Of a DNA stretch of 64,000 nucleotides, positions 1 through 64,000 are shown one piece after another. The notes below the pieces were generated by a model. That model saw nothing but the letters and a program-made list of their open reading frames with translations. It had not been told where the DNA came from and did not search any database. The stretch lies in NCBI GenBank assembly GCA_964608765.1, contig CAZSPD010000001.1, positions 147,223-211,222 on the forward strand, given 5' to 3'. The translations under genes and the position numbers were made by a program. Positions within the stretch are counted from its first letter, which is position 1; each line of letters starts with the position of its first letter. The DNA is from Candidatus Woesearchaeota archaeon (GTDB taxonomy: Archaea; Nanobdellota; Nanobdellia; Pacearchaeales; GW2011-AR1).

Positions 1-104
1 AATTCTTCAAGATTTCTTCCATCAAATCTCTTTCCTTCTCCTAAATATTTTTTTATTCTTTCTGCAGTTACTTCAGGTGTTATTGATATTTCTTCTCCGC
101 CCAT
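1..104 (-). CDS. rrp42: Exosome subunit Rrp42 (RNase PH-like), N-terminal fragment running off the window
   Basis: A minus-strand ATG at 104 opens MGGEEISITPEVTAERIKKYLGEGKRFDGRNLEE. It lies directly after the rrp41 stop, matching the conserved archaeal rrp4-rrp41-rrp42 order. Only 34 codons are visible. Confidence 0.55.
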   Translation of the reverse strand, partial: MGGEEISITPEVTAERIKKYLGEGKRFDGRNLEE

Positions 105-105
105 C

Positions 106-822
106 TTATTCATTTCCTCCATTTAAATCAACTGAATCTTTAAGTGCCTTTTTTTGTACTTCATATATTTTTTCACAAGATTTTCTAGCAAGTTCAATAG
201 CTTCCATTAATTGACTTGAAGTTATTTTTCCATCAAGTTGAAAATGAGTTATTTCTCCCGAGTGTGTCATTGAAACAGGAATATCAGTAGAACCTTCCCC
301 CACTTCATAATCTTCTTCTTCTTTACTTAAATCAACTACAATTGTTTTATCTAATTTACCTACTGAAATACTAGATACAATATCTTTCATAGGTATTCCT
401 GCATGAGCAAGTGCCATTGAAGCAGCATTTATTCCAGCACATCTAGTACCTGCATCTGCTTGAATTATATTAATGTGAACATCTACAACCATATTTGGAA
501 ATTTATCTAACATTAAAACAGGTTCTAGTGCCCATTCTGTTATTTTAGATATTTCAGTGCTTCTTCTAGATGGACCGGGCCTTATTCTTTCAGAAACAGA
601 AAAACTATTCATATTATAAGTGCACCTTAAAGTTCCTTTTTCAGGATTTTGTGAATGTTGAGGATGCATTTTTTTAGGTCCATACACAGCAGCTAATGCG
701 ATTGTATTTCCTGATCTAAACATTGCACTTCCATCTGCATTTGGAATTATTCCTACTTTAGCTTCAATTTCTCTAAACTCATCCACTTTTCTTCCATCTG
801 GTCTTTTAAAATTACTTGTCAT
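106..822 (-). CDS. rrp41: Exosome catalytic subunit Rrp41 (RNase PH domain)
   Basis: 238 aa. RNase PH-like sequence (RPDGRKVDEFREIE, TRCAGINAASMALAHAGIPM). Sits between rrp4 and rrp42. Confidence 0.9.
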   Translation of the reverse strand: MTSNFKRPDGRKVDEFREIEAKVGIIPNADGSAMFRSGNTIALAAVYGPKKMHPQHSQNPEKGTLRCTYNMNSFSVSERIRPGPSRRSTEISKITEWALEPVLMLDKFPNMVVDVHINIIQADAGTRCAGINAASMALAHAGIPMKDIVSSISVGKLDKTIVVDLSKEEEDYEVGEGSTDIPVSMTHSGEITHFQLDGKITSSQLMEAIELARKSCEKIYEVQKKALKDSVDLNGGNE

Positions 823-823
823 C

Positions 824-1558
824 TTAATGTTCCTCTACTTTAAATTCTGATTTATTTTCATTTTTTTTAGTTTCTTTTTTTTCTCCACCATTCTTTTTAA
901 ACCACTCTTCAACTTTTTCAGTAAGTCCTTCTACAAATGATTTCTCTGCTATAAACATTATTGCTCTTTTAGCAAATAATTCATCATCTACTTTATCTCC
1001 CTTTATCCAAATGTATCCATTTTGTCCTACTGTAATATTACAATTAGTATACTCTCTAATAACTTTTATCATACTTCCTTCTTTACCAATCACTCTCGGA
1101 ACTTTATTTGAATTTATTTTAAATACAATTCCTTCATCTATTCTTCCTAATCCTTTTGATTTTATTGTTAAGTCAATACCTCTTCCATTTGTAGAAAAAA
1201 TCTGAACAACACAAATATCTCCTATTTTCATAACTTCATCTAATCTATCTTTAGCTACAAATCTAGGTGTTTCAGTAAGGGGTAAGAAAGCATTTTCAGC
1301 AATTCCAATATCAATTACCCACCCATTAAATGTGATTAAATTACATTTTCCTATGACAATATTTCCTCTTCTTGGTTGATACACTCCTGAAAGTGGAATT
1401 AATTTTACTAATTTATTTGATTCTTCAGCAAGTCCGTATCTTAATGCAACTACTTTATTTCCTCTTTTTTCAGTACCTTCTCCTGGAAGATAATTATCTC
1501 CTTCTACAATTGTTTCTCCAGGTATTACAACTTTTCTCTTATTTTCTATTTCTGCCAT
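824..1558 (-). CDS. rrp4: Exosome RNA-binding subunit Rrp4 (S1 + KH domains)
   Basis: 244 aa. S1-like region (GNIVIGKCNLITFNGWVIDIG) and KH-like GKEGSMIKVI. Stop abuts the rrp41 start. Confidence 0.88.
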   Translation of the reverse strand: MAEIENKRKVVIPGETIVEGDNYLPGEGTEKRGNKVVALRYGLAEESNKLVKLIPLSGVYQPRRGNIVIGKCNLITFNGWVIDIGIAENAFLPLTETPRFVAKDRLDEVMKIGDICVVQIFSTNGRGIDLTIKSKGLGRIDEGIVFKINSNKVPRVIGKEGSMIKVIREYTNCNITVGQNGYIWIKGDKVDDELFAKRAIMFIAEKSFVEGLTEKVEEWFKKNGGEKKETKKNENKSEFKVEEH

Positions 1559-1562
1559 TTTA

Positions 1563-2234
1563 TTATTCTTTTATTTCTTGTGTAATAACACTTCCGTGTG
1601 TTATCGAATTTAATTTATCATAAAAATCCATTATCATTCCTGACGGGACTTCTACAACAACTTCAAGACTTCCATCATTCATCCAATTTTCTGAACTCTT
1701 ATAAGTAGATATTACTCCATAAGCCCTTCCCGTATAAACAGCAGGAATTTTTATTTTAACTTTTTTAGTTTCAATCTTTATTGGAATAATGATACTTATT
1801 TTTTCAAGAATTTCATTAATTTGATTTTCTATAGGTATATTCTTGATATTAATATTTGCTTGTTCAAGAGCGTTTTTAATTCTTTCGGCTGTATGAGGGT
1901 GCCCCGTTTGAGGGTCGTAAGCATTTTTAGAAAGAAAGTCCACAACTTGTTTAAATCTCTTTTCTTGTTCAGCATCTCTATACTCTTGTGTTGTTAATAT
2001 TTCTCCTTCTTTCACAATTTTTTCTACTATTTCATTAAAATCTGATGTACTAAATGCTTCTTTAAGATCAGATTCAGAAGCTCTTTCTCCTTTTTTCATA
2101 TCTTTAAATACAAAATCAGTTTCAGCTTGTATATTTGATATTAATCCTTTCTTGAATTTCAATGCATCATCTAGATTAACAAGAATTTCAAAATTTTTTC
2201 CAGATTTTTTAATTCGTGCTGTAGTATTAGTCAT
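1563..2234 (-). CDS. SBDS/Sdo1 ribosome maturation protein homologue
   Basis: 223 aa. N-terminal ARIKKSGKNFEILV is typical of archaeal SBDS. Conserved position in the exosome superoperon. Confidence 0.85.
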   Translation of the reverse strand: MTNTTARIKKSGKNFEILVNLDDALKFKKGLISNIQAETDFVFKDMKKGERASESDLKEAFSTSDFNEIVEKIVKEGEILTTQEYRDAEQEKRFKQVVDFLSKNAYDPQTGHPHTAERIKNALEQANINIKNIPIENQINEILEKISIIIPIKIETKKVKIKIPAVYTGRAYGVISTYKSSENWMNDGSLEVVVEVPSGMIMDFYDKLNSITHGSVITQEIKE

Positions 2235-2236
2235 TT

Positions 2237-2956
2237 TTATAATTCTTTAATATTTTCCCCTTCTAATTTCTTTAATTTTTGTTCTTCTTTAGAAATATAA
2301 GCTAATTCAAATTTTTTAAGATTAAACTTGTTTCCCTGAACTTTTTCAAATATTTCTAATACAAGTTTAACTCCTTGTTTTATTGTAAGGCTTTGCTTGT
2401 ATTTTTCCCTTAATTCTTCTTTTATCTTATTATCATTCTCACCTATAACATTTGCATAGTATGAAAAATAATTTCCAGTAACATCACTAACAAATAATTC
2501 TCCTTTTTTTCCATTTATTCCAGCAATCATCATTGATACTCCAAATGGTCTTGCACCACCATATTGTGTAAATTGTTGTTTCATATTTGCAATTTCTTTT
2601 ATTACTAATTCAGGTTCTATAGGAGAATCATAAGTAACTCTATGTTGCTGACAAAAAAGTTGTGCTCTTTCTACAAGTATCCTTGCATCAGACAATATTC
2701 CTGATGAGCTACCGATTATATGAGAATCGATTTCAGATATTTTACTTGCTGATTCTTTTACAATAAGTTTATCTTCAATTCTTTTATCTGCAAGTATGAA
2801 AACCCCGTCAGAACAAACCATTCCAACACTGGAACTCCCCAATCTTACTGTTTTTTCAGCATATTCAACTTGGAGTAAATGTCCTTCTGGAGAAAACATC
2901 GTAGCTGTTCTATCGTAACCCATTGCTTGATTTTGCATGTCCATAGGCATATCCAT
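2237..2956 (-). CDS. psmA: 20S proteasome alpha subunit
   Basis: Carries the YDRTATMFSPEGHLLQVEYA alpha-type N-terminal signature. The true start may be the internal Met at 2938 (MQNQAMGYDR). Confidence 0.9.
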   Translation of the reverse strand: MDMPMDMQNQAMGYDRTATMFSPEGHLLQVEYAEKTVRLGSSSVGMVCSDGVFILADKRIEDKLIVKESASKISEIDSHIIGSSSGILSDARILVERAQLFCQQHRVTYDSPIEPELVIKEIANMKQQFTQYGGARPFGVSMMIAGINGKKGELFVSDVTGNYFSYYANVIGENDNKIKEELREKYKQSLTIKQGVKLVLEIFEKVQGNKFNLKKFELAYISKEEQKLKKLEGENIKEL

Positions 2957-3047
2957 TGTATATTAAGAGAATTTTATAATCAATTTAATTTTTTCTCTGT
3001 TCTTGTTTAAATTTAACATTTTTGGAAGTTTTTAAGTTTTTTGGTGG

Positions 3048-3335
3048 CTACTTTTGCTTTTTTAAACCCCTTAAAGTCCCACTAACTTTACTAACTTCTA
3101 TTTTCTCATTCAAGATTGCAATACTGGCTCTAACTAAATCAACAGCCTCTCTATTTATTGATATAATCACTTCTCCTTTATTTTGCTTTATAAAATTTAA
3201 TCCGCATTTACTCATACCAAGTATTCCTGAAAATTGAAGTATTGCTCTTTCAATACTTTCCTTAATATTTTCACTCTCTCCTTTAATAAGAAGATATCTT
3301 TTATTTTCTTTATGTGATGCAATTAATGGTTTCAT
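3048..3335 (-). CDS. RNase P protein component Pop5/Rpp14-like
   Basis: 95 aa with KRYLLIKGE, VIISINREAVDLVRASIAIL and SGTLRGL, resembling archaeal Pop5. Conserved position upstream of psmA in the superoperon. Shorter than typical Pop5. Confidence 0.65.
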   Translation of the reverse strand: MKPLIASHKENKRYLLIKGESENIKESIERAILQFSGILGMSKCGLNFIKQNKGEVIISINREAVDLVRASIAILNEKIEVSKVSGTLRGLKKQK

Positions 3336-3369
3336 ATATTATTAAATTAAAAACACTTTATATCTTTTA

Positions 3370-4824
3370 TTATCCAGAGAAATCCTCTGCTTTGTAAAGA
3401 AACACTTTGGTTTCACTATCTTTCCAACACTCTGCTTCCATTCCTCCTTTAATACACAAATTACCTAAGAAATTCTCTTTATTTGGAATAAATTCCCAGA
3501 CACTAGGTAAAAATGTACTTTGGTGCTCCCCTCTTATTAGAACAATACCATATTTTCTTTCATCTAGTTTTTTAAGTAATTCTTCATAATTTTCATATTC
3601 AAATAATGTAGGAATATCCAAAACACTAATATCAATTACAGCCTCTTCTAATTCTTTTTTTGTTAGTGGGAAAAATCTTTCATCATTAACTGCAGCATTT
3701 ATTGAATTTTCAATAATACATTCATATAAACTTTTTTGAGGGATAATATGTCCAATACATCCCCTCAGCTCATTATTTTTAGAAAATGTAACAAAACACC
3801 CTCTCTTTTCTTTAAGTTTTTCAGGAATATTTTTTTCATCTATTTTTACACTCTTTCCACTCTTAAGATATTCTTCTGTATTTTTTCTTGCGAGATTTAA
3901 CATAAATTCTTTTTCTTTATAATTAAATTCACTTTCATCAACAAAAACAATTGCAGAATATCCCACTACACTTGTATTATCTCCACTTATATCTCCTGAA
4001 TTTGCATAAGATATAAAATAAGGTTTCCAAGATTTTTCTTTAGCAATTTCTAAAAGACTCGCAACAGCCCAAGGAGCATCAATTTCAGCACTAAATATAC
4101 CCTTAGAATCTAAATCCATTATTCTCCCAATAGAATATGAGTCTAAATCAATTGCTTGATTATACTCATGATAATGAGACAAGTCAACACTAACAACAAT
4201 TAAATCATCTTCTTCTAAATATTTTAGAATTACTTCTTTTAGTTCAACACTGTTTGTTTCACCAACCAACATTGGAACTATTTCAAATTCTTTTAATTTT
4301 GATTGTAAAAAAGGTAATTCAATTTCTAAAGAGTGTTCTTTTTCGTGTGCTTCTTCAATATTGAATATAGTTTTTTCATTATTTACTATTTCTTTTGCTT
4401 TTTTACTAACTTTAATGTTTCCAAGTGGAGTAGAGTAATATTTAAAAGATGAAATTGAAACATTTTTTAAAAAATAATAATGACTCGGTCCCATTAAAAA
4501 AACTGTTTTATAATTTTCTTCTAATTGATTAAATGCACTTGCTGCTATTTTTCCAGAATAAACATAACTAGCATGAGGAACAATCACTGCCTTTACTTTT
4601 CCATTAAAATCTTTTTTTTCATAACCTTCAAAATATTCTTTAATTGATTTTTCAAGTTCTACTTTATCCCCCGGATACCATGTCCCAGAAAACTGAGGTT
4701 CTCTAATATGTTTTTCATTCATTTTATTTTTTGGATTAATAAAAACTATTAAAATTAATAGAATAACAAAGATAATTGTAATATAAATAATTGTTTTTTT
4801 TAGCTTACCTCTTCTTCCAGACAT
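3370..4824 (-). CDS. Membrane-anchored fusion of a MEMO-like domain (AmmeMemoRadiSam protein B) and AMMECR1 (protein A)
   Basis: 484 aa. N-terminal TM helix (IIYITIIFVILLILIVFI). MEMO-type VPHASYVYSGKIAASAF and VDLSHYH. C-terminal AMMECR1-type CFVTF and LRGCIGHI. Confidence 0.75.
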   Translation of the reverse strand: MSGRRGKLKKTIIYITIIFVILLILIVFINPKNKMNEKHIREPQFSGTWYPGDKVELEKSIKEYFEGYEKKDFNGKVKAVIVPHASYVYSGKIAASAFNQLEENYKTVFLMGPSHYYFLKNVSISSFKYYSTPLGNIKVSKKAKEIVNNEKTIFNIEEAHEKEHSLEIELPFLQSKLKEFEIVPMLVGETNSVELKEVILKYLEEDDLIVVSVDLSHYHEYNQAIDLDSYSIGRIMDLDSKGIFSAEIDAPWAVASLLEIAKEKSWKPYFISYANSGDISGDNTSVVGYSAIVFVDESEFNYKEKEFMLNLARKNTEEYLKSGKSVKIDEKNIPEKLKEKRGCFVTFSKNNELRGCIGHIIPQKSLYECIIENSINAAVNDERFFPLTKKELEEAVIDISVLDIPTLFEYENYEELLKKLDERKYGIVLIRGEHQSTFLPSVWEFIPNKENFLGNLCIKGGMEAECWKDSETKVFLYKAEDFSG

Positions 4825-4928
4825 ACATTCTTTAACAAACTTCTATCTAAAAACCTTCCTAAAAAAATATTTAAAGCAACTATGCCAATTATTTACATAA
4901 ATTTACACAAAAAAGAGGATTAAACAAG

Positions 4929-6272
4929 ATGGAAATTTGTACTATTGGAGGTTATGAAGAAGTCGGAAAAAATATGACTGCTGTAAAAGTCGGAGACAAT
5001 GTTGTTATCTTTGACGCTGGAATTTATCTCCCACCATTAGTGGAATTACAAGAACAAGAATCCCAAGTCCAATATACTGAAAATATGCTTAGAGCAGCAA
5101 AAGCAATACCTAATGATTTAATCTTAGATAGATTAGGATGGACAGATAAAGTAAAATTAATTATAATTGGACATGCTCATTTAGACCATGTAGGTGCTTT
5201 ACCTTATCTTGCTCATAGATACCCTAAAGCAGAAATTCTTGCAAGTCCTTTTACAATGGCTGTTTTAGAAGGAATACTCAAAGATGAGAAGATAAGTATT
5301 AGAAATAAAAGAAGAGTCGTAAAAGAAAACTCAACTTACACATTTAAGGGTAATTCTGAGTCAATTAAAATAGAATTTATTAACACAACTCACTCTACAC
5401 TTCAATGTCTTTTTGTTGCATGGCATTCAAGAGAGGGAATTTTCTTTTATGGATTAGATTTTAAATTTGATAATCATCCTATTATAGGATTACCTCCTAA
5501 TTATAAAAGATTAAAAGAATTAGGTAAATTAGGAGTAAAATGTCTTGTAGTAGATGCTTTATATTCTGATACTGACAGAAGAACTGCAAGTGAAAGAATA
5601 GCAAGGAATTTACTTGAAGACGCTCTTGGAAATATTTATGATAAGAAATCTGCAATTTTTATAACAACTTTCTCTTCCCATATTGCACGACTTAAGAGTA
5701 TAGTAGATTTTGGACAAAAAACAAGGAGAAAAATAGTGTTTATTGGAAGAAGCTTAAATAAATATGTTGAAGCTGCAATTAAAGTTAACCAGTGTCCATT
5801 TAAAAATAAAATAAATACAATAAAATACCGTGGACAAATTAATTCCTTTTTGAAAAAAGTAGAAAGAAATAGAGGAGACTATCTTATTGTGTGTACTGGA
5901 CATCAAGGAGAAAAAGGTTCTATTTTAGATAGAATAATCTATAATGAAACTCCGTTCAAATTTAGAACAGGAGATAATTTAATATTTTCTTCAAGTATAA
6001 TACCTGCTTCTGTAAATATTAATGCCAGAGAAAAAATGGATAACAAGTTAAAGAAGCAAGGAGTAAGATTACAGACAGATGTTCATGTCTCAGGGCACGG
6101 GGGTAAAGAAGATTTAAGAGATTTATTAGAGATGCTAAAACCGAAACATTTAATTCCTGCACATGGTTCTTTAAAACAGGAGGCCCCCCTAATAGATTTA
6201 GCAAGTGAGATGGGATACAAATTTCAAGAAAACTCTCATTTATCTTCAAATGGAAAGGTGATAAAAATATAA
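4929..6272 (+). CDS. rnj: Archaeal RNase J (metallo-beta-lactamase/beta-CASP ribonuclease)
   Basis: 447 aa. GHAHLDHVGALPYL MBL motif, VHVSGHGGKEDL and IPAHG beta-CASP C-terminal motifs. No KH domains, unlike the aCPSF1 at 14437. Confidence 0.8.
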   Translation: MEICTIGGYEEVGKNMTAVKVGDNVVIFDAGIYLPPLVELQEQESQVQYTENMLRAAKAIPNDLILDRLGWTDKVKLIIIGHAHLDHVGALPYLAHRYPKAEILASPFTMAVLEGILKDEKISIRNKRRVVKENSTYTFKGNSESIKIEFINTTHSTLQCLFVAWHSREGIFFYGLDFKFDNHPIIGLPPNYKRLKELGKLGVKCLVVDALYSDTDRRTASERIARNLLEDALGNIYDKKSAIFITTFSSHIARLKSIVDFGQKTRRKIVFIGRSLNKYVEAAIKVNQCPFKNKINTIKYRGQINSFLKKVERNRGDYLIVCTGHQGEKGSILDRIIYNETPFKFRTGDNLIFSSSIIPASVNINAREKMDNKLKKQGVRLQTDVHVSGHGGKEDLRDLLEMLKPKHLIPAHGSLKQEAPLIDLASEMGYKFQENSHLSSNGKVIKI

Positions 6273-6273
6273 T

Positions 6274-6957
6274 ATGGTTAAATTAAATGAAGAAATAATA
6301 GGAGGTTTAGTATCTGCATTATCTAGGGGAGAACCCCTTGAAAAAGCTATGATGACTTTCTATAATGCAGGGTATGATAGAGAGGAAATAGAAGATTCTG
6401 CAAAAGAAGTTTATGATAAACTTGGTCCCCAAATAATGGGTGTTAAAGGAACTTTACAAGATACTTTAGATGATATTGCAACAAAAGCAGGTGTTCCCAA
6501 TAAAGAAAAGCCAAAAGAAGAAGAGCCTCCAAAAAAAGACACTACTTTTACTGATAACTTAGAACTTCAAAAAATGCCAGAAAAGAAAGATGTTTCTCCT
6601 AAGGATTTAGAAAAACCATTGGAATCTACTCCAACTACTCAACAACTTTCAAGTTTAGACTCAACTCAATTACACTATCAACAAAATGACGATATTACAA
6701 ATAAAATAAAAGAAGCTATTAAAGATTTAAAACCAGTAAACATTCCTTCAAAAATAGAGGTAATTCATAAAAACGAGGGACAAAACCAAAAAGTTATTCA
6801 ACATGTTTCAAGATATGATGATTCTCCAAAACCCCCAAGTAAAGTAGTTACCTATGTTTTAATAGTTATTTTAATATTGCTCTTAGGTGCTTTAGTTTCA
6901 GTGTTCCTTTTTAAGGAAGATTTAATAAAGTTTTTTAATAATATTGGACTTAATTAA
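6274..6957 (+). CDS. Hypothetical tail-anchored membrane protein with a K/E/P-rich linker
   Basis: 227 aa. C-terminal TM (VVTYVLIVILILLLGALVSVFLF). N-terminal helical motif FYNAGYDREEIEDSA. Start is 1 nt after the RNase J stop. Confidence 0.55.
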   Translation: MVKLNEEIIGGLVSALSRGEPLEKAMMTFYNAGYDREEIEDSAKEVYDKLGPQIMGVKGTLQDTLDDIATKAGVPNKEKPKEEEPPKKDTTFTDNLELQKMPEKKDVSPKDLEKPLESTPTTQQLSSLDSTQLHYQQNDDITNKIKEAIKDLKPVNIPSKIEVIHKNEGQNQKVIQHVSRYDDSPKPPSKVVTYVLIVILILLLGALVSVFLFKEDLIKFFNNIGLN

Positions 6958-6960
6958 TCT

Positions 6961-7512
6961 ATGAAAACTATTTACCCTCCTGCAGAAGATTCTTATTTAA
7001 TGTCTAGGATATTAAAAGAGCAGCTTCCAAACCTTTTAGAGAATAATGAAGACTTAAAATTTTTAGAGATAGGTGTTGGCTCTGGAATACATCTTCAAAC
7101 AGCAGATAATTTAGGAGTTAAAATAGAAAATATTTTTTCCTCAGATATAAATCATAATTCAGTGGAGCATTGTAATATTCTGGGGTTTCACTGTATTTAT
7201 TCAGATTTATTTGAAAATATTGAAGGAAAATTTGATTTAATAATTTTTAATCCTCCTTATCTTCCTGAAGATATTAATGAACCTCAAGATTCAGCACTTT
7301 CAACTACAGGGGGTAAAAAAGGAAATGAAATTATTCTCAGATTTTTAAATGATGCAAAACTTTACCTTAAAGAAAATGGAAAAATATTTTTAATAACAAG
7401 TTCAATTTCAGAAGATATTGATTTTAAGAGCTTAGGATATTTAGAGAAAGAAATTGGATGTGAAAAATTGTTCTTTGAGAGGCTTTGTGTTTGGGAACTA
7501 AGAGTTAATTAA
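6961..7512 (+). CDS. HemK/Mtq2-type N5-glutamine (release factor) methyltransferase
   Basis: 183 aa. IYPPAEDSYLM N-terminus, SAM motif EIGVGSG, catalytic IFNPPYLP (NPPY). Confidence 0.75.
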   Translation: MKTIYPPAEDSYLMSRILKEQLPNLLENNEDLKFLEIGVGSGIHLQTADNLGVKIENIFSSDINHNSVEHCNILGFHCIYSDLFENIEGKFDLIIFNPPYLPEDINEPQDSALSTTGGKKGNEIILRFLNDAKLYLKENGKIFLITSSISEDIDFKSLGYLEKEIGCEKLFFERLCVWELRVN

Positions 7513-8296
7513 TATTTTCTTCAAATACTGCTTTTTTTTCTTTATAAAATACACCTAAAGGAATTTTAGTCTTTTTATTTAAAATATTATAATCAAATTC
7601 TTCTGCTCTTTTCATTGCACTATTAAAATCTTTAACATCATGTTTCTTTTCTTTAAGCATATATGTATATTTTTTATAATCATCATTAGGATGAAATACT
7701 AAACAAGGTTGAATAACCTCGATAAATGCAAATCCTTTGTGATTAAACGCTTCTTCAAGAACATCTTCTATTTGTTTTACATCTGCATACACTCTAGCAA
7801 CAAATGTTGCTCCTGCGGAAAGCATTAATTTAATTGGGTTTAAAGGAAGAACATTAACTCCTTTTGGAGTTGTCTTATCTTTAAAATTTAATTCAGTTGT
7901 GGGAGTTGGTTGCCCAACAGTAAGAGCAAATACTTGATTATTGTGTACAAGATATTTCATATTTGAGTTGTATCTTGCAGCATGAATAAGATGTTCAATT
8001 CCTTCTGCATATGCATCTCCGTCTCCTGAAAATCCAATTACATTCATTTTAGGATTTGCAACTTTAATTCCTAATGCAGTAGGCAAAACTCTTCCATGAA
8101 GTGTATTTATTCCATTTAAATTGATGTAATCAAATATTTTAGCATGGCATCCTATACCTGCTACTATAGCATAATTATTTTTATCTGATTCATTTTTGAT
8201 TTTTTTATTTAAAAAATTCTTTACACCTGCAAGTATCTGAAAATTCCAGCATCCAGGACACCAAGTTGGTTTTGTAGGTGAATTTAAATTTACCAT
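7505..8296 (-). CDS. 2-oxoacid:ferredoxin oxidoreductase, beta (TPP-binding) subunit
   Basis: WCPGCWNF Cys motif and GDGDAYAEG TPP motif. I place the start at the Met at 8296 (MVNLNS) because of GGTGGAGGT 9 nt upstream and a TAATG overlap with the preceding ORF. The ORF track start is 8329. Confidence 0.85.
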   Translation of the reverse strand: MVNLNSPTKPTWCPGCWNFQILAGVKNFLNKKIKNESDKNNYAIVAGIGCHAKIFDYINLNGINTLHGRVLPTALGIKVANPKMNVIGFSGDGDAYAEGIEHLIHAARYNSNMKYLVHNNQVFALTVGQPTPTTELNFKDKTTPKGVNVLPLNPIKLMLSAGATFVARVYADVKQIEDVLEEAFNHKGFAFIEVIQPCLVFHPNDDYKKYTYMLKEKKHDVKDFNSAMKRAEEFDYNILNKKTKIPLGVFYKEKKAVFEENIN

Positions 8297-8718
8297 TAAA
8301 ATTTTACCTCCACCATAAATTCTTTCCATCTAGGGATTATAATTGAGAGAGCCCCTATTATTAAAGCAAGCATAATTCCAACTTCATTATGTTGATTTGC
8401 TATCATTCTTTGAATGCCCACAATAATTATTAATGCTCCTGCAAATATAAAGTAAGGTATTCTCCAAGATTTGTTTTGGTCAATAAAAAACCATAATATA
8501 TACAATGCAAGAATTATAAATAATACATGTTGCGAAGCATCAAATAAAATATCTTTTCCAAATAAATACATTGGGATGTATTTAAAGAGGATTAACCCAA
8601 TTATCATTAACAATGCAGTGTATGTTATCCAGATTAATTGTTTTTGCACATCAGACCTAATTTTATTATTTTTTTTACTCCCTTTTTTTTGTTTTTTGGA
8701 TTTACTTTTTTTTACCAT
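8296..8718 (-). CDS. Small 4-TM membrane protein encoded between the OFOR alpha and beta genes
   Basis: 140 aa. Lys-rich N-terminus followed by four hydrophobic helices. TAATG start/stop overlaps at both ends. Confidence 0.6.
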   Translation of the reverse strand: MVKKSKSKKQKKGSKKNNKIRSDVQKQLIWITYTALLMIIGLILFKYIPMYLFGKDILFDASQHVLFIILALYILWFFIDQNKSWRIPYFIFAGALIIIVGIQRMIANQHNEVGIMLALIIGALSIIIPRWKEFMVEVKF

Positions 8719-10199
8719 TACACTAACCTCTTTTCTATTTCTCTTTTTAATTCATCTGCAAAAAATGGTCTTCCATCATACCTTAATATTTTATTTTTAG
8801 GATTAATGAACATTCCTGTATGTTGAGTTATAATTCCTGCTAATTGTCCTGTTGGAGAATTTTCTACAAGGAGTATATTTTTCCTTAGCAGATTATCTCG
8901 TATATTTTCTGGGAAAGGCTCAAGGTATTTAATGTGAATAAACTCTACATCTAGTCCCTTAATTGCATCAAGTATTGCCCCTTTATTAGAACCCCAACTC
9001 ACAACAATATTCTTAGAATTTGGTTCTCCATAAATAAAAAACCTAGAAAATCTTTTTAGTTCTTCTTTTAATTGCTGATGTTTCTTCAACCTTTTATCTA
9101 TATTCTCTTTTATTATTTGAGCATCTTCTGTTGCACTTCCAAAACTATCTTTTTCATAACTATTATATCTTGTAAAAGGAGTAGTATTTTTTATTTTAAT
9201 TATAGAGGATTCTTCATCTAATGTGTAATTACTTTCTGCAAGGTGTTTATCTCCTAAAACTATTGAAGGTATTTTAAATTTCTGAGATAAATAAAATGCT
9301 TCATTTGTCATTTCTTGAGCTTCTTTTGGGTCTCCTGGAGCTGCAACTGTTCTTGAGAATTGTCCGTGTCCAAAATGTATTGCCATATTCAAATCTCCTT
9401 GTGAAGTATAGGTTGCTACCCCTGTTCCTGGACCAGGTCTTTGAGATAAATATACTACAATCGGTATTTCTGCTATACCTGCTAAACTTAGAGACTCAGT
9501 CATTAAATCAAATCCCCCTCCTGAAGTCCCAACCATAACATTTTTTCCCATTATTGAACTACCTAAACCTGCATTAATTACAGCAATTTCATTTTCTAGT
9601 TTTACTGTCTTAACACCTTTAATAGGGGCTAATTCACTAAGTATAGGAGTTGCAGGAGTCATAGGATATGCATAATAAATATCTATATTTGAATTAAGTG
9701 CACCGTTTGTTATTCCAGTATTTCCATTGATAAGATAATTGCTTCTTTTATAATTTCGAATTTTACATAAGTTATTTGTTTCTTCACTATATCCTTTTTT
9801 TGCATTTGCAAGATTTTCACTGAATTTCTTACTCAATTTTTTAAGTCCTTCTTCAAGAAGTTTAAATTCTAAACATAAAAGTTTGAATATTCTTCCTGCA
9901 TAATACATATTCTCTTTAGAATTTTTAAGAATTATTCCCCCAGCATTTAAATTTTTTTTATGAATTTCTTCTGTTTTACTGTCTAAGCACACTAAAATAT
10001 CTATTTTTGAATCATTACTAAAAATAGGTTCATCTGAAAAAGTAAGAATATTAAAATTGTGTCCTCCTCTTATTAGGGATTGATAATCTCTAGAATAAAA
10101 AACATAATTTCCACTTTTTATAAGAGCATTTCCTACAATTTGAGTTAAAACATTTGGTCCTTGCCCTGCTTCACCTCCAATAAGTATATTATATCTCAT
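8718..10199 (-). CDS. 2-oxoacid:ferredoxin oxidoreductase, fused gamma/alpha subunit
   Basis: 493 aa. N-terminal gamma-like IGGEAGQGPNVLTQIVG. Alpha-like YPMTPATPILSELA and GTSGGGFDLMTESLSLAG. Confidence 0.85.
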   Translation of the reverse strand: MRYNILIGGEAGQGPNVLTQIVGNALIKSGNYVFYSRDYQSLIRGGHNFNILTFSDEPIFSNDSKIDILVCLDSKTEEIHKKNLNAGGIILKNSKENMYYAGRIFKLLCLEFKLLEEGLKKLSKKFSENLANAKKGYSEETNNLCKIRNYKRSNYLINGNTGITNGALNSNIDIYYAYPMTPATPILSELAPIKGVKTVKLENEIAVINAGLGSSIMGKNVMVGTSGGGFDLMTESLSLAGIAEIPIVVYLSQRPGPGTGVATYTSQGDLNMAIHFGHGQFSRTVAAPGDPKEAQEMTNEAFYLSQKFKIPSIVLGDKHLAESNYTLDEESSIIKIKNTTPFTRYNSYEKDSFGSATEDAQIIKENIDKRLKKHQQLKEELKRFSRFFIYGEPNSKNIVVSWGSNKGAILDAIKGLDVEFIHIKYLEPFPENIRDNLLRKNILLVENSPTGQLAGIITQHTGMFINPKNKILRYDGRPFFADELKREIEKRLV

Positions 10200-10301
10200 A
10201 TCACCCTCTTTAATGTAGTTAATTTTATATATTGGTATAGTTTTGAGCTGTTATAAACTTTTTTGTATAAAAATGATTAAAAATACTAAATTAATTTATT
10301 G

Positions 10302-10455
10302 TAAAATGGTAAGATTTGCACACTCGAGTAACCATGTTGACGAGGTAGTCGTTCAAATATTACAGGAGATAAAATGGTAAGATTTGCACACTCGAGTAAC
10401 CATGTTGACGAGGTAGTCGTTCAAATATTACAGGAGATAAAATGGTAAGATTTGC
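10302..10455 (+). repeat. Perfect 68-bp tandem duplication (2 full copies plus the genuine 5' end) of the mre11 start region
   Basis: Identical units at 10303-10370 and 10371-10438. The third copy matches for 17 nt (AAAATGGTAAGATTTGC) and then continues as mre11. ATGs lie at 10306, 10374 and 10442 (period 68). Confidence 0.95.
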
Positions 10456-11611
10456 CCACATAGCAGATGTACATCTTGGAGGATGGAAACAACAGCCAAT
10501 GCAGGATTTAAATTTTGAATCTTTTAAAGAAGCTGTAAATATTTGTATAAAGTCAAAATTGGATTTTATTTTATTTGCAGGAGATTTATTTGATTCAGCA
10601 TATCCCCCAATTGAAATACTTAAAGAAACATTTGCACAATTTAGAAGATTAAAAGATGCAGGAATACCTTGTTTTATAATTGCAGGTTCTCATGACTATT
10701 CTGTATCTGGAAAAACATTTTTAGATGTTCTTGAGAAAGCAGGATTTTGTAAAAATGTTTATAATGCAGAGGAAAAAGAAAACTCAATAATCCTTAATCC
10801 AATTGTTTATGGAAATGTTGCAATTTATGGATACCCTGGAAGAAAATCAGGTTTAGAAATAGCTGATTTAAAAAAAATAAGATTTAATGATTCTCCTGGA
10901 TTATACAAAATATTCATGTTACACACCACAATAGATAGAGTTGTTGGAACACTACCTATAGAATCAATAAATCCAGATAAACTACCTCATGCAGATTATT
11001 ATGCATTAGGACACATACACGTCTTTTATAGTGATAAGCGATTTGTTTATCCAGGACCATTATTTCCAAATAATTTTAAGGAACTTGAAGACTTAAAACA
11101 AGGATCTTTTGTAATCATAGATACAGAATCAAACTTTAATATTCAAAGAATAAAATTACCTACAAAACAAATAGAACATTTAGTGATTGAAATAAGTGAT
11201 GCACTAACAGGAACAGAGAAAATAATTTATGAGCTTAATCAAAGAGAACTTAAAGACAAAGTAATCCTGCTTAGGATATACGGGGAATTAAAAAGAGGAA
11301 AAACTTCTGATATAAAATTTTCTAAGATTGAAGAATTTATAAAAAGCAAGGAAGCATACTTTCTTTTAAGGAACACTCACGATTTAATCTCAGAGGAGAT
11401 AGAATTAGAATTTAATATTCCAGAGAAAGATTCTGAAAACATTGAAGAAGAGATAATCAAATCACATTCAGAAGAATATCCTTCTTCTTTTAATGATATA
11501 ATAAATGAATTAATGAATTCTCTTTCAATAGAGAAACAAGAAGGTGAGACAACAGAGACATTCAATAATAGGATTATTCAAGGAACTAAAAAATTCTTTA
11601 AATTACCTTAA
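10442..11611 (+). CDS. mre11: DNA double-strand break repair nuclease Mre11
   Basis: Phosphoesterase motifs FAHIADVHLG, GDLFD, AGSHD and GHIH. Followed by rad50. Confidence 0.9.
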   Translation: MVRFAHIADVHLGGWKQQPMQDLNFESFKEAVNICIKSKLDFILFAGDLFDSAYPPIEILKETFAQFRRLKDAGIPCFIIAGSHDYSVSGKTFLDVLEKAGFCKNVYNAEEKENSIILNPIVYGNVAIYGYPGRKSGLEIADLKKIRFNDSPGLYKIFMLHTTIDRVVGTLPIESINPDKLPHADYYALGHIHVFYSDKRFVYPGPLFPNNFKELEDLKQGSFVIIDTESNFNIQRIKLPTKQIEHLVIEISDALTGTEKIIYELNQRELKDKVILLRIYGELKRGKTSDIKFSKIEEFIKSKEAYFLLRNTHDLISEEIELEFNIPEKDSENIEEEIIKSHSEEYPSSFNDIINELMNSLSIEKQEGETTETFNNRIIQGTKKFFKLP

Positions 11612-11619
11612 TAAATAAA

Positions 11620-13668
11620 ATGAAGTTAAAGAGAATAATTTTAAATAATATACGAAGCTATGAAAAACAAGAGATAGTTTTTCCAGAAGGTTCAGTACTT
11701 CTTTCAGGAGATATTGGCTCAGGTAAGACCTCAGTTCTTTTAGGAATAGAATTTGCTTTATTTGGATTACAGCCTGGACAAAAAGGAACTTCAATTTTAA
11801 GGAATGGACAAGTCCAAGGGGGAGTTGAAATAGAATTTGAAATTGATGGAAAGATAATAATTCTTGAAAGAACTTTAAAAAAAACACGGGCAGTTGGACA
11901 AGATTATTGTTCAATTTCAATAGACGGAGAAAAAAAAGAAATATCTGTGACTGAATTAAAAAGCAAGGTTTTAGAACTTCTAAACTACCCTAAAGAATTT
12001 TCAAAAAAGCAAAATCTTTTGTATAAATTTACAGTGTATACTCCTCAAGAAGAGATGAAACAAATTATACTTGAAAATTCAGAAACAAGAATAAATACTC
12101 TTAGACATGTTTTTGGTATTGACAAATATAAAAAGATAATTGAAAATGCATCTGTTTTAATTTCCAAGGTAAGGGAAGAAAAAAAGATAAAAGATGCACT
12201 CTCCTCTAATCTTGAAAGCGACAAACTAAATATTGAATCTAAAGAAAAAGAACTTTCTGAAAAATCTTATAATCTAATTTCATTTGAAACTAAATTTAGA
12301 GACAAATCTGAAAAAAGAAAAAAGATTCAAGAAGAAAAAGAAGACATATTAAAAAAAATTGAAGAAAAAAGAAAATATCAGCAAGAAATAGAAAAAGTCC
12401 ACATTGCAAAAAATGTTAAAATTGACACAATCCACAACAATTCCCTATCAATCACACATCTTAAATCCCAAATCCAAGAATTAAAAAGCCTAGATTATAA
12501 TGAAAAAGAAGTTTTGGAATTAGAAAAAGAAGTTAGTGATTTAAAATCCAAGAAACACGAATTAAATGAAAAAAACATTAATATAACAGGCTTGATTCAT
12601 GCACTCAACTCTAAAAACTATGATAGTGAAAAGATTAAAGAAAAACTAAAGAACTTAGAAATATGCCCAACTTGCCTTCAAGAAGTTGATTCAGTATACA
12701 AATCAAATGTAGTTAATGAAATGGATTCTAATATTTCCTCTAATAATAATTTAATTAAAGATAATACTGAAAAAAAAGAAGCACTAAGAAACCAAATATT
12801 AAAAATTGATTATGATATTTCATTAAAAGAAAAAAGAATACAAGAAATAAGGATTTTGAAAGTAAAATTACTAGGATTAGAAGATAAACAAAGACAATTA
12901 GAAAACTTAGAAAAAACTAATACTTCTTTAGAAAAGGATTTAGAAATTTTTGACAATCAAATAGAATCCCTAAAACTAAAAGTGTTTGAACTTAATAAAT
13001 TTGATAATTTAAATCAAGAAAAGAATAAGGAACTTGAAGAAGCATTAAGAGAAGAAAAAAATGCAGAAATAAGAGTTGCAGAATTAAAAAGAGAAATAGA
13101 GGTTTTTTCAAGACAAATAAATGAACTGAAAGAGAGGGTTAAAGAGATAGAAGCAATAAAAACTCAAGCACACTATCTTTCTGATTTAGAAGAGTGGCTA
13201 TCAAAAAAATTCATTCCAATAGTTTCTACTGTTGAAAAAAATGTTTTCACTAAACTAAAAATAGAGTTTTCAAAACTTTTCTCTAAATGGTTTTCAATGC
13301 TTGTTTCAGATACATTCAATGTAAGATTAAGTGATGATTTTACTCCAATAGTTGAGCAGCAAGATTATGAAATAGATTATGCTTATCTCTCAGGAGGAGA
13401 AAGAACAGCTATTGCCCTTGCTTATAGACTCGCATTAAATCAAGTAATAAACTCTTTTTTAAGTAAAATAAAAACAAAAGACATAGTTATTTTAGATGAA
13501 CCTACAGACGGATTTTCAGATCAGCAATTAGATAAGATGAGAGAGGTTTTAGAAGAATTAAATGTTTCCCAATTAATCATTGTAAGTCACGAACAAAAAA
13601 TTGAAAGTTTTGTTGATAATGTTATAAAATTCAAAAAAGAAGGGGGAAAGAGTGTTGCTTTTGACTAG
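11620..13668 (+). CDS. rad50: DNA repair ATPase Rad50 (short coiled coil)
   Basis: Walker A GDIGSGKTS, zinc hook CPTC mid-protein, signature LSGGERTAIALA, Walker B IVILDEPT. Long K/E-rich coiled coil. Confidence 0.9.
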   Translation: MKLKRIILNNIRSYEKQEIVFPEGSVLLSGDIGSGKTSVLLGIEFALFGLQPGQKGTSILRNGQVQGGVEIEFEIDGKIIILERTLKKTRAVGQDYCSISIDGEKKEISVTELKSKVLELLNYPKEFSKKQNLLYKFTVYTPQEEMKQIILENSETRINTLRHVFGIDKYKKIIENASVLISKVREEKKIKDALSSNLESDKLNIESKEKELSEKSYNLISFETKFRDKSEKRKKIQEEKEDILKKIEEKRKYQQEIEKVHIAKNVKIDTIHNNSLSITHLKSQIQELKSLDYNEKEVLELEKEVSDLKSKKHELNEKNINITGLIHALNSKNYDSEKIKEKLKNLEICPTCLQEVDSVYKSNVVNEMDSNISSNNNLIKDNTEKKEALRNQILKIDYDISLKEKRIQEIRILKVKLLGLEDKQRQLENLEKTNTSLEKDLEIFDNQIESLKLKVFELNKFDNLNQEKNKELEEALREEKNAEIRVAELKREIEVFSRQINELKERVKEIEAIKTQAHYLSDLEEWLSKKFIPIVSTVEKNVFTKLKIEFSKLFSKWFSMLVSDTFNVRLSDDFTPIVEQQDYEIDYAYLSGGERTAIALAYRLALNQVINSFLSKIKTKDIVILDEPTDGFSDQQLDKMREVLEELNVSQLIIVSHEQKIESFVDNVIKFKKEGGKSVAFD

Positions 13669-13685
13669 TTTGTAGATATAGAAAA

Positions 13686-13727
13686 ATTTATAAAACATCA
13701 TATTTTATCTAGAATATAAATTCTAGA
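13686..13727 (+). promoter_or_regulatory. Putative psmB promoter: TATA-like box plus a perfect palindrome
   Basis: ATTTATAAAA at 13686-13695. TCTAGAAT-ATAA-ATTCTAGA palindrome at 13708-13727, about where transcription would start. ATG at 13751. Confidence 0.4.
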
Positions 13728-13750
13728 TTGATTTTATCTAAAAATCTAAA

Positions 13751-14416
13751 ATGGACGAAGAATTAAAAAAGTCAATATTAAGGACCGGAACAACTATACT
13801 GGGGATTGTTTGTAAAGAAGGAATTGTTATGGCTTCTGATAGACAATCAAGTGCAGGGACAATTGTCATGAATAAGAATTCAGAAAAAACAAAAAAGATT
13901 AATGATTATATTCTTATTTCTGGAACAGGAATGGTATCAGACATTCAAAGAGTTGCAAAACTATTGCCTGCAGAATTAAAACTAAAAGAATTGCGTTCAA
14001 AATCAAGACCTAGTGTGAAACAAGCAGCAAGTTTACTTTCAAATATATCTTATTCAGGTATAAGGCAACCTTCAATGATTCCTCAACAAGCAGGATTTTT
14101 AATTGGAGGATTTGATGAAGATGGAACAGTTGAACTTTACACTGTTGAACCTGCTGGGAGTTTTGTAAAAGTAGATGACTATGATGCTAACTTTGGCTCA
14201 GGAATGCCCTATGTTTTAGGGTTTTTAGAGAGACAATACAAAAAAGATATGTCTATTAAAGATGGAATTGAATTAGCAAAAGAAGCAATTAAGTCCTCAA
14301 CTCAAAGAGATATGGGTTCAGGATATGGAATCGATGTGTTCACAATAACAAAAGAGGGTATTAAAAAAGTAGTTGAACAACAGATTCTTCCAGAATATGT
14401 GAATGAAACAAAATAA
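13751..14416 (+). CDS. psmB: 20S proteasome beta subunit
   Basis: 221 aa. Short propeptide followed by the GTTILGIV active-site Thr region. Confidence 0.9.
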   Translation: MDEELKKSILRTGTTILGIVCKEGIVMASDRQSSAGTIVMNKNSEKTKKINDYILISGTGMVSDIQRVAKLLPAELKLKELRSKSRPSVKQAASLLSNISYSGIRQPSMIPQQAGFLIGGFDEDGTVELYTVEPAGSFVKVDDYDANFGSGMPYVLGFLERQYKKDMSIKDGIELAKEAIKSSTQRDMGSGYGIDVFTITKEGIKKVVEQQILPEYVNETK

Positions 14417-14436
14417 TCTTAATATATTTTTATAAA

Positions 14437-16320
14437 ATGGAAATTTTAAATAAAATTACAGAAAAATTACGTGGAAAAGTAAAAGAAGCGAATTTTGAAG
14501 GGGCAAATATAGTGCTTTACACAGACAATGAGAATTTTTTTAGAGAAGGTGAAGGTGAGATAAAAAAAATAGTTGATGAAATTAAGAAAAGAATAGAGTT
14601 GCGTGCAGACCAAAAAATTCTACCTTCTAAAGAAGCAACTGAGAAAAAAATAAGAGAAATAATTCCTGCAGAAGCTGAAATAACAGAGATTTTATTTGAT
14701 GCTCCAAGAAGTATAGTTGTAATAGAAGCAAAAAAACCAGGATTAGTAATAGGAAAACAAGGTTCTATTTTAGAAGAAATAAGAAAAGAGACACTCTGGG
14801 TACCTCAAGTTCAGCGTTCTCCTGCAATAAAAAGTAAAATAACAGAAAATATACGAGAAGTTCTTTATGACAATAATAATTATAGAAGAAAATTCCTTAA
14901 TGAAATAGGTGAAAAAATCTACAAAGGATGGAACCCAGATAAAATAGAAGAATGGGTAAGATTAAGTTTCCTAGGAGGAGGAAGACAAGTTGGAAGAAGC
15001 TGTTTGCTTTTACAAACACCAAATTCAAATATTCTTTTAGATTGTGGAATTGATGTAGCTTCTTTAGGAAATGATAAATTCCCTTACTTTAATGTTCCTG
15101 AATTTGATATTTCTCAAATAGATGCTATAATTTTAGGACACGCTCATTTAGACCATTCAGGTTTGCTTCCTTATCTTTATAAGATGGGTTATAGAGGACC
15201 AGTATACATGACTGCTCCTACTAGAGATATAGCAGCACTTCTTGCTTTAGATTTTATAGGTGTGGCCTATAAGCAAGCTGCAACTCCTCTATTTAGTTCA
15301 TCAGATATTAAAGAAATGGTAAAGCATAGTATTTGCTTAAATTACAATGAAGTAACTGATGTTACACCTGATATAAGAATAACTTTCTACAATGCAGGAC
15401 ATGTATTAGGTTCAGCACAAGTGCACATTAATATTGGAAATGGGTTACATAATTTTGTATATACTGGAGACATGAAATACGGGAAAACAAGACTTTTAGA
15501 TCCAGCTGTTAATAAATACACTAGAGTAGAATCAATACAAGTAGAATCAACTTATGGGAGTAAAGAAGATCTTTTACCTCCAAGAAAAGACACTGAAAAA
15601 AGATTCATAGATATGATACGTGAAACAATAGAAAAAGGAGGAAAAGTCCTTCTTCCAGAATTAGGATTAGGACACGCTCAAGAAACTATTTTAAGAGTTG
15701 AAGAAGCAATTAGAACAGGAGAACTCCCAAAAATACCAATGTATATTGATGGAATGATTTGGGATATTAATGCTATTCACACAGCTTATCCTGATTTTTT
15801 AAGTGCTAATATACGTTCTTCAATTTTCCAAGATAAAAATCCATTTGTTTCAGATATTTTTGTGAGAGTAGCTTCACCACAAGAAAGAAAACAAGTAATT
15901 GAAGGAGGACCGTGTATAGTAATTGCAACTTCAGGTATGCTTGTAGGAGGAGCTTCTGTAGAGTATTTCAGATATTTTGCAGACAATCCTAATAATTTAA
16001 TAATTTTAAGCTCATATCAAGGCCCAGGTTCTCTTGGAAGAAAATTACAAGATGGAGAAAAATCAGTGCAAATTGAAGCTGAGAGAGGACTACAAGAGAT
16101 TAAAGTGAATATGAGAGTTGAATTATTAACAGGATTAACACCTCACTCTGGAAGAAATGAATTAATTTCTTTTTTCAATAATATGTACCCTAAACCAAAA
16201 AGGATTTTAATAAATCATGGAGAAGTTTCAAAATCACTTGATTTAGCCTCAACTCTTTACAAGTCTCATAGAATTGAAACAACTGTTCCAAGAAATTTAG
16301 AAGTTATTAGATTAAGATAA
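14437..16320 (+). CDS. aCPSF1 (KH-KH-metallo-beta-lactamase-beta-CASP ribonuclease, transcription termination factor FttA type)
   Basis: 627 aa. N-terminal KH region (GLVIGKQGS), GHAHLDHSG MBL motif, C-terminal HSGRNEL and INHGE. Confidence 0.9.
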   Translation: MEILNKITEKLRGKVKEANFEGANIVLYTDNENFFREGEGEIKKIVDEIKKRIELRADQKILPSKEATEKKIREIIPAEAEITEILFDAPRSIVVIEAKKPGLVIGKQGSILEEIRKETLWVPQVQRSPAIKSKITENIREVLYDNNNYRRKFLNEIGEKIYKGWNPDKIEEWVRLSFLGGGRQVGRSCLLLQTPNSNILLDCGIDVASLGNDKFPYFNVPEFDISQIDAIILGHAHLDHSGLLPYLYKMGYRGPVYMTAPTRDIAALLALDFIGVAYKQAATPLFSSSDIKEMVKHSICLNYNEVTDVTPDIRITFYNAGHVLGSAQVHINIGNGLHNFVYTGDMKYGKTRLLDPAVNKYTRVESIQVESTYGSKEDLLPPRKDTEKRFIDMIRETIEKGGKVLLPELGLGHAQETILRVEEAIRTGELPKIPMYIDGMIWDINAIHTAYPDFLSANIRSSIFQDKNPFVSDIFVRVASPQERKQVIEGGPCIVIATSGMLVGGASVEYFRYFADNPNNLIILSSYQGPGSLGRKLQDGEKSVQIEAERGLQEIKVNMRVELLTGLTPHSGRNELISFFNNMYPKPKRILINHGEVSKSLDLASTLYKSHRIETTVPRNLEVIRLR

Positions 16321-16409
16321 TTAATTTACTACTCTATTAATTATTATTTATTTTACTCTCATTATCTTTATTATTTAACCTTTAAAAACCCTAAAACACT
16401 ATATATAAG

Positions 16410-17312
16410 ATGAAACACAACCTTAAAGTAACAATAATTATTCTTGCAATGTTTGTAGTTTCTCAGTTTATTGGATTATATGTTATTGATCACTATAATG
16501 TAAAAGAAAATACTTTACCCTATGGAATGGAGACTCCTCAGGCTGAAAAAGAATCTGACTTTTACACTTCTTTTCTTCCTTCAATTATAATTGCATTTAT
16601 CTTTGCAATAGTGCTCTTAATACTTTTAACTAGGTTTAATTTTAGTTTTATTTTAAAAATTTGGTTTTTTGCAGTAATACTAATAGCAATAGGAATTTTC
16701 TTTAACACATTTTTCCCTAATGAACAATATTTCCCTTATATTGCACTTGTTTTTGCACTTCCTTTAGCACTAATAAAAGTATTTAAAAGAAATTTTTTAA
16801 TCCACAATCTCACAGAATTAGTAGTTTATCCTTCAATTGCAGCAGTGTTTGTTCAACTTCTTAATTTCTGGACAGTTATAGTTTTATTATTCTTAATATC
16901 TATTTATGATATGTGGGCAGTTTGGCGCTCTGGAATAATGCAGAAAATGGCTAAATACCAAATAAATGAATTAAAGATATTTTCAGGATTTTTTGTACCT
17001 TATATCTCTAAAAAAACTAGAATGGAACTTAAGGAAGCTTCAAAATCAAAAGCAAAATCTAAGAATGTTAGAGTAGATATGGCTATTTTAGGTGGAGGAG
17101 ATGTTGTTTTCCCTATTATAACAGCAGGAGTAATGCTTAAACAATTTGGATTTATGCCTGCACTATTAGTCCTTATAGGAGCTACTTTAGGGTTAGGTTA
17201 TCTACTGTTTTTTGCTGAGAAAAAGAAATTTTACCCTGCAATGCCATTTATAACAGCAGGAATATTACTTGGAATTTTAATTTCTTGGATATCTGGAATA
17301 CTTGTTTTTTAG
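16410..17312 (+). CDS. Presenilin/signal-peptide-peptidase family (A22) intramembrane aspartyl protease
   Basis: 300 aa, polytopic. Contains YD (ISIYDMWAVW), GxGD (LGGGDVVFP) and PAL (MPALLV) motifs in the right order. Confidence 0.75.
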   Translation: MKHNLKVTIIILAMFVVSQFIGLYVIDHYNVKENTLPYGMETPQAEKESDFYTSFLPSIIIAFIFAIVLLILLTRFNFSFILKIWFFAVILIAIGIFFNTFFPNEQYFPYIALVFALPLALIKVFKRNFLIHNLTELVVYPSIAAVFVQLLNFWTVIVLLFLISIYDMWAVWRSGIMQKMAKYQINELKIFSGFFVPYISKKTRMELKEASKSKAKSKNVRVDMAILGGGDVVFPIITAGVMLKQFGFMPALLVLIGATLGLGYLLFFAEKKKFYPAMPFITAGILLGILISWISGILVF

Positions 17313-17404
17313 GGCTCTTTTTATTTTTAAACACATCTCAATTGCATAATTTTATTCTATATTTAGGGGTATTGTAACTACTCAACAAATACAACACATA
17401 GAAA

Positions 17405-17414
17405 TATTTATAAA
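17405..17414 (+). promoter_or_regulatory. TATA-like box for the 17436-19894 gene string
   Basis: TATTTATAAA ends 22 nt before the ATG at 17436, a geometry consistent with a leaderless mRNA. Confidence 0.35.
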
Positions 17415-17435
17415 CCCCTAAAGAATAGTAACTTT

Positions 17436-17657
17436 ATGACAAATATTGGCTTACTTCATTATAATAAGATAGTTGAAGAAAATATTGAATCTAGTGATTA
17501 CCATAACGGATTAATAGATTTAATTTGCCTTCAAAGATGGAGATTAGAAGGTGAAACAATAGAGACTGACTTACATTACTTAAAAGGAACTGATTCTTAT
17601 CTTGAATTAAATTTACCTAATTTTAGAAGGTATCTTTCTAAATCACTATTAAATTAA
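17436..17657 (+). CDS. Hypothetical protein (73 aa)
   Basis: ORF with a TATA-like box upstream. Its stop is 1 nt before the next start. No recognisable motif. Confidence 0.45.
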   Translation: MTNIGLLHYNKIVEENIESSDYHNGLIDLICLQRWRLEGETIETDLHYLKGTDSYLELNLPNFRRYLSKSLLN

Positions 17658-17658
17658 A

Positions 17659-18246
17659 ATGGAAAATAAATTAAAATCTAACCCTAAAACAAGAAAAGAC
17701 TATGTTACTGGTTTAGCTCTTGAAAATAAAATTAATGCTGATTTATCTAGTAAATCTAATAATGTTATTCATTTAAATAGGATTCCAAGTTCAATGGAAG
17801 AAGCAGTTTCTTACTCTAAATTTTGGGGAGAGATTTTAGATGAATTTGAAGATAATGTAGACAAGATAGACTTCTTTTATCAGGAAAAAAATAAGCAATT
17901 ACCTCTTTCATCTAAGCAAAAATTCCTTAAATCAATTGGATTTAAAGTAAATCCTAAAATGCAAGAAGGTGAAGTAAAATACACTACTGTTAGTCCTTTG
18001 TGTATAAGGGAAGTTAGTAAATTTAATGAAAATAGCTTGGTTAAAATGATTACTGAAGAAAAAGAATGGAACAGATTAAATGCTCTTTCAAGAGAAACAA
18101 ATGATTTCCATGCTCCTTTTGCTCTTTTACCTAAAAACCTGTGTTATCACGTGAATGTTCCTTTAGAATGTATAGAAAAAATAACATTTGATCAATATGA
18201 TTTTCTAAATCAAGAATATAAATCTGAAAATAAAAACAAAAAATAA
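17659..18246 (+). CDS. Hypothetical protein (195 aa)
   Basis: Tightly coupled ORF with no recognisable motif. Confidence 0.5.
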   Translation: MENKLKSNPKTRKDYVTGLALENKINADLSSKSNNVIHLNRIPSSMEEAVSYSKFWGEILDEFEDNVDKIDFFYQEKNKQLPLSSKQKFLKSIGFKVNPKMQEGEVKYTTVSPLCIREVSKFNENSLVKMITEEKEWNRLNALSRETNDFHAPFALLPKNLCYHVNVPLECIEKITFDQYDFLNQEYKSENKNKK

Positions 18247-18247
18247 A

Positions 18248-18646
18248 ATGGAAAATAAAACTAAACCAGAAGAAATAATTGAAGAATACAACTTAATTAT
18301 AGAAAGATATAATTTAATTAATAATTACTATAATAAGAAAGAAGATGAGAATTATCTGAATATTGATAGAATTTATCCTAACAAAGACTTTTTATTTAAA
18401 ATAAAACAATTTTGTTCTGAAGAAGCATATAAGATATTGAATCTTGAAAACCTACCTCATAAAGATAAAAATAATCTTTCAAAAAAACTCCTTAATCTTA
18501 GAGAGGATTTCCATAAAACTATAGACAAAGGAGTTGAGTTTCATATTAAAGAACTTGATGAAATAAAGAAAAAGAAAGTCTTAGATGAAATAGAGTATTT
18601 TAATCAAAATTTAATGAATGATTTAAATGGGGGCTTTTTTATTTAA
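18248..18646 (+). CDS. Hypothetical coiled-coil-like protein (132 aa)
   Basis: Tightly coupled ORF, K/E/N-rich. Confidence 0.5.
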   Translation: MENKTKPEEIIEEYNLIIERYNLINNYYNKKEDENYLNIDRIYPNKDFLFKIKQFCSEEAYKILNLENLPHKDKNNLSKKLLNLREDFHKTIDKGVEFHIKELDEIKKKKVLDEIEYFNQNLMNDLNGGFFI

Positions 18647-18647
18647 A

Positions 18648-19484
18648 ATGTTAGTTAAACAAGAATTAATTAATAAAATCAAAGATTACTTTGACTTGAA
18701 TGTTTATGAGACTAAGGTTTGGCTTGCTTTAATTGGAAAAGGAGCAGCTTCTGCAGGGGAAATTGCAGAGCTTTCAGGTGTTCCAAGAAGTAGAACTTAT
18801 GATGTTTTAGAAACACTTGAAAAAAAAGGTTTTGCAATAGTTAAACTTGGAAAACCAGTTAAATATTTAGGAGTAAAACCAAGGATGATTCTTGACAAGC
18901 TTAGAAACAATGTAAGAGTTGAAGCAGAAGAGAAAATACAAAGTCTTTCAAATATAAAAGATACTGAAGAATTTGCACAACTTGAAGAAATATATAAAGG
19001 TGGAATAGAACCTGTAAAAAGAGAAGATGTTTCTGCTGCATTAAAAGGAAGATCAAATATTTCAAATTATTTAAGGGAAATAATAAGAAACTCTAAAAGA
19101 GAAGTTTTAATTTGTGCTAATGTAAGGGATATACTCTCAAAAACCAAACTTTTCCAACAAACTTTTGATTTATTAAAGAGAGAGAATATTAAGATAATTT
19201 TAACTCTTTCAGGGGAAGATAATCTAATAAGAAAAGCAGAATCAGAGTTTGGAATTAAAATTAAAAAAGTAAATATTGATGCAAAATTCTTTATAATTGA
19301 TAGAGAAGAAGTATTATTTTATTTAACTGGACCAGAAAGTAAAGAAGAATCTGCAATTTGGCTTAATTCTGAATTTTTCTCACAATATTTTGCTTCTCTT
19401 TTTGAAATTGCATTTGGAGTTGAAAAATCAGATAAAACTAATGTTACTAAACAATCTAAAAAACCTAAAAAGGAGAGAAATTAA
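18648..19484 (+). CDS. TrmB-family transcriptional regulator
   Basis: wHTH SAGEIAELSGVPRSRTYDVLETLEKKGFA plus a TrmB-like C-terminal domain. Start taken at the Met at 18648, just after the upstream stop (ORF track start is 18627). Confidence 0.8.
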   Translation: MLVKQELINKIKDYFDLNVYETKVWLALIGKGAASAGEIAELSGVPRSRTYDVLETLEKKGFAIVKLGKPVKYLGVKPRMILDKLRNNVRVEAEEKIQSLSNIKDTEEFAQLEEIYKGGIEPVKREDVSAALKGRSNISNYLREIIRNSKREVLICANVRDILSKTKLFQQTFDLLKRENIKIILTLSGEDNLIRKAESEFGIKIKKVNIDAKFFIIDREEVLFYLTGPESKEESAIWLNSEFFSQYFASLFEIAFGVEKSDKTNVTKQSKKPKKERN

Positions 19485-19570
19485 AATGAAACAAAATATT
19501 CAATCAGGGGAAAATCCTTTGGAGAAGCTAACTAAATCTTGGGAGGATAAAATAAATCAAAGAAAGTAAA

Positions 19571-19894
19571 ATGGAAGAAAAAGTCATTTACACTGCTAGA
19601 GAAAGAATTCCTGGACAGAACAATTTTATGAGAATAAATGAGTCTGTTGCTGTTGTATTAAAGAGACTAGGATGGAAAGTAGTAAATAGTTCTTATATTC
19701 TTTCAGAAGGGTTACCTGTTGAAGCTTATGGTTATTACAAGCTTCCTGGAGTAGGAATAATTAGAACTGTTTTAGTTTACAGAAATTCTGAGTACACTTT
19801 TTTAGTGAATCTCTTAGGCTTTGAAGGAGAAAAGCAAGAGTCTAATAAAATAAAGATGTACCTTGAGAATACATTAAAAAAGGTTCTCCACTAA
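19571..19894 (+). CDS. Hypothetical protein (107 aa)
   Basis: ORF in the same coupled gene string with no recognisable motif. Confidence 0.45.
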   Translation: MEEKVIYTARERIPGQNNFMRINESVAVVLKRLGWKVVNSSYILSEGLPVEAYGYYKLPGVGIIRTVLVYRNSEYTFLVNLLGFEGEKQESNKIKMYLENTLKKVLH

Positions 19895-19913
19895 TTAAAA
19901 TTGCTTTTATACA

Positions 19914-20210
19914 ATGGAAATTTGGAAAGGTTCAGACATAGGAAAAATAATTGTCTATAGGAGGTCCTTTAATGATACTCTTCACTCTAAAGAAACATTT
20001 GCTATTTGTAAGACTTATCCTAAATCAGATTTTTTAGGTGTTATTGATTATCCTATTGAATTAAGCTCAAGATACCAGATAATCAAGATACTTAAAAACA
20101 AGGAAAAATTAGATGAATCTAGTCTTCTTCAAGCTGGGGAGTGGTGCTCTCAAGGAGAAGTTTCAAAAGAAGAATTAAGTGTCTTAGAAAAAATATCCAA
20201 AGAATTTTAA
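19914..20210 (+). CDS. Hypothetical protein (98 aa)
   Basis: ORF only. Confidence 0.4.
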   Translation: MEIWKGSDIGKIIVYRRSFNDTLHSKETFAICKTYPKSDFLGVIDYPIELSSRYQIIKILKNKEKLDESSLLQAGEWCSQGEVSKEELSVLEKISKEF

Positions 20211-20214
20211 TTTT

Positions 20215-21492
20215 TTATTTAAATTTTAAATCACTAATATACATTTCTTTTATTATTTTACTATTTTTAATTTTCCATTTCTCTAAAAACTCTTTTAATC
20301 CAAGAGTTACTTTTTCACGAGCATAAAGTCTGTTTTCTTTTTCATATATTATTTTATGCTCTTTTATGAATTTTTTACAATTTTCTTTATCATCATTATA
20401 AGGCCCAGAGTATATTATTTCCTTCTTTTTTTCAGTAACAAAAAAATACTGTGCTACTTCCCCTTTTCCATATTCAAATCCTTTCTTGCTTATTATAAAA
20501 AACACACCTATTTCTTTACCTAAATAATTAAAGAATTTTAAGAGCTTACTACCTGCAATATCCCCTTCAGGTTTATTTGTTTTAGCTTCTATTAAGATAA
20601 ATTCTTTTCCTCTTTTAATTGAAGATTCCCTTATTTTTTCAATATCTTCTTTTTTTACTTCAAAATTTTTTATAGAAGGTTTTTTTATAAACTCAATACA
20701 AGATTTTTGAAATTTTTCAAAAGTTTCTTTACTTAATGCAGCTAAAACATTTCTTTGTTTATAAGTAGGATCAATTAAAATAACAGGAGAATTTAATTTT
20801 GAAGTATTTAAATCAATTAAAATATCTTTTTTATTTTTATACTGTTTTTCAATATCAATCAAAAGTTTATCTTTTCCCACTTTAGTCATAGCTTGAATGA
20901 ATTTTTCAAATCCCTTGTAATAATAAACAAGTAATTCTAAGGAATACCCTGAAAAACCATGAATATAAGATTCTGCACCATAGCATTTATTAGCATAGCA
21001 AAATGATTTTGCTATTTTTATATCATCTAATATTTTTTTATCTTTTATTTTTTTATTTACATATTTCACATGAAGATAAGATAAGTCAGTTATATTTTCA
21101 TGTTCTTTAGAACTATTTACTTTTTTAACAGGTATTAGTTCTATAAAGAAATTTTCATTAATATCTATTCTAAAATAATCTCTTGAGCCGTGTATAACAG
21201 AATGCTTGTATGTTCCTCCAATAAGTTTCTCAGTTAATTTAGAAATTTCATTGTTTTTGTATTTTTTATCATACCTCACAAACACATCAACATCATATTT
21301 GTCTTTTTTTATTACTGTTCCTTTTGCAAAACTCCCTCCAATAAATATTTCAGCATCTATATTTGATTTTTTTATATTTTTTTTAAGTGTCTCGCAAAAT
21401 AAATTAACTTCTTTTTTTATTTCTTTTAACTCTTTTTCAGAAGGGTTGCATTTATCGAGGACTTCCTTAAGAATCTTTTCGTTTTTTCTCAT
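20215..21492 (-). CDS. cca: Archaeal class I CCA-adding enzyme (tRNA nucleotidyltransferase)
   Basis: 425 aa. IGGSFAKGTVIKKDKYDVDVFV pol-beta NTase motif and archaeal CCA-like architecture. Confidence 0.85.
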   Translation of the reverse strand: MRKNEKILKEVLDKCNPSEKELKEIKKEVNLFCETLKKNIKKSNIDAEIFIGGSFAKGTVIKKDKYDVDVFVRYDKKYKNNEISKLTEKLIGGTYKHSVIHGSRDYFRIDINENFFIELIPVKKVNSSKEHENITDLSYLHVKYVNKKIKDKKILDDIKIAKSFCYANKCYGAESYIHGFSGYSLELLVYYYKGFEKFIQAMTKVGKDKLLIDIEKQYKNKKDILIDLNTSKLNSPVILIDPTYKQRNVLAALSKETFEKFQKSCIEFIKKPSIKNFEVKKEDIEKIRESSIKRGKEFILIEAKTNKPEGDIAGSKLLKFFNYLGKEIGVFFIISKKGFEYGKGEVAQYFFVTEKKKEIIYSGPYNDDKENCKKFIKEHKIIYEKENRLYAREKVTLGLKEFLEKWKIKNSKIIKEMYISDLKFK

Positions 21493-21892
21493 AAGGTTTT
21501 TGTATCTCCTTTAACTCTTTTACACTTTTATTGAGAGTAGAAGCTAAATCAATTATATATTTTCCTTCTTCAAGTTTGTAGATTAGGGGTCTTTTTTTAT
21601 TAAATACATTAACAATGTCTATTTCAAATTTACCTTCACCCACAACTCTAACAGACTCTAAATCAAGTATCACAGGTGTTTCTTCATCTGTAATTCCAAC
21701 TATTTCCCTTATATCCTTTTCAATAACAGATTTTTCTTTTTCAGGTATTTCAACTATCTTATTTTTTATTTCTTCAAGTTGTTCTTGCTTTATATAAAAG
21801 AAAAACCTTCCACCACAATTACTACATCCATCTAATAATTCTTTACTTCCCAAAGGTATTATCTTAGAACATTTAACACACTGATGTGGCAT
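21467..21892 (-). CDS. Zn-ribbon protein, DUF2072/OapC-like
   Basis: MPHQCVKCSKIIPLGSKELLDGCSNCGGRFFFYIK resembles the N-terminus I recall for the archaeal Zn-ribbon-containing protein family that accompanies an Era-like GTPase and DUF2073. TATA-like box about 30 nt upstream. Confidence 0.6.
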   Translation of the reverse strand: MPHQCVKCSKIIPLGSKELLDGCSNCGGRFFFYIKQEQLEEIKNKIVEIPEKEKSVIEKDIREIVGITDEETPVILDLESVRVVGEGKFEIDIVNVFNKKRPLIYKLEEGKYIIDLASTLNKSVKELKEIQKPYEKKRKDS

Positions 21893-21945
21893 TTTAAATT
21901 ACATTTCATAAAATCAATGCAAGTTTATAAAATTAATGAATTCAA

Positions 21946-22605
21946 CTAAGAAACTCTTTTAATCTCTCCAAGAATCTCTTTTAACACACCTTTTAATCCA
22001 TTTTTGTTAGAGAACTTATTTTCTAATGAGGATAATGTGTAAAATACACAATAAAATAAGAATTTATTATAATCCTCAAATTTTTTTAGTCTATCTAATA
22101 TCTCTGAGGATAATTTTCTGTTAAAATAAATAGTTTCCATATAAAAATATGCAAAATCTCTTTCAGGGTAAGAATATCCAGAATGTTCAAAATCGATTAA
22201 CCCCAATTTATCTTTTTCTATAAATATATTCTGAGGCCTAAAGTCTCCATGAACTAATAACCCCTCGTTTCCTTTTACACTGTATAATATAGGAGGAGGT
22301 ATTTCTTTTAAATTATTCTTAATATATTCTATTTTAGGATATTCATTTAGCATCCCTTTTTTTAAAGGAAGTTTTTTAAAAAGTCTTTCAACATCATAAA
22401 TATTCCATTTTTTTAATTCTTTTTCAAGAAAAGTTCCATTTACTTTTTCTATTTTTAATACTAAATTATCTTTATTTTCAGATAAAATTTCTGGAACAAT
22501 AAAATTCTCTTTAAAGTAATCCCTATATTTTAATTCATTTTCATATTTTTTAATGTCCGAGAATCTCTTTTCTATGTGTGAATCATATATTTTTACTTTT
22601 TTCAT
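21946..22605 (-). CDS. APH/choline-kinase-fold phosphotransferase
   Basis: 219 aa. Catalytic loop LVHGDFRPQNIFI and LIDFEHSGY (HGDxxxxN / DFE). Start overlaps the rSAM gene end by 23 nt. Confidence 0.7.
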   Translation of the reverse strand: MKKVKIYDSHIEKRFSDIKKYENELKYRDYFKENFIVPEILSENKDNLVLKIEKVNGTFLEKELKKWNIYDVERLFKKLPLKKGMLNEYPKIEYIKNNLKEIPPPILYSVKGNEGLLVHGDFRPQNIFIEKDKLGLIDFEHSGYSYPERDFAYFYMETIYFNRKLSSEILDRLKKFEDYNKFLFYCVFYTLSSLENKFSNKNGLKGVLKEILGEIKRVS

Positions 22606-24499
22606 TTTTTAAATCAAAGTAATCTTTAAAAATATCAACTAACCACCCATTATCTAATTCTTCAAAATAATCCTGATTAGCATAGAAAGATATCGCTCCT
22701 CTTATTCCTAAAGAATATATTGGCTTAATATCAGAATAATAACTATCTCCAATATAAACTAATTCCTCAGGTTTTATATTTATTTCATTAAAAAATTCTT
22801 TAAAATACTCTAAAGAGGGTTTTTTAAATTTCTTAGATTCAAAGATATCCTCAAAAAGATTTAAATTTATTTTTTTTTCTTTTAATTCAGTAATTATACT
22901 CTCTTTTTTATTTCTAGATAAGATATATACCGGTAGATTATACTTATTTTTAATTTCATTTAATTGATTTATTAAGGGTTTATTTATTTTTGAGTTTTCT
23001 TTCCATTTTTTTAAATATAGATATATCATATCATTTACTTTTTCAGGTTTATTTAACTCCTCTGAGATTTTATTAAATATCTCCCTTATATCATAAAAAT
23101 CTTGTTTTTCTATCTCTTCCATATACCCGTATTTTTTAGCTACAAAATTAATTGCTTCATAAGTAGGTTCACGAGAGATTATTGTTCCATCATAATCTAT
23201 TGCTATTGCTTTTGGAGGGCTCAAATATAAATCTTTTCCAAATTCTTCAATAAGTAAACTCAAAAAAGGATACATTCTACTATCTGGTGAATCTAAACTA
23301 CCTTCAGTTAATTCAGAATAATAAGGGCAACTATTTCCGCATATTAGAATAAATGGGCATTTTTTATTTACACAGTACTCTTTATTTAGGGGGGATAAGA
23401 GGTTCCATTTCTTAAAAGTTTCTCCTCCTTTAAAATCCAGATTATCTATATTATAATCAAAATATTTTTTTGTACCTGAAAATCCATGGCAAGGACCCAC
23501 TAATCCCGTGGGGTGTACTACTATTTGATTTCCACACGCTCCGCAGTCTTTAAGATAAGGTTTTTCATTAATTATATATTTTAATCTTCTTAAGATTCTA
23601 TCCTCATAGATTTTTTTTCTCCTTAATATTCTATAAGAATTATAAAGTTGAAAAGCACAATATTCTGAATCTACAAATAATTTGTTTCCCTTAATATTTT
23701 CCAAAGGTAAGTTAAATCCAATTGATTTCACTTTTTTGAACTTTTTTGAAATCCATTTAGATATTGAAGGTAAGTAATCTATATTGTGGCTATTGATTGT
23801 AATAGAAAAAGAAACAATTACTCCATCAGAGAGATATTTTTCTATATTCCCTATAACTTCTTTAGATGTGCCTAAATTACTATGGTTTATTCTAGTTTTA
23901 TCATTAATTTTATTAAACCCATCAATAGAAACAGACACTATTACATTATTATCCTTAAAAACATTAGACAGTTCTTTATCATAGATAGATCCATTAGTGT
24001 TTATTCCAATATGTGTATCTTTGGATAATTCCCTTATTTTAGTTATACACTTAATTAAAACATCTTTATTCAATAAAGGTTCTCCACCATAGAATATTAT
24101 CCTTTTTTCATTAGATTTGGAATTATTAAAAAAATAATCAATTGCTTTATTTGCATTTTCCCAAGTTAAAACATTTCTTTCTTTACTTTTATAATTTCCT
24201 TCAATAAAGCAATAAGGGCATTTAAAATTACAATTATCTGTTAAAAGAAGGTACATTAAACTCAATTCTTGTTCTGTATTATTAATTATTTTCTTATAGT
24301 GCTCTATAAATTTATTTTCATAATCATTCTCAACAAGTATTCTATTTTCAGATAAATAAGGACTTTTATTTATTCCTTTTTTTATATCTTCAAGATTAGA
24401 ATTACTAAATAAAAAAAACCTGTGTTTATAGGGGGAATAAACTATTGAGTAATCAAGATATTTTCTAATATATAAAAAAGGATTTAATATCTTTTTCAT
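22583..24499 (-). CDS. Radical SAM/SPASM peptide-maturase-like enzyme fused to a C-terminal HAD-superfamily domain
   Basis: 638 aa. CNFKCPYC (Cx3Cx2C) after a leader of about 90 aa. SPASM-type CGNQIVVHPTGLVGPC and CVNKKCPFILICGNSC. HAD motifs AIDYDGT, ILSRN, KKPS and GDSYYSD. Confidence 0.85.
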   Translation of the reverse strand: MKKILNPFLYIRKYLDYSIVYSPYKHRFFLFSNSNLEDIKKGINKSPYLSENRILVENDYENKFIEHYKKIINNTEQELSLMYLLLTDNCNFKCPYCFIEGNYKSKERNVLTWENANKAIDYFFNNSKSNEKRIIFYGGEPLLNKDVLIKCITKIRELSKDTHIGINTNGSIYDKELSNVFKDNNVIVSVSIDGFNKINDKTRINHSNLGTSKEVIGNIEKYLSDGVIVSFSITINSHNIDYLPSISKWISKKFKKVKSIGFNLPLENIKGNKLFVDSEYCAFQLYNSYRILRRKKIYEDRILRRLKYIINEKPYLKDCGACGNQIVVHPTGLVGPCHGFSGTKKYFDYNIDNLDFKGGETFKKWNLLSPLNKEYCVNKKCPFILICGNSCPYYSELTEGSLDSPDSRMYPFLSLLIEEFGKDLYLSPPKAIAIDYDGTIISREPTYEAINFVAKKYGYMEEIEKQDFYDIREIFNKISEELNKPEKVNDMIYLYLKKWKENSKINKPLINQLNEIKNKYNLPVYILSRNKKESIITELKEKKINLNLFEDIFESKKFKKPSLEYFKEFFNEINIKPEELVYIGDSYYSDIKPIYSLGIRGAISFYANQDYFEELDNGWLVDIFKDYFDLKNEKSKNI

Positions 24500-24514
24500 C
24501 TTTAATAAATAATC

Positions 24515-24721
24515 TTAAATCCAATCTTCTATAGGAACTGTGCTTACTCTATCGTCAATAGTGCAACTTCCACAGTTACATATTCCACAACTTCCACAAG
24601 AACAATCGCTTCCACCCCCACAAAGGGAGCACATTGCAACAATACTATCTTTATGTATTAAGTTGATATCCCCATAAAGTTCTATTTTTTTAACTGCGTT
24701 ATAATTTGGATTATACTCCAT
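24515..24721 (-). CDS. Cys-rich 68-aa peptide, candidate RiPP precursor
   Basis: MEYNPNYNAVKKIELYGDINLIHKDSIVAM-CSLCGGGSDCSCGSCGICNCGSC-TIDDRVSTVPIEDWI. Stop is 15 nt before the rSAM start. Has its own TATA-like box. Confidence 0.7.
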   Translation of the reverse strand: MEYNPNYNAVKKIELYGDINLIHKDSIVAMCSLCGGGSDCSCGSCGICNCGSCTIDDRVSTVPIEDWI

Positions 24722-24743
24722 AGGAAACTCACATATTCAAACT

Positions 24744-24753
24744 ATTTAAATAT
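24744..24753 (-). promoter_or_regulatory. TATA-like box upstream of the Cys-rich peptide gene
   Basis: TATTTAAATA lies 23 nt upstream of the ATG at 24721, in the 69-nt gap after the DUF2073-like gene. Confidence 0.35.
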
Positions 24754-24790
24754 TATTATAAAATTAATGATGAGTTTAATCTAGTGTATT

Positions 24791-25198
24791 TTACTTATTT
24801 AATAATAACTCAATCTTTTTAGGATTTCTTTTAATTTCCTTAACTATTGTTGCAGGTCCTATTATTGTTATTGCACCTAAATCTCCTTTACTTAGTGCTT
24901 TTATTAATCCGCTTCTCATCTTATCTAATATACTCATCTCATTACTTCCACTAATTACAGCGAGTTCTATGCCTCTAAATCCTTTAATATGCCCTATCAT
25001 AGCCATTGTATCTCCTATTAATCTTGCTTCTTCTTCTGATTTAAGTCTTCCCTGAATAAATAAAATATTATTTCCAAGAACAATATTAAGGATTTTTTTT
25101 ATTCTTTCATGACTATTTAAATCCCTTATTTCAGAATAAGGAATAAACTGCATTGAAAATCCTTTTATTTTCCCTAATTTTTTATCCCTCTTTGCCAT
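24791..25198 (-). CDS. DUF2073/OapB-like conserved archaeal protein
   Basis: 135 aa. ERIKKILNIVLGNNILFIQGRLKSEEEARLIGDTMAMI...FRGIELAV matches my recollection of the DUF2073 pattern. Lies directly downstream of the GTPase. Confidence 0.55.
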   Translation of the reverse strand: MAKRDKKLGKIKGFSMQFIPYSEIRDLNSHERIKKILNIVLGNNILFIQGRLKSEEEARLIGDTMAMIGHIKGFRGIELAVISGSNEMSILDKMRSGLIKALSKGDLGAITIIGPATIVKEIKRNPKKIELLLNK

Positions 25199-25219
25199 TT
25201 TATTATATTCTTTTTATTT

Positions 25220-25861
25220 TTAAATGCTTTTTGCTAATTTAAATATTGATTCGTAAAATTCTTCAAAGTTTTCACCACTCTTAGCACTTACACCCACAAC
25301 ATCATATTCTGGAAAAGCTGCTTCTATTTTTTTTAAATCTGCTTTCTTTAAATCTACTTTATTTCCAACAATAAGAACAGGTATTTTTCTTGCAACTAAA
25401 TTACCTACTATTGTTATATTTACTTGATTATATGGGTTTTCTGATGAGTCTAAAACTATTACAACAACATCCATATCATCAAGCCACTTTATGCTTTCAA
25501 TAACACCTTGTGTTGCTTCTTTAGCTCTTTCTTTTGCTTCTTTTTTCTTCATATTATATTTTAAGAAATCTTCATAATCTATTTTTGTAGCTATTCCTGG
25601 AGTGTCTATCATTTTAAAAGTTAAAGATTTACCTTTATACTTTATTTCTACTTTTTCTTTAAATTGAATATTTCTAGTTTCATGAGGGACTTTACTTACT
25701 GTTCCAATTTCTTGTCCTGTAAAATCTTTACAAATCCTATTTGCTAAACTTGTTTTACCTGCATTTGGAGGGCCATAAAATCCTAGTTTGATTTCCCTTC
25801 TATTTTTAAATAAATTATTAAATATTTTTTTAAAAAAATTCTTGAATACTTTTATCGCCAT
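25220..25861 (-). CDS. Era-like small GTPase (OapA-like)
   Basis: G1 GPPNAGKT, G3 DTPG, G4 NKVD, G5 SAK. N-terminal amphipathic/basic segment. Confidence 0.8.
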   Translation of the reverse strand: MAIKVFKNFFKKIFNNLFKNRREIKLGFYGPPNAGKTSLANRICKDFTGQEIGTVSKVPHETRNIQFKEKVEIKYKGKSLTFKMIDTPGIATKIDYEDFLKYNMKKKEAKERAKEATQGVIESIKWLDDMDVVVIVLDSSENPYNQVNITIVGNLVARKIPVLIVGNKVDLKKADLKKIEAAFPEYDVVGVSAKSGENFEEFYESIFKLAKSI

Positions 25862-25901
25862 ATTAATGTTTTATCAAAATAGGTTTATTAAATTTGTGTT
25901 A

Positions 25902-27371
25902 TTATTTTTTAAGTGAACTTTTTTTCACTTCTTTTTTTGGTTCTTGAGAGCCTATATTCATAGGGCTTCCAACAATTCCTTTTATTTTCTTATTTTCATA
26001 CTTCCTCATAGCATAATTTATTTGTTCCCTAGTCCATCCTGCCTTTTTAAGATTCTTTTCAACAGTTTCCCTAGGAATATTTTTTATTTTTGAATCGTGT
26101 ATATAAACCATTATATTATACATATTATTTTTTGTTTTAAACAAATATGTTTCATATTTTCTAATATACCATCTCTGGACTAAAATATAAGTTATGGCAA
26201 ATATTAAGAGCAGTAAAAAGATAACTAAAATAAACCACAACCATCTATTTTGAGCTTTCCATCTTTCATATTGTCCACTATCAACAGGAGTTAATTTATC
26301 AATATCTGGAGAAATAAACACAGGGACACTAAAGAAATCAATATTTGATTTAGTTGCAAATACAAATTTATTAGAAATTTCATTTAAGACTAAATAAAAG
26401 TAACCTTCTCCTGAATAAACTCTAGAAATATTATCAAATACATTGTCTCCAAGGTCTTTAATTATTGCATAAGGAGCAGAATTATAATTCTCTGTTTTTC
26501 TAGATGAAAAATCAAATATGTTGAGGATTTCTATTGTTTTATTTTCATAAGTTATCTCTATTTTTTTAGATTCTATAGTTGTTACAATATTTTGATTATT
26601 CCATAAAAAAATAGCATCTAAATAGTTTTCTCTATTTCCTCTAAAATCAATTCTACTTAAATCTGCAAGAACTGAAAGATCTATTGACTCTCTTTCAGGA
26701 TAATATCTCATAGGCTGAGAGTAGGACATTAAGTAGAAGTTTGTAGGAAGATTTATTCTATTTATACTTTCTAAAATTTCTTCTTGTGATTCAAGTTGCT
26801 GCTCTAAATATTTATTTTCAATAGATTTTAATTCCAATTCAATTGATTCTATATTTAGGTATTTATTTAAAATACTTTGAGTGTAGATATCATATGTCTC
26901 TATTTTTGATTTAGAGGCATTTAGAAGAGCTTTTTTCTTTTCTAATGCATAATCTATTTCCCCCTTAATTAAAGCCACTTTAAACTCTTTTTCAAATATT
27001 TTTTTACCATCTAATTCAATGTAATAATCAAACACTTTTTCTGATGAAGACATAATAATTCCTGTTTCATTAAAACTAAGAATTTGAGGTGCAGAATCTA
27101 TAGAAGTATTTGTGATATCTGAAAACTTCCCCTCATATTCTATATTTCTCCCTAAAAGTTCATTTAATGAAACCTCATTTCCAAGAGAATCTATAAACAC
27201 TGATTCTAAACTTTGATTTAAGAAACTTATATTTAAATCTAATTTAAGTGTTTCAGAGGGAGAATAGTTACTAACTATTAAACTTCCTTCTTTATAGTAT
27301 TCAAATGAAGCAGAGGCAATTCCTATAAATACTATGCTAAATAATAAGATAAATACACTTTTACACCTCAT
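25902..27371 (-). CDS. Type I membrane glycoprotein-like surface protein with a small cytosolic tail domain
   Basis: 489 aa. Signal peptide (VFILLFSIVFIGIASA), many NxS/T sequons, TM (WLWFILVIFLLLLIFAITYILV). Tail carries KKAGWTREQINYAMRKY. Confidence 0.6.
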   Translation of the reverse strand: MRCKSVFILLFSIVFIGIASASFEYYKEGSLIVSNYSPSETLKLDLNISFLNQSLESVFIDSLGNEVSLNELLGRNIEYEGKFSDITNTSIDSAPQILSFNETGIIMSSSEKVFDYYIELDGKKIFEKEFKVALIKGEIDYALEKKKALLNASKSKIETYDIYTQSILNKYLNIESIELELKSIENKYLEQQLESQEEILESINRINLPTNFYLMSYSQPMRYYPERESIDLSVLADLSRIDFRGNRENYLDAIFLWNNQNIVTTIESKKIEITYENKTIEILNIFDFSSRKTENYNSAPYAIIKDLGDNVFDNISRVYSGEGYFYLVLNEISNKFVFATKSNIDFFSVPVFISPDIDKLTPVDSGQYERWKAQNRWLWFILVIFLLLLIFAITYILVQRWYIRKYETYLFKTKNNMYNIMVYIHDSKIKNIPRETVEKNLKKAGWTREQINYAMRKYENKKIKGIVGSPMNIGSQEPKKEVKKSSLKK

Positions 27372-27427
27372 TATTATAATAATAAATTCTTTTTTATAAA
27401 TCTTTTTAATTTAAATAATTCTATTCT

Positions 27428-30400
27428 TTATTTTCTTTTTTTAACTTTTTTAGAAACCACTACTTTTTTATCTTTTCTACTTAAAGTATAAGCAATGTAT
27501 ATTAACCCAATTAATGCAACAGCAAATGCAACGTGATTTACACTAAAGAATGGAAGTTCTACTGTAGCAGGACAGTAAATTAAATTAGAGCGCTCAGTAA
27601 TGCATTCATTGTATTTATCAATAGAACCGAGTCTCCAAACACCAGTATTATCTAAGAAAAATGCTGTATCAGGTAACCCTAGTGAAGAACGTGTATCTTC
27701 AGTGAATTGATTTAAAGGATCCCACCCCATTACACCTCTAATTCCAACTGTTATTTGAGAAACACCTTCTGAACAACTATCATCTGTTGTAGGTTCATAA
27801 ACACACCATCCTGGATTAGGATAATTAATTGTTCCTCCACCATTATCATCTCCTCTACAATTTTCTAAATTATAAGTACACTGATATTGATGCCCTTGAG
27901 GATAACAACTTACTGTTCCTGATGTGAATTCATCAAAGTGACTACATTCACTATCACTTAATTGTAATTCATTACTATCACATGTTTCTCCAAGTTCAAC
28001 TATTCCATTCCCACACACTGAACCAGGAGATATAAAATGGCAGTTAGTATCGCAATTTCCTTCTCCAGGAGGTTCACACTCTTCGTTTGATTCATATTCA
28101 ACTACTCCATTCCCACAGTGATCTAATGGACCTTGACAATTACTAAAATTATAAGTACATTCAAGAAGATGTCCTTGAGGATAACAATTTACTGTTCCTG
28201 ATGTGAAATCATCAAAGTGACTACATTCACTATCACTTAATTGTAATTCATTACCATCACAAACTTCTCCACGTTCAAGTATTCCATTTCCACATACAGG
28301 TGTTAAACTAGGAGGAACAATATAATTACAATCATCACCACAATTTCCTTCTCCAGGAGGTTCACACTCTTCCCCAGCATCTACAACACCATTTCCACAG
28401 TTAGATACTGGAGGATTTCCATCACAATAATCTATCTTAGGTATTGTGGTAGCCCTACATATATTACTAGCACTATTCCAAGTACATCCACACTCTGGAG
28501 CAATCATACATTTCATATTTGAGTCATAATAAGGTTCTTTTTCACAAGTAGGTTCATTTTCAGCTACTCTGTAGTATAAATCTCCATCATGATTACATTG
28601 ATATTCATCTGTGTAATCTGCACAACGTACTATACCTGGCCATTTTTTTTCAACTTCAATTGAGTCTGATTTTTCAGATATATCTAATCCTACAACATTT
28701 GCAATAAAGTAGTATTTAGCAGGTTCTCCATTACCTTCATATTCTGCTCTCCAAATTCCCATATTATTTGAACTACTGTAGGAGTTTATATTTTCTAGAT
28801 ATCCAGGGTTTTCTATTCTACTATCTCTTCCTCCCCCATTGTCTTTCCAGATTTCAAAGTTTATTCTTCTTCCATTACAATGTGGAGTAGCCTCTACAAA
28901 CATATTTGCATTATTTCCTTCTAATATTCTCAAAGTACTCCAATAAACATCAAGGATTTCACAAGTAACAGGACAAGGACCACAATCGCTTTCACAATTA
29001 TTACAATTTTCAGGACCATTACAAACACCATCCCCACACCATCCTCCTTGAACAGTAACTGAAGTACAAGATGCTGAACAATAATTACAAGTATCTCCAT
29101 ATAGAGCAGTACATGGAACACCATTTAAGGCAGCTCCATTATCACACTGTTCTCCAGGTTCTAAAATCCCATTTCCACAACTTGCTAATCTTGATACTCT
29201 TAATAATTGAGGGTCATTTACACCTGAATTTGAACTTGAATTTGTAACACCTGAAACAGTTGATCTAAAATAATATTCTGGAGGGTCAGTTTCAGGAACC
29301 CCTTCACTTTGCCACTCAGCATCCCACATTCCAGCAGCAGAGTTTCCACTTAGCGGGAATATTATTGGAACAGGATTTATTATCACATCATCATCTGCTC
29401 CAATTGTGTCTTTTTCTTTTATTTCAAAACTAATAGTTTTTCCTCCGCAATTTGTTCCAGCAATATTTAATAGTACTGGTGTTCCCTCAACTATTGGGCT
29501 TCCAACAGGAGTTGAATAATTCCAAGATAAAGAAGTTAAAACACAAGGAGGAATACATCCAGAAGTATTATAAGTACATCCACTAGTACATGTTACAGCA
29601 CCCAAAGTATATCCAGCACCCATTAAACTTGCACATGTTGCACCTCCTAAAGCAGTTCCATCACACTGCTCACCACTTTCTCTTACTCCATTTCCACATG
29701 TAGCTGTACAATCATTATCATTAACAGCATTACATCCTTGAGGACAACACCCATCATTGTTGATTCCACAACTTAAAGCAGGATAAGTACATGAGCCACT
29801 TACACACCTCCCAGGATTACATTGTCCAGGACTATTAGTGCAATGACTATCTCTAGTACATATTGTACAATCATTATCATCCCCTATATCACACCCTAAA
29901 GGACAACATCCATCATTGTTGATTCCACAACTTAAAGCAGGATTTGAACAAGTATTAGTTGCTAAATTACAAGTATCTGGACCAGTACAAACCTTATTAT
30001 CATTACATTGGGAATTAGAGGTACAGCAATTATTTATAAGAATATTGGCACATGTACCACTATTACAAATATCAGTTGTACACGGATTACCATCATCACA
30101 TGTTCCGCAATTTAAAGTACCTCCACATCCATCTGAAACTGTTCCACAATTTCTACCTAATGCTGAACATGTTGTTGGAACACAAACACAAGCTCCACCC
30201 GAGCAAGTTTGTCCTGACAAACAAGCTGTTGGAGTTCCCCAATTATAACATCCATTACTTCCTGAAACACATGTTTGAACATTATTTCCTGAACATCGTG
30301 TTGCACCTGGAGTACACTGATTATTACAACACTGACTAGTATCATATCCACACCCACTTACTCCAGGAGGATTACATCTTAAATTACCTCCATTAAAACC

Positions 30401-31012
30401 TAAACCAACACAAGTCTGCCCTCTTAATTGAGTACTTGTACAAGGAGACCCTGATGCTCCACAGTCACAATTCTCTCCATCTTCTACTATACTATTCCCA
30501 CAAACAGCAACAGAACTATCATTACAACATATTTTTGTTCCATAAGTACTACTAAATTGAGCTAAATGTGCATTTGTATTTGCACTTAAAGAAAGAACCT
30601 GAATAGGATAATTAGAAGGACAAGAAGTAGTTGTTACAGAAGTACACATAAATTTTCCAAAACACACATTTGTGGAGTAACCTGGTTCATTTTGGGTTTG
30701 AGCATGAGCATTTGTTGTTGCAGATAATTTTAAAATCTTATTAGTTGGATTAGAGGCAGGAGAACAAGTATGCATAGAAGCATTATCAGCAGCAGAGTAA
30801 TAAGTCATACCCACACAACATAAATAATAAGTGTATGTTCCTTGATTCCATAATGCTCCGTGAGCATTTGTTGAAGAAGATAATCTCATAACTCTATTAG
30901 CTTCAGGACAAGAAGTTGTAATTGAACAAGTTGTTGCTGAAATAAAACTTGATAATAATATTGTAAATGTAATTACTACAACAAAAAATATTAAACCTCT
31001 TTTGCTACTCAT
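27428..31012 (-). CDS. Giant Cys-rich repeat surface protein (1194 aa), C-terminally membrane anchored
   Basis: Signal peptide. Three LSxxTNAH repeats. Seven CGNGxxExGExC(D/E) repeats (Myxococcus cysteine-rich-repeat-like). Duplicated ALSCGINNDGCCP modules. C-terminal TM plus a Lys-rich tail. Confidence 0.8.
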   Translation of the reverse strand: MSSKRGLIFFVVVITFTILLSSFISATTCSITTSCPEANRVMRLSSSTNAHGALWNQGTYTYYLCCVGMTYYSAADNASMHTCSPASNPTNKILKLSATTNAHAQTQNEPGYSTNVCFGKFMCTSVTTTSCPSNYPIQVLSLSANTNAHLAQFSSTYGTKICCNDSSVAVCGNSIVEDGENCDCGASGSPCTSTQLRGQTCVGLGFNGGNLRCNPPGVSGCGYDTSQCCNNQCTPGATRCSGNNVQTCVSGSNGCYNWGTPTACLSGQTCSGGACVCVPTTCSALGRNCGTVSDGCGGTLNCGTCDDGNPCTTDICNSGTCANILINNCCTSNSQCNDNKVCTGPDTCNLATNTCSNPALSCGINNDGCCPLGCDIGDDNDCTICTRDSHCTNSPGQCNPGRCVSGSCTYPALSCGINNDGCCPQGCNAVNDNDCTATCGNGVRESGEQCDGTALGGATCASLMGAGYTLGAVTCTSGCTYNTSGCIPPCVLTSLSWNYSTPVGSPIVEGTPVLLNIAGTNCGGKTISFEIKEKDTIGADDDVIINPVPIIFPLSGNSAAGMWDAEWQSEGVPETDPPEYYFRSTVSGVTNSSSNSGVNDPQLLRVSRLASCGNGILEPGEQCDNGAALNGVPCTALYGDTCNYCSASCTSVTVQGGWCGDGVCNGPENCNNCESDCGPCPVTCEILDVYWSTLRILEGNNANMFVEATPHCNGRRINFEIWKDNGGGRDSRIENPGYLENINSYSSSNNMGIWRAEYEGNGEPAKYYFIANVVGLDISEKSDSIEVEKKWPGIVRCADYTDEYQCNHDGDLYYRVAENEPTCEKEPYYDSNMKCMIAPECGCTWNSASNICRATTIPKIDYCDGNPPVSNCGNGVVDAGEECEPPGEGNCGDDCNYIVPPSLTPVCGNGILERGEVCDGNELQLSDSECSHFDDFTSGTVNCYPQGHLLECTYNFSNCQGPLDHCGNGVVEYESNEECEPPGEGNCDTNCHFISPGSVCGNGIVELGETCDSNELQLSDSECSHFDEFTSGTVSCYPQGHQYQCTYNLENCRGDDNGGGTINYPNPGWCVYEPTTDDSCSEGVSQITVGIRGVMGWDPLNQFTEDTRSSLGLPDTAFFLDNTGVWRLGSIDKYNECITERSNLIYCPATVELPFFSVNHVAFAVALIGLIYIAYTLSRKDKKVVVSKKVKKRK

Positions 31013-31080
31013 TATAGTATATTATAGTAAATTCGCTTTTATAAATCTTTTTCTAATTAAGTAAATACTTTTTATTTTAA

Positions 31081-32616
31081 TTATTCTTCTTTTCTTTTTG
31101 TAATCACCTTTACTAAATCACTAACATAAGGTTGTTCAAATTCAGCAACTCCATTTACAACATTAAAATTTACTATATGTACCATACCATCCCATTCACC
31201 TTCTCTATTTCTCGGAGGAGCTCTTATCCAAATTTGGCAGTTTGATTGCATATATAAATGTCCAGGTTTGACATTTATAGAATCATATTGAGGTTCAATA
31301 AAACACCAATCTTCAAATTTAGTTAAATCATCTCCAGTTAAAATAGCATTCATAGAATGGGCAAATGTACCAAAATAATCTACAAAATAAACTGGTAACC
31401 CATATTTACCATTATCTTTTAATGTTCCTTTATGCCAGTAAATTGAATCTAAGTCAAATCCAGAATATCCAACTGCATCAGGATTCCCATGAAAATTTGT
31501 CATAAGTTGTCCAGCATATTCTGTACATACCCAAGTTGGATTTGGAGGAAAACTTGGAAGAATGTGAAAAATATCAGCCCAGTCTTCACGCAATTTTTCC
31601 CTAACATATGCATCTCTTTGTGCTTTTGTTTTAAGTAAATCATATGCTGCACCATTCTCATTAGTTGAAACAAATGGATTTATTGCATATTTATACTGAC
31701 TTTCAACAACTTTACCATTAAACATTACTTTCTCTAATTCACTTTTTGCATTCTTTAATTCAATTTCAATTTGATAATCTCCAAGTTTTTCCCAAAAAGT
31801 ATTTACATTTAAATTACTACCCTCTAATCTTGCTTTAGTTTTATCATCTAGTGATTTTACATAATTTACTACAACAGGATTATCTTCAGGATTTACATCA
31901 CTAGCTCTTCCACTTAAATCAAATACAAATTCAGATTCATCTTCTAAATTCTTATCAACACCACTTAAATCTAAAACAGGTTTATAATTAGGAATATTCA
32001 CACTTGTTCTTTTTTCTAAATCACCTGCTTTAAGCACAAATTCATAATTACCTTTAGTTATTCCATCAGGATTATATTTGAAAGTTTTACTATAATCAAA
32101 ACCTGTAAGTGAATTATCAATTATATCTTCCTTTAAGAACACCTCACCATCTTTATTTATTGTGAGTTCTGCTTTTGGAACTTTCTTGATTTTAGCAGAA
32201 TACTCTATCTCAACTGTATTAATTAAACTTGCATTTTGTTCAATACCCTCACTTAAAGTTAATTCAAGTTTACTCACTCCAGTTTTATCACTTTGATTTT
32301 TAGAATCAATAACTTCACCATAAACATCAAACTTACCCTCTTCCTTAAATTCTCTTAAAACATCAATAGGTTTGTCACTCTTAATACTCTCATTTCCTAT
32401 ATATAATGCATATTGCTTAATGTCTCCTACTCCATCTGGGTCTGTTCCCCTAACCTTCATTCTAATTTCAGAAGGAACTTCAACACTTAATGGGTTTACT
32501 TCAAGTATTGCTGTTGGAGGTTCATTTTCTGGCTCACATCCGTGCAAAGTACTCATTAGTGCTATTGGCACAGAATAGAGTATATTTTTCAATGTTTTAC
32601 TTAGTTTCCTAACCAT
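31081..32616 (-). CDS. Secreted (lipobox-like) PKD-domain protein with a C-terminal transglutaminase-like Cys-protease fold
   Basis: 511 aa. Signal ending LHGC. PKD-like AILEVNPLSVEVPSEIRMKVRGTDPDG. C-terminal Cys/His/Asp candidates WVCTEYAG, GLPVYFVDY, FAHSMNAIL and WCFIEPQYD. Confidence 0.55.
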   Translation of the reverse strand: MVRKLSKTLKNILYSVPIALMSTLHGCEPENEPPTAILEVNPLSVEVPSEIRMKVRGTDPDGVGDIKQYALYIGNESIKSDKPIDVLREFKEEGKFDVYGEVIDSKNQSDKTGVSKLELTLSEGIEQNASLINTVEIEYSAKIKKVPKAELTINKDGEVFLKEDIIDNSLTGFDYSKTFKYNPDGITKGNYEFVLKAGDLEKRTSVNIPNYKPVLDLSGVDKNLEDESEFVFDLSGRASDVNPEDNPVVVNYVKSLDDKTKARLEGSNLNVNTFWEKLGDYQIEIELKNAKSELEKVMFNGKVVESQYKYAINPFVSTNENGAAYDLLKTKAQRDAYVREKLREDWADIFHILPSFPPNPTWVCTEYAGQLMTNFHGNPDAVGYSGFDLDSIYWHKGTLKDNGKYGLPVYFVDYFGTFAHSMNAILTGDDLTKFEDWCFIEPQYDSINVKPGHLYMQSNCQIWIRAPPRNREGEWDGMVHIVNFNVVNGVAEFEQPYVSDLVKVITKRKEE

Positions 32617-32703
32617 ATTGTAACTAAATAGTGATAGTTTTTAAAGATTATTATGCTTCTTTTTGATAGGTGTATTTTCCTGCTTTTTTCACCCTTTAAC
32701 TAC

Positions 32704-32738
32704 AAACAAAAAATAAAAATGGCTCCATAAGGAGCCAT
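32704..32738 (-). terminator. Hairpin plus oligo-T terminator after the 34619-32763 operon
   Basis: Perfect 8-bp stem ATGGCTCC-NNNN-GGAGCCAT at 32719-32738, followed on the minus strand by TTTTATTTTTTGTTT. Lies 25 nt after the stop at 32763. Confidence 0.6.
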
Positions 32739-32762
32739 ATTAAAAATATTTCTTAATTTAAT

Positions 32763-33044
32763 TTACCACGGTCCATTTAATCCTAATGGATGGTCTTCAC
32801 CACATGGAGGGAATCTTTTGTATTTCTTGAAATATTGAAAAGACTTGATTAAATCGTCTAATTCTTCTTCATTGTCAAATCTAAGTACAACTTCATATCC
32901 TTCATCGTCTTCAATCCTGAAAAAAAGCTGTTTTGTTGAAGGGACAATACCTGCATCCCAAGATTCTACCTTTTTTATTTCACCATCTTTCATTAAATCT
33001 TCTTTTGTAGCTCCCTTTGTAAAATCTCTTATTTCAAGTTCCAT
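32763..33044 (-). CDS. Hypothetical acidic protein (93 aa)
   Basis: Last gene of a three-gene overlapping/abutting string. No recognisable motif. Confidence 0.5.
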   Translation of the reverse strand: MELEIRDFTKGATKEDLMKDGEIKKVESWDAGIVPSTKQLFFRIEDDEGYEVVLRFDNEEELDDLIKSFQYFKKYKRFPPCGEDHPLGLNGPW

Positions 33045-33045
33045 T

Positions 33046-33447
33046 TTATTTATCTTCGTCTAAATCAATCCCTAGTTTTTTTAAAATGGTAAAGTCCATT
33101 AGACTACGTGCTTCTTCACCTATTCTTTCGAAATTAAATTTATTCTTCCCAGATGTTCCATAATCTATATGGTCTTTATGGAAGTTGTCTGCAAAATCTA
33201 GTCTCATTATAGGAATGTTTGTTAGACTATCAGTTATTTTTATGCTCTTACCTGTTCTAATTAGATTAGTGCCGTCTCCAAATAAACCTAAATCCTCTCC
33301 TCTTACACATTTTCCATTTGGAAGCCAGATTTTTTCTCCGCTGTATAAAGCACTAGCACTTAAATATTCCAATCCCTCAATAGTGTAAACCTTTTCAAAC
33401 ACTTTTTGCCTTGATTGATACATGCCTAATGTTTGCTCAAGCTTCAT
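33046..33447 (-). CDS. Hypothetical protein (133 aa)
   Basis: Start overlaps the upstream gene by 4 nt (ATGA). No recognisable motif. Confidence 0.5.
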   Translation of the reverse strand: MKLEQTLGMYQSRQKVFEKVYTIEGLEYLSASALYSGEKIWLPNGKCVRGEDLGLFGDGTNLIRTGKSIKITDSLTNIPIMRLDFADNFHKDHIDYGTSGKNKFNFERIGEEARSLMDFTILKKLGIDLDEDK

Positions 33448-34619
33448 TTTTTAGAACCTCCTTTTAACTGCGGTGGTTTCTCGTCCTCCACTGACGCTTG
33501 CTTTAGTAAGTATAGCAATAAATCTTCTTTTGTAAAAATTCTTTTTCCTTCTGAGAGAGCTAATGCATTTGCTAGATAGGTTTGGTAATATGAAAAATAA
33601 AGATTTTTCAACCTCTCATCTTTTTCTTCTTCAGAGGCGAGCTTCTGCATAATAGACTTTTTGAAGTTATGCTTGATAGCTTTTTCTGTGATAGGCTGAT
33701 GTTTTAATTGTTCCTTTTTTTTAATTAGGTAATCTATATCTCCTAAAACAAGTTCTCCTTTCATAATGGAATGAGTAACCTGAACTTCAAATAATTCTAC
33801 TCTTTTTTCAAAATCTCTATCATCAAAGACTATCAAGTCTAATAAATCATTTTTTGCTGATTTTAAATAATAAGAAGATGCAAATAAATCAATATCTGAA
33901 AATGGTTTTTTACTGCCTGTCAATAAAATTAATTTTGAATTTTTAATAGAATCTTCTCCATATATGTCATATAATATTTTTTTAACTCTTTCAATACTGG
34001 TGTTTTTCGCCATTCCCTGAAAATACATTGTTGCCAAATTCCCATATTGATGTGAAAAATTAATAACAGTATCTATTGTTTCTTTATCTCTTCTTTCTAA
34101 AGAATCATATTTTTTTTCAAACTTATCCATTAATCCGTACTCTTTAGAAAGTAAATATTCTGTCCATATTGCAAACAATTCATATTTCCCTAAATTTTCT
34201 TTCTCAAATTCTTCAAGTTCCTTAAATGCCTTATTTTTTCTACGAAAATTTTGCAATTCTTTTAAATTAAATTTCTTTGAAGAAAACTCCTGTTTCTCTT
34301 CGTCTAATAGCTTTTTTTCTAAATCAACTAGCCTCATTCCAGATAAGGACTTTTCACAATATAACCCATGCCCAAAATATTCATGAAACAGGCTTAAAGG
34401 GCTTCCATCTTTTACTATTGCTGTTTGATTTCTTGGAAGATAAATTCCAGATGAATTAGGGTTTAACCCTATTTGAATTGTAAATCTATTCCACTCCTGG
34501 CTCGAAACTTGTTGCAAACTAGTTTGTTCTGGTTTATATCCTAACAAATTTTGATAATATTCATTAATTGAGGAACAGACTTGGGCTAAACCTAAAAAAG
34601 GATTGTCCATAATAAACAC
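33444..34619 (-). CDS. Fusion protein: HExxxH-motif N-domain plus minimal pol-beta nucleotidyltransferase plus helical C-domain
   Basis: 391 aa. LFHEYFGHGLY. NTase-like LLTGSKKPFSDIDLF...LDLIVFDD. Alpha-helical C-terminus. Confidence 0.55.
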   Translation of the reverse strand: MFIMDNPFLGLAQVCSSINEYYQNLLGYKPEQTSLQQVSSQEWNRFTIQIGLNPNSSGIYLPRNQTAIVKDGSPLSLFHEYFGHGLYCEKSLSGMRLVDLEKKLLDEEKQEFSSKKFNLKELQNFRRKNKAFKELEEFEKENLGKYELFAIWTEYLLSKEYGLMDKFEKKYDSLERRDKETIDTVINFSHQYGNLATMYFQGMAKNTSIERVKKILYDIYGEDSIKNSKLILLTGSKKPFSDIDLFASSYYLKSAKNDLLDLIVFDDRDFEKRVELFEVQVTHSIMKGELVLGDIDYLIKKKEQLKHQPITEKAIKHNFKKSIMQKLASEEEKDERLKNLYFSYYQTYLANALALSEGKRIFTKEDLLLYLLKQASVEDEKPPQLKGGSKK

Positions 34620-34760
34620 ACTTCTTTAAACTATTTAAATATTACTATTATATAGTTAATACACATTAATTACTGCATTATCTTTAGTTTAACACCCTCC
34701 AACTTCCTAAATTCATCTAATACTTCTCTATCCTTAAAACCCTTCGCCTTTTCTAAGAAT

Positions 34761-35714
34761 TCAAACAACTTTCTTTTTCCCTTTCTTTTTTGAGGACGTT
34801 TTTTTCTTTTTTAGATTCTTATTTAAATTTTCTTCTTTTCTTTTTTTTACAATAGAGATTAAAAAATAAATTGATAAAACAAGTGCAGCTGAAATAAGAA
34901 AAGAATAATCCCCAAATACTGGTAAAGGCGCTATTTCTATACACGCTCCACAATCTTCTGGACACTCTTTACAATTTTCATCAGGTTCATTACAAATATC
35001 ATCTCCGCATACTGAACTCATAATAGTAATTTCATTTGCACAATCATCAGAACAATACACACAACTACTTTCACCAGCAAGAACAACACACACAACACCA
35101 TTTAAACCACTATTATCACACACTTCATTAGGACTGTCAATATTACCATCTCCACAATACCCTCCTGTAACTACAACTTCTTCACACTCATCAGAACAAT
35201 ATGTACAAGAATCTTTATATGGAGCAAGACATGGAACCCCATTTAAACTTCCATCATCACACTCTTCATAAGGTGTTTGAATTATTCCGTCTCCACAAAT
35301 TGAACGAGGATTAACTTGAAGCATATCTTCAGGTTCTGTTGAACTTGTCATACCTCCCCAAGGTTCTCCTGTAACAGCTGCAACAAAATAATATTCTGGA
35401 GGGTCACTCTCCCCGGGTTCATTATCTTTATGATATTCAGCAGTCCAAATTGCATAAGAAGAAGAACCACTATATCTAATACCTGAGGGGTTATTAACAA
35501 GTGGTTGGTCAATTCCTCCAGCATCTCTCTCAAATATTTGAAATGTTATTTCAAATCCCTCTAAACCAGGTCCAATTACAATGAGTTTTACTGGATCCCC
35601 TTCTGTTACACTAGTAGTATTCCAATAAGCAGAATCTATATGGGGAGCAGGAACAAATTTCATTAGAAAGATTACTATCATACACCCAAAAAAAACCTTA
35701 TACACACTTTTCAT
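34761..35714 (-). CDS. Cys-rich surface protein, paralogous to modules of the 1194-aa protein
   Basis: 317 aa. Signal/TM N-terminus. SDPPEYYFVAAVTG beta-sandwich-like module. CGDGIIQTPYEECDDGSLNGVPC repeats. C-terminal TM plus a K-rich tail. Confidence 0.75.
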   Translation of the reverse strand: MKSVYKVFFGCMIVIFLMKFVPAPHIDSAYWNTTSVTEGDPVKLIVIGPGLEGFEITFQIFERDAGGIDQPLVNNPSGIRYSGSSSYAIWTAEYHKDNEPGESDPPEYYFVAAVTGEPWGGMTSSTEPEDMLQVNPRSICGDGIIQTPYEECDDGSLNGVPCLAPYKDSCTYCSDECEEVVVTGGYCGDGNIDSPNEVCDNSGLNGVVCVVLAGESSCVYCSDDCANEITIMSSVCGDDICNEPDENCKECPEDCGACIEIAPLPVFGDYSFLISAALVLSIYFLISIVKKRKEENLNKNLKKKKTSSKKKGKKKVV

Positions 35715-35881
35715 AACTGAACCTCTTTTAATGTTCTATTTTAATAGGAATTCTTTTTTATAAATTCTCTTATTTAGTATTTTTACTTTATTTATCCCCT
35801 AAAATTTACTATTATCCAAACACTTTAAAAGTTTTATAATTATTATATTTATATATTATTATATTTATAGGTTAAGATACA

Positions 35882-37024
35882 ATGGAAACAAAAAAAATAT
35901 TTGATTATTCAATTGACACTGACGAAGAAACACTTATGCAATTTAGAGAGTGTTATTCTGAAGATTTTGTAAAATCTGCTGCACTTATGCCAGATGCTCA
36001 TAAAGGATATTCTGCACCAATAGGAGCAGTTCTAATTACAAAAGGTAAAATAGTTCCAGCCTGGGTAGGGTATGATATTGGGTGCGGTTTAATTGCAATT
36101 CAAATAAAAGGGAAAAACATTTTTGAGAAAATAACTAAAAACACTCAAAAAATCTACAATGAAATTCTAAAAAATATACCTATGGGAGTAGGTGAATATA
36201 GAAAATCAAAAAACCTCTCAGAAAAAACAAAAAAAGAATTTCAAAAACTATTAGAAAATTTCCAAAAAAAACCTCACAACAAAAATATTTTACATTTTCT
36301 TAAAACAACTCCCTTAAAACACTTAGGGACTTTAGGAGGAGGAAATCACTTTATTGAGATAGGACACTACAAAAAAGAAATCTGGCTAATAATTCATTCT
36401 GGAAGTAGAGGAATAGGGCATGTAATTGCAAAAAAATACATGATTAAAGCATCTAACAGTAAAACTAATTTTGAAAGAACCTTTCCTTTAGATGTTGATT
36501 CTGAATTAGGAAAAGAATATCTTAATATATTAGAATTTGGATTAGAATACGCTCTTCTTAATAGATTAGAAATTTCCTACAATGTAATTGAAATACTTGA
36601 AAAAATACTAAATGAAAAACTAAAAACAGAACTTTGGGTAAATAAAAATCATAACCACGCAGTTTATGAGAGAGGGCATTACATTCATAGAAAAGGAGCA
36701 ACTCCAGCAAAAAAAGGAGAAAGAGGAATAATTCCTGGAAACATGCGAGATGGCTCATTTTTAGTTATTGGGCTAGGAAATTCCAAATTTTTAAATTCTT
36801 CTTCACACGGAGCAGGAAGATTATTAAGTAGAAAACAAGCAAAAGAAAAAATATCAATGAAGGAATTTCAAGATTCAATGAAAGGCATACAAGGAACAGT
36901 CTCTCAAAAAACACTTGATGAATCTCCAATGGCATATAAAGACATAAATAAAATAATGGAAGCACAAAAAAAATCTGTTAAAGTTCTAAAAGAAATTAAA
37001 CCAATAATTAATTGGAAAGGATAG
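35882..37024 (+). CDS. rtcB: RtcB-family RNA 3'-phosphate ligase (short form)
   Basis: MPDAHKGYSAPIGAV, GGGNHFIEIG, HSGSRGIGH, NHNHA, HRKGATPA and SSSHGAGR motifs. 380 aa. Confidence 0.85.
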   Translation: METKKIFDYSIDTDEETLMQFRECYSEDFVKSAALMPDAHKGYSAPIGAVLITKGKIVPAWVGYDIGCGLIAIQIKGKNIFEKITKNTQKIYNEILKNIPMGVGEYRKSKNLSEKTKKEFQKLLENFQKKPHNKNILHFLKTTPLKHLGTLGGGNHFIEIGHYKKEIWLIIHSGSRGIGHVIAKKYMIKASNSKTNFERTFPLDVDSELGKEYLNILEFGLEYALLNRLEISYNVIEILEKILNEKLKTELWVNKNHNHAVYERGHYIHRKGATPAKKGERGIIPGNMRDGSFLVIGLGNSKFLNSSSHGAGRLLSRKQAKEKISMKEFQDSMKGIQGTVSQKTLDESPMAYKDINKIMEAQKKSVKVLKEIKPIINWKG

Positions 37025-37030
37025 TTGGAA

Positions 37031-37067
37031 ATATTTATAAACACATGTAAATATATATTTACACGTG
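37031..37067 (+). promoter_or_regulatory. TATA-like box plus a 26-bp near-perfect palindrome overlapping the HTH-MNT start codon
   Basis: ATATTTATAA at 37031-37040. CACATGTAAATAT/ATATTTACACGTG at 37042-37067 (12 of 13 arm positions pair). GTG start at 37065. Confidence 0.5.
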
Positions 37068-37598
37068 GAAACTAAATTAAAAATACTAAAACCATTTTTT
37101 GAAAATCCTAATGGGGAATTTCAGATAAGAGAACTTTCAAGACTATTAAAGATAAATCACACTACAATAAGGCAATATTTATTAAAATTAGTTAAAGAGG
37201 ATTTAGTAGAGATAAAGAAAGGTAAGCCTTATGATTATTTTAAAGCAAATATTAATAAGAAATTTTTAAACTTAAAGCTGTTTTTTAATATTGAAAAACT
37301 TAGAGAATCTGAATTAATAGGGCAAATTGAAAAAGACTATGATTACCCTTTAATAGTATTATTTGGAAGCTATGCTTCTGCAACAGATGATTCTAAAAGC
37401 GATATTGATTTGTTTGTCTTAACAGAAATTAAAAAAGAAAAAGATTATTCTAAATTTAAAGAAAAATTAAATAGAGAGGCAGTTCTACATCTCTTTTCAA
37501 AATCTGATTTTAATTCTGCAAAAACTAAAAATCCTGAACTATTAAATAATATTTTAAATGGAATAATTTTGTCAGGAAGATTAGAGGTATTTAAATGA
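37065..37598 (+). CDS. wHTH plus minimal nucleotidyltransferase (MNT-type antitoxin-like)
   Basis: 177 aa. FQIRELSRLLKINHTTIRQYL HTH. LFGSYASATDDSKSDIDLFVL NTase motif. GTG start. Confidence 0.75.
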   Translation: METKLKILKPFFENPNGEFQIRELSRLLKINHTTIRQYLLKLVKEDLVEIKKGKPYDYFKANINKKFLNLKLFFNIEKLRESELIGQIEKDYDYPLIVLFGSYASATDDSKSDIDLFVLTEIKKEKDYSKFKEKLNREAVLHLFSKSDFNSAKTKNPELLNNILNGIILSGRLEVFK

Positions 37599-38014
37599 AC
37601 TTTGATAATTTAATTAGAGAAGGTTTTATTAAAAAAGTTCCTATTGACTCAATTAGAGCAAAGAGTTTAATTAAATCATCTGAACAAGCATTAAACACAG
37701 CAAAGATAATTCCTTTTAAAGAAGAGACTTCAAAGACAATATTCAGAGAATTATATGAGTCTTTAAGACAGTGCTGTGAAGCAATAGGGTATCTTAAAGG
37801 ATATAAATTTTTTAACCACGAGTCTATTGCTTCCTTTTTAGATGAGATTTTAAATGAAAAACAATTGTCCTTAAAATTTGATAGATACAGAAAACTAAGA
37901 AATAGAATAAATTATTATGGGGATGCAATCAATCTTGAAACACTAAAGGAGGGTTTAACTGAAATACCTTCATTAATTCAAAGATTAAAGGAACATTTTA
38001 TTGTAAAAAATTAA
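37595..38014 (+). CDS. HEPN-domain protein (partner of the MNT)
   Basis: 139 aa, helical. RYRKLRNRINYYG HEPN-like motif. 4-nt overlap with the MNT gene. Confidence 0.65.
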   Translation: MNFDNLIREGFIKKVPIDSIRAKSLIKSSEQALNTAKIIPFKEETSKTIFRELYESLRQCCEAIGYLKGYKFFNHESIASFLDEILNEKQLSLKFDRYRKLRNRINYYGDAINLETLKEGLTEIPSLIQRLKEHFIVKN

Positions 38015-38041
38015 TTAATTGGAAAGGATAGAATTTACCTT

Positions 38042-38497
38042 TTATTTAATACAAAATAATTTAATTTGTCTAGGAGAATAATGTGTTGCATTTGCAGATA
38101 TTATAACTGCTCTTGCATAAACTTCTTTATCGGAATCTCCTTCAAAAAAACACTGTCCATTTATTAAGCAGATTTTTGCATTGCATGTTATTCCTACAGG
38201 AGATAATTCTTCTATTCTTTCTTTTACAAGAGGGACTTCACTTTCAAACTTATCCCACTCAAGAGGCAAATCATCTAAATTTACACTTAAAATTTCTGCT
38301 CTTAACTCTTCATCTAATTGAATATCTCTTAACATAGAAATTTGCTTTTCTGTTATTTCTTCTTGAAACTTCATTTTTGGAGAAACATTGGAACTTGTAA
38401 CAACAAGCAAGACCCCTGCAAGAAGAACTATTGATATAAAAGCTTCAACTAACCTCATCCATCCTTTTTTGTTTTTAGTTAAATTTCTATTTACCAT
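38042..38497 (-). CDS. Type IV pilin-like protein (class III signal peptide)
   Basis: 151 aa. Basic N-terminus KNKKG followed by the hydrophobic helix WMRLVEAFISIVLLAGVLLVV. Confidence 0.55.
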   Translation of the reverse strand: MVNRNLTKNKKGWMRLVEAFISIVLLAGVLLVVTSSNVSPKMKFQEEITEKQISMLRDIQLDEELRAEILSVNLDDLPLEWDKFESEVPLVKERIEELSPVGITCNAKICLINGQCFFEGDSDKEVYARAVIISANATHYSPRQIKLFCIK

Positions 38498-39261
38498 ACT
38501 TTAATTTTTAAGTATCCTGAATTTATTTTTCCATCTGAATTAATATAATTTATTGGTTTGTCTCTAACATATATATTTGTAGAAATATCACTTTCTAAAT
38601 CAGGATGACTCTTTTCAATTAAATCCCCATTTGAAAGAATTATTCCATATGTAAATTCAGTTTTTCCAGGAACATTTAATTGGGTTTTTAATGCAGAGTA
38701 ATCCCCTTCATCTACACTTCTTTTTATTTTTTCTTGAAATACATATTTATCTGTTTTTACTAATCCTATTTCTTCATTCACATTAGTACAACTTCCACCT
38801 CCCCCAGACACTGGATTAAACTCTTCAGAATAATATATTTTGAAAAATGTATCTTGAGAACTTAATCCATTTATACTAATATAACCCCCGTCAATATAAA
38901 CCATTGAACTATCCAAGACATTTCCTCTAGAATCAATAATAACTATCCTATTTCCTATATCTAGACTATTTATAGAGTGTCCTGAAAGTGTTACACAACT
39001 TCCAGTAGGAGGAGATATAGCTACACTAATAACTTTAACTCCTGAAGAAAACTCCTCAATCAACCCATTTTCTAAATTACTAAACAAATCTTTTTTACCT
39101 TCTTGCTTTGTTATTGAATATTTTGAAGCTGCAAAAACAAAAACTACAAATGATATAAATATTACAAAAGATATTATCACTTCAACATGTGTTCCTTTAC
39201 GATTTTTTGGAAAAAGACTACAATTGGAAAAACTTTTGTTTTTAACTCTCTTATTCATCAA
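38491..39261 (-). CDS. Type IV pilin-like protein (class III signal peptide)
   Basis: 256 aa. PKNRKG followed by THVEVIISFVIFISFVVFVFA. Overlaps the downstream pilin-like gene by 7 nt. Confidence 0.55.
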   Translation of the reverse strand: MMNKRVKNKSFSNCSLFPKNRKGTHVEVIISFVIFISFVVFVFAASKYSITKQEGKKDLFSNLENGLIEEFSSGVKVISVAISPPTGSCVTLSGHSINSLDIGNRIVIIDSRGNVLDSSMVYIDGGYISINGLSSQDTFFKIYYSEEFNPVSGGGGSCTNVNEEIGLVKTDKYVFQEKIKRSVDEGDYSALKTQLNVPGKTEFTYGIILSNGDLIEKSHPDLESDISTNIYVRDKPINYINSDGKINSGYLKIKVW

Positions 39262-39349
39262 ACTTACCTCTTTTTTACTAAATAACTAAATAACTCAAGT
39301 TTTTAAAACTAATTTTTTTTTAAAATCCTAAATTACTTTTTATCTAGCA

Positions 39350-40348
39350 TTATTTCCAACTAACTTCAATATAATCTGTTCTTTCTTGAGGATGTATATC
39401 TAGTTCTTCAAGACTCCCACTAAAATATACATTTGCATTTGCTTTAAACATTATTTCACCTAAAAAAGCAATCATAGCTCCATTATCTACAAGCAGATTT
39501 TTTTCAGGACAAAAGAATTTAGTTTCTTCAATTCTTTCATCACACATTATTTTACACATTTCTTGAAGCCGCAAATTACACGCAACACCTCCTCCAAGTA
39601 AAAGCTCTTTTTTTCCTGTGTGTGCCAATGCTCTTTCAGAAGTTTCAACAAGCATTGCAAAAACTGTTTCTTGAAGAGAATATGCTAAATCTTCTTTAGA
39701 GTATTTTCCAGATTCTATTTTTTGTTTTAAATTAGTTAATATCCCTGAGAGTGCAATATCCATTCCTTTAACTTTGTAAGGTAGTTCAATATAATTTTTA
39801 CTTTCTTTTGCTAATTTTTCAACACTAGGTCCCCCAGGAAACCCTATTCCAGAATATCTTGCAAAATTATCAATAAAGTTTCCAACTCCTATGTCTAAAG
39901 TTTCCCCAAACACTCTATATTTTCCAGATGCATAAGCAATTATTTGAGTGTTTGCTCCAGAAGTGTAAAGCATTACAGGATCTTTTGCTCCAGTCACTTT
40001 CCCTATTTCAAGATGAGCAACACAGTGATTAACCCCTACAATAGGTTTATTTAATTTTAAAGAAAGTTCTTTTGCTTTTTTTAATCCAACTAAAAGGCAA
40101 GGAGCTAAACCTGGTCCTTGAGAAAATGCAATTACATCTATTTCACTTTCCTTTATATTCGCTGTTTCAAGTGCTTTTTTATATAATTCCTTAAAAACAC
40201 TTTCATGATGCTTTGCACTTTCAGATGGAATTATTCCTCCTTGTTTTGTAGTATACATGTCTCTTACATTTGACAATATTTTCCCATTTTTAACAATACC
40301 AATACCTAAAGTGTGGGCAGTTGACTCAATACCCAAAACAATTACCAT
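39350..40348 (-). CDS. kae1: tRNA N6-adenosine threonylcarbamoyltransferase Kae1
   Basis: 332 aa. GIESTAHTLGIGIV, VNHCVAHLE and ASKHA fold motifs. No Bud32 fusion. Confidence 0.9.
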   Translation of the reverse strand: MVIVLGIESTAHTLGIGIVKNGKILSNVRDMYTTKQGGIIPSESAKHHESVFKELYKKALETANIKESEIDVIAFSQGPGLAPCLLVGLKKAKELSLKLNKPIVGVNHCVAHLEIGKVTGAKDPVMLYTSGANTQIIAYASGKYRVFGETLDIGVGNFIDNFARYSGIGFPGGPSVEKLAKESKNYIELPYKVKGMDIALSGILTNLKQKIESGKYSKEDLAYSLQETVFAMLVETSERALAHTGKKELLLGGGVACNLRLQEMCKIMCDERIEETKFFCPEKNLLVDNGAMIAFLGEIMFKANANVYFSGSLEELDIHPQERTDYIEVSWK

Positions 40349-40411
40349 AAAAATAAAATAAAGAATTAGTATATAAAATTAATTAAAAATAAAAAAAAGC
40401 ATTTGACAGCT

Positions 40412-40594
40412 TTATCTCTTTTTCTTTTTTACTGTCTTTTTTGCTGGCTTCTTAGCAGCAGGTTTTTTCTTAGCTGCCTTTTTCTTTTTTCCGCCTCTAG
40501 CCATTTTAGCTTCGCATACATTTCCGTTTCCGTCTACATAGTAAAGATATCCTGGCTTTCTTTTAACAGCATTTTTAACAACAACTGTTCCCAT
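40412..40594 (-). CDS. Small protein with a Lys/Ala-rich tail (putative nucleic-acid-binding)
   Basis: 60 aa. KRKPGYLYYVDGNGNVCEAKMARGG core followed by KKKKAAKKKPAAKKPAKKTVKKKKR. Strong AAGGAGGT 8 nt upstream of the ATG. Confidence 0.65.
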   Translation of the reverse strand: MGTVVVKNAVKRKPGYLYYVDGNGNVCEAKMARGGKKKKAAKKKPAAKKPAKKTVKKKKR

Positions 40595-40671
40595 TTTTTA
40601 ACCTCCTTTTGTGAATATGATTTATTATGGCAAATATTCTTTTTAAATCTTTCCTCGACGAGGATATTCAT

Positions 40672-41025
40672 CTAATAATAGTTACTCTTTTTAAATAAAC
40701 TTTGAATCTCTTTTTTATATTTTTTATTTAAAGGAATTTCAATAAGTTTGTAGAAAGATTTTTTTGGAGATATAGACGGTAAAAAAGGTCTTACAATTTT
40801 TTTTTCAATCACTTTATTCTTATTATCAAGCCATATTGCAGCAAATTCAAAGAAAACAAAAAACGAGTGAATCCTCATTTTAGTGGGTTTTGAAAATTCA
40901 AATAGCATTGCAGGACAATTTTCTTTTGAATGAAACATTAATCCTATTGCCTTTCCTAATCCAGATAATTTTTTAACTTTTTTTATCTTTATTTTTTTAG
41001 ATTTTTCTTTTATAGTCACCTGCAT
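40672..41025 (-). CDS. DUF192-like protein
   Basis: 117 aa. GLMFHSKENCPAMLFEF...IWLDNKNKVI pattern resembles DUF192 (COG1430). Confidence 0.55.
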   Translation of the reverse strand: MQVTIKEKSKKIKIKKVKKLSGLGKAIGLMFHSKENCPAMLFEFSKPTKMRIHSFFVFFEFAAIWLDNKNKVIEKKIVRPFLPSISPKKSFYKLIEIPLNKKYKKEIQSLFKKSNYY

Positions 41026-41062
41026 TTTAATACTAGAATTTTTTGATTTATAATATTATTTA

Positions 41063-41464
41063 TTATTCATTAAACCAATATTTGTTTTTATTAACTTGTT
41101 CTTTTTTAGTAAGATAGGTTTTATACATAAGATTAACATTTTTTTCTGTAACATAATCGTGATGTCTAAATCCTCCTCCAAATGTTTGGGGTATGTGCAT
41201 TAATTCATGAATTATTGTTTTTACTTGCTCTTCTTTACTTAGTTTATCAAATTTAGCAGACAAAAATTCAAGAGCATAATATGCTTCAACACCTATTGCC
41301 TTTTGCATCAATTTTCCAAGAGCATGACATCTGGCAATAGTTCTTTTAGTTGAGCTCCCATAACTCCTATAACACTTTACTCTTTCCATTTTTATGTGTG
41401 GAAAAAGCCTTTTAGAAATATCTTCAGCAATTAACTGTAAATCTGGAGCATATTCGTATCTCAT
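41063..41464 (-). CDS. Predicted Zn metallopeptidase (HExxH)
   Basis: 133 aa. IIHELMHIPQTFGGGFRHHD. Confidence 0.6.
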   Translation of the reverse strand: MRYEYAPDLQLIAEDISKRLFPHIKMERVKCYRSYGSSTKRTIARCHALGKLMQKAIGVEAYYALEFLSAKFDKLSKEEQVKTIIHELMHIPQTFGGGFRHHDYVTEKNVNLMYKTYLTKKEQVNKNKYWFNE

Positions 41465-41683
41465 TTAATCTTCACTGTGAAAATACCATTCACCTTCTTT
41501 ATTTATTTCTATTAGAGATATTTTACTTTTTATTATCCCTAGTTTTCTTGATAAAAGCTCTTTTATAAATTCTTCACTTTCTTTTGTTTGAGGCTCAGGT
41601 ATATATAAAATATATTTCCCAGGCATAATTTTCTCAAACTTTGGATAACTTGAATTAAATCTCACCTTTAGTATAATCTTCAT
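41465..41683 (-). CDS. Hypothetical protein, weakly DUF167-like
   Basis: 72 aa. IILKVRFNSS...ILYIPEPQTKESEEFIKELLSRKLG loosely parallels the neighbouring DUF167 protein. Confidence 0.4.
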   Translation of the reverse strand: MKIILKVRFNSSYPKFEKIMPGKYILYIPEPQTKESEEFIKELLSRKLGIIKSKISLIEINKEGEWYFHSED

Positions 41684-41717
41684 ATATTTCTCAGATAATT
41701 TAGCTTTTTAATAATTT

Positions 41718-41930
41718 TTATTCTATTTCAATGATTTTTTCTCTTGAATTAAATCCCTTTATTATTTTAACACTTTTCCTAAAATGTTTTTTAAGAAATT
41801 TAATTAACTCTAGATTTGCTTTTCCATCAATAGGCTTTTCTTTAATCCACACTTCATAAGATTTGTTTTTTTCAATTTCAATTATTTTTTCTTGAGAAGA
41901 ATTAGGATGAAGTTTAATTGAGACTTTCAT
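41718..41930 (-). CDS. DUF167 (YggU-like) protein
   Basis: 70 aa. VSIKLHPNSS...KEKPIDGKANLELIKFLKK...IIKGFNSREKIIEI. Confidence 0.65.
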   Translation of the reverse strand: MKVSIKLHPNSSQEKIIEIEKNKSYEVWIKEKPIDGKANLELIKFLKKHFRKSVKIIKGFNSREKIIEIE

Positions 41931-42327
41931 ACCTTCTTTGATTTCTATTTTCTTTTAATATTTTCCGTATTTTAGATTGAAGTAAAGAATAACTATCAAT
42001 ATCACTAGAACTTATAATGCCTTCAAGACCCTCTACTGTTCTAATCAATGTTTTTTCATCAACTTTAGGAGAGTATTTTTTTATTGTAACTATGTCTCCA
42101 GAATCATTTATTGAGTTGCGAATATTCATGAGATAATATGAACGACACTCAGGACATTTTAGAAGTGAAGTACACTCCCCTCCATAAGGTATTATTATCT
42201 GATTAACTGGACTGGATAGTGCTATAACTTCAAAATTCTCTATAATATCATCTACATTTAGCCTTTTTCCTTCTAAATAACCACAATAATAGCACTCTCT
42301 TTTTTTATAAGAATTTTTTTTTGGCAC
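41914..42327 (-). CDS. Hypothetical Zn-finger protein
   Basis: 137 aa. CYYCG...CPECRSYY four-Cys arrangement. Confidence 0.5.
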   Translation of the reverse strand: MPKKNSYKKRECYYCGYLEGKRLNVDDIIENFEVIALSSPVNQIIIPYGGECTSLLKCPECRSYYLMNIRNSINDSGDIVTIKKYSPKVDEKTLIRTVEGLEGIISSSDIDSYSLLQSKIRKILKENRNQRRYESLN

Positions 42328-42386
42328 TAGAGAATTAATTCTTAATGGTTTTTAAAAATTTATATTAAAAAATATTTATTAGAAAT

Positions 42387-43577
42387 TTATCTTGTTACAA
42401 TCTCTAATCCATCTCTGTGTTTTAGTTTATGTTCTTTTCCCCACGCCATCCTAGTTTTAGCATCAATTGCCTTTATAAAATTCTTTCCAAAATCAGTATG
42501 AAGATAATATGCAAAATCAAGTGCAGTTGTTCCAGGAGGCATTAAAAAACAATCTGGAAGTATATTTCCTTTACTATCTCCAAGCTTATTTGCTGATGCA
42601 GGGAATACTGCAATGTATTTTAAAAAATCAAATACAGCACTATTCAAAACTTGCTGAACTCCTGTTCCAAATTCATACTTATCTAAGACACTCTCTTTTA
42701 TTTTCCCTAATGCTTCTCTTTGTTTTGAATTAAGTTCTTTTAAAATCTTAAAATCTTTTTCACCAGGAATATATTCTATTAATCCAGCTTTAGCAGCTTG
42801 TCTTAAAGCTAACTCTGAATCTGAGCTACAGGGTATAACTAAATAATCCTTATATTTCTCTTTTATTAAATTATAATTTTTTTCTCCATTATCCATATCA
42901 ACTTTGTTAGCAGCAATAATCATAGGCTTACTTTCTTTTCTTAATTCTGACGCAAAACTTATTGTTTGTTCTTCACTCCATAAAGTTGGCTTTTCAGGAA
43001 GTTCCATCCTCAATAAAACATCTTTTACATTGTTTTCTTTTACTTTAAGCCCAGAAAATTGTTTTGCAACAGCTTCAGAGAATTTTGCCTTTGACATTTC
43101 AATTGTTCTTGCAAAAGTTCTCCACACTTTCATAAGAATATTGCAAAACCATTTATTTAATTCATCTTCAAGCAACTCTATATCATTTAATGGATTATAT
43201 TCTCCATTAGGAACAGGTTTTCCCTCAGAGTCAGTTGTTCCAGAAACATCAACTATATGCACAAAAACATCTGCTTCTCTTAAATCATCTAAAAATTGAT
43301 TTCCTAATCCTTTACCTTCACTCGCTCCTTTAACAAGCCCAGCAACATCCATTAAATCAATTGGAACAAATCTATTATGGTTTATACAAAATCCATGATT
43401 TGGATTACATTGAGTATTAAATTCTTTATCTAAACATTCAATTTTAACATACCCTATACCGTGATTTGGTTTTATTGTCGTAAAAGGATAAGATGCAATT
43501 TCAACTTCTGCTAAAGTAGCTGCCTTAAAAAAAGTGCTTTTTCCAACAGAAGGTTTTCCAACTAATCCTATTAACAT
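42387..43577 (-). CDS. Obg-family GTPase/ATPase (YchF/OLA1-like) with a TGS domain
   Basis: 396 aa. [29 protein letters not shown] and NKVD motifs. C-terminal TGS-like end. Confidence 0.8.
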
Positions 43578-43651
43578 TTTCTATAATTTCAAAACATTGC
43601 TCCTTAAAAGATTATGTGTAAGGTGTTTTGAACTTAAAAAAGAATTACAAT

Positions 43652-44368
43652 TTACACTTTTTCTAAAACATAAAGCTTCATTGTTATATTTATTTTACTA
43701 AAATCATATTTTCTAATAAGATTATTTAATTTAGTTTTATCACTCTCTTTAAACCTTATAGGAGAGTCCTGGATAATATTTTTAACAAGCACTTCTTTAT
43801 TCGGATAAGAATCATAACTCCTAATCAATATCTCTTTTTTTATTTTAAAATTCTTTTTTATATTTTTTTTAAAATTTTTTGAAAAGTTTTCAACTTCTTT
43901 CATTACTTCTTTATTTTTATTCCAAAAAGGGGTTAGTAACTCATTATACTGATTGCCTTTATCTATCCATTTAATAATTACAAGTTTGCCTTTTTCTTTT
44001 AAAGAGTAATGAATCGCTTCTAAAATTCTATTAAAATTCTTATAAACAGGTTGGGCTAATATTACTACATCAAAATTTTTTTCTTTAAATTCTAAAATAT
44101 TTTTATGAACATACTTAATATTTTTCTTTTTTTTATGTTCATTACAATACTGAATAACTGATTTTTTAGAATCCACCCCAACAACTTTTCTAGCATATTT
44201 AGATATTGGGAGAGTTAATCTTCCTATACCGCAACCTACATCTAAAACAATTTTACCCTCAAACTCAATTTCTTTTAACAAAGTATTAAATTCTATTTTT
44301 TCTGGGTCAGAATATTTTAAACTTTCTTCCCATTTTTTAATTTGCTGTTTTAACACAGGTTTATTCAT
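43652..44368 (-). CDS. Class I SAM-dependent methyltransferase
   Basis: 238 aa. VLDVGCGIGRLT motif I. Confidence 0.7.
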   Translation of the reverse strand: MNKPVLKQQIKKWEESLKYSDPEKIEFNTLLKEIEFEGKIVLDVGCGIGRLTLPISKYARKVVGVDSKKSVIQYCNEHKKKKNIKYVHKNILEFKEKNFDVVILAQPVYKNFNRILEAIHYSLKEKGKLVIIKWIDKGNQYNELLTPFWNKNKEVMKEVENFSKNFKKNIKKNFKIKKEILIRSYDSYPNKEVLVKNIIQDSPIRFKESDKTKLNNLIRKYDFSKINITMKLYVLEKV

Positions 44369-44404
44369 AAATTACTAAACTATCTTAAGTTTATAAAATC
44401 AGAC

Positions 44405-44965
44405 TTAATTCCTAATATTTAATTGTTTATACATTAATTTTAATTGAGATTGTAATTCCAATATTGTTCCATTATTTGAAAGAGCATAATCTGCCATCTC
44501 CATGCATTTCTTAACTTGCTGTCCATTTTTACTATTTTCTTGAAAATCTCTTTTATCTGCTTTTAAAAACTCTTTGAATGTTTTAGGGTCACTCTCTTTT
44601 GCTCTATTTCTAGCATTTTTCCATCTTACTCTCAAATTAGCATCAATAGATAATAAAATAAAACCTTCTTTGAATTTATTTCTGAATTCTTCAACTTCAC
44701 CAGAATTTCTTATTCCATCTATAATATAATTTTTTTTATTATTTATTTTTTTTATTACTCTTTTTGCAAGTGCACTTGATCCCTCTTCTTTTCTTATAGT
44801 ATTTCCTAAATCTTGAAGTGTTTTTCTTTCGTGATTTATTTTTCTTTTATTTGCTTCTTCTCTTACTTCCTGTGAAAGAGATAAATATTCAAATCCTTTC
44901 CCTACAAAAAAATCAGATGCAACACTCTTTCCACCTGCAATTCTTCCTGTAATTCCAATAATCAT
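44405..44965 (-). CDS. P-loop nucleotide kinase, CoaE/dNMP-kinase-like
   Basis: 186 aa. IIGITGRIAGGKSV Walker A and DGIRNSGEVEEF. Confidence 0.65.
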   Translation of the reverse strand: MIIGITGRIAGGKSVASDFFVGKGFEYLSLSQEVREEANKRKINHERKTLQDLGNTIRKEEGSSALAKRVIKKINNKKNYIIDGIRNSGEVEEFRNKFKEGFILLSIDANLRVRWKNARNRAKESDPKTFKEFLKADKRDFQENSKNGQQVKKCMEMADYALSNNGTILELQSQLKLMYKQLNIRN

Positions 44966-45023
44966 AAGATAAGTTTATGAAATAAGTTTTTATATTTTAG
45001 TATATTGAAAAACACGATAAAAT

Positions 45024-45113
45024 GCCCCTGTAGTTCAATCGGATAGAACCTCTCGTTGCGGTAAAGATGTTTGCAAATTCGGGAAAATCGGAGTTCGAGT
45101 CTTCGCAGGGGCA
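45024..45113 (+). tRNA. tRNA-Arg(GCG) with an intron of about 17 nt after position 37
   Basis: Hand-folded. Acceptor GCCCCTG/CAGGGGC, D arm GTTC/GAAC, anticodon stem TCTCG/CGGGA with loop TTGCGG. Intron about 45062-45078. T arm CGGAG-TTCGAGT-CTTCG, discriminator A, no encoded CCA. Confidence 0.75.
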
Positions 45114-45197
45114 TTTGGTAAATAAGTTGTAGTGTTTTAATTTTAATATAATTTTAAAAGCAGAAAAGTATTTAAATTCATTATCTTTGAAAAGATA

Positions 45198-45851
45198 ATG
45201 AAAATAATAAATGAAATTACAATGAGTATAGTAAAAAACGCTGAAGATGGGGAAAGCATTCATAGCTTAGCAAGTAAAATAGGATTTGCTTATTCTGCAG
45301 TTTACAAATGGGTATCTGAATTAGAAGAATACAGTGTAATTAGTTTAATTAAAAAAGGGAATAGGAACACTATAAAGATTAACGAAAATTTAATCTATAA
45401 AAAATTTAAGGAGTTAGATGATGCTATTTCTGTTATTGACAAGGATAATCATTTTTGGAAGTTGATTAAAAGATTAAAATTAAGAATGAGATTTGTTAAA
45501 GGAACAGCTGCAGCTATTTGGACTAAAGGGAGTTTTATTACAGGAGATTTTTATGAGAGAATTTATTTTTTGGAAGTTGAAAGAAAGGATGCAAACAAAT
45601 TAAGGGAAGAATTAGAGAAAGAAAAAATTGCATACACTGAAGGACAAGTGGTTAATAAGAGGCCTTTAGTTTGGATTATAGAAAAAGAAAATTTAGAGAT
45701 AGAAAAGAAAGATGGATTGCCTGTTATGTCTTTAGATGAATTAGTGAAATGGGGAAAAGAATTGCATTTAGAAAATATATTGGAGCAATTAGATAGAATG
45801 TATAATTTAGGTTTAAATATAGTATATTCAGAGGTCTTAACAAATGTCTAA
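45198..45851 (+). CDS. wHTH protein, AbiEi-antitoxin-like
   Basis: 217 aa. SIHSLASKIGFAYSAVYKWVSELEE HTH. 8-nt overlap with the NTase gene. Inverted repeat TTATCTTT-GA-AAAGATAA at 45181-45198 abuts the ATG. Confidence 0.55.
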   Translation: MKIINEITMSIVKNAEDGESIHSLASKIGFAYSAVYKWVSELEEYSVISLIKKGNRNTIKINENLIYKKFKELDDAISVIDKDNHFWKLIKRLKLRMRFVKGTAAAIWTKGSFITGDFYERIYFLEVERKDANKLREELEKEKIAYTEGQVVNKRPLVWIIEKENLEIEKKDGLPVMSLDELVKWGKELHLENILEQLDRMYNLGLNIVYSEVLTNV

Positions 45852-46542
45852 AATTGATTCGCGAGGTGGTTTGCTTGAAAGAGAACAAGAGGTTATAAAG
45901 ATTCTAAATTTATTTTTAGATAAAAAATTAGAATTTGTAGTTGTTGGAGGATATGCAATTTCAACTTACAAAAAGAGATTTTCAATTGATTTAGATGTTG
46001 TAGTTAAAGAAGAGGATGTTGACAAATTTTGGAAGATTTTAGAAAAAGAAGATTATATTTTATATTATGAGAAAGAGATAGCATTGCTTTATGGTGAGAA
46101 TTTTAAAAGATTTAGAAAAAAAATGAAAGATCTTCCAGTTGACATAGATTTATTGATTAATGGGTTAGTTTGTAGAACAACTAATGCAACTTGGAGTTTA
46201 AATTATATTAAAAAGCATTTAGTAAAAAGAAAAATAGATAGTTCTGAATTTTTAACTCCAGAAAGATAATTGCTTATTGCAATGAAACTACATAGCGGAA
46301 GATTGTCTGATATTAGAGATGTTGTTGCTTTGATGCCCTGTGATTTTGAAAAATTAGAAAAACATTTACAAAAAGGAGATAGTAGAAAATTAAAAGAATC
46401 AATCAAAAAACAATCTAGCTTCCTTAACCACCCTCAATTTGATGACAGCTTTAAAGGAATCTTTGGACCTTATTCTTTTAGTGAAGAAAATGTACAAGAA
46501 ACTAAAAATATAATTAAAGAAATCTTAAAGAGGATACAATGA
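45844..46542 (+). pseudogene. AbiEii/DUF1814-like nucleotidyltransferase interrupted by an in-frame TAA
   Basis: ORFs 45844-46269 and 46270-46542 are in the same frame, separated only by a TAA at 46267-46269. The N-part has VVGGYAISTYKKRFSIDLDVVV. Homology continues across the stop (TPER*LLIAMKLHSGRLSDIRDV). Confidence 0.65.
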
Positions 46543-46620
46543 ATTTAAATTCACCTTATTTTTTCCATAAAATTTATATAGTGCATATGCATATTATGAA
46601 TATTAATTCATTAGATTAAA

Positions 46621-47832
46621 ATGAAAAAGGGGAAAAACTCAACAAGAATTATTTTAGGTATATTAGTAGTTGTCTTTATAGTTTTAATAGTATTATTCTT
46701 TAAAAATTCTCAAGAAAACAAATCTAATAATGTTGAGCAGCTAGAACAAATAGGAAAACTTGAAAAAATTAATGGAGTTATTCTTTTATCTGAAAATACT
46801 GGAGATATTTCAGGGTACTATCAGTGGGAAAAAGAATTAGATGAACAAGGATTAAGAGCAATAATTAAACCTGAGAGAGTTGTAATGGAAAAATACCCTG
46901 ACTATTTTAAACAATTAAGTGATAAAGGGTATGAAGTTGCAACAGGATATGGTAAAGAACCTTTCTGGAATATGAGTTATGAAGACCAGTATAATATAAT
47001 GAAAGAATACAAAGAATATCATGAAAGTGTAACTCAAAAACCTCTTAAAATATTTAGTTCAAAATATTTTGCATACGATGAAAACACTCTTAAAGCAGCA
47101 GATGCTTTAGGAATACCTTATATTCTTGCAAGAGGAACAGGAATTGAAGCAGCAATTTACTCTCCAATTGAATACAATGCAAAACTTATTTTTGTTTCAA
47201 ATTTAGTATTTGAAGAAATGGGCTCAGGTTCACTTTGTGATTCTAGTCTTTATGAGAGAGGTGCAACAGCAGATGAATTCACAGAAACACTTGAAGAGAC
47301 ATTTAATCAAGATTTAAAAGACATTGTACTTGTCTCACATGTTTACATAGGAGGAACACGAGTTGAGTGGTGGAATGCATACAAAGGTGCAATTGACTCC
47401 CAAAGAGTTTCCTGGAAAGGCTTCGATGATTGGGCAAATTCAGTAAAAAAAGTTCAAACAAATTATAACCAAATACCTTACAACACTGAGGTAAAATACC
47501 TTGTTCCAAAGCCCTCAATACCTTTAGATCAATTAGAATTATTACCTGCATTAAAAGCAAAAAACAAAATAGTTGTTTTCCATAATGGGCAAGGTGAAAT
47601 GTGTTTAGAGTTTTTAGAATTTATAAAAACAACAGATTATCCTTTAGAAGAACACTTAACTACTGAAACTGGATTTTATCAAACACTAGAGAGCTATAAA
47701 AAGAGTTTTGACTCAAGTGAAGGATATTCAACTTCATTTGGATACTATCCAATTATCTTTATAGGAGATAGGGCATATTCAGGATTTGATAGTGCAACAA
47801 AGCAACTTATTCTTAATCAAATACGAAACTAA
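46621..47832 (+). CDS. Membrane-anchored protein, possibly polysaccharide-deacetylase-like with a glutaredoxin-like C-terminus
   Basis: 403 aa. N-terminal TM. C-terminal IVVFHNGQGEMCLEF...PIIFIGDRAYSGFD resembles a Grx fold lacking CxxC. The domain calls are weak. Confidence 0.4.
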   Translation: MKKGKNSTRIILGILVVVFIVLIVLFFKNSQENKSNNVEQLEQIGKLEKINGVILLSENTGDISGYYQWEKELDEQGLRAIIKPERVVMEKYPDYFKQLSDKGYEVATGYGKEPFWNMSYEDQYNIMKEYKEYHESVTQKPLKIFSSKYFAYDENTLKAADALGIPYILARGTGIEAAIYSPIEYNAKLIFVSNLVFEEMGSGSLCDSSLYERGATADEFTETLEETFNQDLKDIVLVSHVYIGGTRVEWWNAYKGAIDSQRVSWKGFDDWANSVKKVQTNYNQIPYNTEVKYLVPKPSIPLDQLELLPALKAKNKIVVFHNGQGEMCLEFLEFIKTTDYPLEEHLTTETGFYQTLESYKKSFDSSEGYSTSFGYYPIIFIGDRAYSGFDSATKQLILNQIRN

Positions 47833-47915
47833 TTTTCATTAACTTTTAAAAATATTTAATTTTTGATTTTTTAACTTAAAGCAAAATTTAAATAGGCATT
47901 CAGATAATTCTATCT

Positions 47916-48479
47916 ATGAGTGTGGTATATCCTTATATTGTTCTTCCATTATTAATTTTCTTTGCAAGAGTAGCAGATGTTAGTTTAGGAACAATAAGAA
48001 TTATTTTTATTTCTAAAGGATTCAAACTTTTATCTTTTGTAGTAGGATTTTTTGAAGTTTTAATCTGGATTTTAGCAATAAGCCAGATATTCTCAGATTT
48101 AACTAATCCTTGGTTAATTTTAGCATATGCTTTAGGATTTGCTACAGGTAACTATGTTGGAATATGTTTAGATGAAAAAATTTCAATAGGAAATTCAATG
48201 ATTAGAATTATTATTAGAAAAAATTCTAAGAAATTAATAGGTGAATTAAAGAAGAAAGGATATCAAATGACAGTAATAGATGGACAAAGTGGTGACCAAG
48301 AAACAGGTGTAAAAATGATTTTAATGGTTGTTAGAAGAAAGGAAATAAAAAAGATATTTGAGTTAATTAAAAAAATAAACCCTAAAGCATTCTTTACTGT
48401 AGAAGATATAAGGAGCACTAGAAAAACACAGCACGAATTATTAAAACAAAAGGGTGGCCCAGTAAAACTAGCTAAATAA
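47916..48479 (+). CDS. UPF0316/DUF2179 membrane protein
   Basis: 187 aa. ARVADVSLGTIRIIFISKG, three TM helices and a C-terminal DUF2179-like domain. Confidence 0.7.
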   Translation: MSVVYPYIVLPLLIFFARVADVSLGTIRIIFISKGFKLLSFVVGFFEVLIWILAISQIFSDLTNPWLILAYALGFATGNYVGICLDEKISIGNSMIRIIIRKNSKKLIGELKKKGYQMTVIDGQSGDQETGVKMILMVVRRKEIKKIFELIKKINPKAFFTVEDIRSTRKTQHELLKQKGGPVKLAK

Positions 48480-48525
48480 TTTGTATTTTGTTAAGGTTTA
48501 TAAAACTCTAATTCTTAAATTAAAT

Positions 48526-48735
48526 ATGAAAAAATCAACTAAAATAATAATTGCAGTTGCTGTTGTACTTGTAATTCTTTTAGTCTGGGGACTTATTGGA
48601 AGTTCTGAAGCTGCTAAAATAGGGACAGACTGTGATTTTGGAATTGGAAAAGACGGAAGTGCACTATGTTGGAAGTGGCATAGAAACACACTAGGGCAAG
48701 TAGGGGATAATATCAAAGATATTTTTGGAAAGTAA
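48526..48735 (+). CDS. Small secreted/membrane protein (69 aa)
   Basis: MKKSTKIIIAVAVVLVILLVWGLIG signal/anchor. Start taken at the ATG at 48526 rather than the TTG at 48481. Confidence 0.45.
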   Translation: MKKSTKIIIAVAVVLVILLVWGLIGSSEAAKIGTDCDFGIGKDGSALCWKWHRNTLGQVGDNIKDIFGK

Positions 48736-48769
48736 TTTATTTTATAAATCCATTTTCTATTCCTAAATA

Positions 48770-49537
48770 ATGTTAAATGAAATTATTTTAGCGTTAGTTC
48801 AGGCAATTACAGAGTTTCTTCCTATTTCTTCAAGCGGACATCTTGCAATTTTATCTAATATTCTTGAATCCCCTAATTTATTTTTTATGACATTTTTACA
48901 CCTAGCATCTTTATTTGCAGTGATTATTTTTACACGAAAAGAAATAATCCAAATATTAAAACTAGATAAAAAAAGCTGGAAATTAATTAAATATTTAATA
49001 ATTGGAATAATACCTGCAGGGTTAGTTGGATTATTTTTTAATAATATTATTGAAAGCACTTTAACTTCTTATTTTTTAATAGGAATATTTTTCATTTTTA
49101 CAGGAATAATTGTTTTCTCAACTAAGTTTATTACACTCTCAAAAAACCCTAAAGATTCTTCTAATTTTTCAAATAAAAATTCTTTTGTAATTGGATTAAT
49201 GCAAGCTCTTGCACTATTACCTGGAATATCTAGAAGTGGAATGACTATCTCAACAGCAATGTTCTTTAAAATAGAAAAAGAAAAAGCAGTAAAATTTTCC
49301 TTTTTAATGTTCATACCTTTAGCACTAGGAGCATTTATACTTGAATCAATAAAACACTCTAGTGAAATAATAACAATCCCCTCTTTAACTTTGATTTTAT
49401 CATTTGCAATATGTTTCTTTTTTAGTTTATTATTTCTTAATCTTCTAAATTACATTGTAAAGAAAGATAAATTTTGGATATTTGGAATATATTGCTTCTT
49501 TATAGGGGCACTTTCTATTTTATTACATTTCTTTTAA
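48770..49537 (+). CDS. uppP: Undecaprenyl-diphosphatase (BacA/UppP)
   Basis: 255 aa. ITEFLPISSSGHL and PGISRSG motifs. Polytopic. Confidence 0.85.
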   Translation: MLNEIILALVQAITEFLPISSSGHLAILSNILESPNLFFMTFLHLASLFAVIIFTRKEIIQILKLDKKSWKLIKYLIIGIIPAGLVGLFFNNIIESTLTSYFLIGIFFIFTGIIVFSTKFITLSKNPKDSSNFSNKNSFVIGLMQALALLPGISRSGMTISTAMFFKIEKEKAVKFSFLMFIPLALGAFILESIKHSSEIITIPSLTLILSFAICFFFSLLFLNLLNYIVKKDKFWIFGIYCFFIGALSILLHFF

Positions 49538-49606
49538 TGCTTAGGTAATTTGTTCCCTAATTTCCAATTTCATAACATTTATTAAATCAAAATATATTAT
49601 AAAATA

Positions 49607-50035
49607 ATGGTTGCTAAAAAATCAGAGAAATCTAAATCTTATTCTGAATATAAAGAATCAATTAAAAAAAAGACAGACAGAAAATTAATGGAAGATATTG
49701 CTCTTTCTTTAAAAAAACTTGAAATTAGGGTAAATGAATTATGTGACTCAAAAGAAGACTCTAAAAGAAATATTCTTAAAACACCAAAACACGTAAGAGA
49801 AAAACTTTCATATCCCACAAGATTAAATCTTGAAGAAACCTGGAATAAAAAACGACAAGAATTTGAAGAAATTGCAGAAGAAATATCCAGAGATAATGAT
49901 TTTTTTGTTTTGCAAAATAATACTTTAAGAGAAAAATGGATTAAGAAAAACTACCCTAAACAAAAAGATGTTAAAGCACTTATTAAACGAGCTTTAGAAT
50001 TATACAATTCAAGAATGAGAGTAATTTACCATTAA
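49607..50035 (+). CDS. Hypothetical basic protein (142 aa)
   Basis: ORF only, K/E-rich. Confidence 0.45.
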   Translation: MVAKKSEKSKSYSEYKESIKKKTDRKLMEDIALSLKKLEIRVNELCDSKEDSKRNILKTPKHVREKLSYPTRLNLEETWNKKRQEFEEIAEEISRDNDFFVLQNNTLREKWIKKNYPKQKDVKALIKRALELYNSRMRVIYH

Positions 50036-50093
50036 TTATTATTTAATTTATTTTCTTATTTTAATTTTATTATTTAATTTATTTTTTATCCAT

Positions 50094-51809
50094 TTATTTA
50101 AATAATTCACTTAAATCAACACCTCTAGAAGCTATTTTCTTATATTCTTCAATTTCTTTATCTTCAATTTTTTTAAATAATAGTTTAGGACTATTTATCT
50201 TGTGTTCTTTATCAAAATCTTCTTTAGATTTTTCCCACATTCCAGAAGAAGCAGGGCTTCCCTTAAGATTTAATTGCTCCCAAACTTTTTTAGAGGTTTC
50301 AGGAAGATAAGGTGCAAAAAACACAGCTAAATTTTTAAGTAAAAACGCACTCACATAAAATATATTGTTTGCTCTCTTAGGATTTTCTTTTATAATTTCC
50401 CAAGGCTTACTATCATTTATGTATTTATTTCCTTCAGCAGACAACTCTAATATCTTAAAATATGCTTTTCTTAACTCTGCTTTTTCAAGCAAATCCCCTA
50501 CTTCTTTTCTTTTTTCTTTAATTTTATTTAATAATTGCTTATCTATTTCTTCAAGTTCTTTTAGAGAGGGTTTTATTATTTTACCTTCAAGTTTAGTATC
50601 TATAAAATTAAGGACTCTATTCACATAATTAGCATAATTACCTATTAAATCTGAATTAACTCTCCCCTGAAAATCCTTCCACCTAAATTCAGAATCACTT
50701 GTTTCAGGTATTATCTGAGTTAAATAATGTCTCCAAATATCTGCTTCTAATTTTAATTCAGGTAATCTTTCACAAAACACTCCAATTCCTTTACTTTTAG
50801 AAAATTTTTGTCCTTCATAATTTAAATATTGTAGTCCAACAACATTCTTAGGAAGATTAAATTCTCCATGAGCAATAACCATTCCAGGCCAAAATATTGT
50901 ATGAAATGGAATATTATCTTTTCCTAAAAAATTGTAAACTTCAGACTTCTTATCTTTCCAGAATTTTTCCCATTCTTTTGTAGTTTCTTTTGTTGAAGAT
51001 ACATACCCTATTGGAGCATCAAACCACACATAAAATACTTTGTCTTCAAATTCTTTTAATGGAACCTTTACTCCATGCTTTAAATCTCGTGTTATGCATC
51101 TTGGCCTCAACCCCTCATTAATCCAACCCATAGCTAATCCCCTTACCTGTTCTCTAAAATATTTTTGAGATTGAACCCACTTCTTTAATTTAGGGGATAA
51201 ACTATTTAATTTAAGGAATAAATGTTCTGTTTCTTTTATCTCTAGTTTCCCACCTGAAATAGATGATTTAGGATTTTTTAATTGAGAAGGATCTAAAACT
51301 GAAGTACATTTTTCACATTGGTCTCCACTTGCATCAGGATATCCACATTTTGGACACTCTCCCACAACATATCTATCTGGAAGAAACATATTTTCTTCAG
51401 GAGAGTAAAAAACTTTCATCTCATTTTTTTCAATAAACCCTTTTTTATTTATAACCTTAAAAAATTCCTTAACTGTTTTGTGATGTATATCTCTGCTTGT
51501 CCTTGAAAAATTATCATAAGATATATCAAACCAGTCATAGATTTTTTTATGTTCTTCATATAATTTATCTGAAAATTTTTCTATAGACACATTTAATTTA
51601 AATGCTGCAATTTCAGAAGTTGAACCATTTTCATCTGTTCCTCCTATAAATAAGGTTTCATGCCCTTTAGCTCTACAATATCTTGCAAATATATCTGCTG
51701 GTAAATGAGAGCCAACTATGTGTCCTAAATGAGGGACATTGTTAATATATGGAAGCGCAGCTGTGATTAATCTTTTATTTTTTAATTTGAATTTATTATC
51801 TTTTTTCAT
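50094..51809 (-). CDS. metG: Methionyl-tRNA synthetase
   Basis: 571 aa. PYINNVPHLGH (HIGH-type), Zn knuckles CPKCG...CEKC, and KFSKSKG (KMSKS). Confidence 0.9.
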   Translation of the reverse strand: MKKDNKFKLKNKRLITAALPYINNVPHLGHIVGSHLPADIFARYCRAKGHETLFIGGTDENGSTSEIAAFKLNVSIEKFSDKLYEEHKKIYDWFDISYDNFSRTSRDIHHKTVKEFFKVINKKGFIEKNEMKVFYSPEENMFLPDRYVVGECPKCGYPDASGDQCEKCTSVLDPSQLKNPKSSISGGKLEIKETEHLFLKLNSLSPKLKKWVQSQKYFREQVRGLAMGWINEGLRPRCITRDLKHGVKVPLKEFEDKVFYVWFDAPIGYVSSTKETTKEWEKFWKDKKSEVYNFLGKDNIPFHTIFWPGMVIAHGEFNLPKNVVGLQYLNYEGQKFSKSKGIGVFCERLPELKLEADIWRHYLTQIIPETSDSEFRWKDFQGRVNSDLIGNYANYVNRVLNFIDTKLEGKIIKPSLKELEEIDKQLLNKIKEKRKEVGDLLEKAELRKAYFKILELSAEGNKYINDSKPWEIIKENPKRANNIFYVSAFLLKNLAVFFAPYLPETSKKVWEQLNLKGSPASSGMWEKSKEDFDKEHKINSPKLLFKKIEDKEIEEYKKIASRGVDLSELFK

Positions 51810-51898
51810 ATATTCTAAATCTATTACAAGTTTTTAAAGATATTCTCATCTCCCGAATAAACAGTTAATATTAAAAATAACTTTTTCTTTAATTTAAA

Positions 51899-52534
51899 AT
51901 GAATGAAGTAGGTGATATACAACATCTTGAACCTAAAATAATTGAAAAGAGAATATGGAATCATAACCATCTTTTTGCTGGGTTTTTTATAGCAATTGTT
52001 TTCATTGGAATAGCTTTATTTTTAATAATGTATTATAATCTTGACTTAACAAATTCACTTATAGTTATTTTATCAGTAGTTTTAATTTATTCAGGGATAT
52101 TATTTTTTCTTATAGAACCAAAAGTTTTGAGACAAGTGGAAAATACTGTTGTACATAAAATAGAAAAACCAGTTATTAAAGAAATTCCTGTTGAGAAAAA
52201 AATATTTGTAGACAGGCCTATTGAAGTTATAAAAGAAGTTCAAGTACCAGTAGAAAAAACAATATTTATTGATAGACCTGTTGAAAAAATAGTTGAAGTA
52301 CCTTCAGAACCTGCAATTATAACTTATCCAGAACCTCAAAAAAGCAAATTAAATATTCCAAAATACGACTTCGTTGCTTCAGAAGAAACAAGAACATATC
52401 ACACAAGAAACTGCAGATTTAGTAAATTAATAAAAAGAAAATATAAATTAGTTTCAAATGATGAAAAAGACTTTATTAAGGAAAAATTTAAGCCATGTAA
52501 AGTTTGCATAAAACCAAAAAAGAAGAAAAAATAA
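51899..52534 (+). CDS. Membrane protein with a repeat linker and a C-terminal Ada-type Zn-binding-like motif
   Basis: 211 aa. Two TM helices. Repeats VEKKIFVDRPIEVIKEV / VEKTIFIDRPVEKIVEV. YHTRNCRF...PCKVC. Confidence 0.5.
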   Translation: MNEVGDIQHLEPKIIEKRIWNHNHLFAGFFIAIVFIGIALFLIMYYNLDLTNSLIVILSVVLIYSGILFFLIEPKVLRQVENTVVHKIEKPVIKEIPVEKKIFVDRPIEVIKEVQVPVEKTIFIDRPVEKIVEVPSEPAIITYPEPQKSKLNIPKYDFVASEETRTYHTRNCRFSKLIKRKYKLVSNDEKDFIKEKFKPCKVCIKPKKKKK

Positions 52535-52585
52535 ACAACTCAATTTTAATTTTAATTTATTATCTAAACTAATAAAAGAGGAAAA

Positions 52586-55138
52586 ATGCAAGGTGTAACA
52601 GAAACTCTTAATTCAATGAATTTGAGTGGATTAACAGATAAAGAAGCCAGCTCTAAATTAAAAGAATTTGGATATAATGAACTTCCAAGAGAAAAAAGGA
52701 AATCTCCTTTTAGAATTATTTTTAGTGTAATTAAAGAACCAATGTTTATGCTCTTAATTGTGTGTTGTGTTATTTATTTATTATTAGGAAATATTAAAGA
52801 ATCATTTATTTTATTGGGGTTTGTAGGTGTTATTTCTTTTATAACAATTTACCAGGAAAATAAAACAGAAAAAGCCTTGAAAGCTTTGAGAGATTTGTCT
52901 AGTCCCAGAGCACTAGTTGTAAGAGGAGGAGAAAAAAAGAGAATTCCTGGAAGAGAAGTTGTTGAAGGAGATATAGTTGTTCTGTCAGAGGGAGATAGAG
53001 TCCCAGCAGATTCAATTATAATAGCTTCAACTAATCTTTTTGTAGATGAAAGTCTTCTTACAGGAGAATCTGCCCAAGTTAGAAAAAAACCAACAACTAA
53101 TCTTAAAACATTGATGCAAAAACCAGGAGAAGAAAGCACTCCTTTTGTTTACTCAGGAACTTTAGTTGTGAGAGGAACTGCTATAGCACTTGTTAAAAAA
53201 ACAGGAATTGAAACTGAAATTGGAAAAATAGGTTCTTCTCTTAAAAGCATAAAAACTGAAAAAACAAACTTGCAAAAAGAAACAAAATCACTTGCAAAAT
53301 ACTTTGCAATTTATGGATTAACTGCGTGTACAATAATAGTTTTAGCATATGGGTTCATAAGTGGAAATTGGATTGAATCAATTTTAAATGGAGTAGTATT
53401 AGCAATGTCTGTTTTACCAGAAGAATTCCCAGTAATACTTGCACTATTTTTAGGTTTAGGTGCTTGGCGAATGTCTAAAAAAGATGTTCTTATAAGAAAG
53501 CAACAAGCAATTTCAGAATTAGGTTCTACAACAATTCTCTGTACAGATAAAACAGGAACTTTAACTCAAAATAAAATGAGTGTTGCAAAACTTTATTGGA
53601 ATAACCAAACTTGCTTTGTAAATGATACTGTACAAATACCTGAAAAATTTAATGAAGTTGTAGAGTATGGGATATTAGCAAGTCAAAAAGAGCCTTTTGA
53701 CCCAATGGAAAAAGCACTTAAGGAACTTTCAAGAGGAAGTGAGAAAAAATTTATTCATAAAACTTGGAAGCTTTTACACGAATATCCTCTATCTAATCAC
53801 TTGATGGCAGTCTCTCATGTTTGGTCAAAACCTGAAAAACATGAACATGTTGTTGCAGCTAAAGGAGCACCTGAAGCAATTTTAAAACTCTGTAAATTAG
53901 ATACAGCTTCTGAAAAAAAGATTTTAAAAGAAGTTTCTAAATTTTCCAGAGAAGGACTAAGAGTTATTGCAGTAGCTAAATCAACTTCAACAGGAAAGCT
54001 CCCTGGAGAACAATATGAGTTTGATTTTGAATTTATCGGTTTAATAGGCTTTGAAGACCCTATACGTAAATCTGTTCCTAAAGCAATTCAAGAGTGTTAT
54101 GAAGCAGGAATAAGGGTTATAATGATTACAGGAGATTACCACGGAACAGCTCAAAAAATAGCACTTGAAATTGGATTAAAAAATCCAGATAAATATATTA
54201 CAGGAGATGAACTTGAAAAAATAAGTGATTATGATTTAAAGAAAAAAGTAAAAGATGTGAATATTTTTGTTAGAGTTGTTCCTCAACAAAAACTAAGATT
54301 AGTAAATGTACTTAAGTCAAGTGGAGAGATTGTTGCAATGACTGGAGACGGTGTTAATGATGCTCCTGCTTTGAAATCTGCTAACATTGGAATATCTATG
54401 GGAGAAAGAGGTACAGACGTTGCAAGAGAAGCATCTTCAATTGTAATTTTAGATGATGACTTTACTTCAATTGTTAATGGTGTTAAAATGGGAAGAAGAG
54501 TCTTTGACAATATACGAAAAGCAATGTCTTATGTTTTCTCAATGCACATCCCTATTTTAGGAATAACAGCACTAGCATTAATATTTGGTTGGCCTTTAAT
54601 ATTACTTCCTGTACATATTTTATTTTTAGAATTAGTTGGGGACCCAGCTTGTACAATTGTCTTTGAAACAGAAAGAGCTGAAAAAAATATAATGAAGAGA
54701 AAACCTAGAAAACCTAAAGAGAAAGTATTTGATAAAAAAACATTTATTTATAGTACTTTGCAAGGATTAGGAATATTAATTTTTATGGCATTTGTTTTCT
54801 ACTTCACATTAAAAACTTCAAATAATGAAAACCTCTCTCGTGCAATGAGTTTTTCTACTTTAATTTTTTCTAACTTATTTTTAATCTTAAGTAGCAGGTC
54901 TTCTTCAAAACCAATCTATAAAACACTCTTTGAAAAAAATACTGCATTTTTAATGATTTCTTTAGGAGCTTTAACTTTCTTATTCTTCTCTTTATACACT
55001 CCATTCCTTAAAGGAGTATTTAAGTTTGCTTCACCTTCTTTATTACAATTAATTGTTACTTTTGGAATAGCTCTTCTAAGTGTTCTTTGGTTTGAAATAA
55101 TAAAAAAAGCTCACAACAAATATTATGAAAAAAAGTAA
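52586..55138 (+). CDS. P-type cation ATPase, Ca2+-type (P2A-like)
   Basis: 850 aa. TGES, CTDKTGTLT, MITGD and TGDGVNDAPALK motifs. Confidence 0.85.
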   Translation: MQGVTETLNSMNLSGLTDKEASSKLKEFGYNELPREKRKSPFRIIFSVIKEPMFMLLIVCCVIYLLLGNIKESFILLGFVGVISFITIYQENKTEKALKALRDLSSPRALVVRGGEKKRIPGREVVEGDIVVLSEGDRVPADSIIIASTNLFVDESLLTGESAQVRKKPTTNLKTLMQKPGEESTPFVYSGTLVVRGTAIALVKKTGIETEIGKIGSSLKSIKTEKTNLQKETKSLAKYFAIYGLTACTIIVLAYGFISGNWIESILNGVVLAMSVLPEEFPVILALFLGLGAWRMSKKDVLIRKQQAISELGSTTILCTDKTGTLTQNKMSVAKLYWNNQTCFVNDTVQIPEKFNEVVEYGILASQKEPFDPMEKALKELSRGSEKKFIHKTWKLLHEYPLSNHLMAVSHVWSKPEKHEHVVAAKGAPEAILKLCKLDTASEKKILKEVSKFSREGLRVIAVAKSTSTGKLPGEQYEFDFEFIGLIGFEDPIRKSVPKAIQECYEAGIRVIMITGDYHGTAQKIALEIGLKNPDKYITGDELEKISDYDLKKKVKDVNIFVRVVPQQKLRLVNVLKSSGEIVAMTGDGVNDAPALKSANIGISMGERGTDVAREASSIVILDDDFTSIVNGVKMGRRVFDNIRKAMSYVFSMHIPILGITALALIFGWPLILLPVHILFLELVGDPACTIVFETERAEKNIMKRKPRKPKEKVFDKKTFIYSTLQGLGILIFMAFVFYFTLKTSNNENLSRAMSFSTLIFSNLFLILSSRSSSKPIYKTLFEKNTAFLMISLGALTFLFFSLYTPFLKGVFKFASPSLLQLIVTFGIALLSVLWFEIIKKAHNKYYEKK

Positions 55139-55173
55139 TGCAATTTAATCCTACAAATTTTTAATCAAATTAA

Positions 55174-56142
55174 TTAGAAGTTAACAATTTTATTAAGTAA
55201 AAATTCAGCCATTATAAATAAAATATAAAAGAAAATTAATATTAGTCCTTCTTTTTTATCTATTGACTTATTTGATTTCATAAATGAAAATACAAAAATG
55301 CCTGCTATAAGAATTGTTCCTCCAAGTAAATACATTTTGTAAGGATTGTATGAGAAAGGATTAATTAAAGCAACAAGTCCTAATACAATTGTCCCATCTG
55401 TAACAACTGTTCCAAGAATATCTCCTAATGCTAAATCATCTTTATTTCTTCTTACTGCCTTTATTGAAAATGCAAGTTCAGGAAGACAGGTTCCAAGAGC
55501 CAATATTGTTATTCCTACAAGCATAGAAGGAATTTTAATATCTTCTGCAAAATTCTCAACATATTTAACAGTAAAGAATGCACTAACTAAAACAATTGTT
55601 AAACTTACTATTAATAAGATTAAACTCTTAGTGTATGATTCTTTTTTTCTAGCAGGTTTTGGTTTATCACCAGTATACTCTTTACTGAATTTTTTACTTC
55701 CTTTATAGATTCTAAAAAAGAAAAACGAGCCTGCTAAGATAAGTATAATTCCATCTACTCTAGAGAGTTTTCCATCAAACCCAAGTAATAATGGGAATAA
55801 AAGGAGTATTAAATATAAAAAACTGTCTTCTATTGTTTTACTTTTAACTTTTATTCCTCCATAAGAAAATAAAGAAACTATTCCAAATACAAGTGTTAAA
55901 TCAGCAATACTTGAACCTATGAGAGTTCCTAATCCAAGCTGAGAATCTCCTTTTATAGCTGAGATTATCGATATTGCAGCTTCTGGTAAAACAGAGACTA
56001 AAGCAACTATAAAAAAACTCACCATAAACTCTTGTATGTGTAATGCTCTTGCAATTTTTGAAGAATACAATATAGCATAGTCTGCAAATTTTATAAGTAC
56101 TATTAAACACAATATTGACAAGCCTAAATTAACGAGTATCAT
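55174..56142 (-). CDS. Ca2+/Na+ antiporter (CaCA/YrbG family)
   Basis: 322 aa. Two alpha-repeats (LPEAAISIISA...GTLIGSSIADL and GTCLPELAFSI...LGDILGT). Confidence 0.8.
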   Translation of the reverse strand: MILVNLGLSILCLIVLIKFADYAILYSSKIARALHIQEFMVSFFIVALVSVLPEAAISIISAIKGDSQLGLGTLIGSSIADLTLVFGIVSLFSYGGIKVKSKTIEDSFLYLILLLFPLLLGFDGKLSRVDGIILILAGSFFFFRIYKGSKKFSKEYTGDKPKPARKKESYTKSLILLIVSLTIVLVSAFFTVKYVENFAEDIKIPSMLVGITILALGTCLPELAFSIKAVRRNKDDLALGDILGTVVTDGTIVLGLVALINPFSYNPYKMYLLGGTILIAGIFVFSFMKSNKSIDKKEGLILIFFYILFIMAEFLLNKIVNF

Positions 56143-56252
56143 TTTTACCTTCTTTATAATCCTAAGAGTTTTTTAGTTTTAAAAAGTTAGTGTTTAACTG
56201 AGTGTTTTTGGTTTTTCATAACTTTTATTAATATAAGTTATCTTTAAAATAT

Positions 56253-57425
56253 ATGAAAAAGAGGATAAAAGTAATTTTAATTTTTTTAGTTGCTTTTCAA
56301 TTTATATTATTTATAAATTTTGCAAAAGCTGACATAATTTCTATTAATTCTGGGGGAAGCACTAACTTAATAATTAATCCTGGAAAATATATTGAAGGAT
56401 TTTTTTCAGGTAAACCAACAGTTATTTCTGTATGTGGAAATGGGATATTAGAACCAAGTGAAGAGTGTGATGATGGAAATAATATAGATGGAGATGGATG
56501 TTCTGCACTATGTAAAATAGAGAAAGAGAGTGGTGGAGGCGGAGGAGGTGGAGGTGGAGGTGGAAGTGACTTTGATGACTCTTCTATTCCAGATCATTCA
56601 AATATAAGATTAGACCCTGTTGAAATACAAAAAACAATTCTTATTAACACAAACATAGAAGAGGAAATAATTGTATTAAATTTAGGTAGAGATATTTCTA
56701 TTAATCCTTTAGTTCATAGTAAAGGGTTTAGTAATGATTTAATGGTTAAGTTCTGGGATGAAGAACAAGGAATGTGGGTAGACACTCTTAATTTATATTT
56801 ATCTCCCAGAGAAGTTTATGAATTAAGAGCTAAATTCTTTGCACCAAATACCACAGGAGAATATACTGGAACAATTTTTGTTGGAGATAGAAAATTAAAA
56901 GTAACTCTAGATATACAAGAAAAACTGTTATTATTTGATTCAAATATCATTATCTTAAACAAAGATTATGTTGTTCCACAAGGAAATAAACTAAGAACTT
57001 CTGTAACTTTAATTCCTATGATGGATGAAGATAGAGTTGATGTAACATTAAATTACTTTATAAGAGATTATGATAACAAAGTATATTTAACAAGGAGTGA
57101 GACATTGCTTGTTGAAAATAGAGTTAACTTTAAGAGGAATTTTGATACCGGGTTACTTCCAGTAGGAGCCTATGTTTTAGACCTTGAATTAATTTACCCT
57201 AATGGAGTTGCTCCTTCAAGTGCTCATTTTGAAATTGTTGAAAATAAACAAAACACTTTCTTTGGAAAACTTGTGTTTTTCCTTGTTAATTCAATATTAG
57301 TAATACTTGCTCTTTTGATTATATTTATAGTATTAAGAGCAATTAGATTCTTAGGAGATAAGAAAAAAATCCAAGAACAAAAGAAGAAATTAGTAGATTA
57401 TTTTAAAGGATTAAGAAAGCGTTAG
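56253..57425 (+). CDS. Surface protein with a Myxococcus-type Cys-rich repeat, poly-Gly linker, beta-sandwich region and C-terminal TM
   Basis: 390 aa. Signal peptide. [27 protein letters not shown]. An 11-Gly run. C-terminal [24 protein letters not shown]. Confidence 0.75.
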
Positions 57426-57574
57426 TAAAGGATTAAGACAAAGCAAAATCATCTAAAAAACAACTATCCAAACATTTTTAAACGAACTATTTTTTAATAA
57501 TTAATCCAATGAACACAGGGGAGGATAATTCATTCTCTTTATGTGTTAATATAAAATAAACTCAGGAAAATAAA

Positions 57575-57874
57575 ATGGATATTTATCAAATTGTAGAAAA
57601 AGCTAGAAAAACAGGAAAAATAGAAAAAGGAACAAATGAAGTTACAAAAGCAATAGAAAGAGGCACTGCTAAGCTTGTAGTATATGCTGGCGATGTTCAA
57701 CCAAAAGAAATTGTCCAACACTTGCCTATTTTATGCAAAGAGAAGAATATTTTGTGTAAAGAAGTAGATAGCAGACAGAAGCTAGGTATTGCTGTTGGAA
57801 TAAAAGTTCCAGCGTCTTCAGTTGCAATTATAGAACCAGGTGAAAGCCAAAAAGACATAGCTGGATTAAAATGA
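57575..57874 (+). CDS. rpl7ae: Ribosomal protein L7Ae
   Basis: 99 aa. [37 protein letters not shown]. Confidence 0.9.
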
Positions 57875-57888
57875 TTCTATAAAATAAA

Positions 57889-58182
57889 ATGGCAAAAGAA
57901 CAAAGAACAAAAAATGCAAAACAGCAAGGCTCAAAAGGAAGCGACAAAATTGTTGCAGAGGAAGCTGTACCTGCCCTTGTTGAAGAAATTATTGGAAGAA
58001 CAGGTTTTAGAGGAGAGATAACTCAAGTCAAATGCTTAGTCCAAGAAGGAAGAGATAAAGGTAGGAGTATGAGAAGAAATGTTAAAGGTCCAGTGAGAAT
58101 TGGAGATGTTTTAATGCTTAGAGAAACTGAAATCGAAGCAAGAAGAATTAAATCAAATATTACAAAAGGAAGTTATAGTTAA
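57889..58182 (+). CDS. rps28e: Ribosomal protein S28e (with a basic N-terminal extension of about 27 aa)
   Basis: [21 protein letters not shown]...[30 protein letters not shown]. Confidence 0.9.
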
Positions 58183-58183
58183 A

Positions 58184-58402
58184 ATGAGTGATGGGTTATC
58201 TAAACTAGTTAATGGAGAATTGCGCAGAGCAACACTTGAGCTAAATAATGCTAAATCCCTTCCAGAAGACAAATACTTAGAAGAAATTCAAAGCAGAGTT
58301 AATTCTTTAGGATATAATGTAGTAAAAATTTTGCGTGACCCTTCAAATAAATATTTATATCATCTTTCAATAATTAAGGAGGATTATTCTCAAAATGCCT
58401 AA
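58184..58402 (+). CDS. Hypothetical 72-aa protein inserted between rps28e and rpl24e
   Basis: Starts 1 nt after the S28e stop and overlaps the L24e start by 8 nt. No recognisable motif. Confidence 0.5.
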   Translation: MSDGLSKLVNGELRRATLELNNAKSLPEDKYLEEIQSRVNSLGYNVVKILRDPSNKYLYHLSIIKEDYSQNA

Positions 58403-58568
58403 ATGTGTTTATTGTGGAAAACAATATGATTATCACAAAGGGCTTACACTAGTCATGAAAGATGGCTCAATTAATTATCTTTGTTCTTCAAAATGCAGGA
58501 AAAATATGCTAATGAGAAGAAGAAAAGTAAGGTGGATTTCTAAAAAAACAAAATCCAAAAAAGAGTAA
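58395..58568 (+). CDS. rpl24e: Ribosomal protein L24e
   Basis: Not in the ORF track (57 aa). MPKCVYCGKQYDYHKGLTLVMKDGSINYLCSSKCRKNMLMRRRKVRW, a classic L24e Zn-ribbon. Confidence 0.85.
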   Translation: MPKCVYCGKQYDYHKGLTLVMKDGSINYLCSSKCRKNMLMRRRKVRWISKKTKSKKE

Positions 58569-58640
58569 TGCTTCTAAACTATATCTTAGATAACTATCGA
58601 AGAATATTTAAATAAAGATTCTGTTATTTCTTAAAGAAAG

Positions 58641-59144
58641 ATGGCTGAGAAAGATAAGATATTTTCAAGTAAGATTAAGTATGATGGACTCATGGATTTT
58701 AAAGAATTTTATAAATTTTGTTACCAATGGCTTACAGAAGAAGCTGAATTAAGTGTCTCTGAAGCAAAATATGCCGAAAAAGTAACAGGAGATTCTAAGA
58801 ACATTGATATCTCGTGGAATGGTTCAAGAACAGTCACAGATTATTTTAAATTTCAAGTTTCTGTTTCATTTAAAATTATAAACCTAACCAACACAGAGAT
58901 AATTCAATCTGGAAAAAAGTTTAAAATGAATAAAGGGAGTGTGGAAGTTTCTGTTTCAGGAACTTTGGTTAGAGACTACGATGGGAAATTTGAAAAAACA
59001 TCTTCACAAAAATTCATGAGGTCAATATATGAAAAGTGGGTTATACCTTCAAGAATAGAGGAATACGAAGGAAAATTAATTGGAAACTGCAATGAATTTT
59101 TACTGCAAGCAAAAGCTTTCTTAGATTTAGAAGGAAGAATTTAA
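58641..59144 (+). CDS. Hypothetical protein (167 aa)
   Basis: ORF only. Confidence 0.45.
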   Translation: MAEKDKIFSSKIKYDGLMDFKEFYKFCYQWLTEEAELSVSEAKYAEKVTGDSKNIDISWNGSRTVTDYFKFQVSVSFKIINLTNTEIIQSGKKFKMNKGSVEVSVSGTLVRDYDGKFEKTSSQKFMRSIYEKWVIPSRIEEYEGKLIGNCNEFLLQAKAFLDLEGRI

Positions 59145-59257
59145 TTAAATTTTGTTTATATTTATTAAAAAATATTAAAAGAATCTTTAAAATATCTTTT
59201 TTTTATGCAAAAGTTATTAACCGAAATCCTTAAATATCAAATTCATTTAATCATTCT

Positions 59258-60649
59258 ATGAAAAAAGTCGTGACACCTTTGTTAATTATTTTATCTTCTA
59301 TATTAATTATTTCTTTTACATCTGCACTCGATCTTAAAATTGATAAATTAACTTCAAATGAAGTATGTATCTCAGGATTAAATCAACCTGCAACTTTTGA
59401 TTTAAAAATAACTAACTTAGGTTCTTCTGAAAATTTATTTTTTTATAGTTTTTTTGGGCAAGAGATTTACCCTAAAGAATTGTATCTTGAAGGGAAAAAA
59501 ACCCAAGACATTACACTTACAATTTATCCTTATGAAAATGAAAAGCCTGGACATCACACATTCGATTTATTTATCAGAAATAATCAAGGAGGAGAAGTTT
59601 CTCAGAGATTAACAATAAATCTTATTAAATTTGGAGAAGCATTTGAAATAGGTGCAGAGGAATTTGACCCAGAATCAAAATCACTAAATGTATACATACA
59701 CAATAAAGTTAATTTTAACTTTGAAGATGTAGTCGTTGTGTTTAGCTCACCATTCTTTGAATTTGAAAAAAAATTTACTTTAGGACCTAATCAAAGAAAT
59801 GATTTTGCAGTTACTTTAGACAAAGAGGATTTTAAAAAATTAATGGCAGGATATTATACTTTTAAAGCAGAAATCCAAGCAAAAGGATTAAAAGAAACAA
59901 TTGAAGGAACTTTAAAATTCTCTGAAAAAAACATTCTTACAACAAATAAAAAAACCTATGGATTTATAATTAACACAAATGCTATTGAAAAAACAAATGA
60001 AGGTAATGTTGTTACAAAGACAGAAACAGTCATAAAAAAGAATGTTGTTTCAAGACTATTTACTCACTTTAGTCCAGAACCTAATACAGTAGACAGAGAA
60101 GGATTTGTAGTGTATTATACGTGGTATAATAATTTAGCACCAGGAGAGGTTCTTAAAATAAATGTTAAAACAAATTGGATTCTTCCTTTTGCAATAATAT
60201 TCTTAATTATTTTAGTTGTAATAGTTGTTAAAAAAACATCTAATAGAAATATTGTACTTAAGAAAAAAGTTTCTTTTGTAAATGCTAAGGGAGGAGAATT
60301 TGCACTTAAAGTAATGATACTTGTTGAAGCTAAAAACTTCCTTGAAAGAGTTAGTATAATTGATAGATTACCTTATCTAACTAAAGTACATGAAAGATTT
60401 GGAGGAGAACGCCCATCAAGAGTAGATGAAAAGACTAAGAGAATGGAATGGAATTTTGAAAGAATGCATCCAGGAGAAAGAAGAGTGTTCTCATATATAA
60501 TTTATTCAAAAATAGGGGTATTAGGAAAATTTGCACTCCCTCCTGTAACAGCTGTTTATGAGAGAGAAGGTAAAGTAAAAGAAGCACAATCTAATCAAGC
60601 TTTTTTTATGCTTGAACCGAGAACACCTAAGGATTTAGAAGGACAGTAA
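59258..60649 (+). CDS. Surface protein with beta-sandwich (CARDB/DUF11-like) regions and an internal TM
   Basis: 463 aa. Signal peptide (LLIILSSILIISFTSA). TM ILPFAIIFLIILVVIVV at about residue 310. Confidence 0.55.
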   Translation: MKKVVTPLLIILSSILIISFTSALDLKIDKLTSNEVCISGLNQPATFDLKITNLGSSENLFFYSFFGQEIYPKELYLEGKKTQDITLTIYPYENEKPGHHTFDLFIRNNQGGEVSQRLTINLIKFGEAFEIGAEEFDPESKSLNVYIHNKVNFNFEDVVVVFSSPFFEFEKKFTLGPNQRNDFAVTLDKEDFKKLMAGYYTFKAEIQAKGLKETIEGTLKFSEKNILTTNKKTYGFIINTNAIEKTNEGNVVTKTETVIKKNVVSRLFTHFSPEPNTVDREGFVVYYTWYNNLAPGEVLKINVKTNWILPFAIIFLIILVVIVVKKTSNRNIVLKKKVSFVNAKGGEFALKVMILVEAKNFLERVSIIDRLPYLTKVHERFGGERPSRVDEKTKRMEWNFERMHPGERRVFSYIIYSKIGVLGKFALPPVTAVYEREGKVKEAQSNQAFFMLEPRTPKDLEGQ

Positions 60650-60685
60650 ATTATAAAAGTAACTCTTTCTTTTAATGAATATAAA

Positions 60686-61900
60686 ATGAGAGGTAGATTA
60701 AATTCTAAAGGAATGTCTGCAATTGTTGCAACTTTACTAATTATTTTACTAAGTATGTTCGCAATTGGAGCATTTTGGATTGTTATAAAAAACCTTTTAG
60801 TAAGTCAAACTGATATTTTAGTTACAAAGCAAGAATTTTTCTCAGAAAATGTAGGAATAAAATCAGTAAATATAGATGGGAGTAAAGTAAGTATTTCTTT
60901 AGGAAGGTCAAGTGGAGAATCTATAGATAAGAAAGATATTAAAGATATAGAGGTACAAGTTTATGTTCCTTCTGATATTGTGTCTGTAGTTGATTTGTCA
61001 GGAAGCATGGTTGTGTGCAGAGGAATAACCTCAACACAGTGTAGAAATTTAGGGGGAAGTTATAGTTCAGCAGGAGGATACTGCCACACTTTATCTGTAG
61101 ATAAAAAAGCTGCTTGTGAAAATTTAAATGGAGTCTGGAGAGATAGATTATCCCCTACAAGAGAGGCTAATAGGCAATTATTAGAAATGCTTTCTGAAGT
61201 AGAAGGCACAAGAATAGGGCTTGTAGCTTATAATGGTTCTATAATACCTCGTTTAAGCATAGATTTAACTGACAACATAGATGCATTAAATAATACAATT
61301 AATTCTTGGGAAAAAGCTATTGGAGGAACATGCATATGCTGTGGTATAAATGATGCAGTAAGAATGTTTAATAGTTTTTCTAGTCCAGCAACACCTAAAA
61401 AAATGATTGTTATGAGTGATGGAGAAGCAGAAACAAGATGTTCTAGTCAAAAGCCAGGGGATGCTTCTCAAGATGCAATTAATTCTGCTTGTACTGCAAG
61501 TTCTACTATGGCAAATTTAACTATTTATTCAATAGGGTTTGGAGAAGATGCAAATCATGAAACCCTAATAGAAATTGCAAACTGTGGAGATGGAGAAGAA
61601 TTTCAAGCATTAGAGGACATAGATTTAATTGAGATATACAGTCATGTTTCTCAGGAGATTATAACAAGATCAATTGTCTCTGATAAAATTAACTACATTT
61701 ATATACTCTTTTACACTCAAACTTCTAGTTATAGAGAAGTGATATATGAAATTCCTCCAAACTTAGGAATTAAAGCATATTCATTTAATTTAGCAGGAAA
61801 ATTAGAGGGAGAAATAATAAGAATTGAGGTTTACCCTGTTATTTTGCTTAAATCCGGAAAAGAAGAAATAGGTCCACTATTTGATTCATGGACACGCTAA
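60686..61900 (+). CDS. Archaeal pilin N-terminal domain fused to a von Willebrand factor A (vWA) domain
   Basis: 404 aa. KGMSAIVATLLIILLSMFAIGAFWIV (class III signal / Pilin_N-like). MIDAS elements VVDLSGSM, GGTCICCG and VMSDGEAE. Cys-rich insert after the DxSxS motif. Confidence 0.75.
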   Translation: MRGRLNSKGMSAIVATLLIILLSMFAIGAFWIVIKNLLVSQTDILVTKQEFFSENVGIKSVNIDGSKVSISLGRSSGESIDKKDIKDIEVQVYVPSDIVSVVDLSGSMVVCRGITSTQCRNLGGSYSSAGGYCHTLSVDKKAACENLNGVWRDRLSPTREANRQLLEMLSEVEGTRIGLVAYNGSIIPRLSIDLTDNIDALNNTINSWEKAIGGTCICCGINDAVRMFNSFSSPATPKKMIVMSDGEAETRCSSQKPGDASQDAINSACTASSTMANLTIYSIGFGEDANHETLIEIANCGDGEEFQALEDIDLIEIYSHVSQEIITRSIVSDKINYIYILFYTQTSSYREVIYEIPPNLGIKAYSFNLAGKLEGEIIRIEVYPVILLKSGKEEIGPLFDSWTR

Positions 61901-61915
61901 CAATAAAAGTATAAA

Positions 61916-63163
61916 ATGAAAAAGAGGGTTTCAAAAAAAAGAAGGGTAAAAATAAAAGATTCTAAAGCAATGTCTAATGTTATTGCAACTTTACTAATTA
62001 TTTTACTAGCTATTGTTTTAGTTATTATAATGTGGATAATAATAAAAGATTTAGTTGCTAAAGACACAGAAATTGCAGAGATTAAAACAGAATTTTTTGG
62101 TGAGAACATTCGTATAACTGCTTTAAAATTTGATGAAGATATTGTAAAAATATCTTTGCAAAAGATAGGAAGGAGAGACAATCCTAAAACAACTTTATGG
62201 AGTTCAGGAGAAATTAGTGGGAGTCTAGGTGTGGATATAATTTCAGTAGTTGATTTATCTGGGAGTATGATTTCTTGTAATAGCATTTCTGAACAATGTT
62301 GCAATGATGTTTTAGGAGCTACTAGTTATTCTTCAAGGAACTGCTATGGTTTGTCTGAAAATCATAAAGAGGATTGTGTTAATATTTGCAACGGTGTATG
62401 GGTGAACAGATTAACCCCTACAAAAGATTCTAACAGAGAGATACTTACAATTATTAATGAAATAGAAGATAGTAGAGTAGGAATTGTTGCTTACAATGCA
62501 GGAATTATTAGCTCTTCTGGAACAGGCTTAACATCTAATACTGATATATTAAATAGTGTAATTGATTCTTGGGAAGTTGGAGGAAATACTTGTATTTGTT
62601 GTGGAATTAATGAAGCACTAAGGATTTTAGAGGAACAATCTCCAGAAAATAAGCTTAAAAAAATAATTGTTATGAGTGATGGACAAGCAAACACAAGATG
62701 CCAAGAGCAAGGAACAGGAGACCCTTCACAAGATGCAATACGTTCTTCATGCGGCGCATATTCTACACTATCTAATTTAACTATTTACTCTGTTGGAGCA
62801 GGAGATAATGTAAATGAGAACACACTCAGGGAAATCGCAAACTGCGGAAAAGGTGTTTATTTTCCTGCACTAGATATTTCAGGACTAATAGAAGCATATA
62901 GAAACGTTATTGGAGAAATAAAAACAAACTACATTACATCATATAGTAGATTAGATTACATTTATATTGTATTTAAAAATGAGACTTCTTCTCACATTGA
63001 GAAAATTGCTAATATCCCTAGGAATTTAGTAATAAGAACATACTCTTTTGATTTAACTGATAAATTAGAAGGTAAAGTAGTAAGAATAGAAATTTATCCA
63101 GTTATTTTACTAAAATCAGGGAAAGAAGAAATAGGGCCTTTATTTGATTTCTGGGATGCTTAA
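61916..63163 (+). CDS. Second pilin-N plus vWA fusion protein (tandem paralogue)
   Basis: 415 aa. KAMSNVIATLLIILLAIVLVIIMWII, VVDLSGSM, GNTCICCG and VMSDGQAN. The C-terminus YPVILLKSGKEEIGPLFD is identical to the upstream paralogue. Confidence 0.75.
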   Translation: MKKRVSKKRRVKIKDSKAMSNVIATLLIILLAIVLVIIMWIIIKDLVAKDTEIAEIKTEFFGENIRITALKFDEDIVKISLQKIGRRDNPKTTLWSSGEISGSLGVDIISVVDLSGSMISCNSISEQCCNDVLGATSYSSRNCYGLSENHKEDCVNICNGVWVNRLTPTKDSNREILTIINEIEDSRVGIVAYNAGIISSSGTGLTSNTDILNSVIDSWEVGGNTCICCGINEALRILEEQSPENKLKKIIVMSDGQANTRCQEQGTGDPSQDAIRSSCGAYSTLSNLTIYSVGAGDNVNENTLREIANCGKGVYFPALDISGLIEAYRNVIGEIKTNYITSYSRLDYIYIVFKNETSSHIEKIANIPRNLVIRTYSFDLTDKLEGKVVRIEIYPVILLKSGKEEIGPLFDFWDA

Positions 63164-63194
63164 TTAAATTAAAATATATTATCATAGAGTAAAA

Positions 63195-63353
63195 TCCCTC
63201 CACCAAGATTCGAACTTGGGATCTTCCGGGTACTGCTTTTTATTTACAGATTCCTTCAGGAATGGCTTATCGTGCTTCATCCTAATCCAAAATGGAATGT
63301 CTGCACTAGACATAATCTACAGCCAGACGCTCTAACCACTGAGCTATGGAGGG
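63195..63353 (-). tRNA. tRNA-Tyr(GUA) with an intron of about 86 nt in the anticodon loop
   Basis: Hand-folded. C1:G72 acceptor CCCTCCA/TGGAGGG (archaeal Tyr identity pair). D arm GCTC-AGTGGTTA-GAGC. Anticodon stem TCTGG/CCGGA with CTGTAG. T arm CCAAG-TTCGAAT-CTTGG. Discriminator A followed by TTTT. Confidence 0.8.
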
Positions 63354-63527
63354 ATTATTGGTTTTGTTTTTCCCACTCTCTCTGCGGTTTACCATTAGAT
63401 GTTTAGTTCTAGGTTTTAACCACTGAGCTATGGAGGGATTATTGGTTTTGTTTTTCCCACTCTCTCTGCGGTTTACCATTAGATGTTTAGTTCTAGGTTT
63501 TAACCACTGAGCTATGGAGGGATTATT
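63333..63527 (-). repeat. Perfect 84-bp tandem repeat (2.3 copies) duplicating tRNA-Tyr nt 1-21 plus upstream sequence
   Basis: Identical units at 63334-63417 and 63418-63501, with a partial unit at 63502-63527. Each carries AATAAT + CCCTCCATAGCTCAGTGGTTA on the minus strand. Confidence 0.95.
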
Positions 63528-63546
63528 AAAATAAGTGGTGTAATTC

Positions 63547-63556
63547 TTTTTTAAAA
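63547..63556 (-). promoter_or_regulatory. TATA-like box upstream of the first (truncated) tRNA-Tyr 5' copy
   Basis: Minus-strand TTTTAAAAAA ends 26 nt upstream of the C1-equivalent (63521) of the distal partial copy. No comparable box precedes the real gene. Confidence 0.4.
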
Positions 63557-63737
63557 CTTTGTCTTTAGAATATATTATATCCTCTACAAAATAGAAGAGT
63601 TTAAAAACTTCATGATACATAAAAAAACATAAAATGAGGTCAAAAATAATTGATGAATTAGACTTCTTCGAAGAGGAAGATTTAGACCAGGTTATCGATG
63701 ATTTAGGTCTTGATGACTAATTTTACTCACATTTCTT

Positions 63738-64000
63738 TTATTTTTTTATTTCAAAAGAGATAGCATTATTTTTCGTTTCAAGCTCATCAAAGTTACCATC
63801 TATTATAAGTTCAATGCCTTTTACATCTATTCTATTGATTAATATTCTTTCAAGGTAAACCCTCCTTCCATACCCTATTTCAATAGGGGGGATTTCTATT
63901 TGTTTTACTTCTTTTCCATCTGCAATTATTCTTACTACACTTTCACCTGATTTTTTCAATCCATTATTTCTTATACTAAAATTAGCATCAAGATATCTTC
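63738..64000 (-). CDS. Hypothetical protein, C-terminal part (ORF continues past the window end)
   Basis: The frame stays open upstream of the TTG listed at 63959 (…RYLDANFSIRNNGLKKSGES…). No motif recognised. Confidence 0.4.
   Translation of the reverse strand, partial: RYLDANFSIRNNGLKKSGESVVRIIADGKEVKQIEIPPIEIGYGRRVYLERILINRIDVKGIELIIDGNFDELETKNNAISFEIKK

What the first reader, a model, noticed from the sequence alone, without database searches (positions are those of the whole stretch)
10302..10455. Perfect 68-bp tandem duplication of the mre11 start creates two overlapping 24-codon uORFs that begin like Mre11
Seen in sequence:
- Units at 10303-10370 and 10371-10438 are identical, and the third copy runs into mre11.
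- Each unit is AAAATGGTAAGATTTGC (shared with the real gene) plus a GC-richer spacer of about 51 nt ending in a GGAGAT Shine-Dalgarno-like element.
- 68 is not a multiple of 3, so each copy encodes MVRFAHSSNHVDEVVVQILQEIKW* (10306-10380 and 10374-10448).
- Each uORF's TGG-TAA end overlaps the next ATG (AAATGGTAA). The mre11 ATG at 10442 is therefore embedded in the stop context of uORF2.

Inference: either a recent slippage or duplication event, or a termination-reinitiation leader controlling Mre11-Rad50 synthesis. The AT-rich TATA-like sequences lie upstream of copy 1, not upstream of the real start.
Basis: partly seen in the sequence, partly recalled or inferred. Interest (0 to 1): 0.6.

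Follow-up and report, generated by a model that had tools for sequence, protein, structure and literature searches.

The report
Start-copying restart leader of archaeal mre11
In front of the DNA-repair gene mre11 of a tiny symbiotic (DPANN) archaeon lie two copies of a module, also found in related species, that repeats the gene's own start as a short decoy reading frame; it probably makes Mre11-Rad50 synthesis depend on ribosomes restarting after the decoy, a layout I did not find described.

Summary
Two identical 68-nt units (10303-10370, 10371-10438) precede mre11, and each begins with the gene's first 17-21 nt.

It is more than a private duplication.
- The same kind of unit sits at the mre11 start in 6 of 24 species of the genus, in three other genera of the family, and on 28 metagenome contigs.
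- Copy number ranges from 0 to 3. There are at least three sequence families.
- In this genome, and in 348 ORFs of related loci, it occurs at no other gene.

Four results point to a translated, structured leader.
1. The organism is largely leaderless, with a TATA peak at -29. The mre11 promoter box sits at -29 of the first decoy ATG, and no promoter lies inside the repeats.
2. The decoy ORF ends within 9 nt of the next ATG in 23 of 26 unit types, against 9.8 expected.
3. In the family to which this unit belongs, a 13-nt "anti-start" pairs with codons 2-6 of the next start. The SD-like motif and the AUG lie in the loop. Compensatory changes support the helix.
4. Near-identical strains carry 1, 2 or 3 units.

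Best reading: a copy-number-variable restart (termination-reinitiation, RNA-unfolding) leader. The second copy here is a recent expansion, and the clamp hairpin is weak in this genome.

The parts
10269..10286 (+). Promoter-like BRE/TATA element (AAAAATGATTAAAAATAC; TATA-like TTAAAAAT at 10277-10284). It lies 29 nt upstream of the first decoy ATG, which implies a transcription start at 10305/10306, i.e. a leaderless uORF1.
   Evidence: Own-genome promoter matrix score 9.1, above the 99th percentile of the control offset. Genome-wide, TATA-like 8-mers peak at -29/-28. The same box sits at -29/-30 of the mre11 ATG in 0-copy relatives.
10217..10234 (.). Second, genus-conserved TATA element (AGTTAATTTTATATATTG). 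It is either the promoter of the divergent oxidoreductase gene or an alternative mre11 promoter with implied +1 at 10253.
   Evidence: Matrix score 9.0 on the plus strand. The minus-strand score at the oxidoreductase gene's canonical offset is only 4.0. The element is conserved in relatives.
10303..10370 (+). Leader unit 1 (68 nt): decoy start, hairpin P1, anti-start, SD-like GGAG.
10371..10438 (+). Leader unit 2, identical to unit 1 (a recent expansion).
10306..10380 (+). uORF1, 24 codons (MVRFAHSSNHVDEVVVQILQEIKW*). Its stop overlaps the ATG of uORF2.
10374..10448 (+). uORF2, the same 24 codons. Its stop TAA (10446-10448) overlaps the mre11 ATG (10442) by 7 nt.
10322..10346 (+). Hairpin P1 inside the uORF (ACUC..UAAC-CAU-GUUG..AGGU), repeated at 10390-10414. 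It is weaker here than in relatives.
   Evidence: RNAalifold consensus of five a-type units, columns 17-41.
10351..10363 (+). Anti-start GUUCAAAUAUUAC of unit 1. It is complementary to codons 2-6 of the next start: 11 of 13 positions pair with decoy 2.
   Evidence: Alignment A2 with pair counts. The local fold is -6.0 kcal/mol.
10419..10431 (+). Anti-start of unit 2. It is complementary to codons 2-6 of the real mre11 start at 10 of 13 positions, and the helix is not part of the predicted minimum-energy fold.
10433..10436 (+). SD-like GGAG, 5 nt upstream of the mre11 ATG. Its twin is at 10365-10368.
   Evidence: About 20% of ORFs in the genome have SD-like 4-mers upstream, starting mostly at -16 to -9.
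10442..11611 (+). mre11 (389 aa).
   Evidence: Pfam Metallophos, E 2.9e-14. Orthologues in 40 of 41 relatives.
11620..13668 (+). rad50 (682 aa), 8 nt downstream of mre11 and presumably on the same transcript.
   Evidence: Pfam matches SMC_N, SbcC_Walker_B and AAA_23.

Best explanation
The repeat is two copies of a lineage-specific 5' leader module of the mre11-rad50 operon.

Layout. Each module holds four parts in order:
1. A decoy copy of the gene's start, ATG plus codons 2-6.
2. A G+C-richer segment that can fold (hairpin P1).
3. A 13-nt anti-start complementary to codons 2-6 of the next start.
4. An SD-like GGAG.
The next start follows, either another decoy or the real mre11 ATG.

How it most likely works. 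Steps 1 to 5 are inferred from sequence.
1. Transcription begins at or just before the first decoy AUG. That is the position the mre11 AUG occupies in relatives without the module.
2. The ribosome starts there as on any leaderless mRNA of this organism.
3. It translates the 24-codon decoy ORF and so passes through the anti-start, which opens any anti-start:start helix.
4. It terminates on UAA inside AUGGUAA.
5. It restarts at the overlapping AUG. With two units this happens twice before Mre11 is made. Mre11-Rad50 synthesis is therefore coupled to decoy translation and probably damped by it.

How the array changes. The direct repeats (decoy versus gene start) recombine or slip. This produces the 0-3-copy polymorphism and keeps decoy and gene start alike.

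What is shown and what is not.
- Shown here: conservation, copy-number variation, covariation of the helix, uORF-end enrichment and promoter position.
- Not shown: the transcription start, translation of the uORF, reinitiation, and any regulatory benefit.
For: (a) Recurrence at this gene only.
- 6 of 24 genus genomes carry it.
- 4 further genomes in three other genera do, out of 401 sampled from the order.
- 28 metagenome contigs carry it.
- mre11 is the only hit among the ORFs of the own genome and the only real one among 348 ORFs of related loci.

(b) Leaderless context.
- TATA-like 8-mers peak at -29/-28: 49 and 32 ORFs, against a background of 0-5.
- 128 of 245 strong promoter hits imply +1 at 0 or -1.
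- In the mre11 leader the hit 10269-10286 implies +1 at 10305, and no promoter lies inside the repeats.
- 18 of 47 loci without the module have their best hit at 0 or -1 of the mre11 ATG.
- In four other module-bearing lineages the implied +1 falls on the first decoy ATG.

(c) uORF ends. The decoy ORF ends within 9 nt of the next ATG in 23 of 26 distinct units, against 9.8 expected from shuffled spacers.

(d) Anti-start helix (alignment A2, 13 sequences).
- 85% of cells are paired, against 13-54% when the partner is slid.
- Three pairs carry double changes (10 cells); no shuffle in 500 reached that.
- Column pair 12-45 is A-U in 7 sequences and G-C in 6, tracking the Phe codon TTT/TTC. This holds even within the single array L034.
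- Hairpin energies in relatives run from -10.4 to -12.8 kcal/mol, with z from -2.1 to -4.3.

(e) A second unit family has a hairpin with two compensatory pairs in five sequences.

(f) Copy-number polymorphism. Contigs with 3, 2 or 1 units have flanks 99.4-100% identical. An Ala-codon variant moves between decoy and gene start. Each decoy is closer to its own gene start than to those of other lineages: 1.6 versus 2.97 differences, matched by 0 of 10000 permutations.

(g) Background from the literature. Termination-reinitiation coupling at overlapping stop/start codons was demonstrated in an archaeon (PMC6728339, PMC10666635). The RNA-unfolding model of coupling is reviewed in PMC12548453.
Against: - No RNA or read data could be used, so the transcription start is inferred. 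A second TATA element at 10217-10234 would give a 53-nt leader instead.
- In this genome the clamp is weak. Anti-start 1 with decoy 2 folds at -6.0 kcal/mol. Anti-start 2 with the real start is not in the minimum-energy fold. The whole leader folds no better than shuffles (z -0.23).
- The helix is not evident in the 44-nt unit family.
- Three unit types stop 15-46 nt before the next ATG. At such distances coupling nearly vanished in Haloferax (PMC10666635).
- The overlap here is 7 nt, not the tested 4 or 1.
- Most relatives lack the module (18 of 24 in the genus), so it is dispensable.
- G-U versus A-C counts (4 versus 6) do not tell an RNA helix from a DNA inverted repeat.
- The related sequences are not independent, so the shuffle statistics overstate significance.
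Confidence: 0.55

Rival explanations
1. Tolerated insertion or duplication scar with no regulatory role. A small insert carrying a spare start lodged at the mre11 start, in the manner of MIRU-like or other start-duplicating elements. It survives only because the decoy ORF carries ribosomes across it. Copy number drifts neutrally and the module is often lost.
For: - The distribution is patchy. The Mre11 tree needs 17 changes of state, at least 13 of them forced by well-supported branches.
- 18 of 24 genus members lack the module.
- The clamp has decayed in this genome.
- One lineage has a first decoy that lost its ATG and an early stop in the second.
- MIRUs insert at start codons with a coupled ORF, which limits harm to the host gene (PMC12548453).
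Against: - It is not a dispersed repeat. The spacer occurs only at mre11, both in the own genome and in the genus.
- Two helices show compensatory changes, and uORF ends are enriched at the next ATG. Both indicate continuing selection on the module's parts.
- This rival concerns adaptive value, not mechanism. It shares the ribosome-restart mechanism with the best explanation.
Confidence: 0.25
2. Three-element RNA switch. The decoy start and the real start compete for the same anti-start. When the decoy is free it pairs with the anti-start and leaves the real start open. When a ribosome or another factor occupies the 5' decoy, the anti-start flips onto the real start. In an array the pairing register shifts along all units.
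For: In the e-type (L058) and the 79-nt type (L083), the unconstrained fold pairs decoy with anti-start, and the real start is paired with probability only 0.39-0.45. Blocking the first 18 nt moves the anti-start onto the real start. The anti-start is complementary to both partners. This model would explain why the decoy has to stay identical to the gene start.
Against: In the a-type relatives (G023, G004, L034) the anti-start stays on the real start in every fold (P paired 0.91). In the window's own genome both pairings are weak. Covariation was tested only for the downstream pairing. No ligand or sensor is evident, and Rfam gives no match.
Confidence: 0.12
3. The decoy ORF encodes a functional micropeptide, or its nascent N-terminus MVRFAH, identical to that of Mre11, is what is recognised.
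For: The frame is open to the next ATG in most units. Within the a-type and 79-nt types the substitutions are often conservative..DEVVVQI.. is shared by two genera, and G112 and G243 differ mostly by R/K, Y/F, I/L, M/I and N/D.
Against: - Unit lengths fall in all three classes modulo 3.
- The shared motif GTCGTRAGAATTTTAC is read in different frames in the a- and e-types.
- An indel changes the frame between L033 and L044 while the nucleotides stay conserved.
- The compensatory changes in the c-type hairpin are non-synonymous.
- Synonymous-only variation of the decoy is partly an artefact of the search pattern, and the rest is explained by exchange with the gene start.
Confidence: 0.04
4. The second copy in this genome is an assembly artefact of a metagenome-assembled genome, and the true state is one unit (or some other number).
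For: The genome is a 23-contig MAG, 82% complete. The two units are 100% identical. Tandem repeats of 68 nt are hard to count with short reads. Reads could not be examined.
Against: The contig contains a unit-to-unit junction that does not exist in a one-copy allele. Multi-copy arrays marked by internal SNPs exist in independent assemblies of a sister lineage and in other lineages. This rival affects only the copy number, not the existence or nature of the module.
Confidence: 0.1
5. DNA-level element. The inverted repeat around the mre11 ATG, together with the direct repeats, is an operator for a transcription factor rather than an RNA structure.
For: Symmetric changes in both arms would also keep a palindromic binding site. 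G-U versus A-C counts do not discriminate between RNA and DNA.
Against: - The arms lie downstream of the inferred transcription start.
- The loop carries an SD-like motif and the AUG.
- uORF ends are tuned to the next ATG.
- Arm spacing varies from 10 to 16 nt, and unit lengths of 44-79 nt keep no helical phasing.
Confidence: 0.04

Closest known systems
Translational coupling by termination-reinitiation at overlapping stop/start codons in archaea and bacteria (Huber et al. 2019, PMC6728339; Huber et al. 2023, PMC10666635)
   Same: Both have co-directional ORFs on one presumed transcript, with the upstream stop overlapping the downstream start, and both may or may not have an SD-like motif. In most unit types the decoy ORF ends within 9 nt of the next ATG.
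   Different: - The upstream partner here is a 13-25-codon decoy that copies the first 6 codons of the downstream gene, not a real gene.
- The overlap is 7 nt (AUGGUAA), not 4 or 1.
- The unit is tandemly amplifiable.
- Coupling itself has not been tested.
RNA-unfolding coupling and leader-peptide attenuation, in which a downstream initiation region is closed by a hairpin that an upstream ribosome opens (MS2 coat/lysis, rpmI-rplT and others reviewed in PMC12548453; ermC translational attenuation from general knowledge)
   Same: A helix covers codons 2-6 of the downstream start, and one of its arms lies inside the upstream ORF, so translation of that ORF must melt it.
   Different: No stalling signal, ligand or inducer is evident. 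The AUG and the SD-like motif sit in the loop, not in the stem. The helix is weak in this genome and unclear in one unit family.
MIRUs, mycobacterial interspersed repetitive units (Supply et al. 1997, as described in PMC12548453)
   Same: Both are short units (tens of nt) that sit at gene starts. Both contain a small ORF coupled to the gene, occur as tandem arrays and vary in copy number between strains.
   Different: MIRUs are dispersed over many loci of a genome. This module is found only at mre11. MIRUs do not copy the host gene's first codons, and they are bacterial.
Leaderless short ORFs used as attenuators in mycobacteria (bioRxiv 10.1101/834739; PMC4633059)
   Same: In both, a leaderless transcript begins with a short ORF that precedes the real gene and controls it.
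   Different: Those ORFs sense an amino acid through codon content (polycysteine). Here the ORF content is not conserved, and the conserved parts are the start copy and the anti-start.
Earlier notes of this scan: the 'restart cassette' before rtcA in another DPANN family (e1-2804044), and hairpin elements duplicating the starts of mutM and lepA in CPR bacteria (e1-2029560, e1-2052225). These are unchecked AI notes.
   Same: As described in those notes, the layout is the same: a decoy copy of the start, a hairpin, an antisense clamp, a ribosome-binding site and a new start, in 1-3 tandem copies.
   Different: The gene and the lineage differ. rtcA is absent from this family, and 9 rtcA genes elsewhere in the order show no start duplication. 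The CPR elements were described as multi-copy mobile families, and this module is not one.

Membership tests
Termination-reinitiation coupled ORF pair | Two co-directional ORFs on one transcript with no promoter between them | tested here: met
   No promoter-matrix hit lies inside the repeats. The canonical-offset score is -16.5 at ATG 10374 and at ATG 10442, against 9.1 upstream of decoy 1. This is inferred from sequence, with no RNA data.
Termination-reinitiation coupled ORF pair | The upstream stop overlaps the downstream start or lies within a few nt of it | tested here: met
   The overlap is 7 nt (AUGGUAA) at both junctions in the window. 23 of 26 unit types end within 9 nt of the next ATG, against 9.8 expected.
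Termination-reinitiation coupled ORF pair | Downstream translation depends on upstream translation | not testable with these tools
   This needs reporter assays or ribosome profiling.
RNA-unfolding coupling / leader attenuator | An inhibitory helix over the downstream initiation region | tested here: inconclusive
   The feature is met in relatives: energies from -10.4 to -12.8 kcal/mol with z from -2.1 to -4.3, and 3 covarying pairs. In the window itself the helix is -6.0 kcal/mol at decoy 2 and is not formed at the real start.
RNA-unfolding coupling / leader attenuator | One arm of the helix lies inside the upstream ORF | tested here: met
   The anti-start 10351-10363 lies within uORF1, and 10419-10431 lies within uORF2.
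RNA-unfolding coupling / leader attenuator | A stalling signal or a sensed ligand | not tested
   No conserved codon content or peptide was seen across unit types. No specific test was made.
MIRU-like interspersed repeat | Many dispersed copies in one genome | tested here: not met
   The unit is found only at mre11 in the own genome. The spacer core occurs only at mre11 in 24 genus genomes.
MIRU-like interspersed repeat | A tandem array whose copy number varies between strains | tested here: met
   Contigs with 1, 2 or 3 units have flanks 99.4-100% identical.
MITE / IS-derived element | Terminal inverted repeats with a short target duplication, in multiple copies | tested here: not met
   The module sits at a single locus. 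The direct repeat is 17-21 nt of the gene itself. No terminal inverted repeats bound the unit.
Known RNA families (Rfam 15) | A match to a curated covariance model | tested here: not met
   There were 0 matches at E <= 10 on 10150-10560, both strands.

The most novel reading that the evidence does not exclude
The module is a working, evolvable translational control device of a kind not yet described, a 'restart cassette'.

- It converts a leaderless gene into an internal, clamp-closed cistron that only a ribosome arriving from a decoy copy of the gene's own start can open.
- Decoy, anti-start and real start share one sequence. An array would therefore behave as a shift register, in which occupancy of the 5' decoy sets the pairing register of every unit.
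- The same direct repeats would make the unit count a fast-mutating dial (0-3 copies) for Mre11-Rad50 dosage. That would be a contingency locus for DNA-repair capacity in ultra-small archaea.

Together with similar, unchecked notes for rtcA, mutM and lepA in other ultra-small lineages, this would point to a general way in which leaderless genomes acquire regulated leaders.
Probability: 0.25. Interest if true: 0.8.

Novelty: new variant of a known kind. Interest (0 to 1): 0.64.

Why it matters
- Almost nothing is known about how genes are regulated after transcription in DPANN archaea, which are uncultured or hard to culture. Here comparative sequence alone yields a concrete, testable cis-element in front of the main double-strand-break repair operon.
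- The element shows how a leaderless gene can acquire a 5' leader without losing expression: the original start is kept as a decoy, and ribosomes are handed on by restart.
- It offers a natural series of 0, 1, 2 and 3 units with which to measure reinitiation efficiency in archaea.
- If unit number tunes Mre11-Rad50 dosage, it would be a repeat-based contingency switch acting on a repair complex that itself processes repeats and hairpins.
- For genome annotation, it warns that the first ATG after the promoter is not the mre11 start in these genomes.

Tried and rejected
- **Read or RNA support:** Copy number and transcription start therefore remain unverified.
- **Origin of the spacer from the mre11 coding sequence** (tandem duplication of the 5' CDS followed by decay): local alignments of 26 spacers against their own CDS were no better than shuffles. 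The best was p = 0.018, for TTAGGAGGA in one 44-nt unit, which is not significant after 26 tests. A GACGTG(A)AT match to codons 9-11 in c-type units remains anecdotal.
- **Known RNA family:** none.
- **Intrinsic terminator or attenuator:** none found.
- **Dispersed mobile element:** rejected.
- **General habit of the genome:** rejected. mre11 is the only gene with a duplicated start.
- **Functional peptide:** rejected as the main reading, because conserved nucleotides are read in different frames.
- **Internal promoter in the unit:** I first misread the AAATATTA in the anti-start as lying at -29. By coordinates it lies at -19 to -12, and the matrix scan finds no promoter in the units.
- **Strand test by wobble pairs:** inconclusive, with G-U 4 against A-C 6.
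- **16S 3' end for the anti-SD:** GATCACCTC is not present in the MAG.
rtcA is absent from this family, and 9 rtcA genes in the order have no start duplication.
- **Whole-leader stability in the window:** not different from shuffles, z -0.23.
- **Anti-start in the 44-nt family:** only a weak 8-bp pairing with codons 7-9 and one compensatory pair.
- **Literature:** four full-text searches ran, and none returned a paper describing this layout.
Full report
**1. The observation.**
The window comes from an 808-kb, 23-contig genome that is 82% complete and has 30% G+C. Related records are named Woesearchaeota, Pacearchaeota or Nanoarchaeota MAGs, which are DPANN archaea.
- Tandem Repeats Finder reports one array at 10302-10459: period 68, 2.3 copies, 98% matches.
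- Units 10303-10370 and 10371-10438 are identical. The third, partial copy is the start of mre11 (10442-11611), which is followed by rad50 (11620-13668).
- Each unit holds AAAATGGTAAGATTTGC(A)CAC, which is the gene's start region with one mismatch, plus a spacer of about 50 nt with 38% G+C that ends in GGAGATAAA.
- Each unit encodes MVRFAHSSNHVDEVVVQILQEIKW*, and its TAA overlaps the next ATG.
- The spacer occurs nowhere else in the genome.

**2. It is not private to this genome.**
- Upstream regions of mre11 in same-genus genomes show homologous units. One 64-68-nt unit of the same type occurs in G023, G004 and G005, with 51-55 of 68 nt identical to this one. A different 44-nt unit occurs once in G006 and three times in G019. 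18 of 24 species have none.
- An order-wide sample of 401 genomes adds four genomes in three other genera.
- A metagenome scan returns 28 contigs, every hit lying at a start of the mre11 type (MV[KR]FAH, then I[AS]DVH or similar). The pattern forced M-V-[KR]-F-[AG]-H, so synonymous-only variation of the decoy in that set is partly selection bias.
- An unbiased check of 70 species-level mre11 upstream regions, allowing up to 4 mismatches in 18, found the decoy only in the same lineages plus one Pacearchaeota genome that has MARFAH in both decoy and gene.
- In all there are 26 distinct units of 44-79 nt.
- In the own genome mre11 is the only gene whose first 15 nt recur within 120 nt upstream. 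Among 348 ORFs in the held related loci the only other hit is a low-complexity A/T string.
- The spacer core occurs only at mre11 in the genus. The module is therefore specific to this gene and is not a dispersed repeat.

**3. What is conserved.**
- Unit lengths fall in all three classes modulo 3.
- The motif GTCGTRAGAATTTTAC is shared by two unit types but read in different frames.
- An indel shifts the frame between two closely similar units.
- Conservation therefore lies mainly in the nucleotides, not in the peptide.
- By shared motifs, three sequence families can be told apart:
  - F1, which includes this genome: CAC-YTGAG ... GAAGTAGTCGT-RAGAATTTTAC.
  - F2: CAYGAC-hairpin-GGAG...AAA, 44-57 nt.
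  - F3: 60-62 nt.
- Spacers show no significant similarity to the mre11 coding sequence. Rfam gives no match.

**4. RNA structure.**
- In F1 the 13 nt before the SD-like motif are the reverse complement of codons 2-6 of the next start. The loop of 10-16 nt holds the SD-like motif and the AUG.
- On a 13-sequence alignment 85% of cells pair, against 13-54% when the partner is slid. Three pairs carry changes on both sides (10 cells). None of 500 shuffles reached the observed share of paired cells, number of cells changed on both sides or covariation score; 10 of 500 reached three such pairs.
- One pair is A-U in 7 sequences and G-C in 6, following the Phe codon TTT or TTC. In the heterogeneous array L034 each anti-start matches its own downstream partner.
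- G023 and G004 differ by a U-A to C-G exchange at the third position of the Ala codon.
- The hairpin is stable in relatives: -10.4 to -12.8 kcal/mol, z from -2.1 to -4.3.
- In the window it is weak. It folds at -6.0 kcal/mol at decoy 2 and is not in the minimum-energy fold at the real start. The whole leader folds no better than shuffles.
- F2 c-type units have a 7-bp hairpin directly after the decoy, with two compensatory pairs in five sequences. Those changes are non-synonymous in the uORF.
- For the 44-nt type only a weak pairing with codons 7-9 was found.
- G-U versus A-C counts do not separate an RNA helix from a DNA inverted repeat.

**5. Transcription context.**
- In this genome TATA-like 8-mers start at -29 in 49 ORFs and at -28 in 32 ORFs out of 645, against a background of 0-5 per position. 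SD-like 4-mers occur upstream of about 20% of ORFs.
- With a matrix built from these promoters, 128 of 245 strong hits imply a start at 0 or -1 of the ATG. The matrix was trained at that offset, so this is partly circular. The motif count does not depend on it. The organism is therefore largely leaderless, as is known for many archaea (PMC6028130, PMC7531240).
- In the mre11 region the best plus-strand hits are 10269-10286 (implied +1 at 10305, one base before decoy ATG 10306) and 10217-10234 (implied +1 at 10253). None lies in the repeats.
- The TTAAAAAT box stands at -29/-30 of the mre11 ATG in relatives without the module, and at the same distance from the decoy ATG in G019 and G023.
- 18 of 47 loci without the module have their best hit at 0 or -1.
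- In four other module-bearing lineages the hit falls exactly on the first decoy ATG. In c-type lineages it falls 8 nt before it.
- Whichever box is used, the decoys are transcribed together with mre11.

**6. Translation signal.** The decoy ORF ends within 9 nt of the next ATG in 23 of 26 distinct units, against 9.8 expected from shuffled spacers. The units are related to one another, so the nominal P value is too small. Three types end 15-46 nt earlier.

**7. Dynamics.**
- Contigs whose flanks are 99.4-100% identical to G019 carry 3, 2 or 1 units (one two-unit contig, L059, matches only in the 144 nt upstream). The Ala-codon variants are GCT, GCT, GCA before gene GCG; GCA, GCA before GCG; and GCT before gene GCA. 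This pattern shows exchange between decoy and gene start.
- Decoys are closer to their own gene start than to those of other lineages: 1.6 versus 2.97 differences, matched by 0 of 10000 permutations.
- One genus has Ala at codon 2 in both decoy and gene, although its spacer is homologous to that of the Val-type genus.
- On an Mre11 tree the unit types are clade-restricted but interleaved with relatives that lack the module. At least 13 changes of state are forced. This fits frequent loss by recombination between the direct repeats.

**8. Interpretation.**
- The best-supported reading is a restart leader. Ribosomes load at the 5' decoy, translate through the anti-start, terminate in AUGGUAA and reinitiate. 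With two units they do this twice.
- This combines termination-reinitiation, which has been demonstrated in Haloferax (PMC6728339, PMC10666635), with the RNA-unfolding form of coupling (PMC12548453).
- The second copy in this genome is a recent expansion, since the two units are 100% identical.
- Whether the module regulates expression or is merely tolerated remains open.
- A switch in which the decoy and the real start compete for the anti-start is thermodynamically plausible in two unit types but not in the closest relatives of this unit.
- MIRUs are the nearest described element (PMC12548453), but this module fails their defining feature of dispersal.
- Earlier unchecked notes of this scan describe the same layout before rtcA in another DPANN family, and start-duplicating hairpin elements in CPR bacteria. 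rtcA is absent from this family, and 9 rtcA genes in the order lack such a duplication.
- Four full-text searches returned no paper describing this layout.

**9. Verdict.** The finding is a conserved, structured, copy-number-variable leader of mre11-rad50 that copies the gene's start, and it is a new variant of uORF and translational-coupling control. The mechanism is inferred from sequence only.

Noticed in passing
whole genome G000 (window = C1:147223-211222): A sharp genome-wide promoter signature. TATA-like 8-mers start at -29/-28 of the ATG in 81 of 645 ORFs. The consensus for -36 to -19 is AAAAAGGTTTATAAACAC. Together these indicate that leaderless mRNAs are the norm in this DPANN archaeon. 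SD-like motifs occur upstream of only about 20% of ORFs.
   Followed up: partly
G000 contig C11, minus strand, about 13986-14200 (reverse-complement coordinates of the script): An in-frame coding tandem repeat with an 18-nt period (ATGCTAGTGTTTACG...). At least seven copies lie inside an ORF, which therefore has a hexapeptide repeat.
   Followed up: no
L035 / L048 (metagenome contigs Ga0102934_1001401 and Ga0102937_1005972), upstream of mre11: A decaying array. The first 70-nt unit has lost its ATG (ATAATAAAGATTTGCGCAC). The second has an early TGA at codon 8 (MVRFAHT*). The nucleotide motifs CTTGAG and GAAGTAGTCGT are nevertheless kept.
   Followed up: partly
L034 (metagenome contig Ga0326726_10112727), array at 2209-2419 of the reverse complement: A heterogeneous array: two 71-nt units of one type followed by one 68-nt unit of the window's type. 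All three decoys are identical to each other but differ from the gene start at three synonymous positions.
   Followed up: partly
window 10273-10305: An ATG at 10273 lies in frame with decoy ATG 10306. If transcription starts at 10253 rather than 10305, uORF1 would carry 11 extra N-terminal codons (MIKNTKLIYCK). This ATG is not conserved in relatives.
   Followed up: partly
window 10309-10321, and the mre11 start 10445-10457: The start region GGUAAGAUUUGCC is a quasi-palindrome: positions 1-6 pair with positions 13-8 when G-U pairs are allowed. A decoy and a real start can therefore also pair directly with each other. RNAalifold predicts this pairing for c-type units.
   Followed up: partly
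order-level relatives: The RNA 3'-phosphate cyclase gene rtcA (PF01137) is absent from all 37 sampled genomes of the window's family. It is present in 9 of 24 genomes of other families of the order.
   Followed up: partly
whole genome G000: No match to GATCACCTC, the conserved 3' end of archaeal 16S rRNA, so the MAG appears to lack that part of the rRNA operon. The anti-SD sequence could not be read.
   Followed up: no

Follow-up and report, generated by a model that had tools for sequence, protein, structure and literature searches.

Insertion of a Cys-rich peptide/radical SAM module between arvB and arvC in a small-genome DPANN archaeon

The arvABC locus

The window analyzed here, 64,000 nucleotides from a metagenome-assembled genome (G000; 82% complete, 23 contigs), covers the arvA-arvB-arvC (oapA-oapB-oapC) locus of a DPANN archaeon with a small genome. 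Eight locus genes run in one direction with narrow spacing (Table 1). On the minus strand, an ArvA/OapA-type GTPase is followed by OapB, a Cys-rich peptide, a fusion of a radical SAM (rSAM)/SPASM enzyme with a HAD domain, an APH-like kinase and OapC, and then by cca. Up to OapC, this gene order had been proposed in a sequence-only reading of the same DNA, and all six of its ORFs were recovered where it had placed them.

Table 1. Features of the arv locus and of the DNA inserted into it.
Feature	Position	Strand	Evidence or remark
TM489, 489-aa membrane protein	25902..27371	-	Conserved neighbor upstream of the GTPase
ArvA/OapA-family small GTPase, 213 aa	25220..25861	-	MMR_HSR1, E 7e-16
ArvB/OapB (DUF2073), 135 aa, full length	24791..25198	-	PF09846, E 1.1e-14
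Left copy of TCATTAATTTTATAA, duplicate of the oapC promoter	24756..24770	-	-49..-35 relative to the peptide ATG, out of register with a canonical TATA box
Inserted DNA, 2,816 bp (promoter and three genes)	21940..24755	-	Two repeat copies; joined flanks aligned to empty sites
Predicted TATA box of the cassette, TTTAAATA	24743..24750	-	-29..-22 of the peptide ATG, inside the insert
Cys-rich precursor peptide, 68 aa, 8 Cys, core CSLCGGGSDCSCGSCGICNCGSC	24515..24721	-	No Pfam match
rSAM/SPASM maturase with C-terminal HAD phosphatase-fold domain, 638 aa	22583..24499	-	Radical_SAM and HAD_2 (Pfam), NCBIfam
APH/choline-kinase-like kinase, 219 aa	21946..22605	-	PF01636, E 2.6e-10
Right copy of TCATTAATTTTATAA, native oapC BRE/TATA promoter kept in place	21925..21939	-	-47..-33 of the oapC ATG
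ArvC/OapC (DUF2072) Zn-ribbon protein, 141 aa, full length	21467..21892	-	PF09845, E 2.4e-21
CCA-adding tRNA nucleotidyltransferase (cca)	20215..21492	-	TIGR03671, PF09249; conserved partner downstream of oapC

In Haloferax volcanii, oapA/B/C form one operon that was renamed arvA/B/C (PMC10927574) and constitutes the archaeal vesiculating GTPase system (PMC10927574). Among 1,666 genomes, 93% have ArvB as the gene right after ArvA (PMC10927574) and 78% have ArvC at most two genes downstream (PMC10927574); the position of ArvC is described as less conserved than that of ArvB (PMC10927574), and ArvA homologs have been reported in DPANN phyla (PMC10927574). The sequence-only reading had taken the three families to be normally adjacent in Euryarchaeota and to be the oapA/B/C of Haloferax, which agrees with the published operon and adjacency and with Pfam, where PF09846 and PF09845 (formerly DUF2073 and DUF2072) now carry the names OapB and OapC.

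The GTPase shows the features of ArvA: a length close to 200 aa, motifs G1-G5 (GPPNAGKT, DTPG, NKVD, SAK), a weak Pfam match of its N-terminus to Arf as described for ArvA, and an N-terminal amphipathic helix, with a helical hydrophobic moment of 0.66 at residues 2-19 that is the maximum of the protein (mean 0.24). It had initially been called Era-like. This identity was rejected, as the Era models score far below their cut-offs (53 bits vs 237, 39 vs 116) and the protein has no KH domain. OapB starts 21 bp downstream, directly after ArvA as expected of ArvB, and shares 72-89% identity with its orthologs in the genus over residues 1-135, while OapC shares 62-89%. Profile searches place both proteins in the families proposed for them, with 54.6 bits for PF09846 (cut-off 27) and 76.8 bits for PF09845 (cut-off 23). 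The flanking genes belong to the conserved setting as well. TM489, which has no match in Pfam, adjoins the GTPase in 17 of the 20 loci fetched from relatives (tblastn; spacer 15-246 bp), and cca (TIGR03671: E 5e-66, 223 bits, under the model cut-off of 281 bits) overlaps oapC by 26 nt, the spacing of the two genes ranging from -53 to +28 bp in 18 loci.

Compared with Haloferax arvABC, the three families and their order are identical, comprising a GTPase with N-terminal amphipathic helix, a DUF2073 protein and a DUF2072 Zn-ribbon protein. Here, however, three foreign genes part arvC from arvB, arvC appears to have its own leaderless-type promoter and to be translationally coupled to cca, and the locus is not beside Orc1/Cdc6, the only such gene found being on another contig; any role in vesicle formation in DPANN is putative. 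Because of the three-gene insert arvC is the fifth gene after arvA, whereas it lies within two genes in the relatives with empty sites.

The cassette genes

The peptide gene is single-copy in G000 and lies 15 nt upstream of the maturase gene. Homologous cores occur in six other cassettes, with CSLCGGGSDCSCGSCGICNCGSC kept in L032, L034, and L038 and the related core CSCGxCGYCDC in L036, L037, and L039, so that a Cys-rich precursor and an adjacent rSAM/SPASM maturase are conserved together. In an alignment of 18 family members, the rSAM motif CxxxCxxC of the maturase (C90/C94/C97) and its six SPASM auxiliary-cluster cysteines (C319/C337/C376/C381/C387/C391) are invariant. Equally invariant in the C-terminal HAD domain (PF13419, E 1.5e-11) are motif I with its DxD signature (D435/D437, IDYDGT), the motif III Lys (K560) and the motif IV GDxxxD (G584-D585...D590).

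The closest known systems are SCIFF/ranthipeptide (CteB 5WGG/5WHY; PapB) and FibroRumin (TIGR04136) maturation, which share the Cys-rich precursor just upstream of an rSAM/SPASM enzyme, the CxxxCxxC and auxiliary-cluster cysteines, and the best profile and structure matches (nearest solved structure 5WGG/5WHY, E 3e-18). The maturase nevertheless scores far below every named equivalog cut-off (TIGR04136 178.6 vs 400, PapB 148.3 vs 340, SCIFF TIGR03974 95.9 vs 425), and it differs from these systems by its C-terminal HAD domain with intact catalytic motifs and by the APH-like kinase that always follows. The kinase gene overlaps the maturase gene by 23 nt, and a homologous kinase comes after the maturase in six other contexts.

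APH-like kinases tailor RiPPs in class V lanthipeptides (LxmK) and thioamitides. The cassette resembles these in combining an APH-fold kinase with a RiPP-type cluster and a core peptide with conserved Ser, but the LxmK model NF038156 gives the kinase only 16.6 bits against a cut-off of 315, and none of the three ORFs of the insert encodes a lyase or cyclase; in place of a HopA1-like lyase or a cyclase there is a HAD phosphatase-fold domain, which suggests reversible phosphorylation and not elimination. From these domains we predict that the Cys-rich core probably receives thioether cross-links from the rSAM/SPASM domain, and that the conserved Ser residues, or a cosubstrate, are probably phosphorylated by the kinase and dephosphorylated by the HAD domain.

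Borders of the insert and promoters

The insert begins 34 nt ahead of the peptide ATG and stops 6 nt past the kinase stop codon. A direct repeat of 15 bp, TCATTAATTTTATAA, flanks it on either side in identical copies on the same strand. In the 808-kb assembly this 15-mer occurs exactly twice, once per border; in shuffled flanks, a repeat of this kind arises with a probability of about 0.005. G002, G008, G016, and G021 each have the exact 15-mer once, at -37 or -47 of oapC, and G019 has it with one mismatch; in these relatives the single copy is the oapC TATA promoter element, with TTTATAA at -29. The sequence upstream of the left copy, CATCATTAA, agrees with the empty sites of G008 and G016, the sequence downstream of the right copy, ACTTG, is common to G008, and the flanks joined without the insert are collinear with the real empty sites of the relatives.

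In the sequence-only reading the cassette had TATA-like boxes of its own at both boundaries. On the left this appears to hold, since TTTAAATA lies within the insert and coincides with the position, -30..-26, at which TATA elements peak across the genome (0.46 per gene vs a background of about 0.09), and the L032 cassette has TTTATAAA at an equal distance from its peptide ATG. The element near the right border (21925-21932), by contrast, lies within the native oapC promoter and would serve arvC. We infer that the cassette is driven by its imported TATA box, the left repeat copy being an off-register remnant.

Empty sites and the age of the insertion

All 20 relatives whose loci were fetched keep the order TM489-GTPase-OapB-OapC-CCA, and oapB|oapC is the only varying junction (40-3,461 bp). 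No other junction ever passes 270 bp, and this one exceeds 500 bp in 6 of the 20 relatives and in the window. Among 41 genomes, 29 have oapB and oapC on one contig, at distances below 210 bp (n = 17), of 270-540 bp (n = 6) or above 700 bp (n = 6), and all six in the last class belong to this genus. The kinase was found in one of 24 genomes of the genus, the other 23 lacking the cassette, and the full-length rSAM-HAD fusion in one of 301 genomes of the order; the cassette is absent from all outgroup families examined. The tree of the conserved block groups G023, G021, and G008 in a clade to which G000 is sister with 98% support; G008 and G021, the nearest relatives of G000, have empty sites. 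The insertion is therefore a derived state, gained on this species' terminal branch, and the sequence-only reading was right to call the cassette an accessory, lineage-specific insertion that splits the triad: synteny with empty sites, the block phylogeny, the genome-unique 15-bp duplication and the collinear reconstructed empty site all support it.

As the genome is a draft of 23 contigs assembled from a metagenome, and several congeners' assemblies break exactly in the arvB-arvC spacer, which is thus hard to assemble, a chimeric join has to be considered. Such an artifact would, however, need two independent joins at the same 15-mer, which is shorter than usual assembly k-mers, and these would have to yield an insert that starts at a promoter, ends just behind a stop codon and agrees with its host in codon usage, on a contig of 215 kb with normal synteny on either side. 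We find this scarcely credible.

Distribution and probable horizontal transfer of the module

The same module occurs in at least six other DPANN contigs, with different neighbors each time. Peptide, rSAM-HAD protein and kinase are found together in L032/L033, L034, L036, L037, L038, and L039, in every case outside the arv locus, and the maturase family of about 20 members is known only from DPANN archaea. The module is a conserved unit that moves horizontally and is confined to DPANN archaea. The maturase of L031 is 70% identical to that of G000 (EF-2 58%, L7Ae 61%, MetRS 40%), that of L032 68% (Trx 40%; RpoB, at 66%, barely lower) and that of L034 52% (rpS2 35%, Dph 39%). Housekeeping proteins encoded on these contigs are thus less similar to their G000 counterparts than the maturase is (52-70%), a pattern indicative of horizontal transfer. 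GC and codon usage, which the sequence-only reading had suggested comparing with the flanks, show no deviation: in codon usage, GC and GC3 the cassette is indistinguishable from its host, so that composition gives no sign of foreign origin, and this likeness is compatible with amelioration or with a donor whose composition was similar, but is not positive evidence.

The cassette might instead be ancestral to the genus or older, and have been lost repeatedly by precise recombination between the 15-bp repeats. Direct repeats can mediate precise deletion, and the single 15-mer of the relatives is the leftover expected from it. Yet many independent precise losses would be required in place of one gain, given that the cassette is missing from 23 of 23 congeners, both nearest relatives included, and from all outgroup families; moreover, similarity to distant lineages is higher for the maturase than for EF-2 or MetRS, and the other carriers all have the module elsewhere than in the arv locus. 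Ancestry with repeated loss is extremely improbable.

Mechanism of insertion

The insert carries the three cassette genes and no transposase, integrase or recombinase, nor does any such gene adjoin it. It would be tempting to regard the cassette as an autonomous or trans-mobilized element, or part of one, with the arvC promoter as specific attachment site, because the 15-bp repeat resembles a target-site duplication, the module is found in many contexts, and the L032/L033 copy has the remnant of a DDE transposase at a distance of 0.5 kb. However, of the hallmarks of a transposon the insert has this duplication and lacks both a transposase and terminal inverted repeats, DDE_Tnp_1 is absent from all of G000, and an integrative element is not indicated either, there being no integrase or fixed att site. 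Elsewhere the module lacks flanking repeats beyond those expected by chance, the nucleotide at which the spacer was entered varies among the other cargo, and a search of viral contigs did not turn up the module. Such an element is very unlikely. No tRNA target is apparent, the nearest tRNA being 20 kb off, and there was no Rfam match for an ncRNA target. The term mobile, used in the sequence-only reading, is thus apt for a module that moved between lineages but not in the sense of one carrying a mobility gene, and its insertion could be due to repair of a staggered break or to a single crossover on microhomology.

The oapB|oapC junction as insertion hotspot

The junction has been entered repeatedly. 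In sister genomes it holds Laminin_G_3 (LamG) pilin-like proteins with pilin signal, a Fic gene on the opposite strand, an HNH-like ORF, or aIF2beta/DUF5679/DUF424/aIF1A. Different cargo in different sisters implies at least five independent events, and the other cargo entered at different nucleotides of the spacer. The oapB|oapC junction hence behaves as an insertion hotspot. Integration hotspots between conserved core genes are well documented in bacterial genomes, and as in those, one core-gene junction repeatedly takes different accessory cargo while neighboring junctions stay fixed. Unlike them, the present one has no integrase, tRNA or fixed att site, its entry points vary within a promoter spacer of roughly 60 nt, its hosts have sub-megabase DPANN genomes, and in one event 15 bp of a TATA promoter were duplicated.

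Position in the locus might also be functional, if cassette and other cargo were selected for co-transcription with the vesiculation genes and their products were made or exported with extracellular vesicles. ArvABC drives vesicle formation in Haloferax (PMC10927574), the eight genes are co-directional and tightly spaced, neither spacer has a run of at least 5 T, which makes read-through from arvA-arvB plausible, and much of the cargo has to do with the cell surface or with conflict (LamG proteins with pilin signal, Fic, the RiPP-type module). Nonetheless, the cassette appears to come with a TATA box in canonical position and arvC to retain one for itself, the module works outside the arv locus in all other carriers, and the cargo also includes translation-factor genes and the opposite-strand Fic gene. 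We consider selection for this position unlikely. It is likewise improbable that the spacer, beyond being permissive, serves the vesiculation operon as a functional slot for cargo, in which the RiPP-type module, the LamG proteins and the toxin-like Fic gene would be expressed along with the vesicle machinery and their products would leave on or in vesicles; if it did, it would give episymbiotic DPANN archaea exchangeable effectors aimed at host or competitors.

Implications

Taken as a whole, insertion of a self-promoted module between arvB and arvC by horizontal transfer from another DPANN lineage is a highly probable explanation. A compact 2.8-kb module, in which a TATA promoter precedes the genes for the Cys-rich precursor, the rSAM/SPASM-HAD maturase and the APH-like kinase, would have come from that lineage; it entered the arvB-arvC spacer of about 70 nt on the terminal branch of this species. 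Entry at the arvC TATA box duplicated 15 bp of that promoter; the right copy would keep arvC-cca under its native promoter, and the left would stay behind as a remnant while the cassette uses the TATA box it brought along. As arvC in this clade is predicted to have a promoter of its own, the spacer would be a transcription-unit boundary that tolerates insertions, which may also explain the independent other cargo in congeners.

These findings identify arvB|arvC as a recurrent entry point for accessory genes and so refine the picture of the arvABC vesiculation operon, providing a concrete reason for the published remark on the less conserved position of ArvC. They also constitute a nucleotide-level record of how a sub-megabase archaeal genome without recognizable recombinase gained a complete, apparently self-promoted biosynthetic module; clean gain events are rarely resolved like this in DPANN. 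The module is predicted to represent a new peptide-modification family, and, being conserved and DPANN-restricted, offers a defined target for heterologous expression.

Gene content of the arv locus

On the minus strand of the window, ORF calling placed eight closely packed genes in the same direction at 20215-27371 (see table). The sequence-only reading had assigned two of them to DUF2073 and DUF2072, and both memberships are confirmed by Pfam matches to PF09846 and PF09845. It had also named an Era-like GTPase. The protein has the G1-G5 motifs of a GTPase, but it is not Era, since its scores against the Era models fall well short of the cut-offs. The N-terminal helix of this protein is strongly amphipathic, with a hydrophobic moment of 0.66 that is the maximum in the protein. 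Judged from the predicted protein, such a helix combined with the G1-G5 motifs is what has been described for ArvA/OapA.

Features of the arv locus (window positions)
Feature	Position	Strand	Basis or remark
489-aa membrane protein (TM489)		-	ORF call; first of the eight ORFs
GTPase, 213 aa	25220-25861	-	G1-G5 motifs, amphipathic N-terminal helix
OapB/ArvB (PF09846, formerly DUF2073), 135 aa	24791-25198	-	Pfam, E 1e-14, well over cut-off
15-mer TCATTAATTTTATAA, left copy	24756-24770	same as right copy	upstream context CATCATTAA ancestral
Insert, 2,816 bp	21940-24755		between the 15-mer copies
TATA of the peptide gene, TTTAAATA	24743-24750	-	-29 to -22 of the peptide gene; inside the insert
Peptide, 68 aa, 8 Cys	24515-24721	-	ORF call
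Radical_SAM + HAD_2 protein (maturase), 638 aa	22583-24499	-	Pfam
APH/choline kinase, 219 aa	21946-22605	-	Pfam; 23-nt overlap with maturase gene
15-mer TCATTAATTTTATAA, right copy	21925-21939	same as left copy	downstream context TATAAACTTG ancestral
OapC/ArvC (PF09845, formerly DUF2072), 141 aa, MPHQC...	21467-21892	-	Pfam, E 2e-21, well over cut-off
CCA-adding enzyme		-	last of the eight ORFs; 26-nt overlap with oapC

In Haloferax volcanii, oapA/B/C form a single operon required for extracellular vesicle formation and have been renamed arvA/B/C (PMC10927574, PNAS 2024); the background given with the sequence-only reading is correct but uses an outdated name. Knockout of ArvB, a DUF2073 protein with a SepF-like fold, lowered vesicle production 3.1-fold, and knockout of the DUF2072 Zn ribbon ArvC raised it 1.65-fold (PMC10927574). 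Among 1,666 genomes with ArvA, which cover seven DPANN phyla among others, ArvB lies directly downstream in 93%, but ArvC is found within two genes in only 78%, a position that the authors called "slightly less conserved" (PMC10927574). The name "origin-associated" does not suit the genome of the window (G000), because its sole Orc1/Cdc6 match (C3:23932-25122) is on another contig than the arv locus (C1).

Profile searches matched PF09846, and likewise PF09845, in 36 of 41 related genomes. Both genes share a single contig in 29 of these, with a gap below 210 bp in 17, of 270-540 bp in six and above 700 bp in another six (G000, G001, G007, G010, G019 and G023), all members of the window's genus. 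The order TM489-GTPase-ArvB-ArvC-CCA was unvarying in the 20 fetched loci. The junctions TM489-GTPase (15-246 bp), GTPase-ArvB (11-269 bp) and ArvC-CCA (-53 to +28 bp) never exceed 500 bp; the ArvB-ArvC junction ranges from 40 to 3,461 bp and exceeds this length in 6/20 loci and in the window. In five further genomes (G003, G004, G013, G015, G020) the contig ends inside or directly at this spacer, and in G009 and G014 kilobases of DNA separate arvB from arvC. The oapB of G014 (L046 6715-7329) was matched by tblastn in three separate parts, suggesting that it is frameshifted or decaying; the oapC of this genome has moved elsewhere.

A derived insertion with defined borders

The peptide, maturase and kinase genes that lie between arvB and arvC have no homologue in the relatives' fetched loci; the kinase occurs in one of 24 genus genomes and the full-length fusion in one of 301 genomes of the order. 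A maximum likelihood tree of concatenated GTPase, OapB, OapC and CCA-adding enzyme makes G000 the sister, with 98% support, of a group formed by G023, G021 and G008; two of these, G008 and G021, have the empty sites that the sequence-only reading had proposed to look for. A single gain on the G000 branch explains these data; ancestral presence would demand many precise losses.

Upstream of oapC, the empty sites of G002, G008, G016 and G021 have ATCATTAATTTTATAAACTT in common. In the window, a 15-mer flanks the cassette as a direct repeat and has just these two copies, both in the window (chance expectation about 0.23 even at ≤1 mismatch) and in the entire 808-kb assembly. Shuffled flanks produce a repeat of this length in about 0.5% of cases. 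When the insert and one repeat copy are taken out, the rejoined flanks leave a 68-nt spacer whose alignment to real empty sites is collinear all the way between the oapB stop and the ATG of oapC, and the limits of the insert follow from this match and from the repeat copies. The insert reaches from 34 nt ahead of the peptide ATG to 6 nt past the kinase stop codon. A metagenome scan with a 22-mer of left flank and repeat returned nine contigs, all of them chance matches without arv or cassette homology. The proposal of a lineage-specific accessory insertion splitting the triad is thus supported by empty sites, tree, single-genome occurrence and borders.

Promoters

Throughout G000, TATA-like hexamers peak at -30 to -26 of start codons (0.46 per gene; background about 0.09), and an A-rich BRE lies ahead of them at -33/-32. 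So sharp a peak 26-30 nt upstream of starts points to mostly leaderless mRNAs, and it can guide start and promoter calls in other parts of the genome. In G008, G016 and G021 the 15-mer sets TTTATAA at exactly -29 of oapC; by this position it would be the native oapC promoter, in which case arvC-cca would form a transcription unit of its own in the clade. Two TATA boxes at the cassette boundaries had been taken for the cassette's own. Both are present, but this ownership holds for the left one only, the right (21925-21932) being the oapC promoter of the recipient. The closest complete cassette elsewhere (L032) carries TTTATAAA at the same distance from its peptide gene as the TATA in the window. 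The left repeat copy is off-register, at -42, and the right copy lies 10 nt farther from oapC than in G008, as it does in G002. Runs of five or more T are absent from both spacers, and read-through from arvA-arvB may therefore be possible.

In two congeners the oapC ATG is replaced, by ATA in G023 (L005 about 4360-4390) and by ATT in G018 (L015 about 760-775). Both have a Shine-Dalgarno-like GGAGGT about 8 nt upstream of the changed start, which is absent from leaderless-type relatives. This could reflect gene decay, or else a switch to Shine-Dalgarno-dependent initiation at a non-AUG codon once the gene had lost the position of its own promoter.

Mechanism of insertion

No recombinase or terminal inverted repeat linked to the insert was found, tRNA and Rfam scans near the site gave no target, and a DDE_Tnp_1 search of G000 gave no gene. 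Flanking repeats above chance are lacking at six other cassette loci, which rules out a general target-site-duplication mechanism. Import of the 15-mer with the cassette was likewise rejected, as the peptide-gene promoters of other cassettes lack it. The L-R-(insert)-R-D pattern would fit fill-in repair of a staggered break, and equally the integration of a circular intermediate through one crossover at short homology.

Homologues and origin of the cassette

A collection of 5.8 billion proteins contains about 20 full-length rSAM-HAD fusions of 38-70% identity, some labelled Micrarchaeia. Among named genomes, a search with the family alignment, which relied on generic rSAM motifs and otherwise matched mostly unrelated rSAM/SPASM genes, found true family members only in L053 (Micrarchaeia) and L054 (Woesearchaeota). 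Named-genome contigs searched with the single maturase protein gave no relative, nor did viral contigs give one of the module.

Contigs with maturase homologues and their identities to G000
Locus	Maturase	Content and neighbourhood	Other proteins on contig
L031	70%	fusion gene by itself, without peptide or kinase	EF-2 58%, L7Ae 61%, MetRS 40%
L032/L033	68%	peptide + rSAM-HAD + kinase; between NrdR-RNR operon plus DDE transposase remnant and thioredoxin/Tmk/RpoB	L032: RpoB 66%, Trx 40%
L034	52%	module flanked by rpS2 and Cas12a CRISPR locus	rpS2 35%, Dph 39%
L036, L037, L038, L039	40-48%	four more neighbourhoods, unrelated

The maturase identities exceed those of core proteins encoded alongside, which, taken with the patchy distribution, indicates that the module has spread horizontally between DPANN lineages. 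The GC and codon-usage comparison that had been proposed does not discriminate, since the cassette shows no deviation from the genome in GC content, codon usage (z-scores: maturase +0.7, kinase +1.2, peptide -0.7) or GC3 (-0.4, -0.2 and +1.2, respectively). Such flat composition is compatible with AT-rich DPANN donors, L032 and L034 having 28% and 25.5% GC.

The most similar maturase (L031 4783-6669) sits between a NUDIX and a MetRS gene; neither a precursor nor a kinase can be recognised with it, and it is either an orphan or a decaying module copy. In L034 (8961-13917; GCA_054039175.1, a DPANN MAG) the cassette adjoins a Cas4-Cas1-Cas2 and Cas12a (Cpf1) locus. A 153-aa DDE_Tnp_1 transposase remnant (L032/L033 4792-5253) precedes the closest complete cassette copy by about 0.5 kb and is the only mobility-related gene seen beside any copy.

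Order-level rSAM homologues (34-37% identity, about 469 aa) were rejected as cassette copies, being a different sub-family without HAD or kinase. A second RiPP-like family occurs in the order (L022-L030; C6:39303-39896 in G000), in which a ~469-aa rSAM/SPASM enzyme accompanies a ~246-aa protein with an HExxH-like motif (HESLHL). Some of these loci contain small Cys-rich ORFs (L023 1236-1451, L027 1171-1320), for example with CSCQCACDCVCICDC.

Predicted cassette chemistry

The family alignment of 18 members has invariant rSAM CxxxCxxC, six SPASM cysteines and the HAD residues DxD, K and GDxxxD, and the translated kinase shows an HGDxxxxN catalytic loop and a DFE motif. The core VAMCSLCGGG[ST]xCSCGSCGICNCGSC is common to the peptides of the window, L032, L034 and L038, and CSCGxCGYCDCxCSxC to those of the Micrarchaeia-like group. 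The best-scoring maturase models, FibroRumin, PapB and SCIFF, all remain far under their cut-offs; the nearest solved structure is 5WGG/5WHY (E 3e-18), the SCIFF maturase CteB. The predicted product is most likely a thioether-cross-linked RiPP whose maturation would include a phosphorylation/dephosphorylation step. A literature search found no paper on the peptide, rSAM/SPASM-HAD and kinase architecture.

The arvB-arvC spacer as an insertion hotspot

Other congeners carry different cargo in this spacer: Laminin_G_3 proteins, singly or in pairs, that have pilin-type signal peptides (G001, G007, G004, G009), a gene with a Fic domain that runs on the opposite strand (G019), the genes for aIF2beta, DUF5679, DUF424 and aIF1A (G010), and a 232-aa ORF that is HNH-like by motif inspection only, with no Pfam or PHROGs profile support (G023). 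The Laminin_G_3 cargo of five congeners is a secreted family (L001 1722-5084, L002 5450-7288, L042 2887-4239, L044 5913-7664) whose members combine a C-terminal Laminin_G_3 domain with Cys-rich modules in tandem (C..LGYECG...CG.C) and a pilin-type signal of the archaeal kind (KGLSTIVATLLII...); in G001 two paralogues stand in tandem.

The present analysis adds to the sequence-only reading the exact borders with the 15-bp promoter duplication, the arvABC identity, the evidence of horizontal transfer, the negative compositional result and the hotspot behaviour of the spacer. Mapped on the tree, its cargo represents at least five independent events. Because entry points differ within the spacer (before the promoter for the Fic gene, at the TATA box for the cassette and past the promoter for the HNH-like gene), these events favour a transcription-unit boundary that tolerates insertions and speak against a site-specific att site.

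Follow-up and report, generated by a model that had tools for sequence, protein, structure and literature searches.

A radical SAM/SPASM maturase fused to a HAD phosphatase-fold domain and paired with an APH-like kinase in a candidate RiPP cassette of DPANN archaea

Why would a putative peptide-modifying radical SAM (rSAM) enzyme carry a phosphatase-fold domain and overlap a kinase gene? The question arose from a 64,000-nt stretch of DNA assigned to a Candidatus Woesearchaeota archaeon (the window), for which a first-pass annotation, made from the sequence alone, had proposed phospho-dependent chemistry on a Ser/Cys-rich core peptide. We confirmed both overlapping ORFs, and all of the quoted rSAM, SPASM-type, HAD and kinase motifs were found in the translation. 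The core peptide corresponds to the 68-aa ORF listed in Table 1; this small Cys-rich ORF adjoins the maturase gene upstream, which supports the reading as a RiPP-type cassette. The cassette comprises three genes in about 2.8 kb and interrupts an oapB–oapC operon, with oapB marking the insertion site. Two boxes in the AT-rich stretch 5' of the precursor gene (TTTATAATAA / TTTAAATA) could be a putative archaeal promoter. No lyase or cyclase gene was detected near the cassette, as had been stated before, and the same holds for about 18 contexts examined. Exporter, signal peptide and protease were found neither in the cassette nor in its flanks, and the flanks contain no sulfatase gene.

Table 1. 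Features of the cassette and its flanks (coordinates count from the first nucleotide of the window)
Feature	Position (nt)	Strand	Basis or remark
oapB (origin-associated protein B), upstream flank	24791..25198	(-)	Pfam PF09846, 1.1e-14; outside cassette
AT-rich intergenic stretch 5' of precursor	24722..24790	(-)	TTTATAATAA / TTTAAATA boxes read from sequence
Precursor peptide gene, 68 aa	24515..24721	(-)	L-x-G leader (ELYGDI), Cys-rich core, C-terminal aromatic tail (…EDWI)
Core signature S-C-G-S-C-G-I-C-N-C	24572..24601	(-)	Once in window (six-frame regex scan)
rSAM/SPASM-HAD fusion gene, 638 aa	22583..24499	(-)	ORF, profiles, AF2 model, orthologues
Maturase N-terminal ~75 aa	24275..24499	(-)	AF2: four predicted strands, then helices; RRE/wHTH-like
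Radical SAM cluster motif CNFKCPYC (C90, C94, C97; aa 90-97)	24209..24232	(-)	Invariant in 19 orthologues
SPASM-type auxiliary-cluster region (C319, C322, C337, C376, C381, C387, C391)	23327..23545	(-)	Cys pattern, NCBIfam, structure
HAD-IA phosphatase-fold domain, aa 430-638	22583..23212	(-)	Pfam HAD_2 and Hydrolase; four-helix C1 cap
APH/choline-kinase-like kinase, minimal, 219 aa	21946..22605	(-)	Start overlaps maturase stop by 23 nt
oapC (origin-associated protein C), downstream flank	21467..21892	(-)	Pfam PF09845, 2.4e-21; outside cassette

Domains of the fusion protein and the kinase

Profile searches, which the first-pass annotation had recommended, returned scores above the Pfam gathering cut-offs for all three enzymatic parts: Radical_SAM (PF04055; aa 86-246, 66.9 bits versus 29.5), HAD_2 (45.2 versus 23.8) and APH (PF01636; 40.9 versus 23.2). 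The SPASM-type cysteines lie in two clusters, CGNQIVVHPTGLVGPC at aa 322-337 and CVNKKCPFILICGNSC at aa 376-391, and follow the pattern C322-x9-G332-x4-C337, then C376-x4-C381-x5-C387-x3-C391. Six of the seven cysteines in the region never vary among the 19 orthologues, 17 of which also have C322; the x4 spacing between C376 and C381 is x2 in most orthologues. The Pfam SPASM model (PF13186) did not match the window protein, while it matches a few distant relatives. NCBIfam SPASM-maturase models align as far as aa ~395-404, and the AF2 model can be superposed on two SPASM enzymes, CteB and anSME (Foldseek).

An RRE-like N-terminus had also been proposed. The structural model predicts a beta/alpha domain (E3-5, E10-13, E17-22, E27-32, H33-40, H47-51 and H60-74) that may resemble a leader-binding RRE, a winged-helix fold of three strands and three helices; an HMM match was not obtained, the N-terminal 85 aa returning nothing in the NCBIfam profile search. 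The Foldseek alignment to CteB (435-468 columns, target 418-440 residues) takes in the CteB N-terminal domain.

The HAD part bears the motifs AIDYDGT, ILSRN, KKPS and GDSYYSD, corresponding to a complete catalytic set (motif I, D435-x-D437-x-T; motif II, S528; motif III, K560; motif IV, G584-D585…D590). All orthologues retain D435, D437, K560, G584, D585 and D590, with either S or T at motif II. The predicted C1 cap is formed by helices at 446-520, between motifs I and II. In NCBIfam only generic HAD-IA models matched, and no equivalog-level family was reached. The domain starts near nt 23212, within the junction zone flagged by the first-pass annotation. The AF2 model of the full-length fusion (pLDDT 87.6) has a pTM of 0.87, which suggests stable packing of the HAD domain against the maturase.

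The kinase contains the motifs HGDFRPQN and IDFE. Its invariant residues (K13, E24, H119-G-D121, N126, D138 and E140) provide the signature of APH/choline-kinase-like (ELK) enzymes, namely the N-lobe Lys-Glu pair, the Brenner motif HxDxxxxN and the Mg-binding Asp. That is, the catalytic residues are retained on alignment, whereas their loss would have counted against the earlier reading. Pfam Choline_kinase also matched (4e-08), and choline kinases are among the PDB sequence matches. The APH-type fold of the AF2 model (pLDDT 93) agrees with Foldseek, where 5-methylthioribose (MTR) kinase was the top match and APH(2''), LicA, Bud32 and the corramycin and capreomycin phosphotransferases were also found.

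Conservation of the cassette and its precursor

A survey of the fusion architecture across genomes, likewise called for earlier, revealed a genuine gene. About 20 orthologues from independent NCBI, JGI, ENA and Logan assemblies share 38–71% identity, encode continuous ORFs of 590-640 aa and form six clusters at 50% identity, and their rSAM and HAD catalytic residues are invariant. In two Nanoarchaeota-type contigs (L103 and L108), the same functions are encoded by separate overlapping genes in the order peptide → rSAM → HAD → kinase. Because such unfused operons exist, the fusion is secondary; to judge from their gene order, these two loci show that it joined genes that had been neighbours.

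The cassette is rare, and the MAGs that contain it carry the labels Woesearchaeota, Micrarchaeia and Nanoarchaeota (DPANN archaea). Its order, peptide → rSAM(-HAD) → kinase, is kept in every context examined, with the kinase directly downstream in all 16 fusion loci that include downstream DNA, while the flanking genes all differ. Judged by these contexts, the cassette is mobile between unrelated genomic surroundings. Its components co-diverge (pairwise distances r = 0.92-0.96, Mantel p = 5e-4). The kinase subfamily consists of 11 proteins, and those that could be matched to contigs sit on maturase-bearing contigs. We found no viral contig with the cassette, and an anti-phage defence system was rejected, the PADLOC match being to a generic viperin-type rSAM only.

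Homologous small Cys-rich ORFs lie directly 5' of the orthologous maturases. The exception is fusion locus L091, where about 600 nt of upstream sequence contain no recognisable precursor. The peptides of the family are 48–79 aa long; their leader contains L-x-G and their core reads S-C-G-x-C-x-x-C-x-C. G17, C40, S41, C42, G43, C45, C48 and C50 are invariant in the alignment, and S41, which lies in the core signature, is the only invariant hydroxyl residue. This core motif occurs once in each of the 19 kinase/HAD loci versus none of about 85 related rSAM loci that have neither kinase nor HAD. The family cores show several C-x3-[D/N] spacings, such as CGICN and CTIDD, in which D/N is sometimes Ser. 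An NCBIfam scan assigned the precursor to no family at E ≤ 0.01.

In sister clades, a fused GNAT or an HExxH-motif protein takes the place of HAD and kinase. This makes the phospho pair an interchangeable accessory outside the core cross-linking machinery. Since these clades handle similar CxCxC peptides without either enzyme, phosphorylation is dispensable for the core reaction.

Possible roles of the kinase and phosphatase

The reading we favour, tentatively, is that of a self-contained, horizontally mobile DPANN RiPP cassette that runs a phosphorylate-then-dephosphorylate cycle on its peptide. The 68-aa precursor would be recognised via its L-x-G leader by the RRE-like domain of the maturase, an enzyme of the CteB/PapB/FibroRumin type that would put intramolecular cross-links into the Cys-rich core. 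Thioether cross-linking is expected from the kinship of the maturase, whose nearest relatives are CteB, PapB and the FibroRumin rSAM, and the links are most likely Cys-derived thioethers. In ranthipeptides such links run from Cys sulfur to a non-alpha carbon of the acceptor residue, and homology of the maturase would point to this class. The APH-like kinase would form an obligate pair with the HAD-IA phosphatase, which is part of the maturase in this cassette but has an adjacent gene of its own in relatives. The kinase would phosphorylate the invariant Ser of the core motif, providing the rSAM step with a phosphate handle or gate that the maturase-tethered HAD would take off afterwards. We infer the peptide as substrate of kinase and HAD, the Ser as the site, the order of steps and the cross-link chemistry.

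This transient use of a phosphate is consistent with the conserved gene order, the complete kinase linkage and the cassette-bound kinase subfamily, as well as with the unfused operons, the invariant catalytic residues and the co-divergence. The core motif with its invariant Ser tracks the kinase/HAD loci, the predicted packing is stable, and phosphate handles have precedent in small-molecule pathways such as that of validamycin. On the other hand, the four-helix C1 cap argues against a peptide, substrates of C1-capped HADs usually being small molecules, and the best sequence and structure matches of the kinase (choline kinase, MTR kinase, APH) are small-molecule kinases. Acting on one site, kinase and phosphatase would cycle futilely unless their steps followed a set order. 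The sister clades lacking both enzymes and the locus without recognisable precursor also count against it. We dismissed the invariant Ser as proof of phosphorylation, given that precursors of kinase-less clades have Ser/Thr between cysteines, too.

The kinase matches just named, together with the capped HAD-IA fold and weak PHOSPHO1-type Put_Phosphatase matches in relatives, would instead suit a small-molecule substrate: a co-substrate that ends on the peptide, a derivative of an rSAM by-product such as 5-deoxyribose, or an ethanolamine/choline-type alcohol, so that the link to the maturase would be metabolic and not via the peptide. HAD phosphatases are involved in 5-deoxyadenosine salvage in cyanobacteria, according to a published study (PMC8102628). 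We nevertheless consider this unlikely. If both enzymes turned over one small alcohol, a futile cycle would result. Nor does any context examined contain an accompanying nucleosidase, phosphorylase, cytidylyltransferase or further transferase; thousands of other rSAM maturases work without such a pair, whose presence here follows that of one particular core motif in the peptide. Salvage of the 5-deoxyadenosine by-product in particular was deemed unlikely, being futile on one substrate and missing its partner enzymes. Quite improbable, in our view, is a phosphate that serves as leaving group, the route of elimination and subsequent cross-linking named in the first-pass annotation. Here, activated Ser/Thr would lose it by beta-elimination to dehydroalanine or through an rSAM C-alpha radical (radical-polar crossover), Cys would add to give lanthionine-like thioethers, and the HAD would edit mis-phosphorylated or unreacted sites. 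Such a scheme would need neither lyase nor cyclase, in line with the roughly 18 contexts lacking both; the invariant Ser is flanked by Cys, APH-family kinases activate residues in this way in class V lanthipeptide and thioamitide pathways, and the kinase matched the LxmK model weakly (E 0.0031). But the LxmK score (16.6 bits) is far under the cut-off of 315, no known lyase fold was found, related clades mature their peptides without a kinase, and a role as editor alone would hardly explain why the phosphatase is so strictly conserved and catalytically intact. We also rejected the idea that the HAD supplies the absent phospho-lyase: HAD enzymes are not known to have this activity, a chemical precedent is not known to us, and the Asp+2 signature indicates a phosphatase. 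That phosphoserine itself joins the radical chemistry, with C-alpha H abstraction, loss of the beta-phosphate and capture by a cluster-bound Cys thiolate giving lanthionine-type links without lyase or cyclase, is very doubtful.

Kinase and phosphatase can also form pro-toxin pairs in natural-product pathways, for example those of calyculin and streptomycin. Accordingly, the kinase might hold a mature toxic peptide inactive in its producer until dephosphorylation re-activates it, and the fold matches do include corramycin and capreomycin phosphotransferases. A phosphatase fused to a cytoplasmic Fe-S enzyme would, however, reverse the protection in the same compartment, and the cassette and its flanks offer no exporter, signal peptide or protease, which makes self-protection highly improbable. 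We see next to no chance that the fusion is mis-assembled or frameshifted, or that the protein is an anSME-like protein maturase beside an incidental small ORF. Although both structure and sequence searches list anSME as a relative, the anaerobic sulfatase maturase model (TIGR03942) scored 68.4 bits versus a cut-off of 349, no sulfatase gene lies nearby, and conservation of the small ORF extends to a motif specific to the family; sulfatase maturation, raised beforehand as a possible objection, was rejected on these grounds. The many independent full-length orthologues and the unfused operons exclude an assembly or frameshift artefact.

Should the favoured peptide cycle or a related chemistry apply, the cassette may reveal phosphate-gated or phosphate-leaving-group radical cross-linking. 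If phosphoserine does take part in radical chemistry, the cassette would represent the first radical SAM RiPP pathway to depend on phosphorylation, and a new DPANN-native RiPP class. Characterised RiPPs from archaea are very few, and none from DPANN archaea is known to us. These are tiny symbiotic organisms with very small genomes, and a cassette retained and exchanged across such lineages probably has a real role, which could lie in host interaction, competition, or metal or redox handling. Fused and unfused variants and the kinase-less sister clades provide natural controls, and the compact cassette suits heterologous expression.

Relation to known systems

The first-pass annotation had seen no match to any known RiPP class. 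This holds for the set of kinase, HAD and rSAM, of which we found no description in the literature searched, and we found no described RiPP counterpart to an obligate kinase and HAD phosphatase on a thioether-type rSAM maturase. It does not hold for the rSAM enzyme itself, which is no orphan type but adjoins FibroRumin, PapB and CteB, while scoring under every curated family cut-off. The best HMM match was the FibroRumin rSAM maturase (TIGR04136; 2e-52, 178.6 bits versus a cut-off of 400), the second-best NCBIfam match the PapB-family ranthipeptide maturase (NF047865; 2.9e-43, 148.3 bits versus 340), and the SCIFF maturase (TIGR03974) reached 95.9 bits versus 425.

CteB (PDB 5WGG, 5WHY) is the best solved relative (sequence 3.2e-18; structure E 2.5e-18, TM 0.68-0.73 on target). 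Both enzymes have an rSAM barrel and a SPASM domain, the predicted N-terminal domain of the window protein may correspond to the leader-binding one of CteB, and in both cases a small Cys-rich precursor is encoded next door in a cluster without exporter or protease. However, identity is only 18%, the precursor belongs to another family, and CteB has neither HAD domain nor kinase partner. PapB joins Cys to Asp or Glu (PMC9413430). The C-x3-D motifs at which freyrasin has its Cys-Asp beta-thioethers resemble the C-x3-[D/N] spacings found here; the PapB system differs in lacking kinase and phosphatase, and the D/N position of the present family can be Ser. A true FibroRumin member (448 bits versus 400), encoded in a Clostridia MAG (L020), has an APH/CotS-like kinase gene downstream, and the rSAM-kinase pairing thus recurs outside archaea. 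In contrast to the archaeal cassette, FibroRumin-type bacterial loci lack a HAD, their kinase is longer (276-330 aa) and their candidate precursors are different. The FibroRumin name was not mentioned in the literature searched, and the product of TIGR04136 is uncharacterised.

The APH-fold kinases of class V lanthipeptide and thioamitide pathways (LxmK, TvaC) phosphorylate core Ser/Thr and share the catalytic HGD…N / D-F-E residues with the window kinase. These pathways depend on a lyase of the HopA1/LxmX type and on a cyclase (LxmY), neither of which was found here, and use neither phosphatase nor rSAM enzyme, whereas the cassette has both. The LxmK score and the missing lyase and cyclase rule out membership in these classes. 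In validamycin biosynthesis, ValC and VldH represent a dedicated kinase and HAD phosphatase, with the phosphate carried through the intermediates and removed last. Pairs of this type differ from the present one in that their substrates are sugars or cyclitols, and the sequence kinship is no closer than superfamily.

A catalytically intact cassette inherited as one unit

In the window, Radical_SAM (aa 86-246) and HAD_2 (aa 435-598) of the 638-aa protein, as well as APH on the 219-aa protein, all exceeded the Pfam gathering scores, and the rSAM, SPASM, HAD and kinase motifs quoted in the first-pass annotation were all found in the translations. The SPASM assignment held at the level of the cysteine clusters (a canonical C-x9-G-x4-C, then C-x(2/4)-C-x5-C-x3-C), but the Pfam SPASM model was silent. 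The kinase and maturase ORFs overlap by 23 nt.

A survey of the fusion across 5.8 billion proteins yielded about 20 orthologues of 610-640 aa with rSAM and HAD domains (38-71% identity) from NCBI, JGI, ENA and Logan assemblies. An artefactual fusion was thus ruled out by conserved full-length orthologues in separate database assemblies. CxxxCxxC, six SPASM cysteines, D435-x-D437-x-T/V (HAD motif I), K560 and G584-D585…D590 are invariant in their alignment, and a seventh SPASM cysteine is kept in 17 of the 19 aligned proteins. Exhaustive HMMER analysis of 1.84 billion representatives revealed the full-length fusion in only six clusters at 50% identity, plus fragments, versus more than 1000 related stand-alone maturases at E < 1e-30; the fusion is therefore rare. 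Two loci encode four separate overlapping genes for peptide, rSAM, HAD and APH kinase (79, 440, 206 and 245 aa in L103; 69, 437, 209 and 244 aa in L108), which indicates that the fusion arose from neighbouring operon genes. In both stand-alone HADs, motif IV reads G-N-S-x-x-x-D instead of G-D-S-x-x-x-D, with Asn replacing the first metal-binding Asp.

All fetched loci were translated into six-frame ORFs and searched with HMMs built from kinase, HAD and rSAM alignments. In 16/16 fusion loci with downstream DNA, the kinase gene directly follows the fusion gene and usually overlaps it. Its profile matched only 11 proteins, ten of them of 194-234 aa (the weakest match has 355 aa, E 7.6e-4), and in the comparable cases the contig sizes (215097, 102975, 7006, 4868 and 6263 bp) are those of maturase-bearing contigs. 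Alignment, proposed earlier as a check on the catalytic residues, revealed K13, E24, H119-G-D121, N126 and D138-F-E140 to be invariant. L097 has another kinase fragment about 2.2 kb 5' of the cassette (E 4e-25 with the cassette kinase HMM), which perhaps marks the end of a second, tandem cassette.

Apart from L091, all cassettes for which upstream DNA is available have, directly 5', a 48-79-aa ORF with a common L-x-G leader motif, the core S-C-G-x-C-x-x-C-x-C and, in most cases, an aromatic C-terminal residue. A profile search returned only 19 such peptides, none of them named. When all 108 loci were scanned with a regex, the core occurred once per locus in 19 kinase/HAD loci and was absent from the approximately 85 other rSAM/SPASM loci. 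No recognisable Cys-rich precursor ORF was present within about 600 nt upstream of the L091 fusion and kinase, whose precursor may be located elsewhere or lost. Pairwise rSAM, HAD and kinase distances across 14 loci correlated (r = 0.92-0.96, Mantel p = 5e-4), so the three are inherited together. The peptide, a cross-linking-type rSAM, and a HAD phosphatase fold and kinase, both catalytically intact, are inherited as one unit.

Coordinates of the cassette, its surroundings and related features (L numbers, fetched genomic loci)
Locus	Feature	Position	Strand	Basis
Window	precursor ORF, 68 aa	24515-24721	-	ORF
Window	rSAM/SPASM-HAD ORF, 638 aa	22583-24499	-	ORF, Pfam
Window	APH-type kinase ORF, 219 aa	21946-22605	-	ORF, Pfam APH
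Window	oapB, 5' of cassette	24791-25198	-	
Window	oapC, 3' of cassette	21467-21892	-	
Window	GTPase	25220-25861	-	
Window	oapABC-type operon (apparent)	21467-25861	-	
Window	Cys-rich protein, 1194 aa	27428-31012	-	
Window	tRNA match	63195-63353	-	
L001	DDE transposase fragment	4792-5253		
L003	Cas12a-type set	8961-13917		
L020	FibroRumin rSAM, second rSAM, kinase	3746-7415		
L024	rSAM-GNAT	3794-5572		
L032	PapB-like rSAM, second rSAM, kinase	2091-6044		
L091	fusion and kinase locus, no recognisable precursor ORF	2000-2700		
L097	second kinase fragment	3-311		
L099	rSAM-GNAT	831-2468		
L103	stand-alone HAD	5299-5919		
L105	protein overlapping rSAM	4859-5548		
L105	repeat protein, 279 aa	5590-6429		
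L106	protein overlapping rSAM	4507-5217		
L107	protein overlapping rSAM	1904-2653		
L108	stand-alone HAD	3486-4115		

Genomic contexts

Where relatives of the cassette genes are named, they belong to MAGs of Woesearchaeota, Micrarchaeia and Nanoarchaeota. The window (G+C about 28%) encodes the archaeal housekeeping genes FttA/aCPSF1, TrmB, presenilin-type SPP and a tRNA; the tRNA match spans 159 nt and the gene therefore probably has an intron, which fits an archaeal host. Together with the named relatives, these features make a DPANN archaeon the very probable host. An AT-rich, TATA-like stretch lies 5' of the precursor gene, and an archaeal CCA-adding enzyme follows oapC. The GTPase, oapB and oapC resemble an origin-associated operon, within which the three-gene cassette splits oapB from oapC.

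Mobility of the cassette is indicated by flanking genes that are never the same in two contexts. L001 has ribonucleotide reductase and a DDE transposase, L003 ribosomal protein S2 and a Cas12a CRISPR locus, L005 a HIT protein and an aldehyde ferredoxin oxidoreductase, L006 a methyltransferase and an OB-fold SSB-like protein (with Cdc6 another 3.7 kb or so upstream), L103 a tRNA synthetase, and L108 tRNA-intron endonuclease and eIF-1A. The transposase fragment, about 500 nt 5' of the precursor gene, fits cassette movement, and the Cas12a (Cpf1)-type set (Cas2, Cas1, Cas4, Cpf1) directly adjoins the cassette in one DPANN contig. None of the viral contigs searched has a cassette.

The 1194-aa protein, without a Pfam match, carries a signal peptide and three N-terminal L-S-x-x-T-N-A-H repeats. 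In L105, the 279-aa protein beside a related rSAM peptide cluster has the same triple repeat, which may reflect chance or a shared nature as DPANN surface proteins.

Accessory modules and the proposed role of phosphorylation

The accessory modules of the close DPANN maturase relatives are exchangeable. A GNAT acetyltransferase replaces HAD at the C-terminus of the same rSAM subfamily, with no kinase, in L024, L099 and several representative clusters (among them P0229, P0180, P0173 and P0220). In L105-L107 the rSAM is followed by an overlapping 229-249-aa protein without any Pfam match, which may be a (leader) peptidase because of its HExxH (HELSH, L107) or EExxH-like (L105, L106) motif. Peptidase_S51 recurs near the L105 and L107 clusters, and L105 also has a His_Phos_1 phosphatase. 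L104 is a stand-alone form. Precursors of all three forms are of the CxCxC type (e.g. …SSCACVCAGPSATCSCSCTCSCR in the GNAT-fused series). Among these archaeal loci, HAD and kinase are either both present or both absent. MAGs of gut Clostridia and Lachnospiraceae have a bona fide FibroRumin rSAM (L020) or a PapB-like rSAM (L032) that clusters with a second rSAM and an APH/CotS-like kinase of 276-330 aa, longer than the cassette kinase, without HAD; rSAM-kinase pairing is thus not restricted to archaea.

The Ser of the core is invariant, and no other hydroxyl residue in the precursor alignment is. In the likeliest of the readings considered, the kinase would phosphorylate this Ser, the rSAM step would use the phosphate as its handle or gate, and the maturase-tethered HAD would afterwards take it off. 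Alternatively, the phosphate might be a leaving group for dehydration or radical-polar cross-linking, kinase and HAD might act on a small molecule, or phosphorylation might provide pro-drug self-protection. The kinase-less sister clades, which belong to the main counter-evidence, show that phosphorylation is dispensable for basic cross-linking.

The other part of the main counter-evidence comes from the HAD and the kinase, both of which lean towards small substrates. The HAD core carries a four-helix C1 cap (HAD-IA architecture), and the choline-kinase-like kinase (AF2 model, pLDDT 93) has a predicted minimal protein-kinase-like fold, matching MTR kinase, APH(2''), choline kinase LicA, Bud32 and the corramycin and capreomycin phosphotransferases.

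Relation to known maturases

The full-text literature search plus an archaeal-RiPP survey returned no description of a peptide/rSAM-HAD/kinase cassette, in line with the first-pass view that the combination is unlike described RiPP classes. We regard it as a RiPP system of the rSAM/SPASM kind whose accessory pair of kinase and HAD had not been described before. The best curated models (FibroRumin rSAM, 2e-52; PapB, 2.9e-43; CcpM, nif11-type and SCIFF maturases) all scored far under their cut-offs, which by sequence places the window maturase outside every curated family. Its best solved relative, by sequence and structure, is CteB, followed structurally by ChlB, anSME, TigE and SuiB, and the full-length model (pLDDT 87.6, pTM 0.87) shows a predicted RRE-type N-terminal beta/alpha domain. 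Given this domain and the CteB/PapB-type relatedness, the Cys-rich core would be expected to undergo radical cross-linking guided by the leader, with thioethers most plausible, as in CteB and PapB (for PapB, see PMC9413430).
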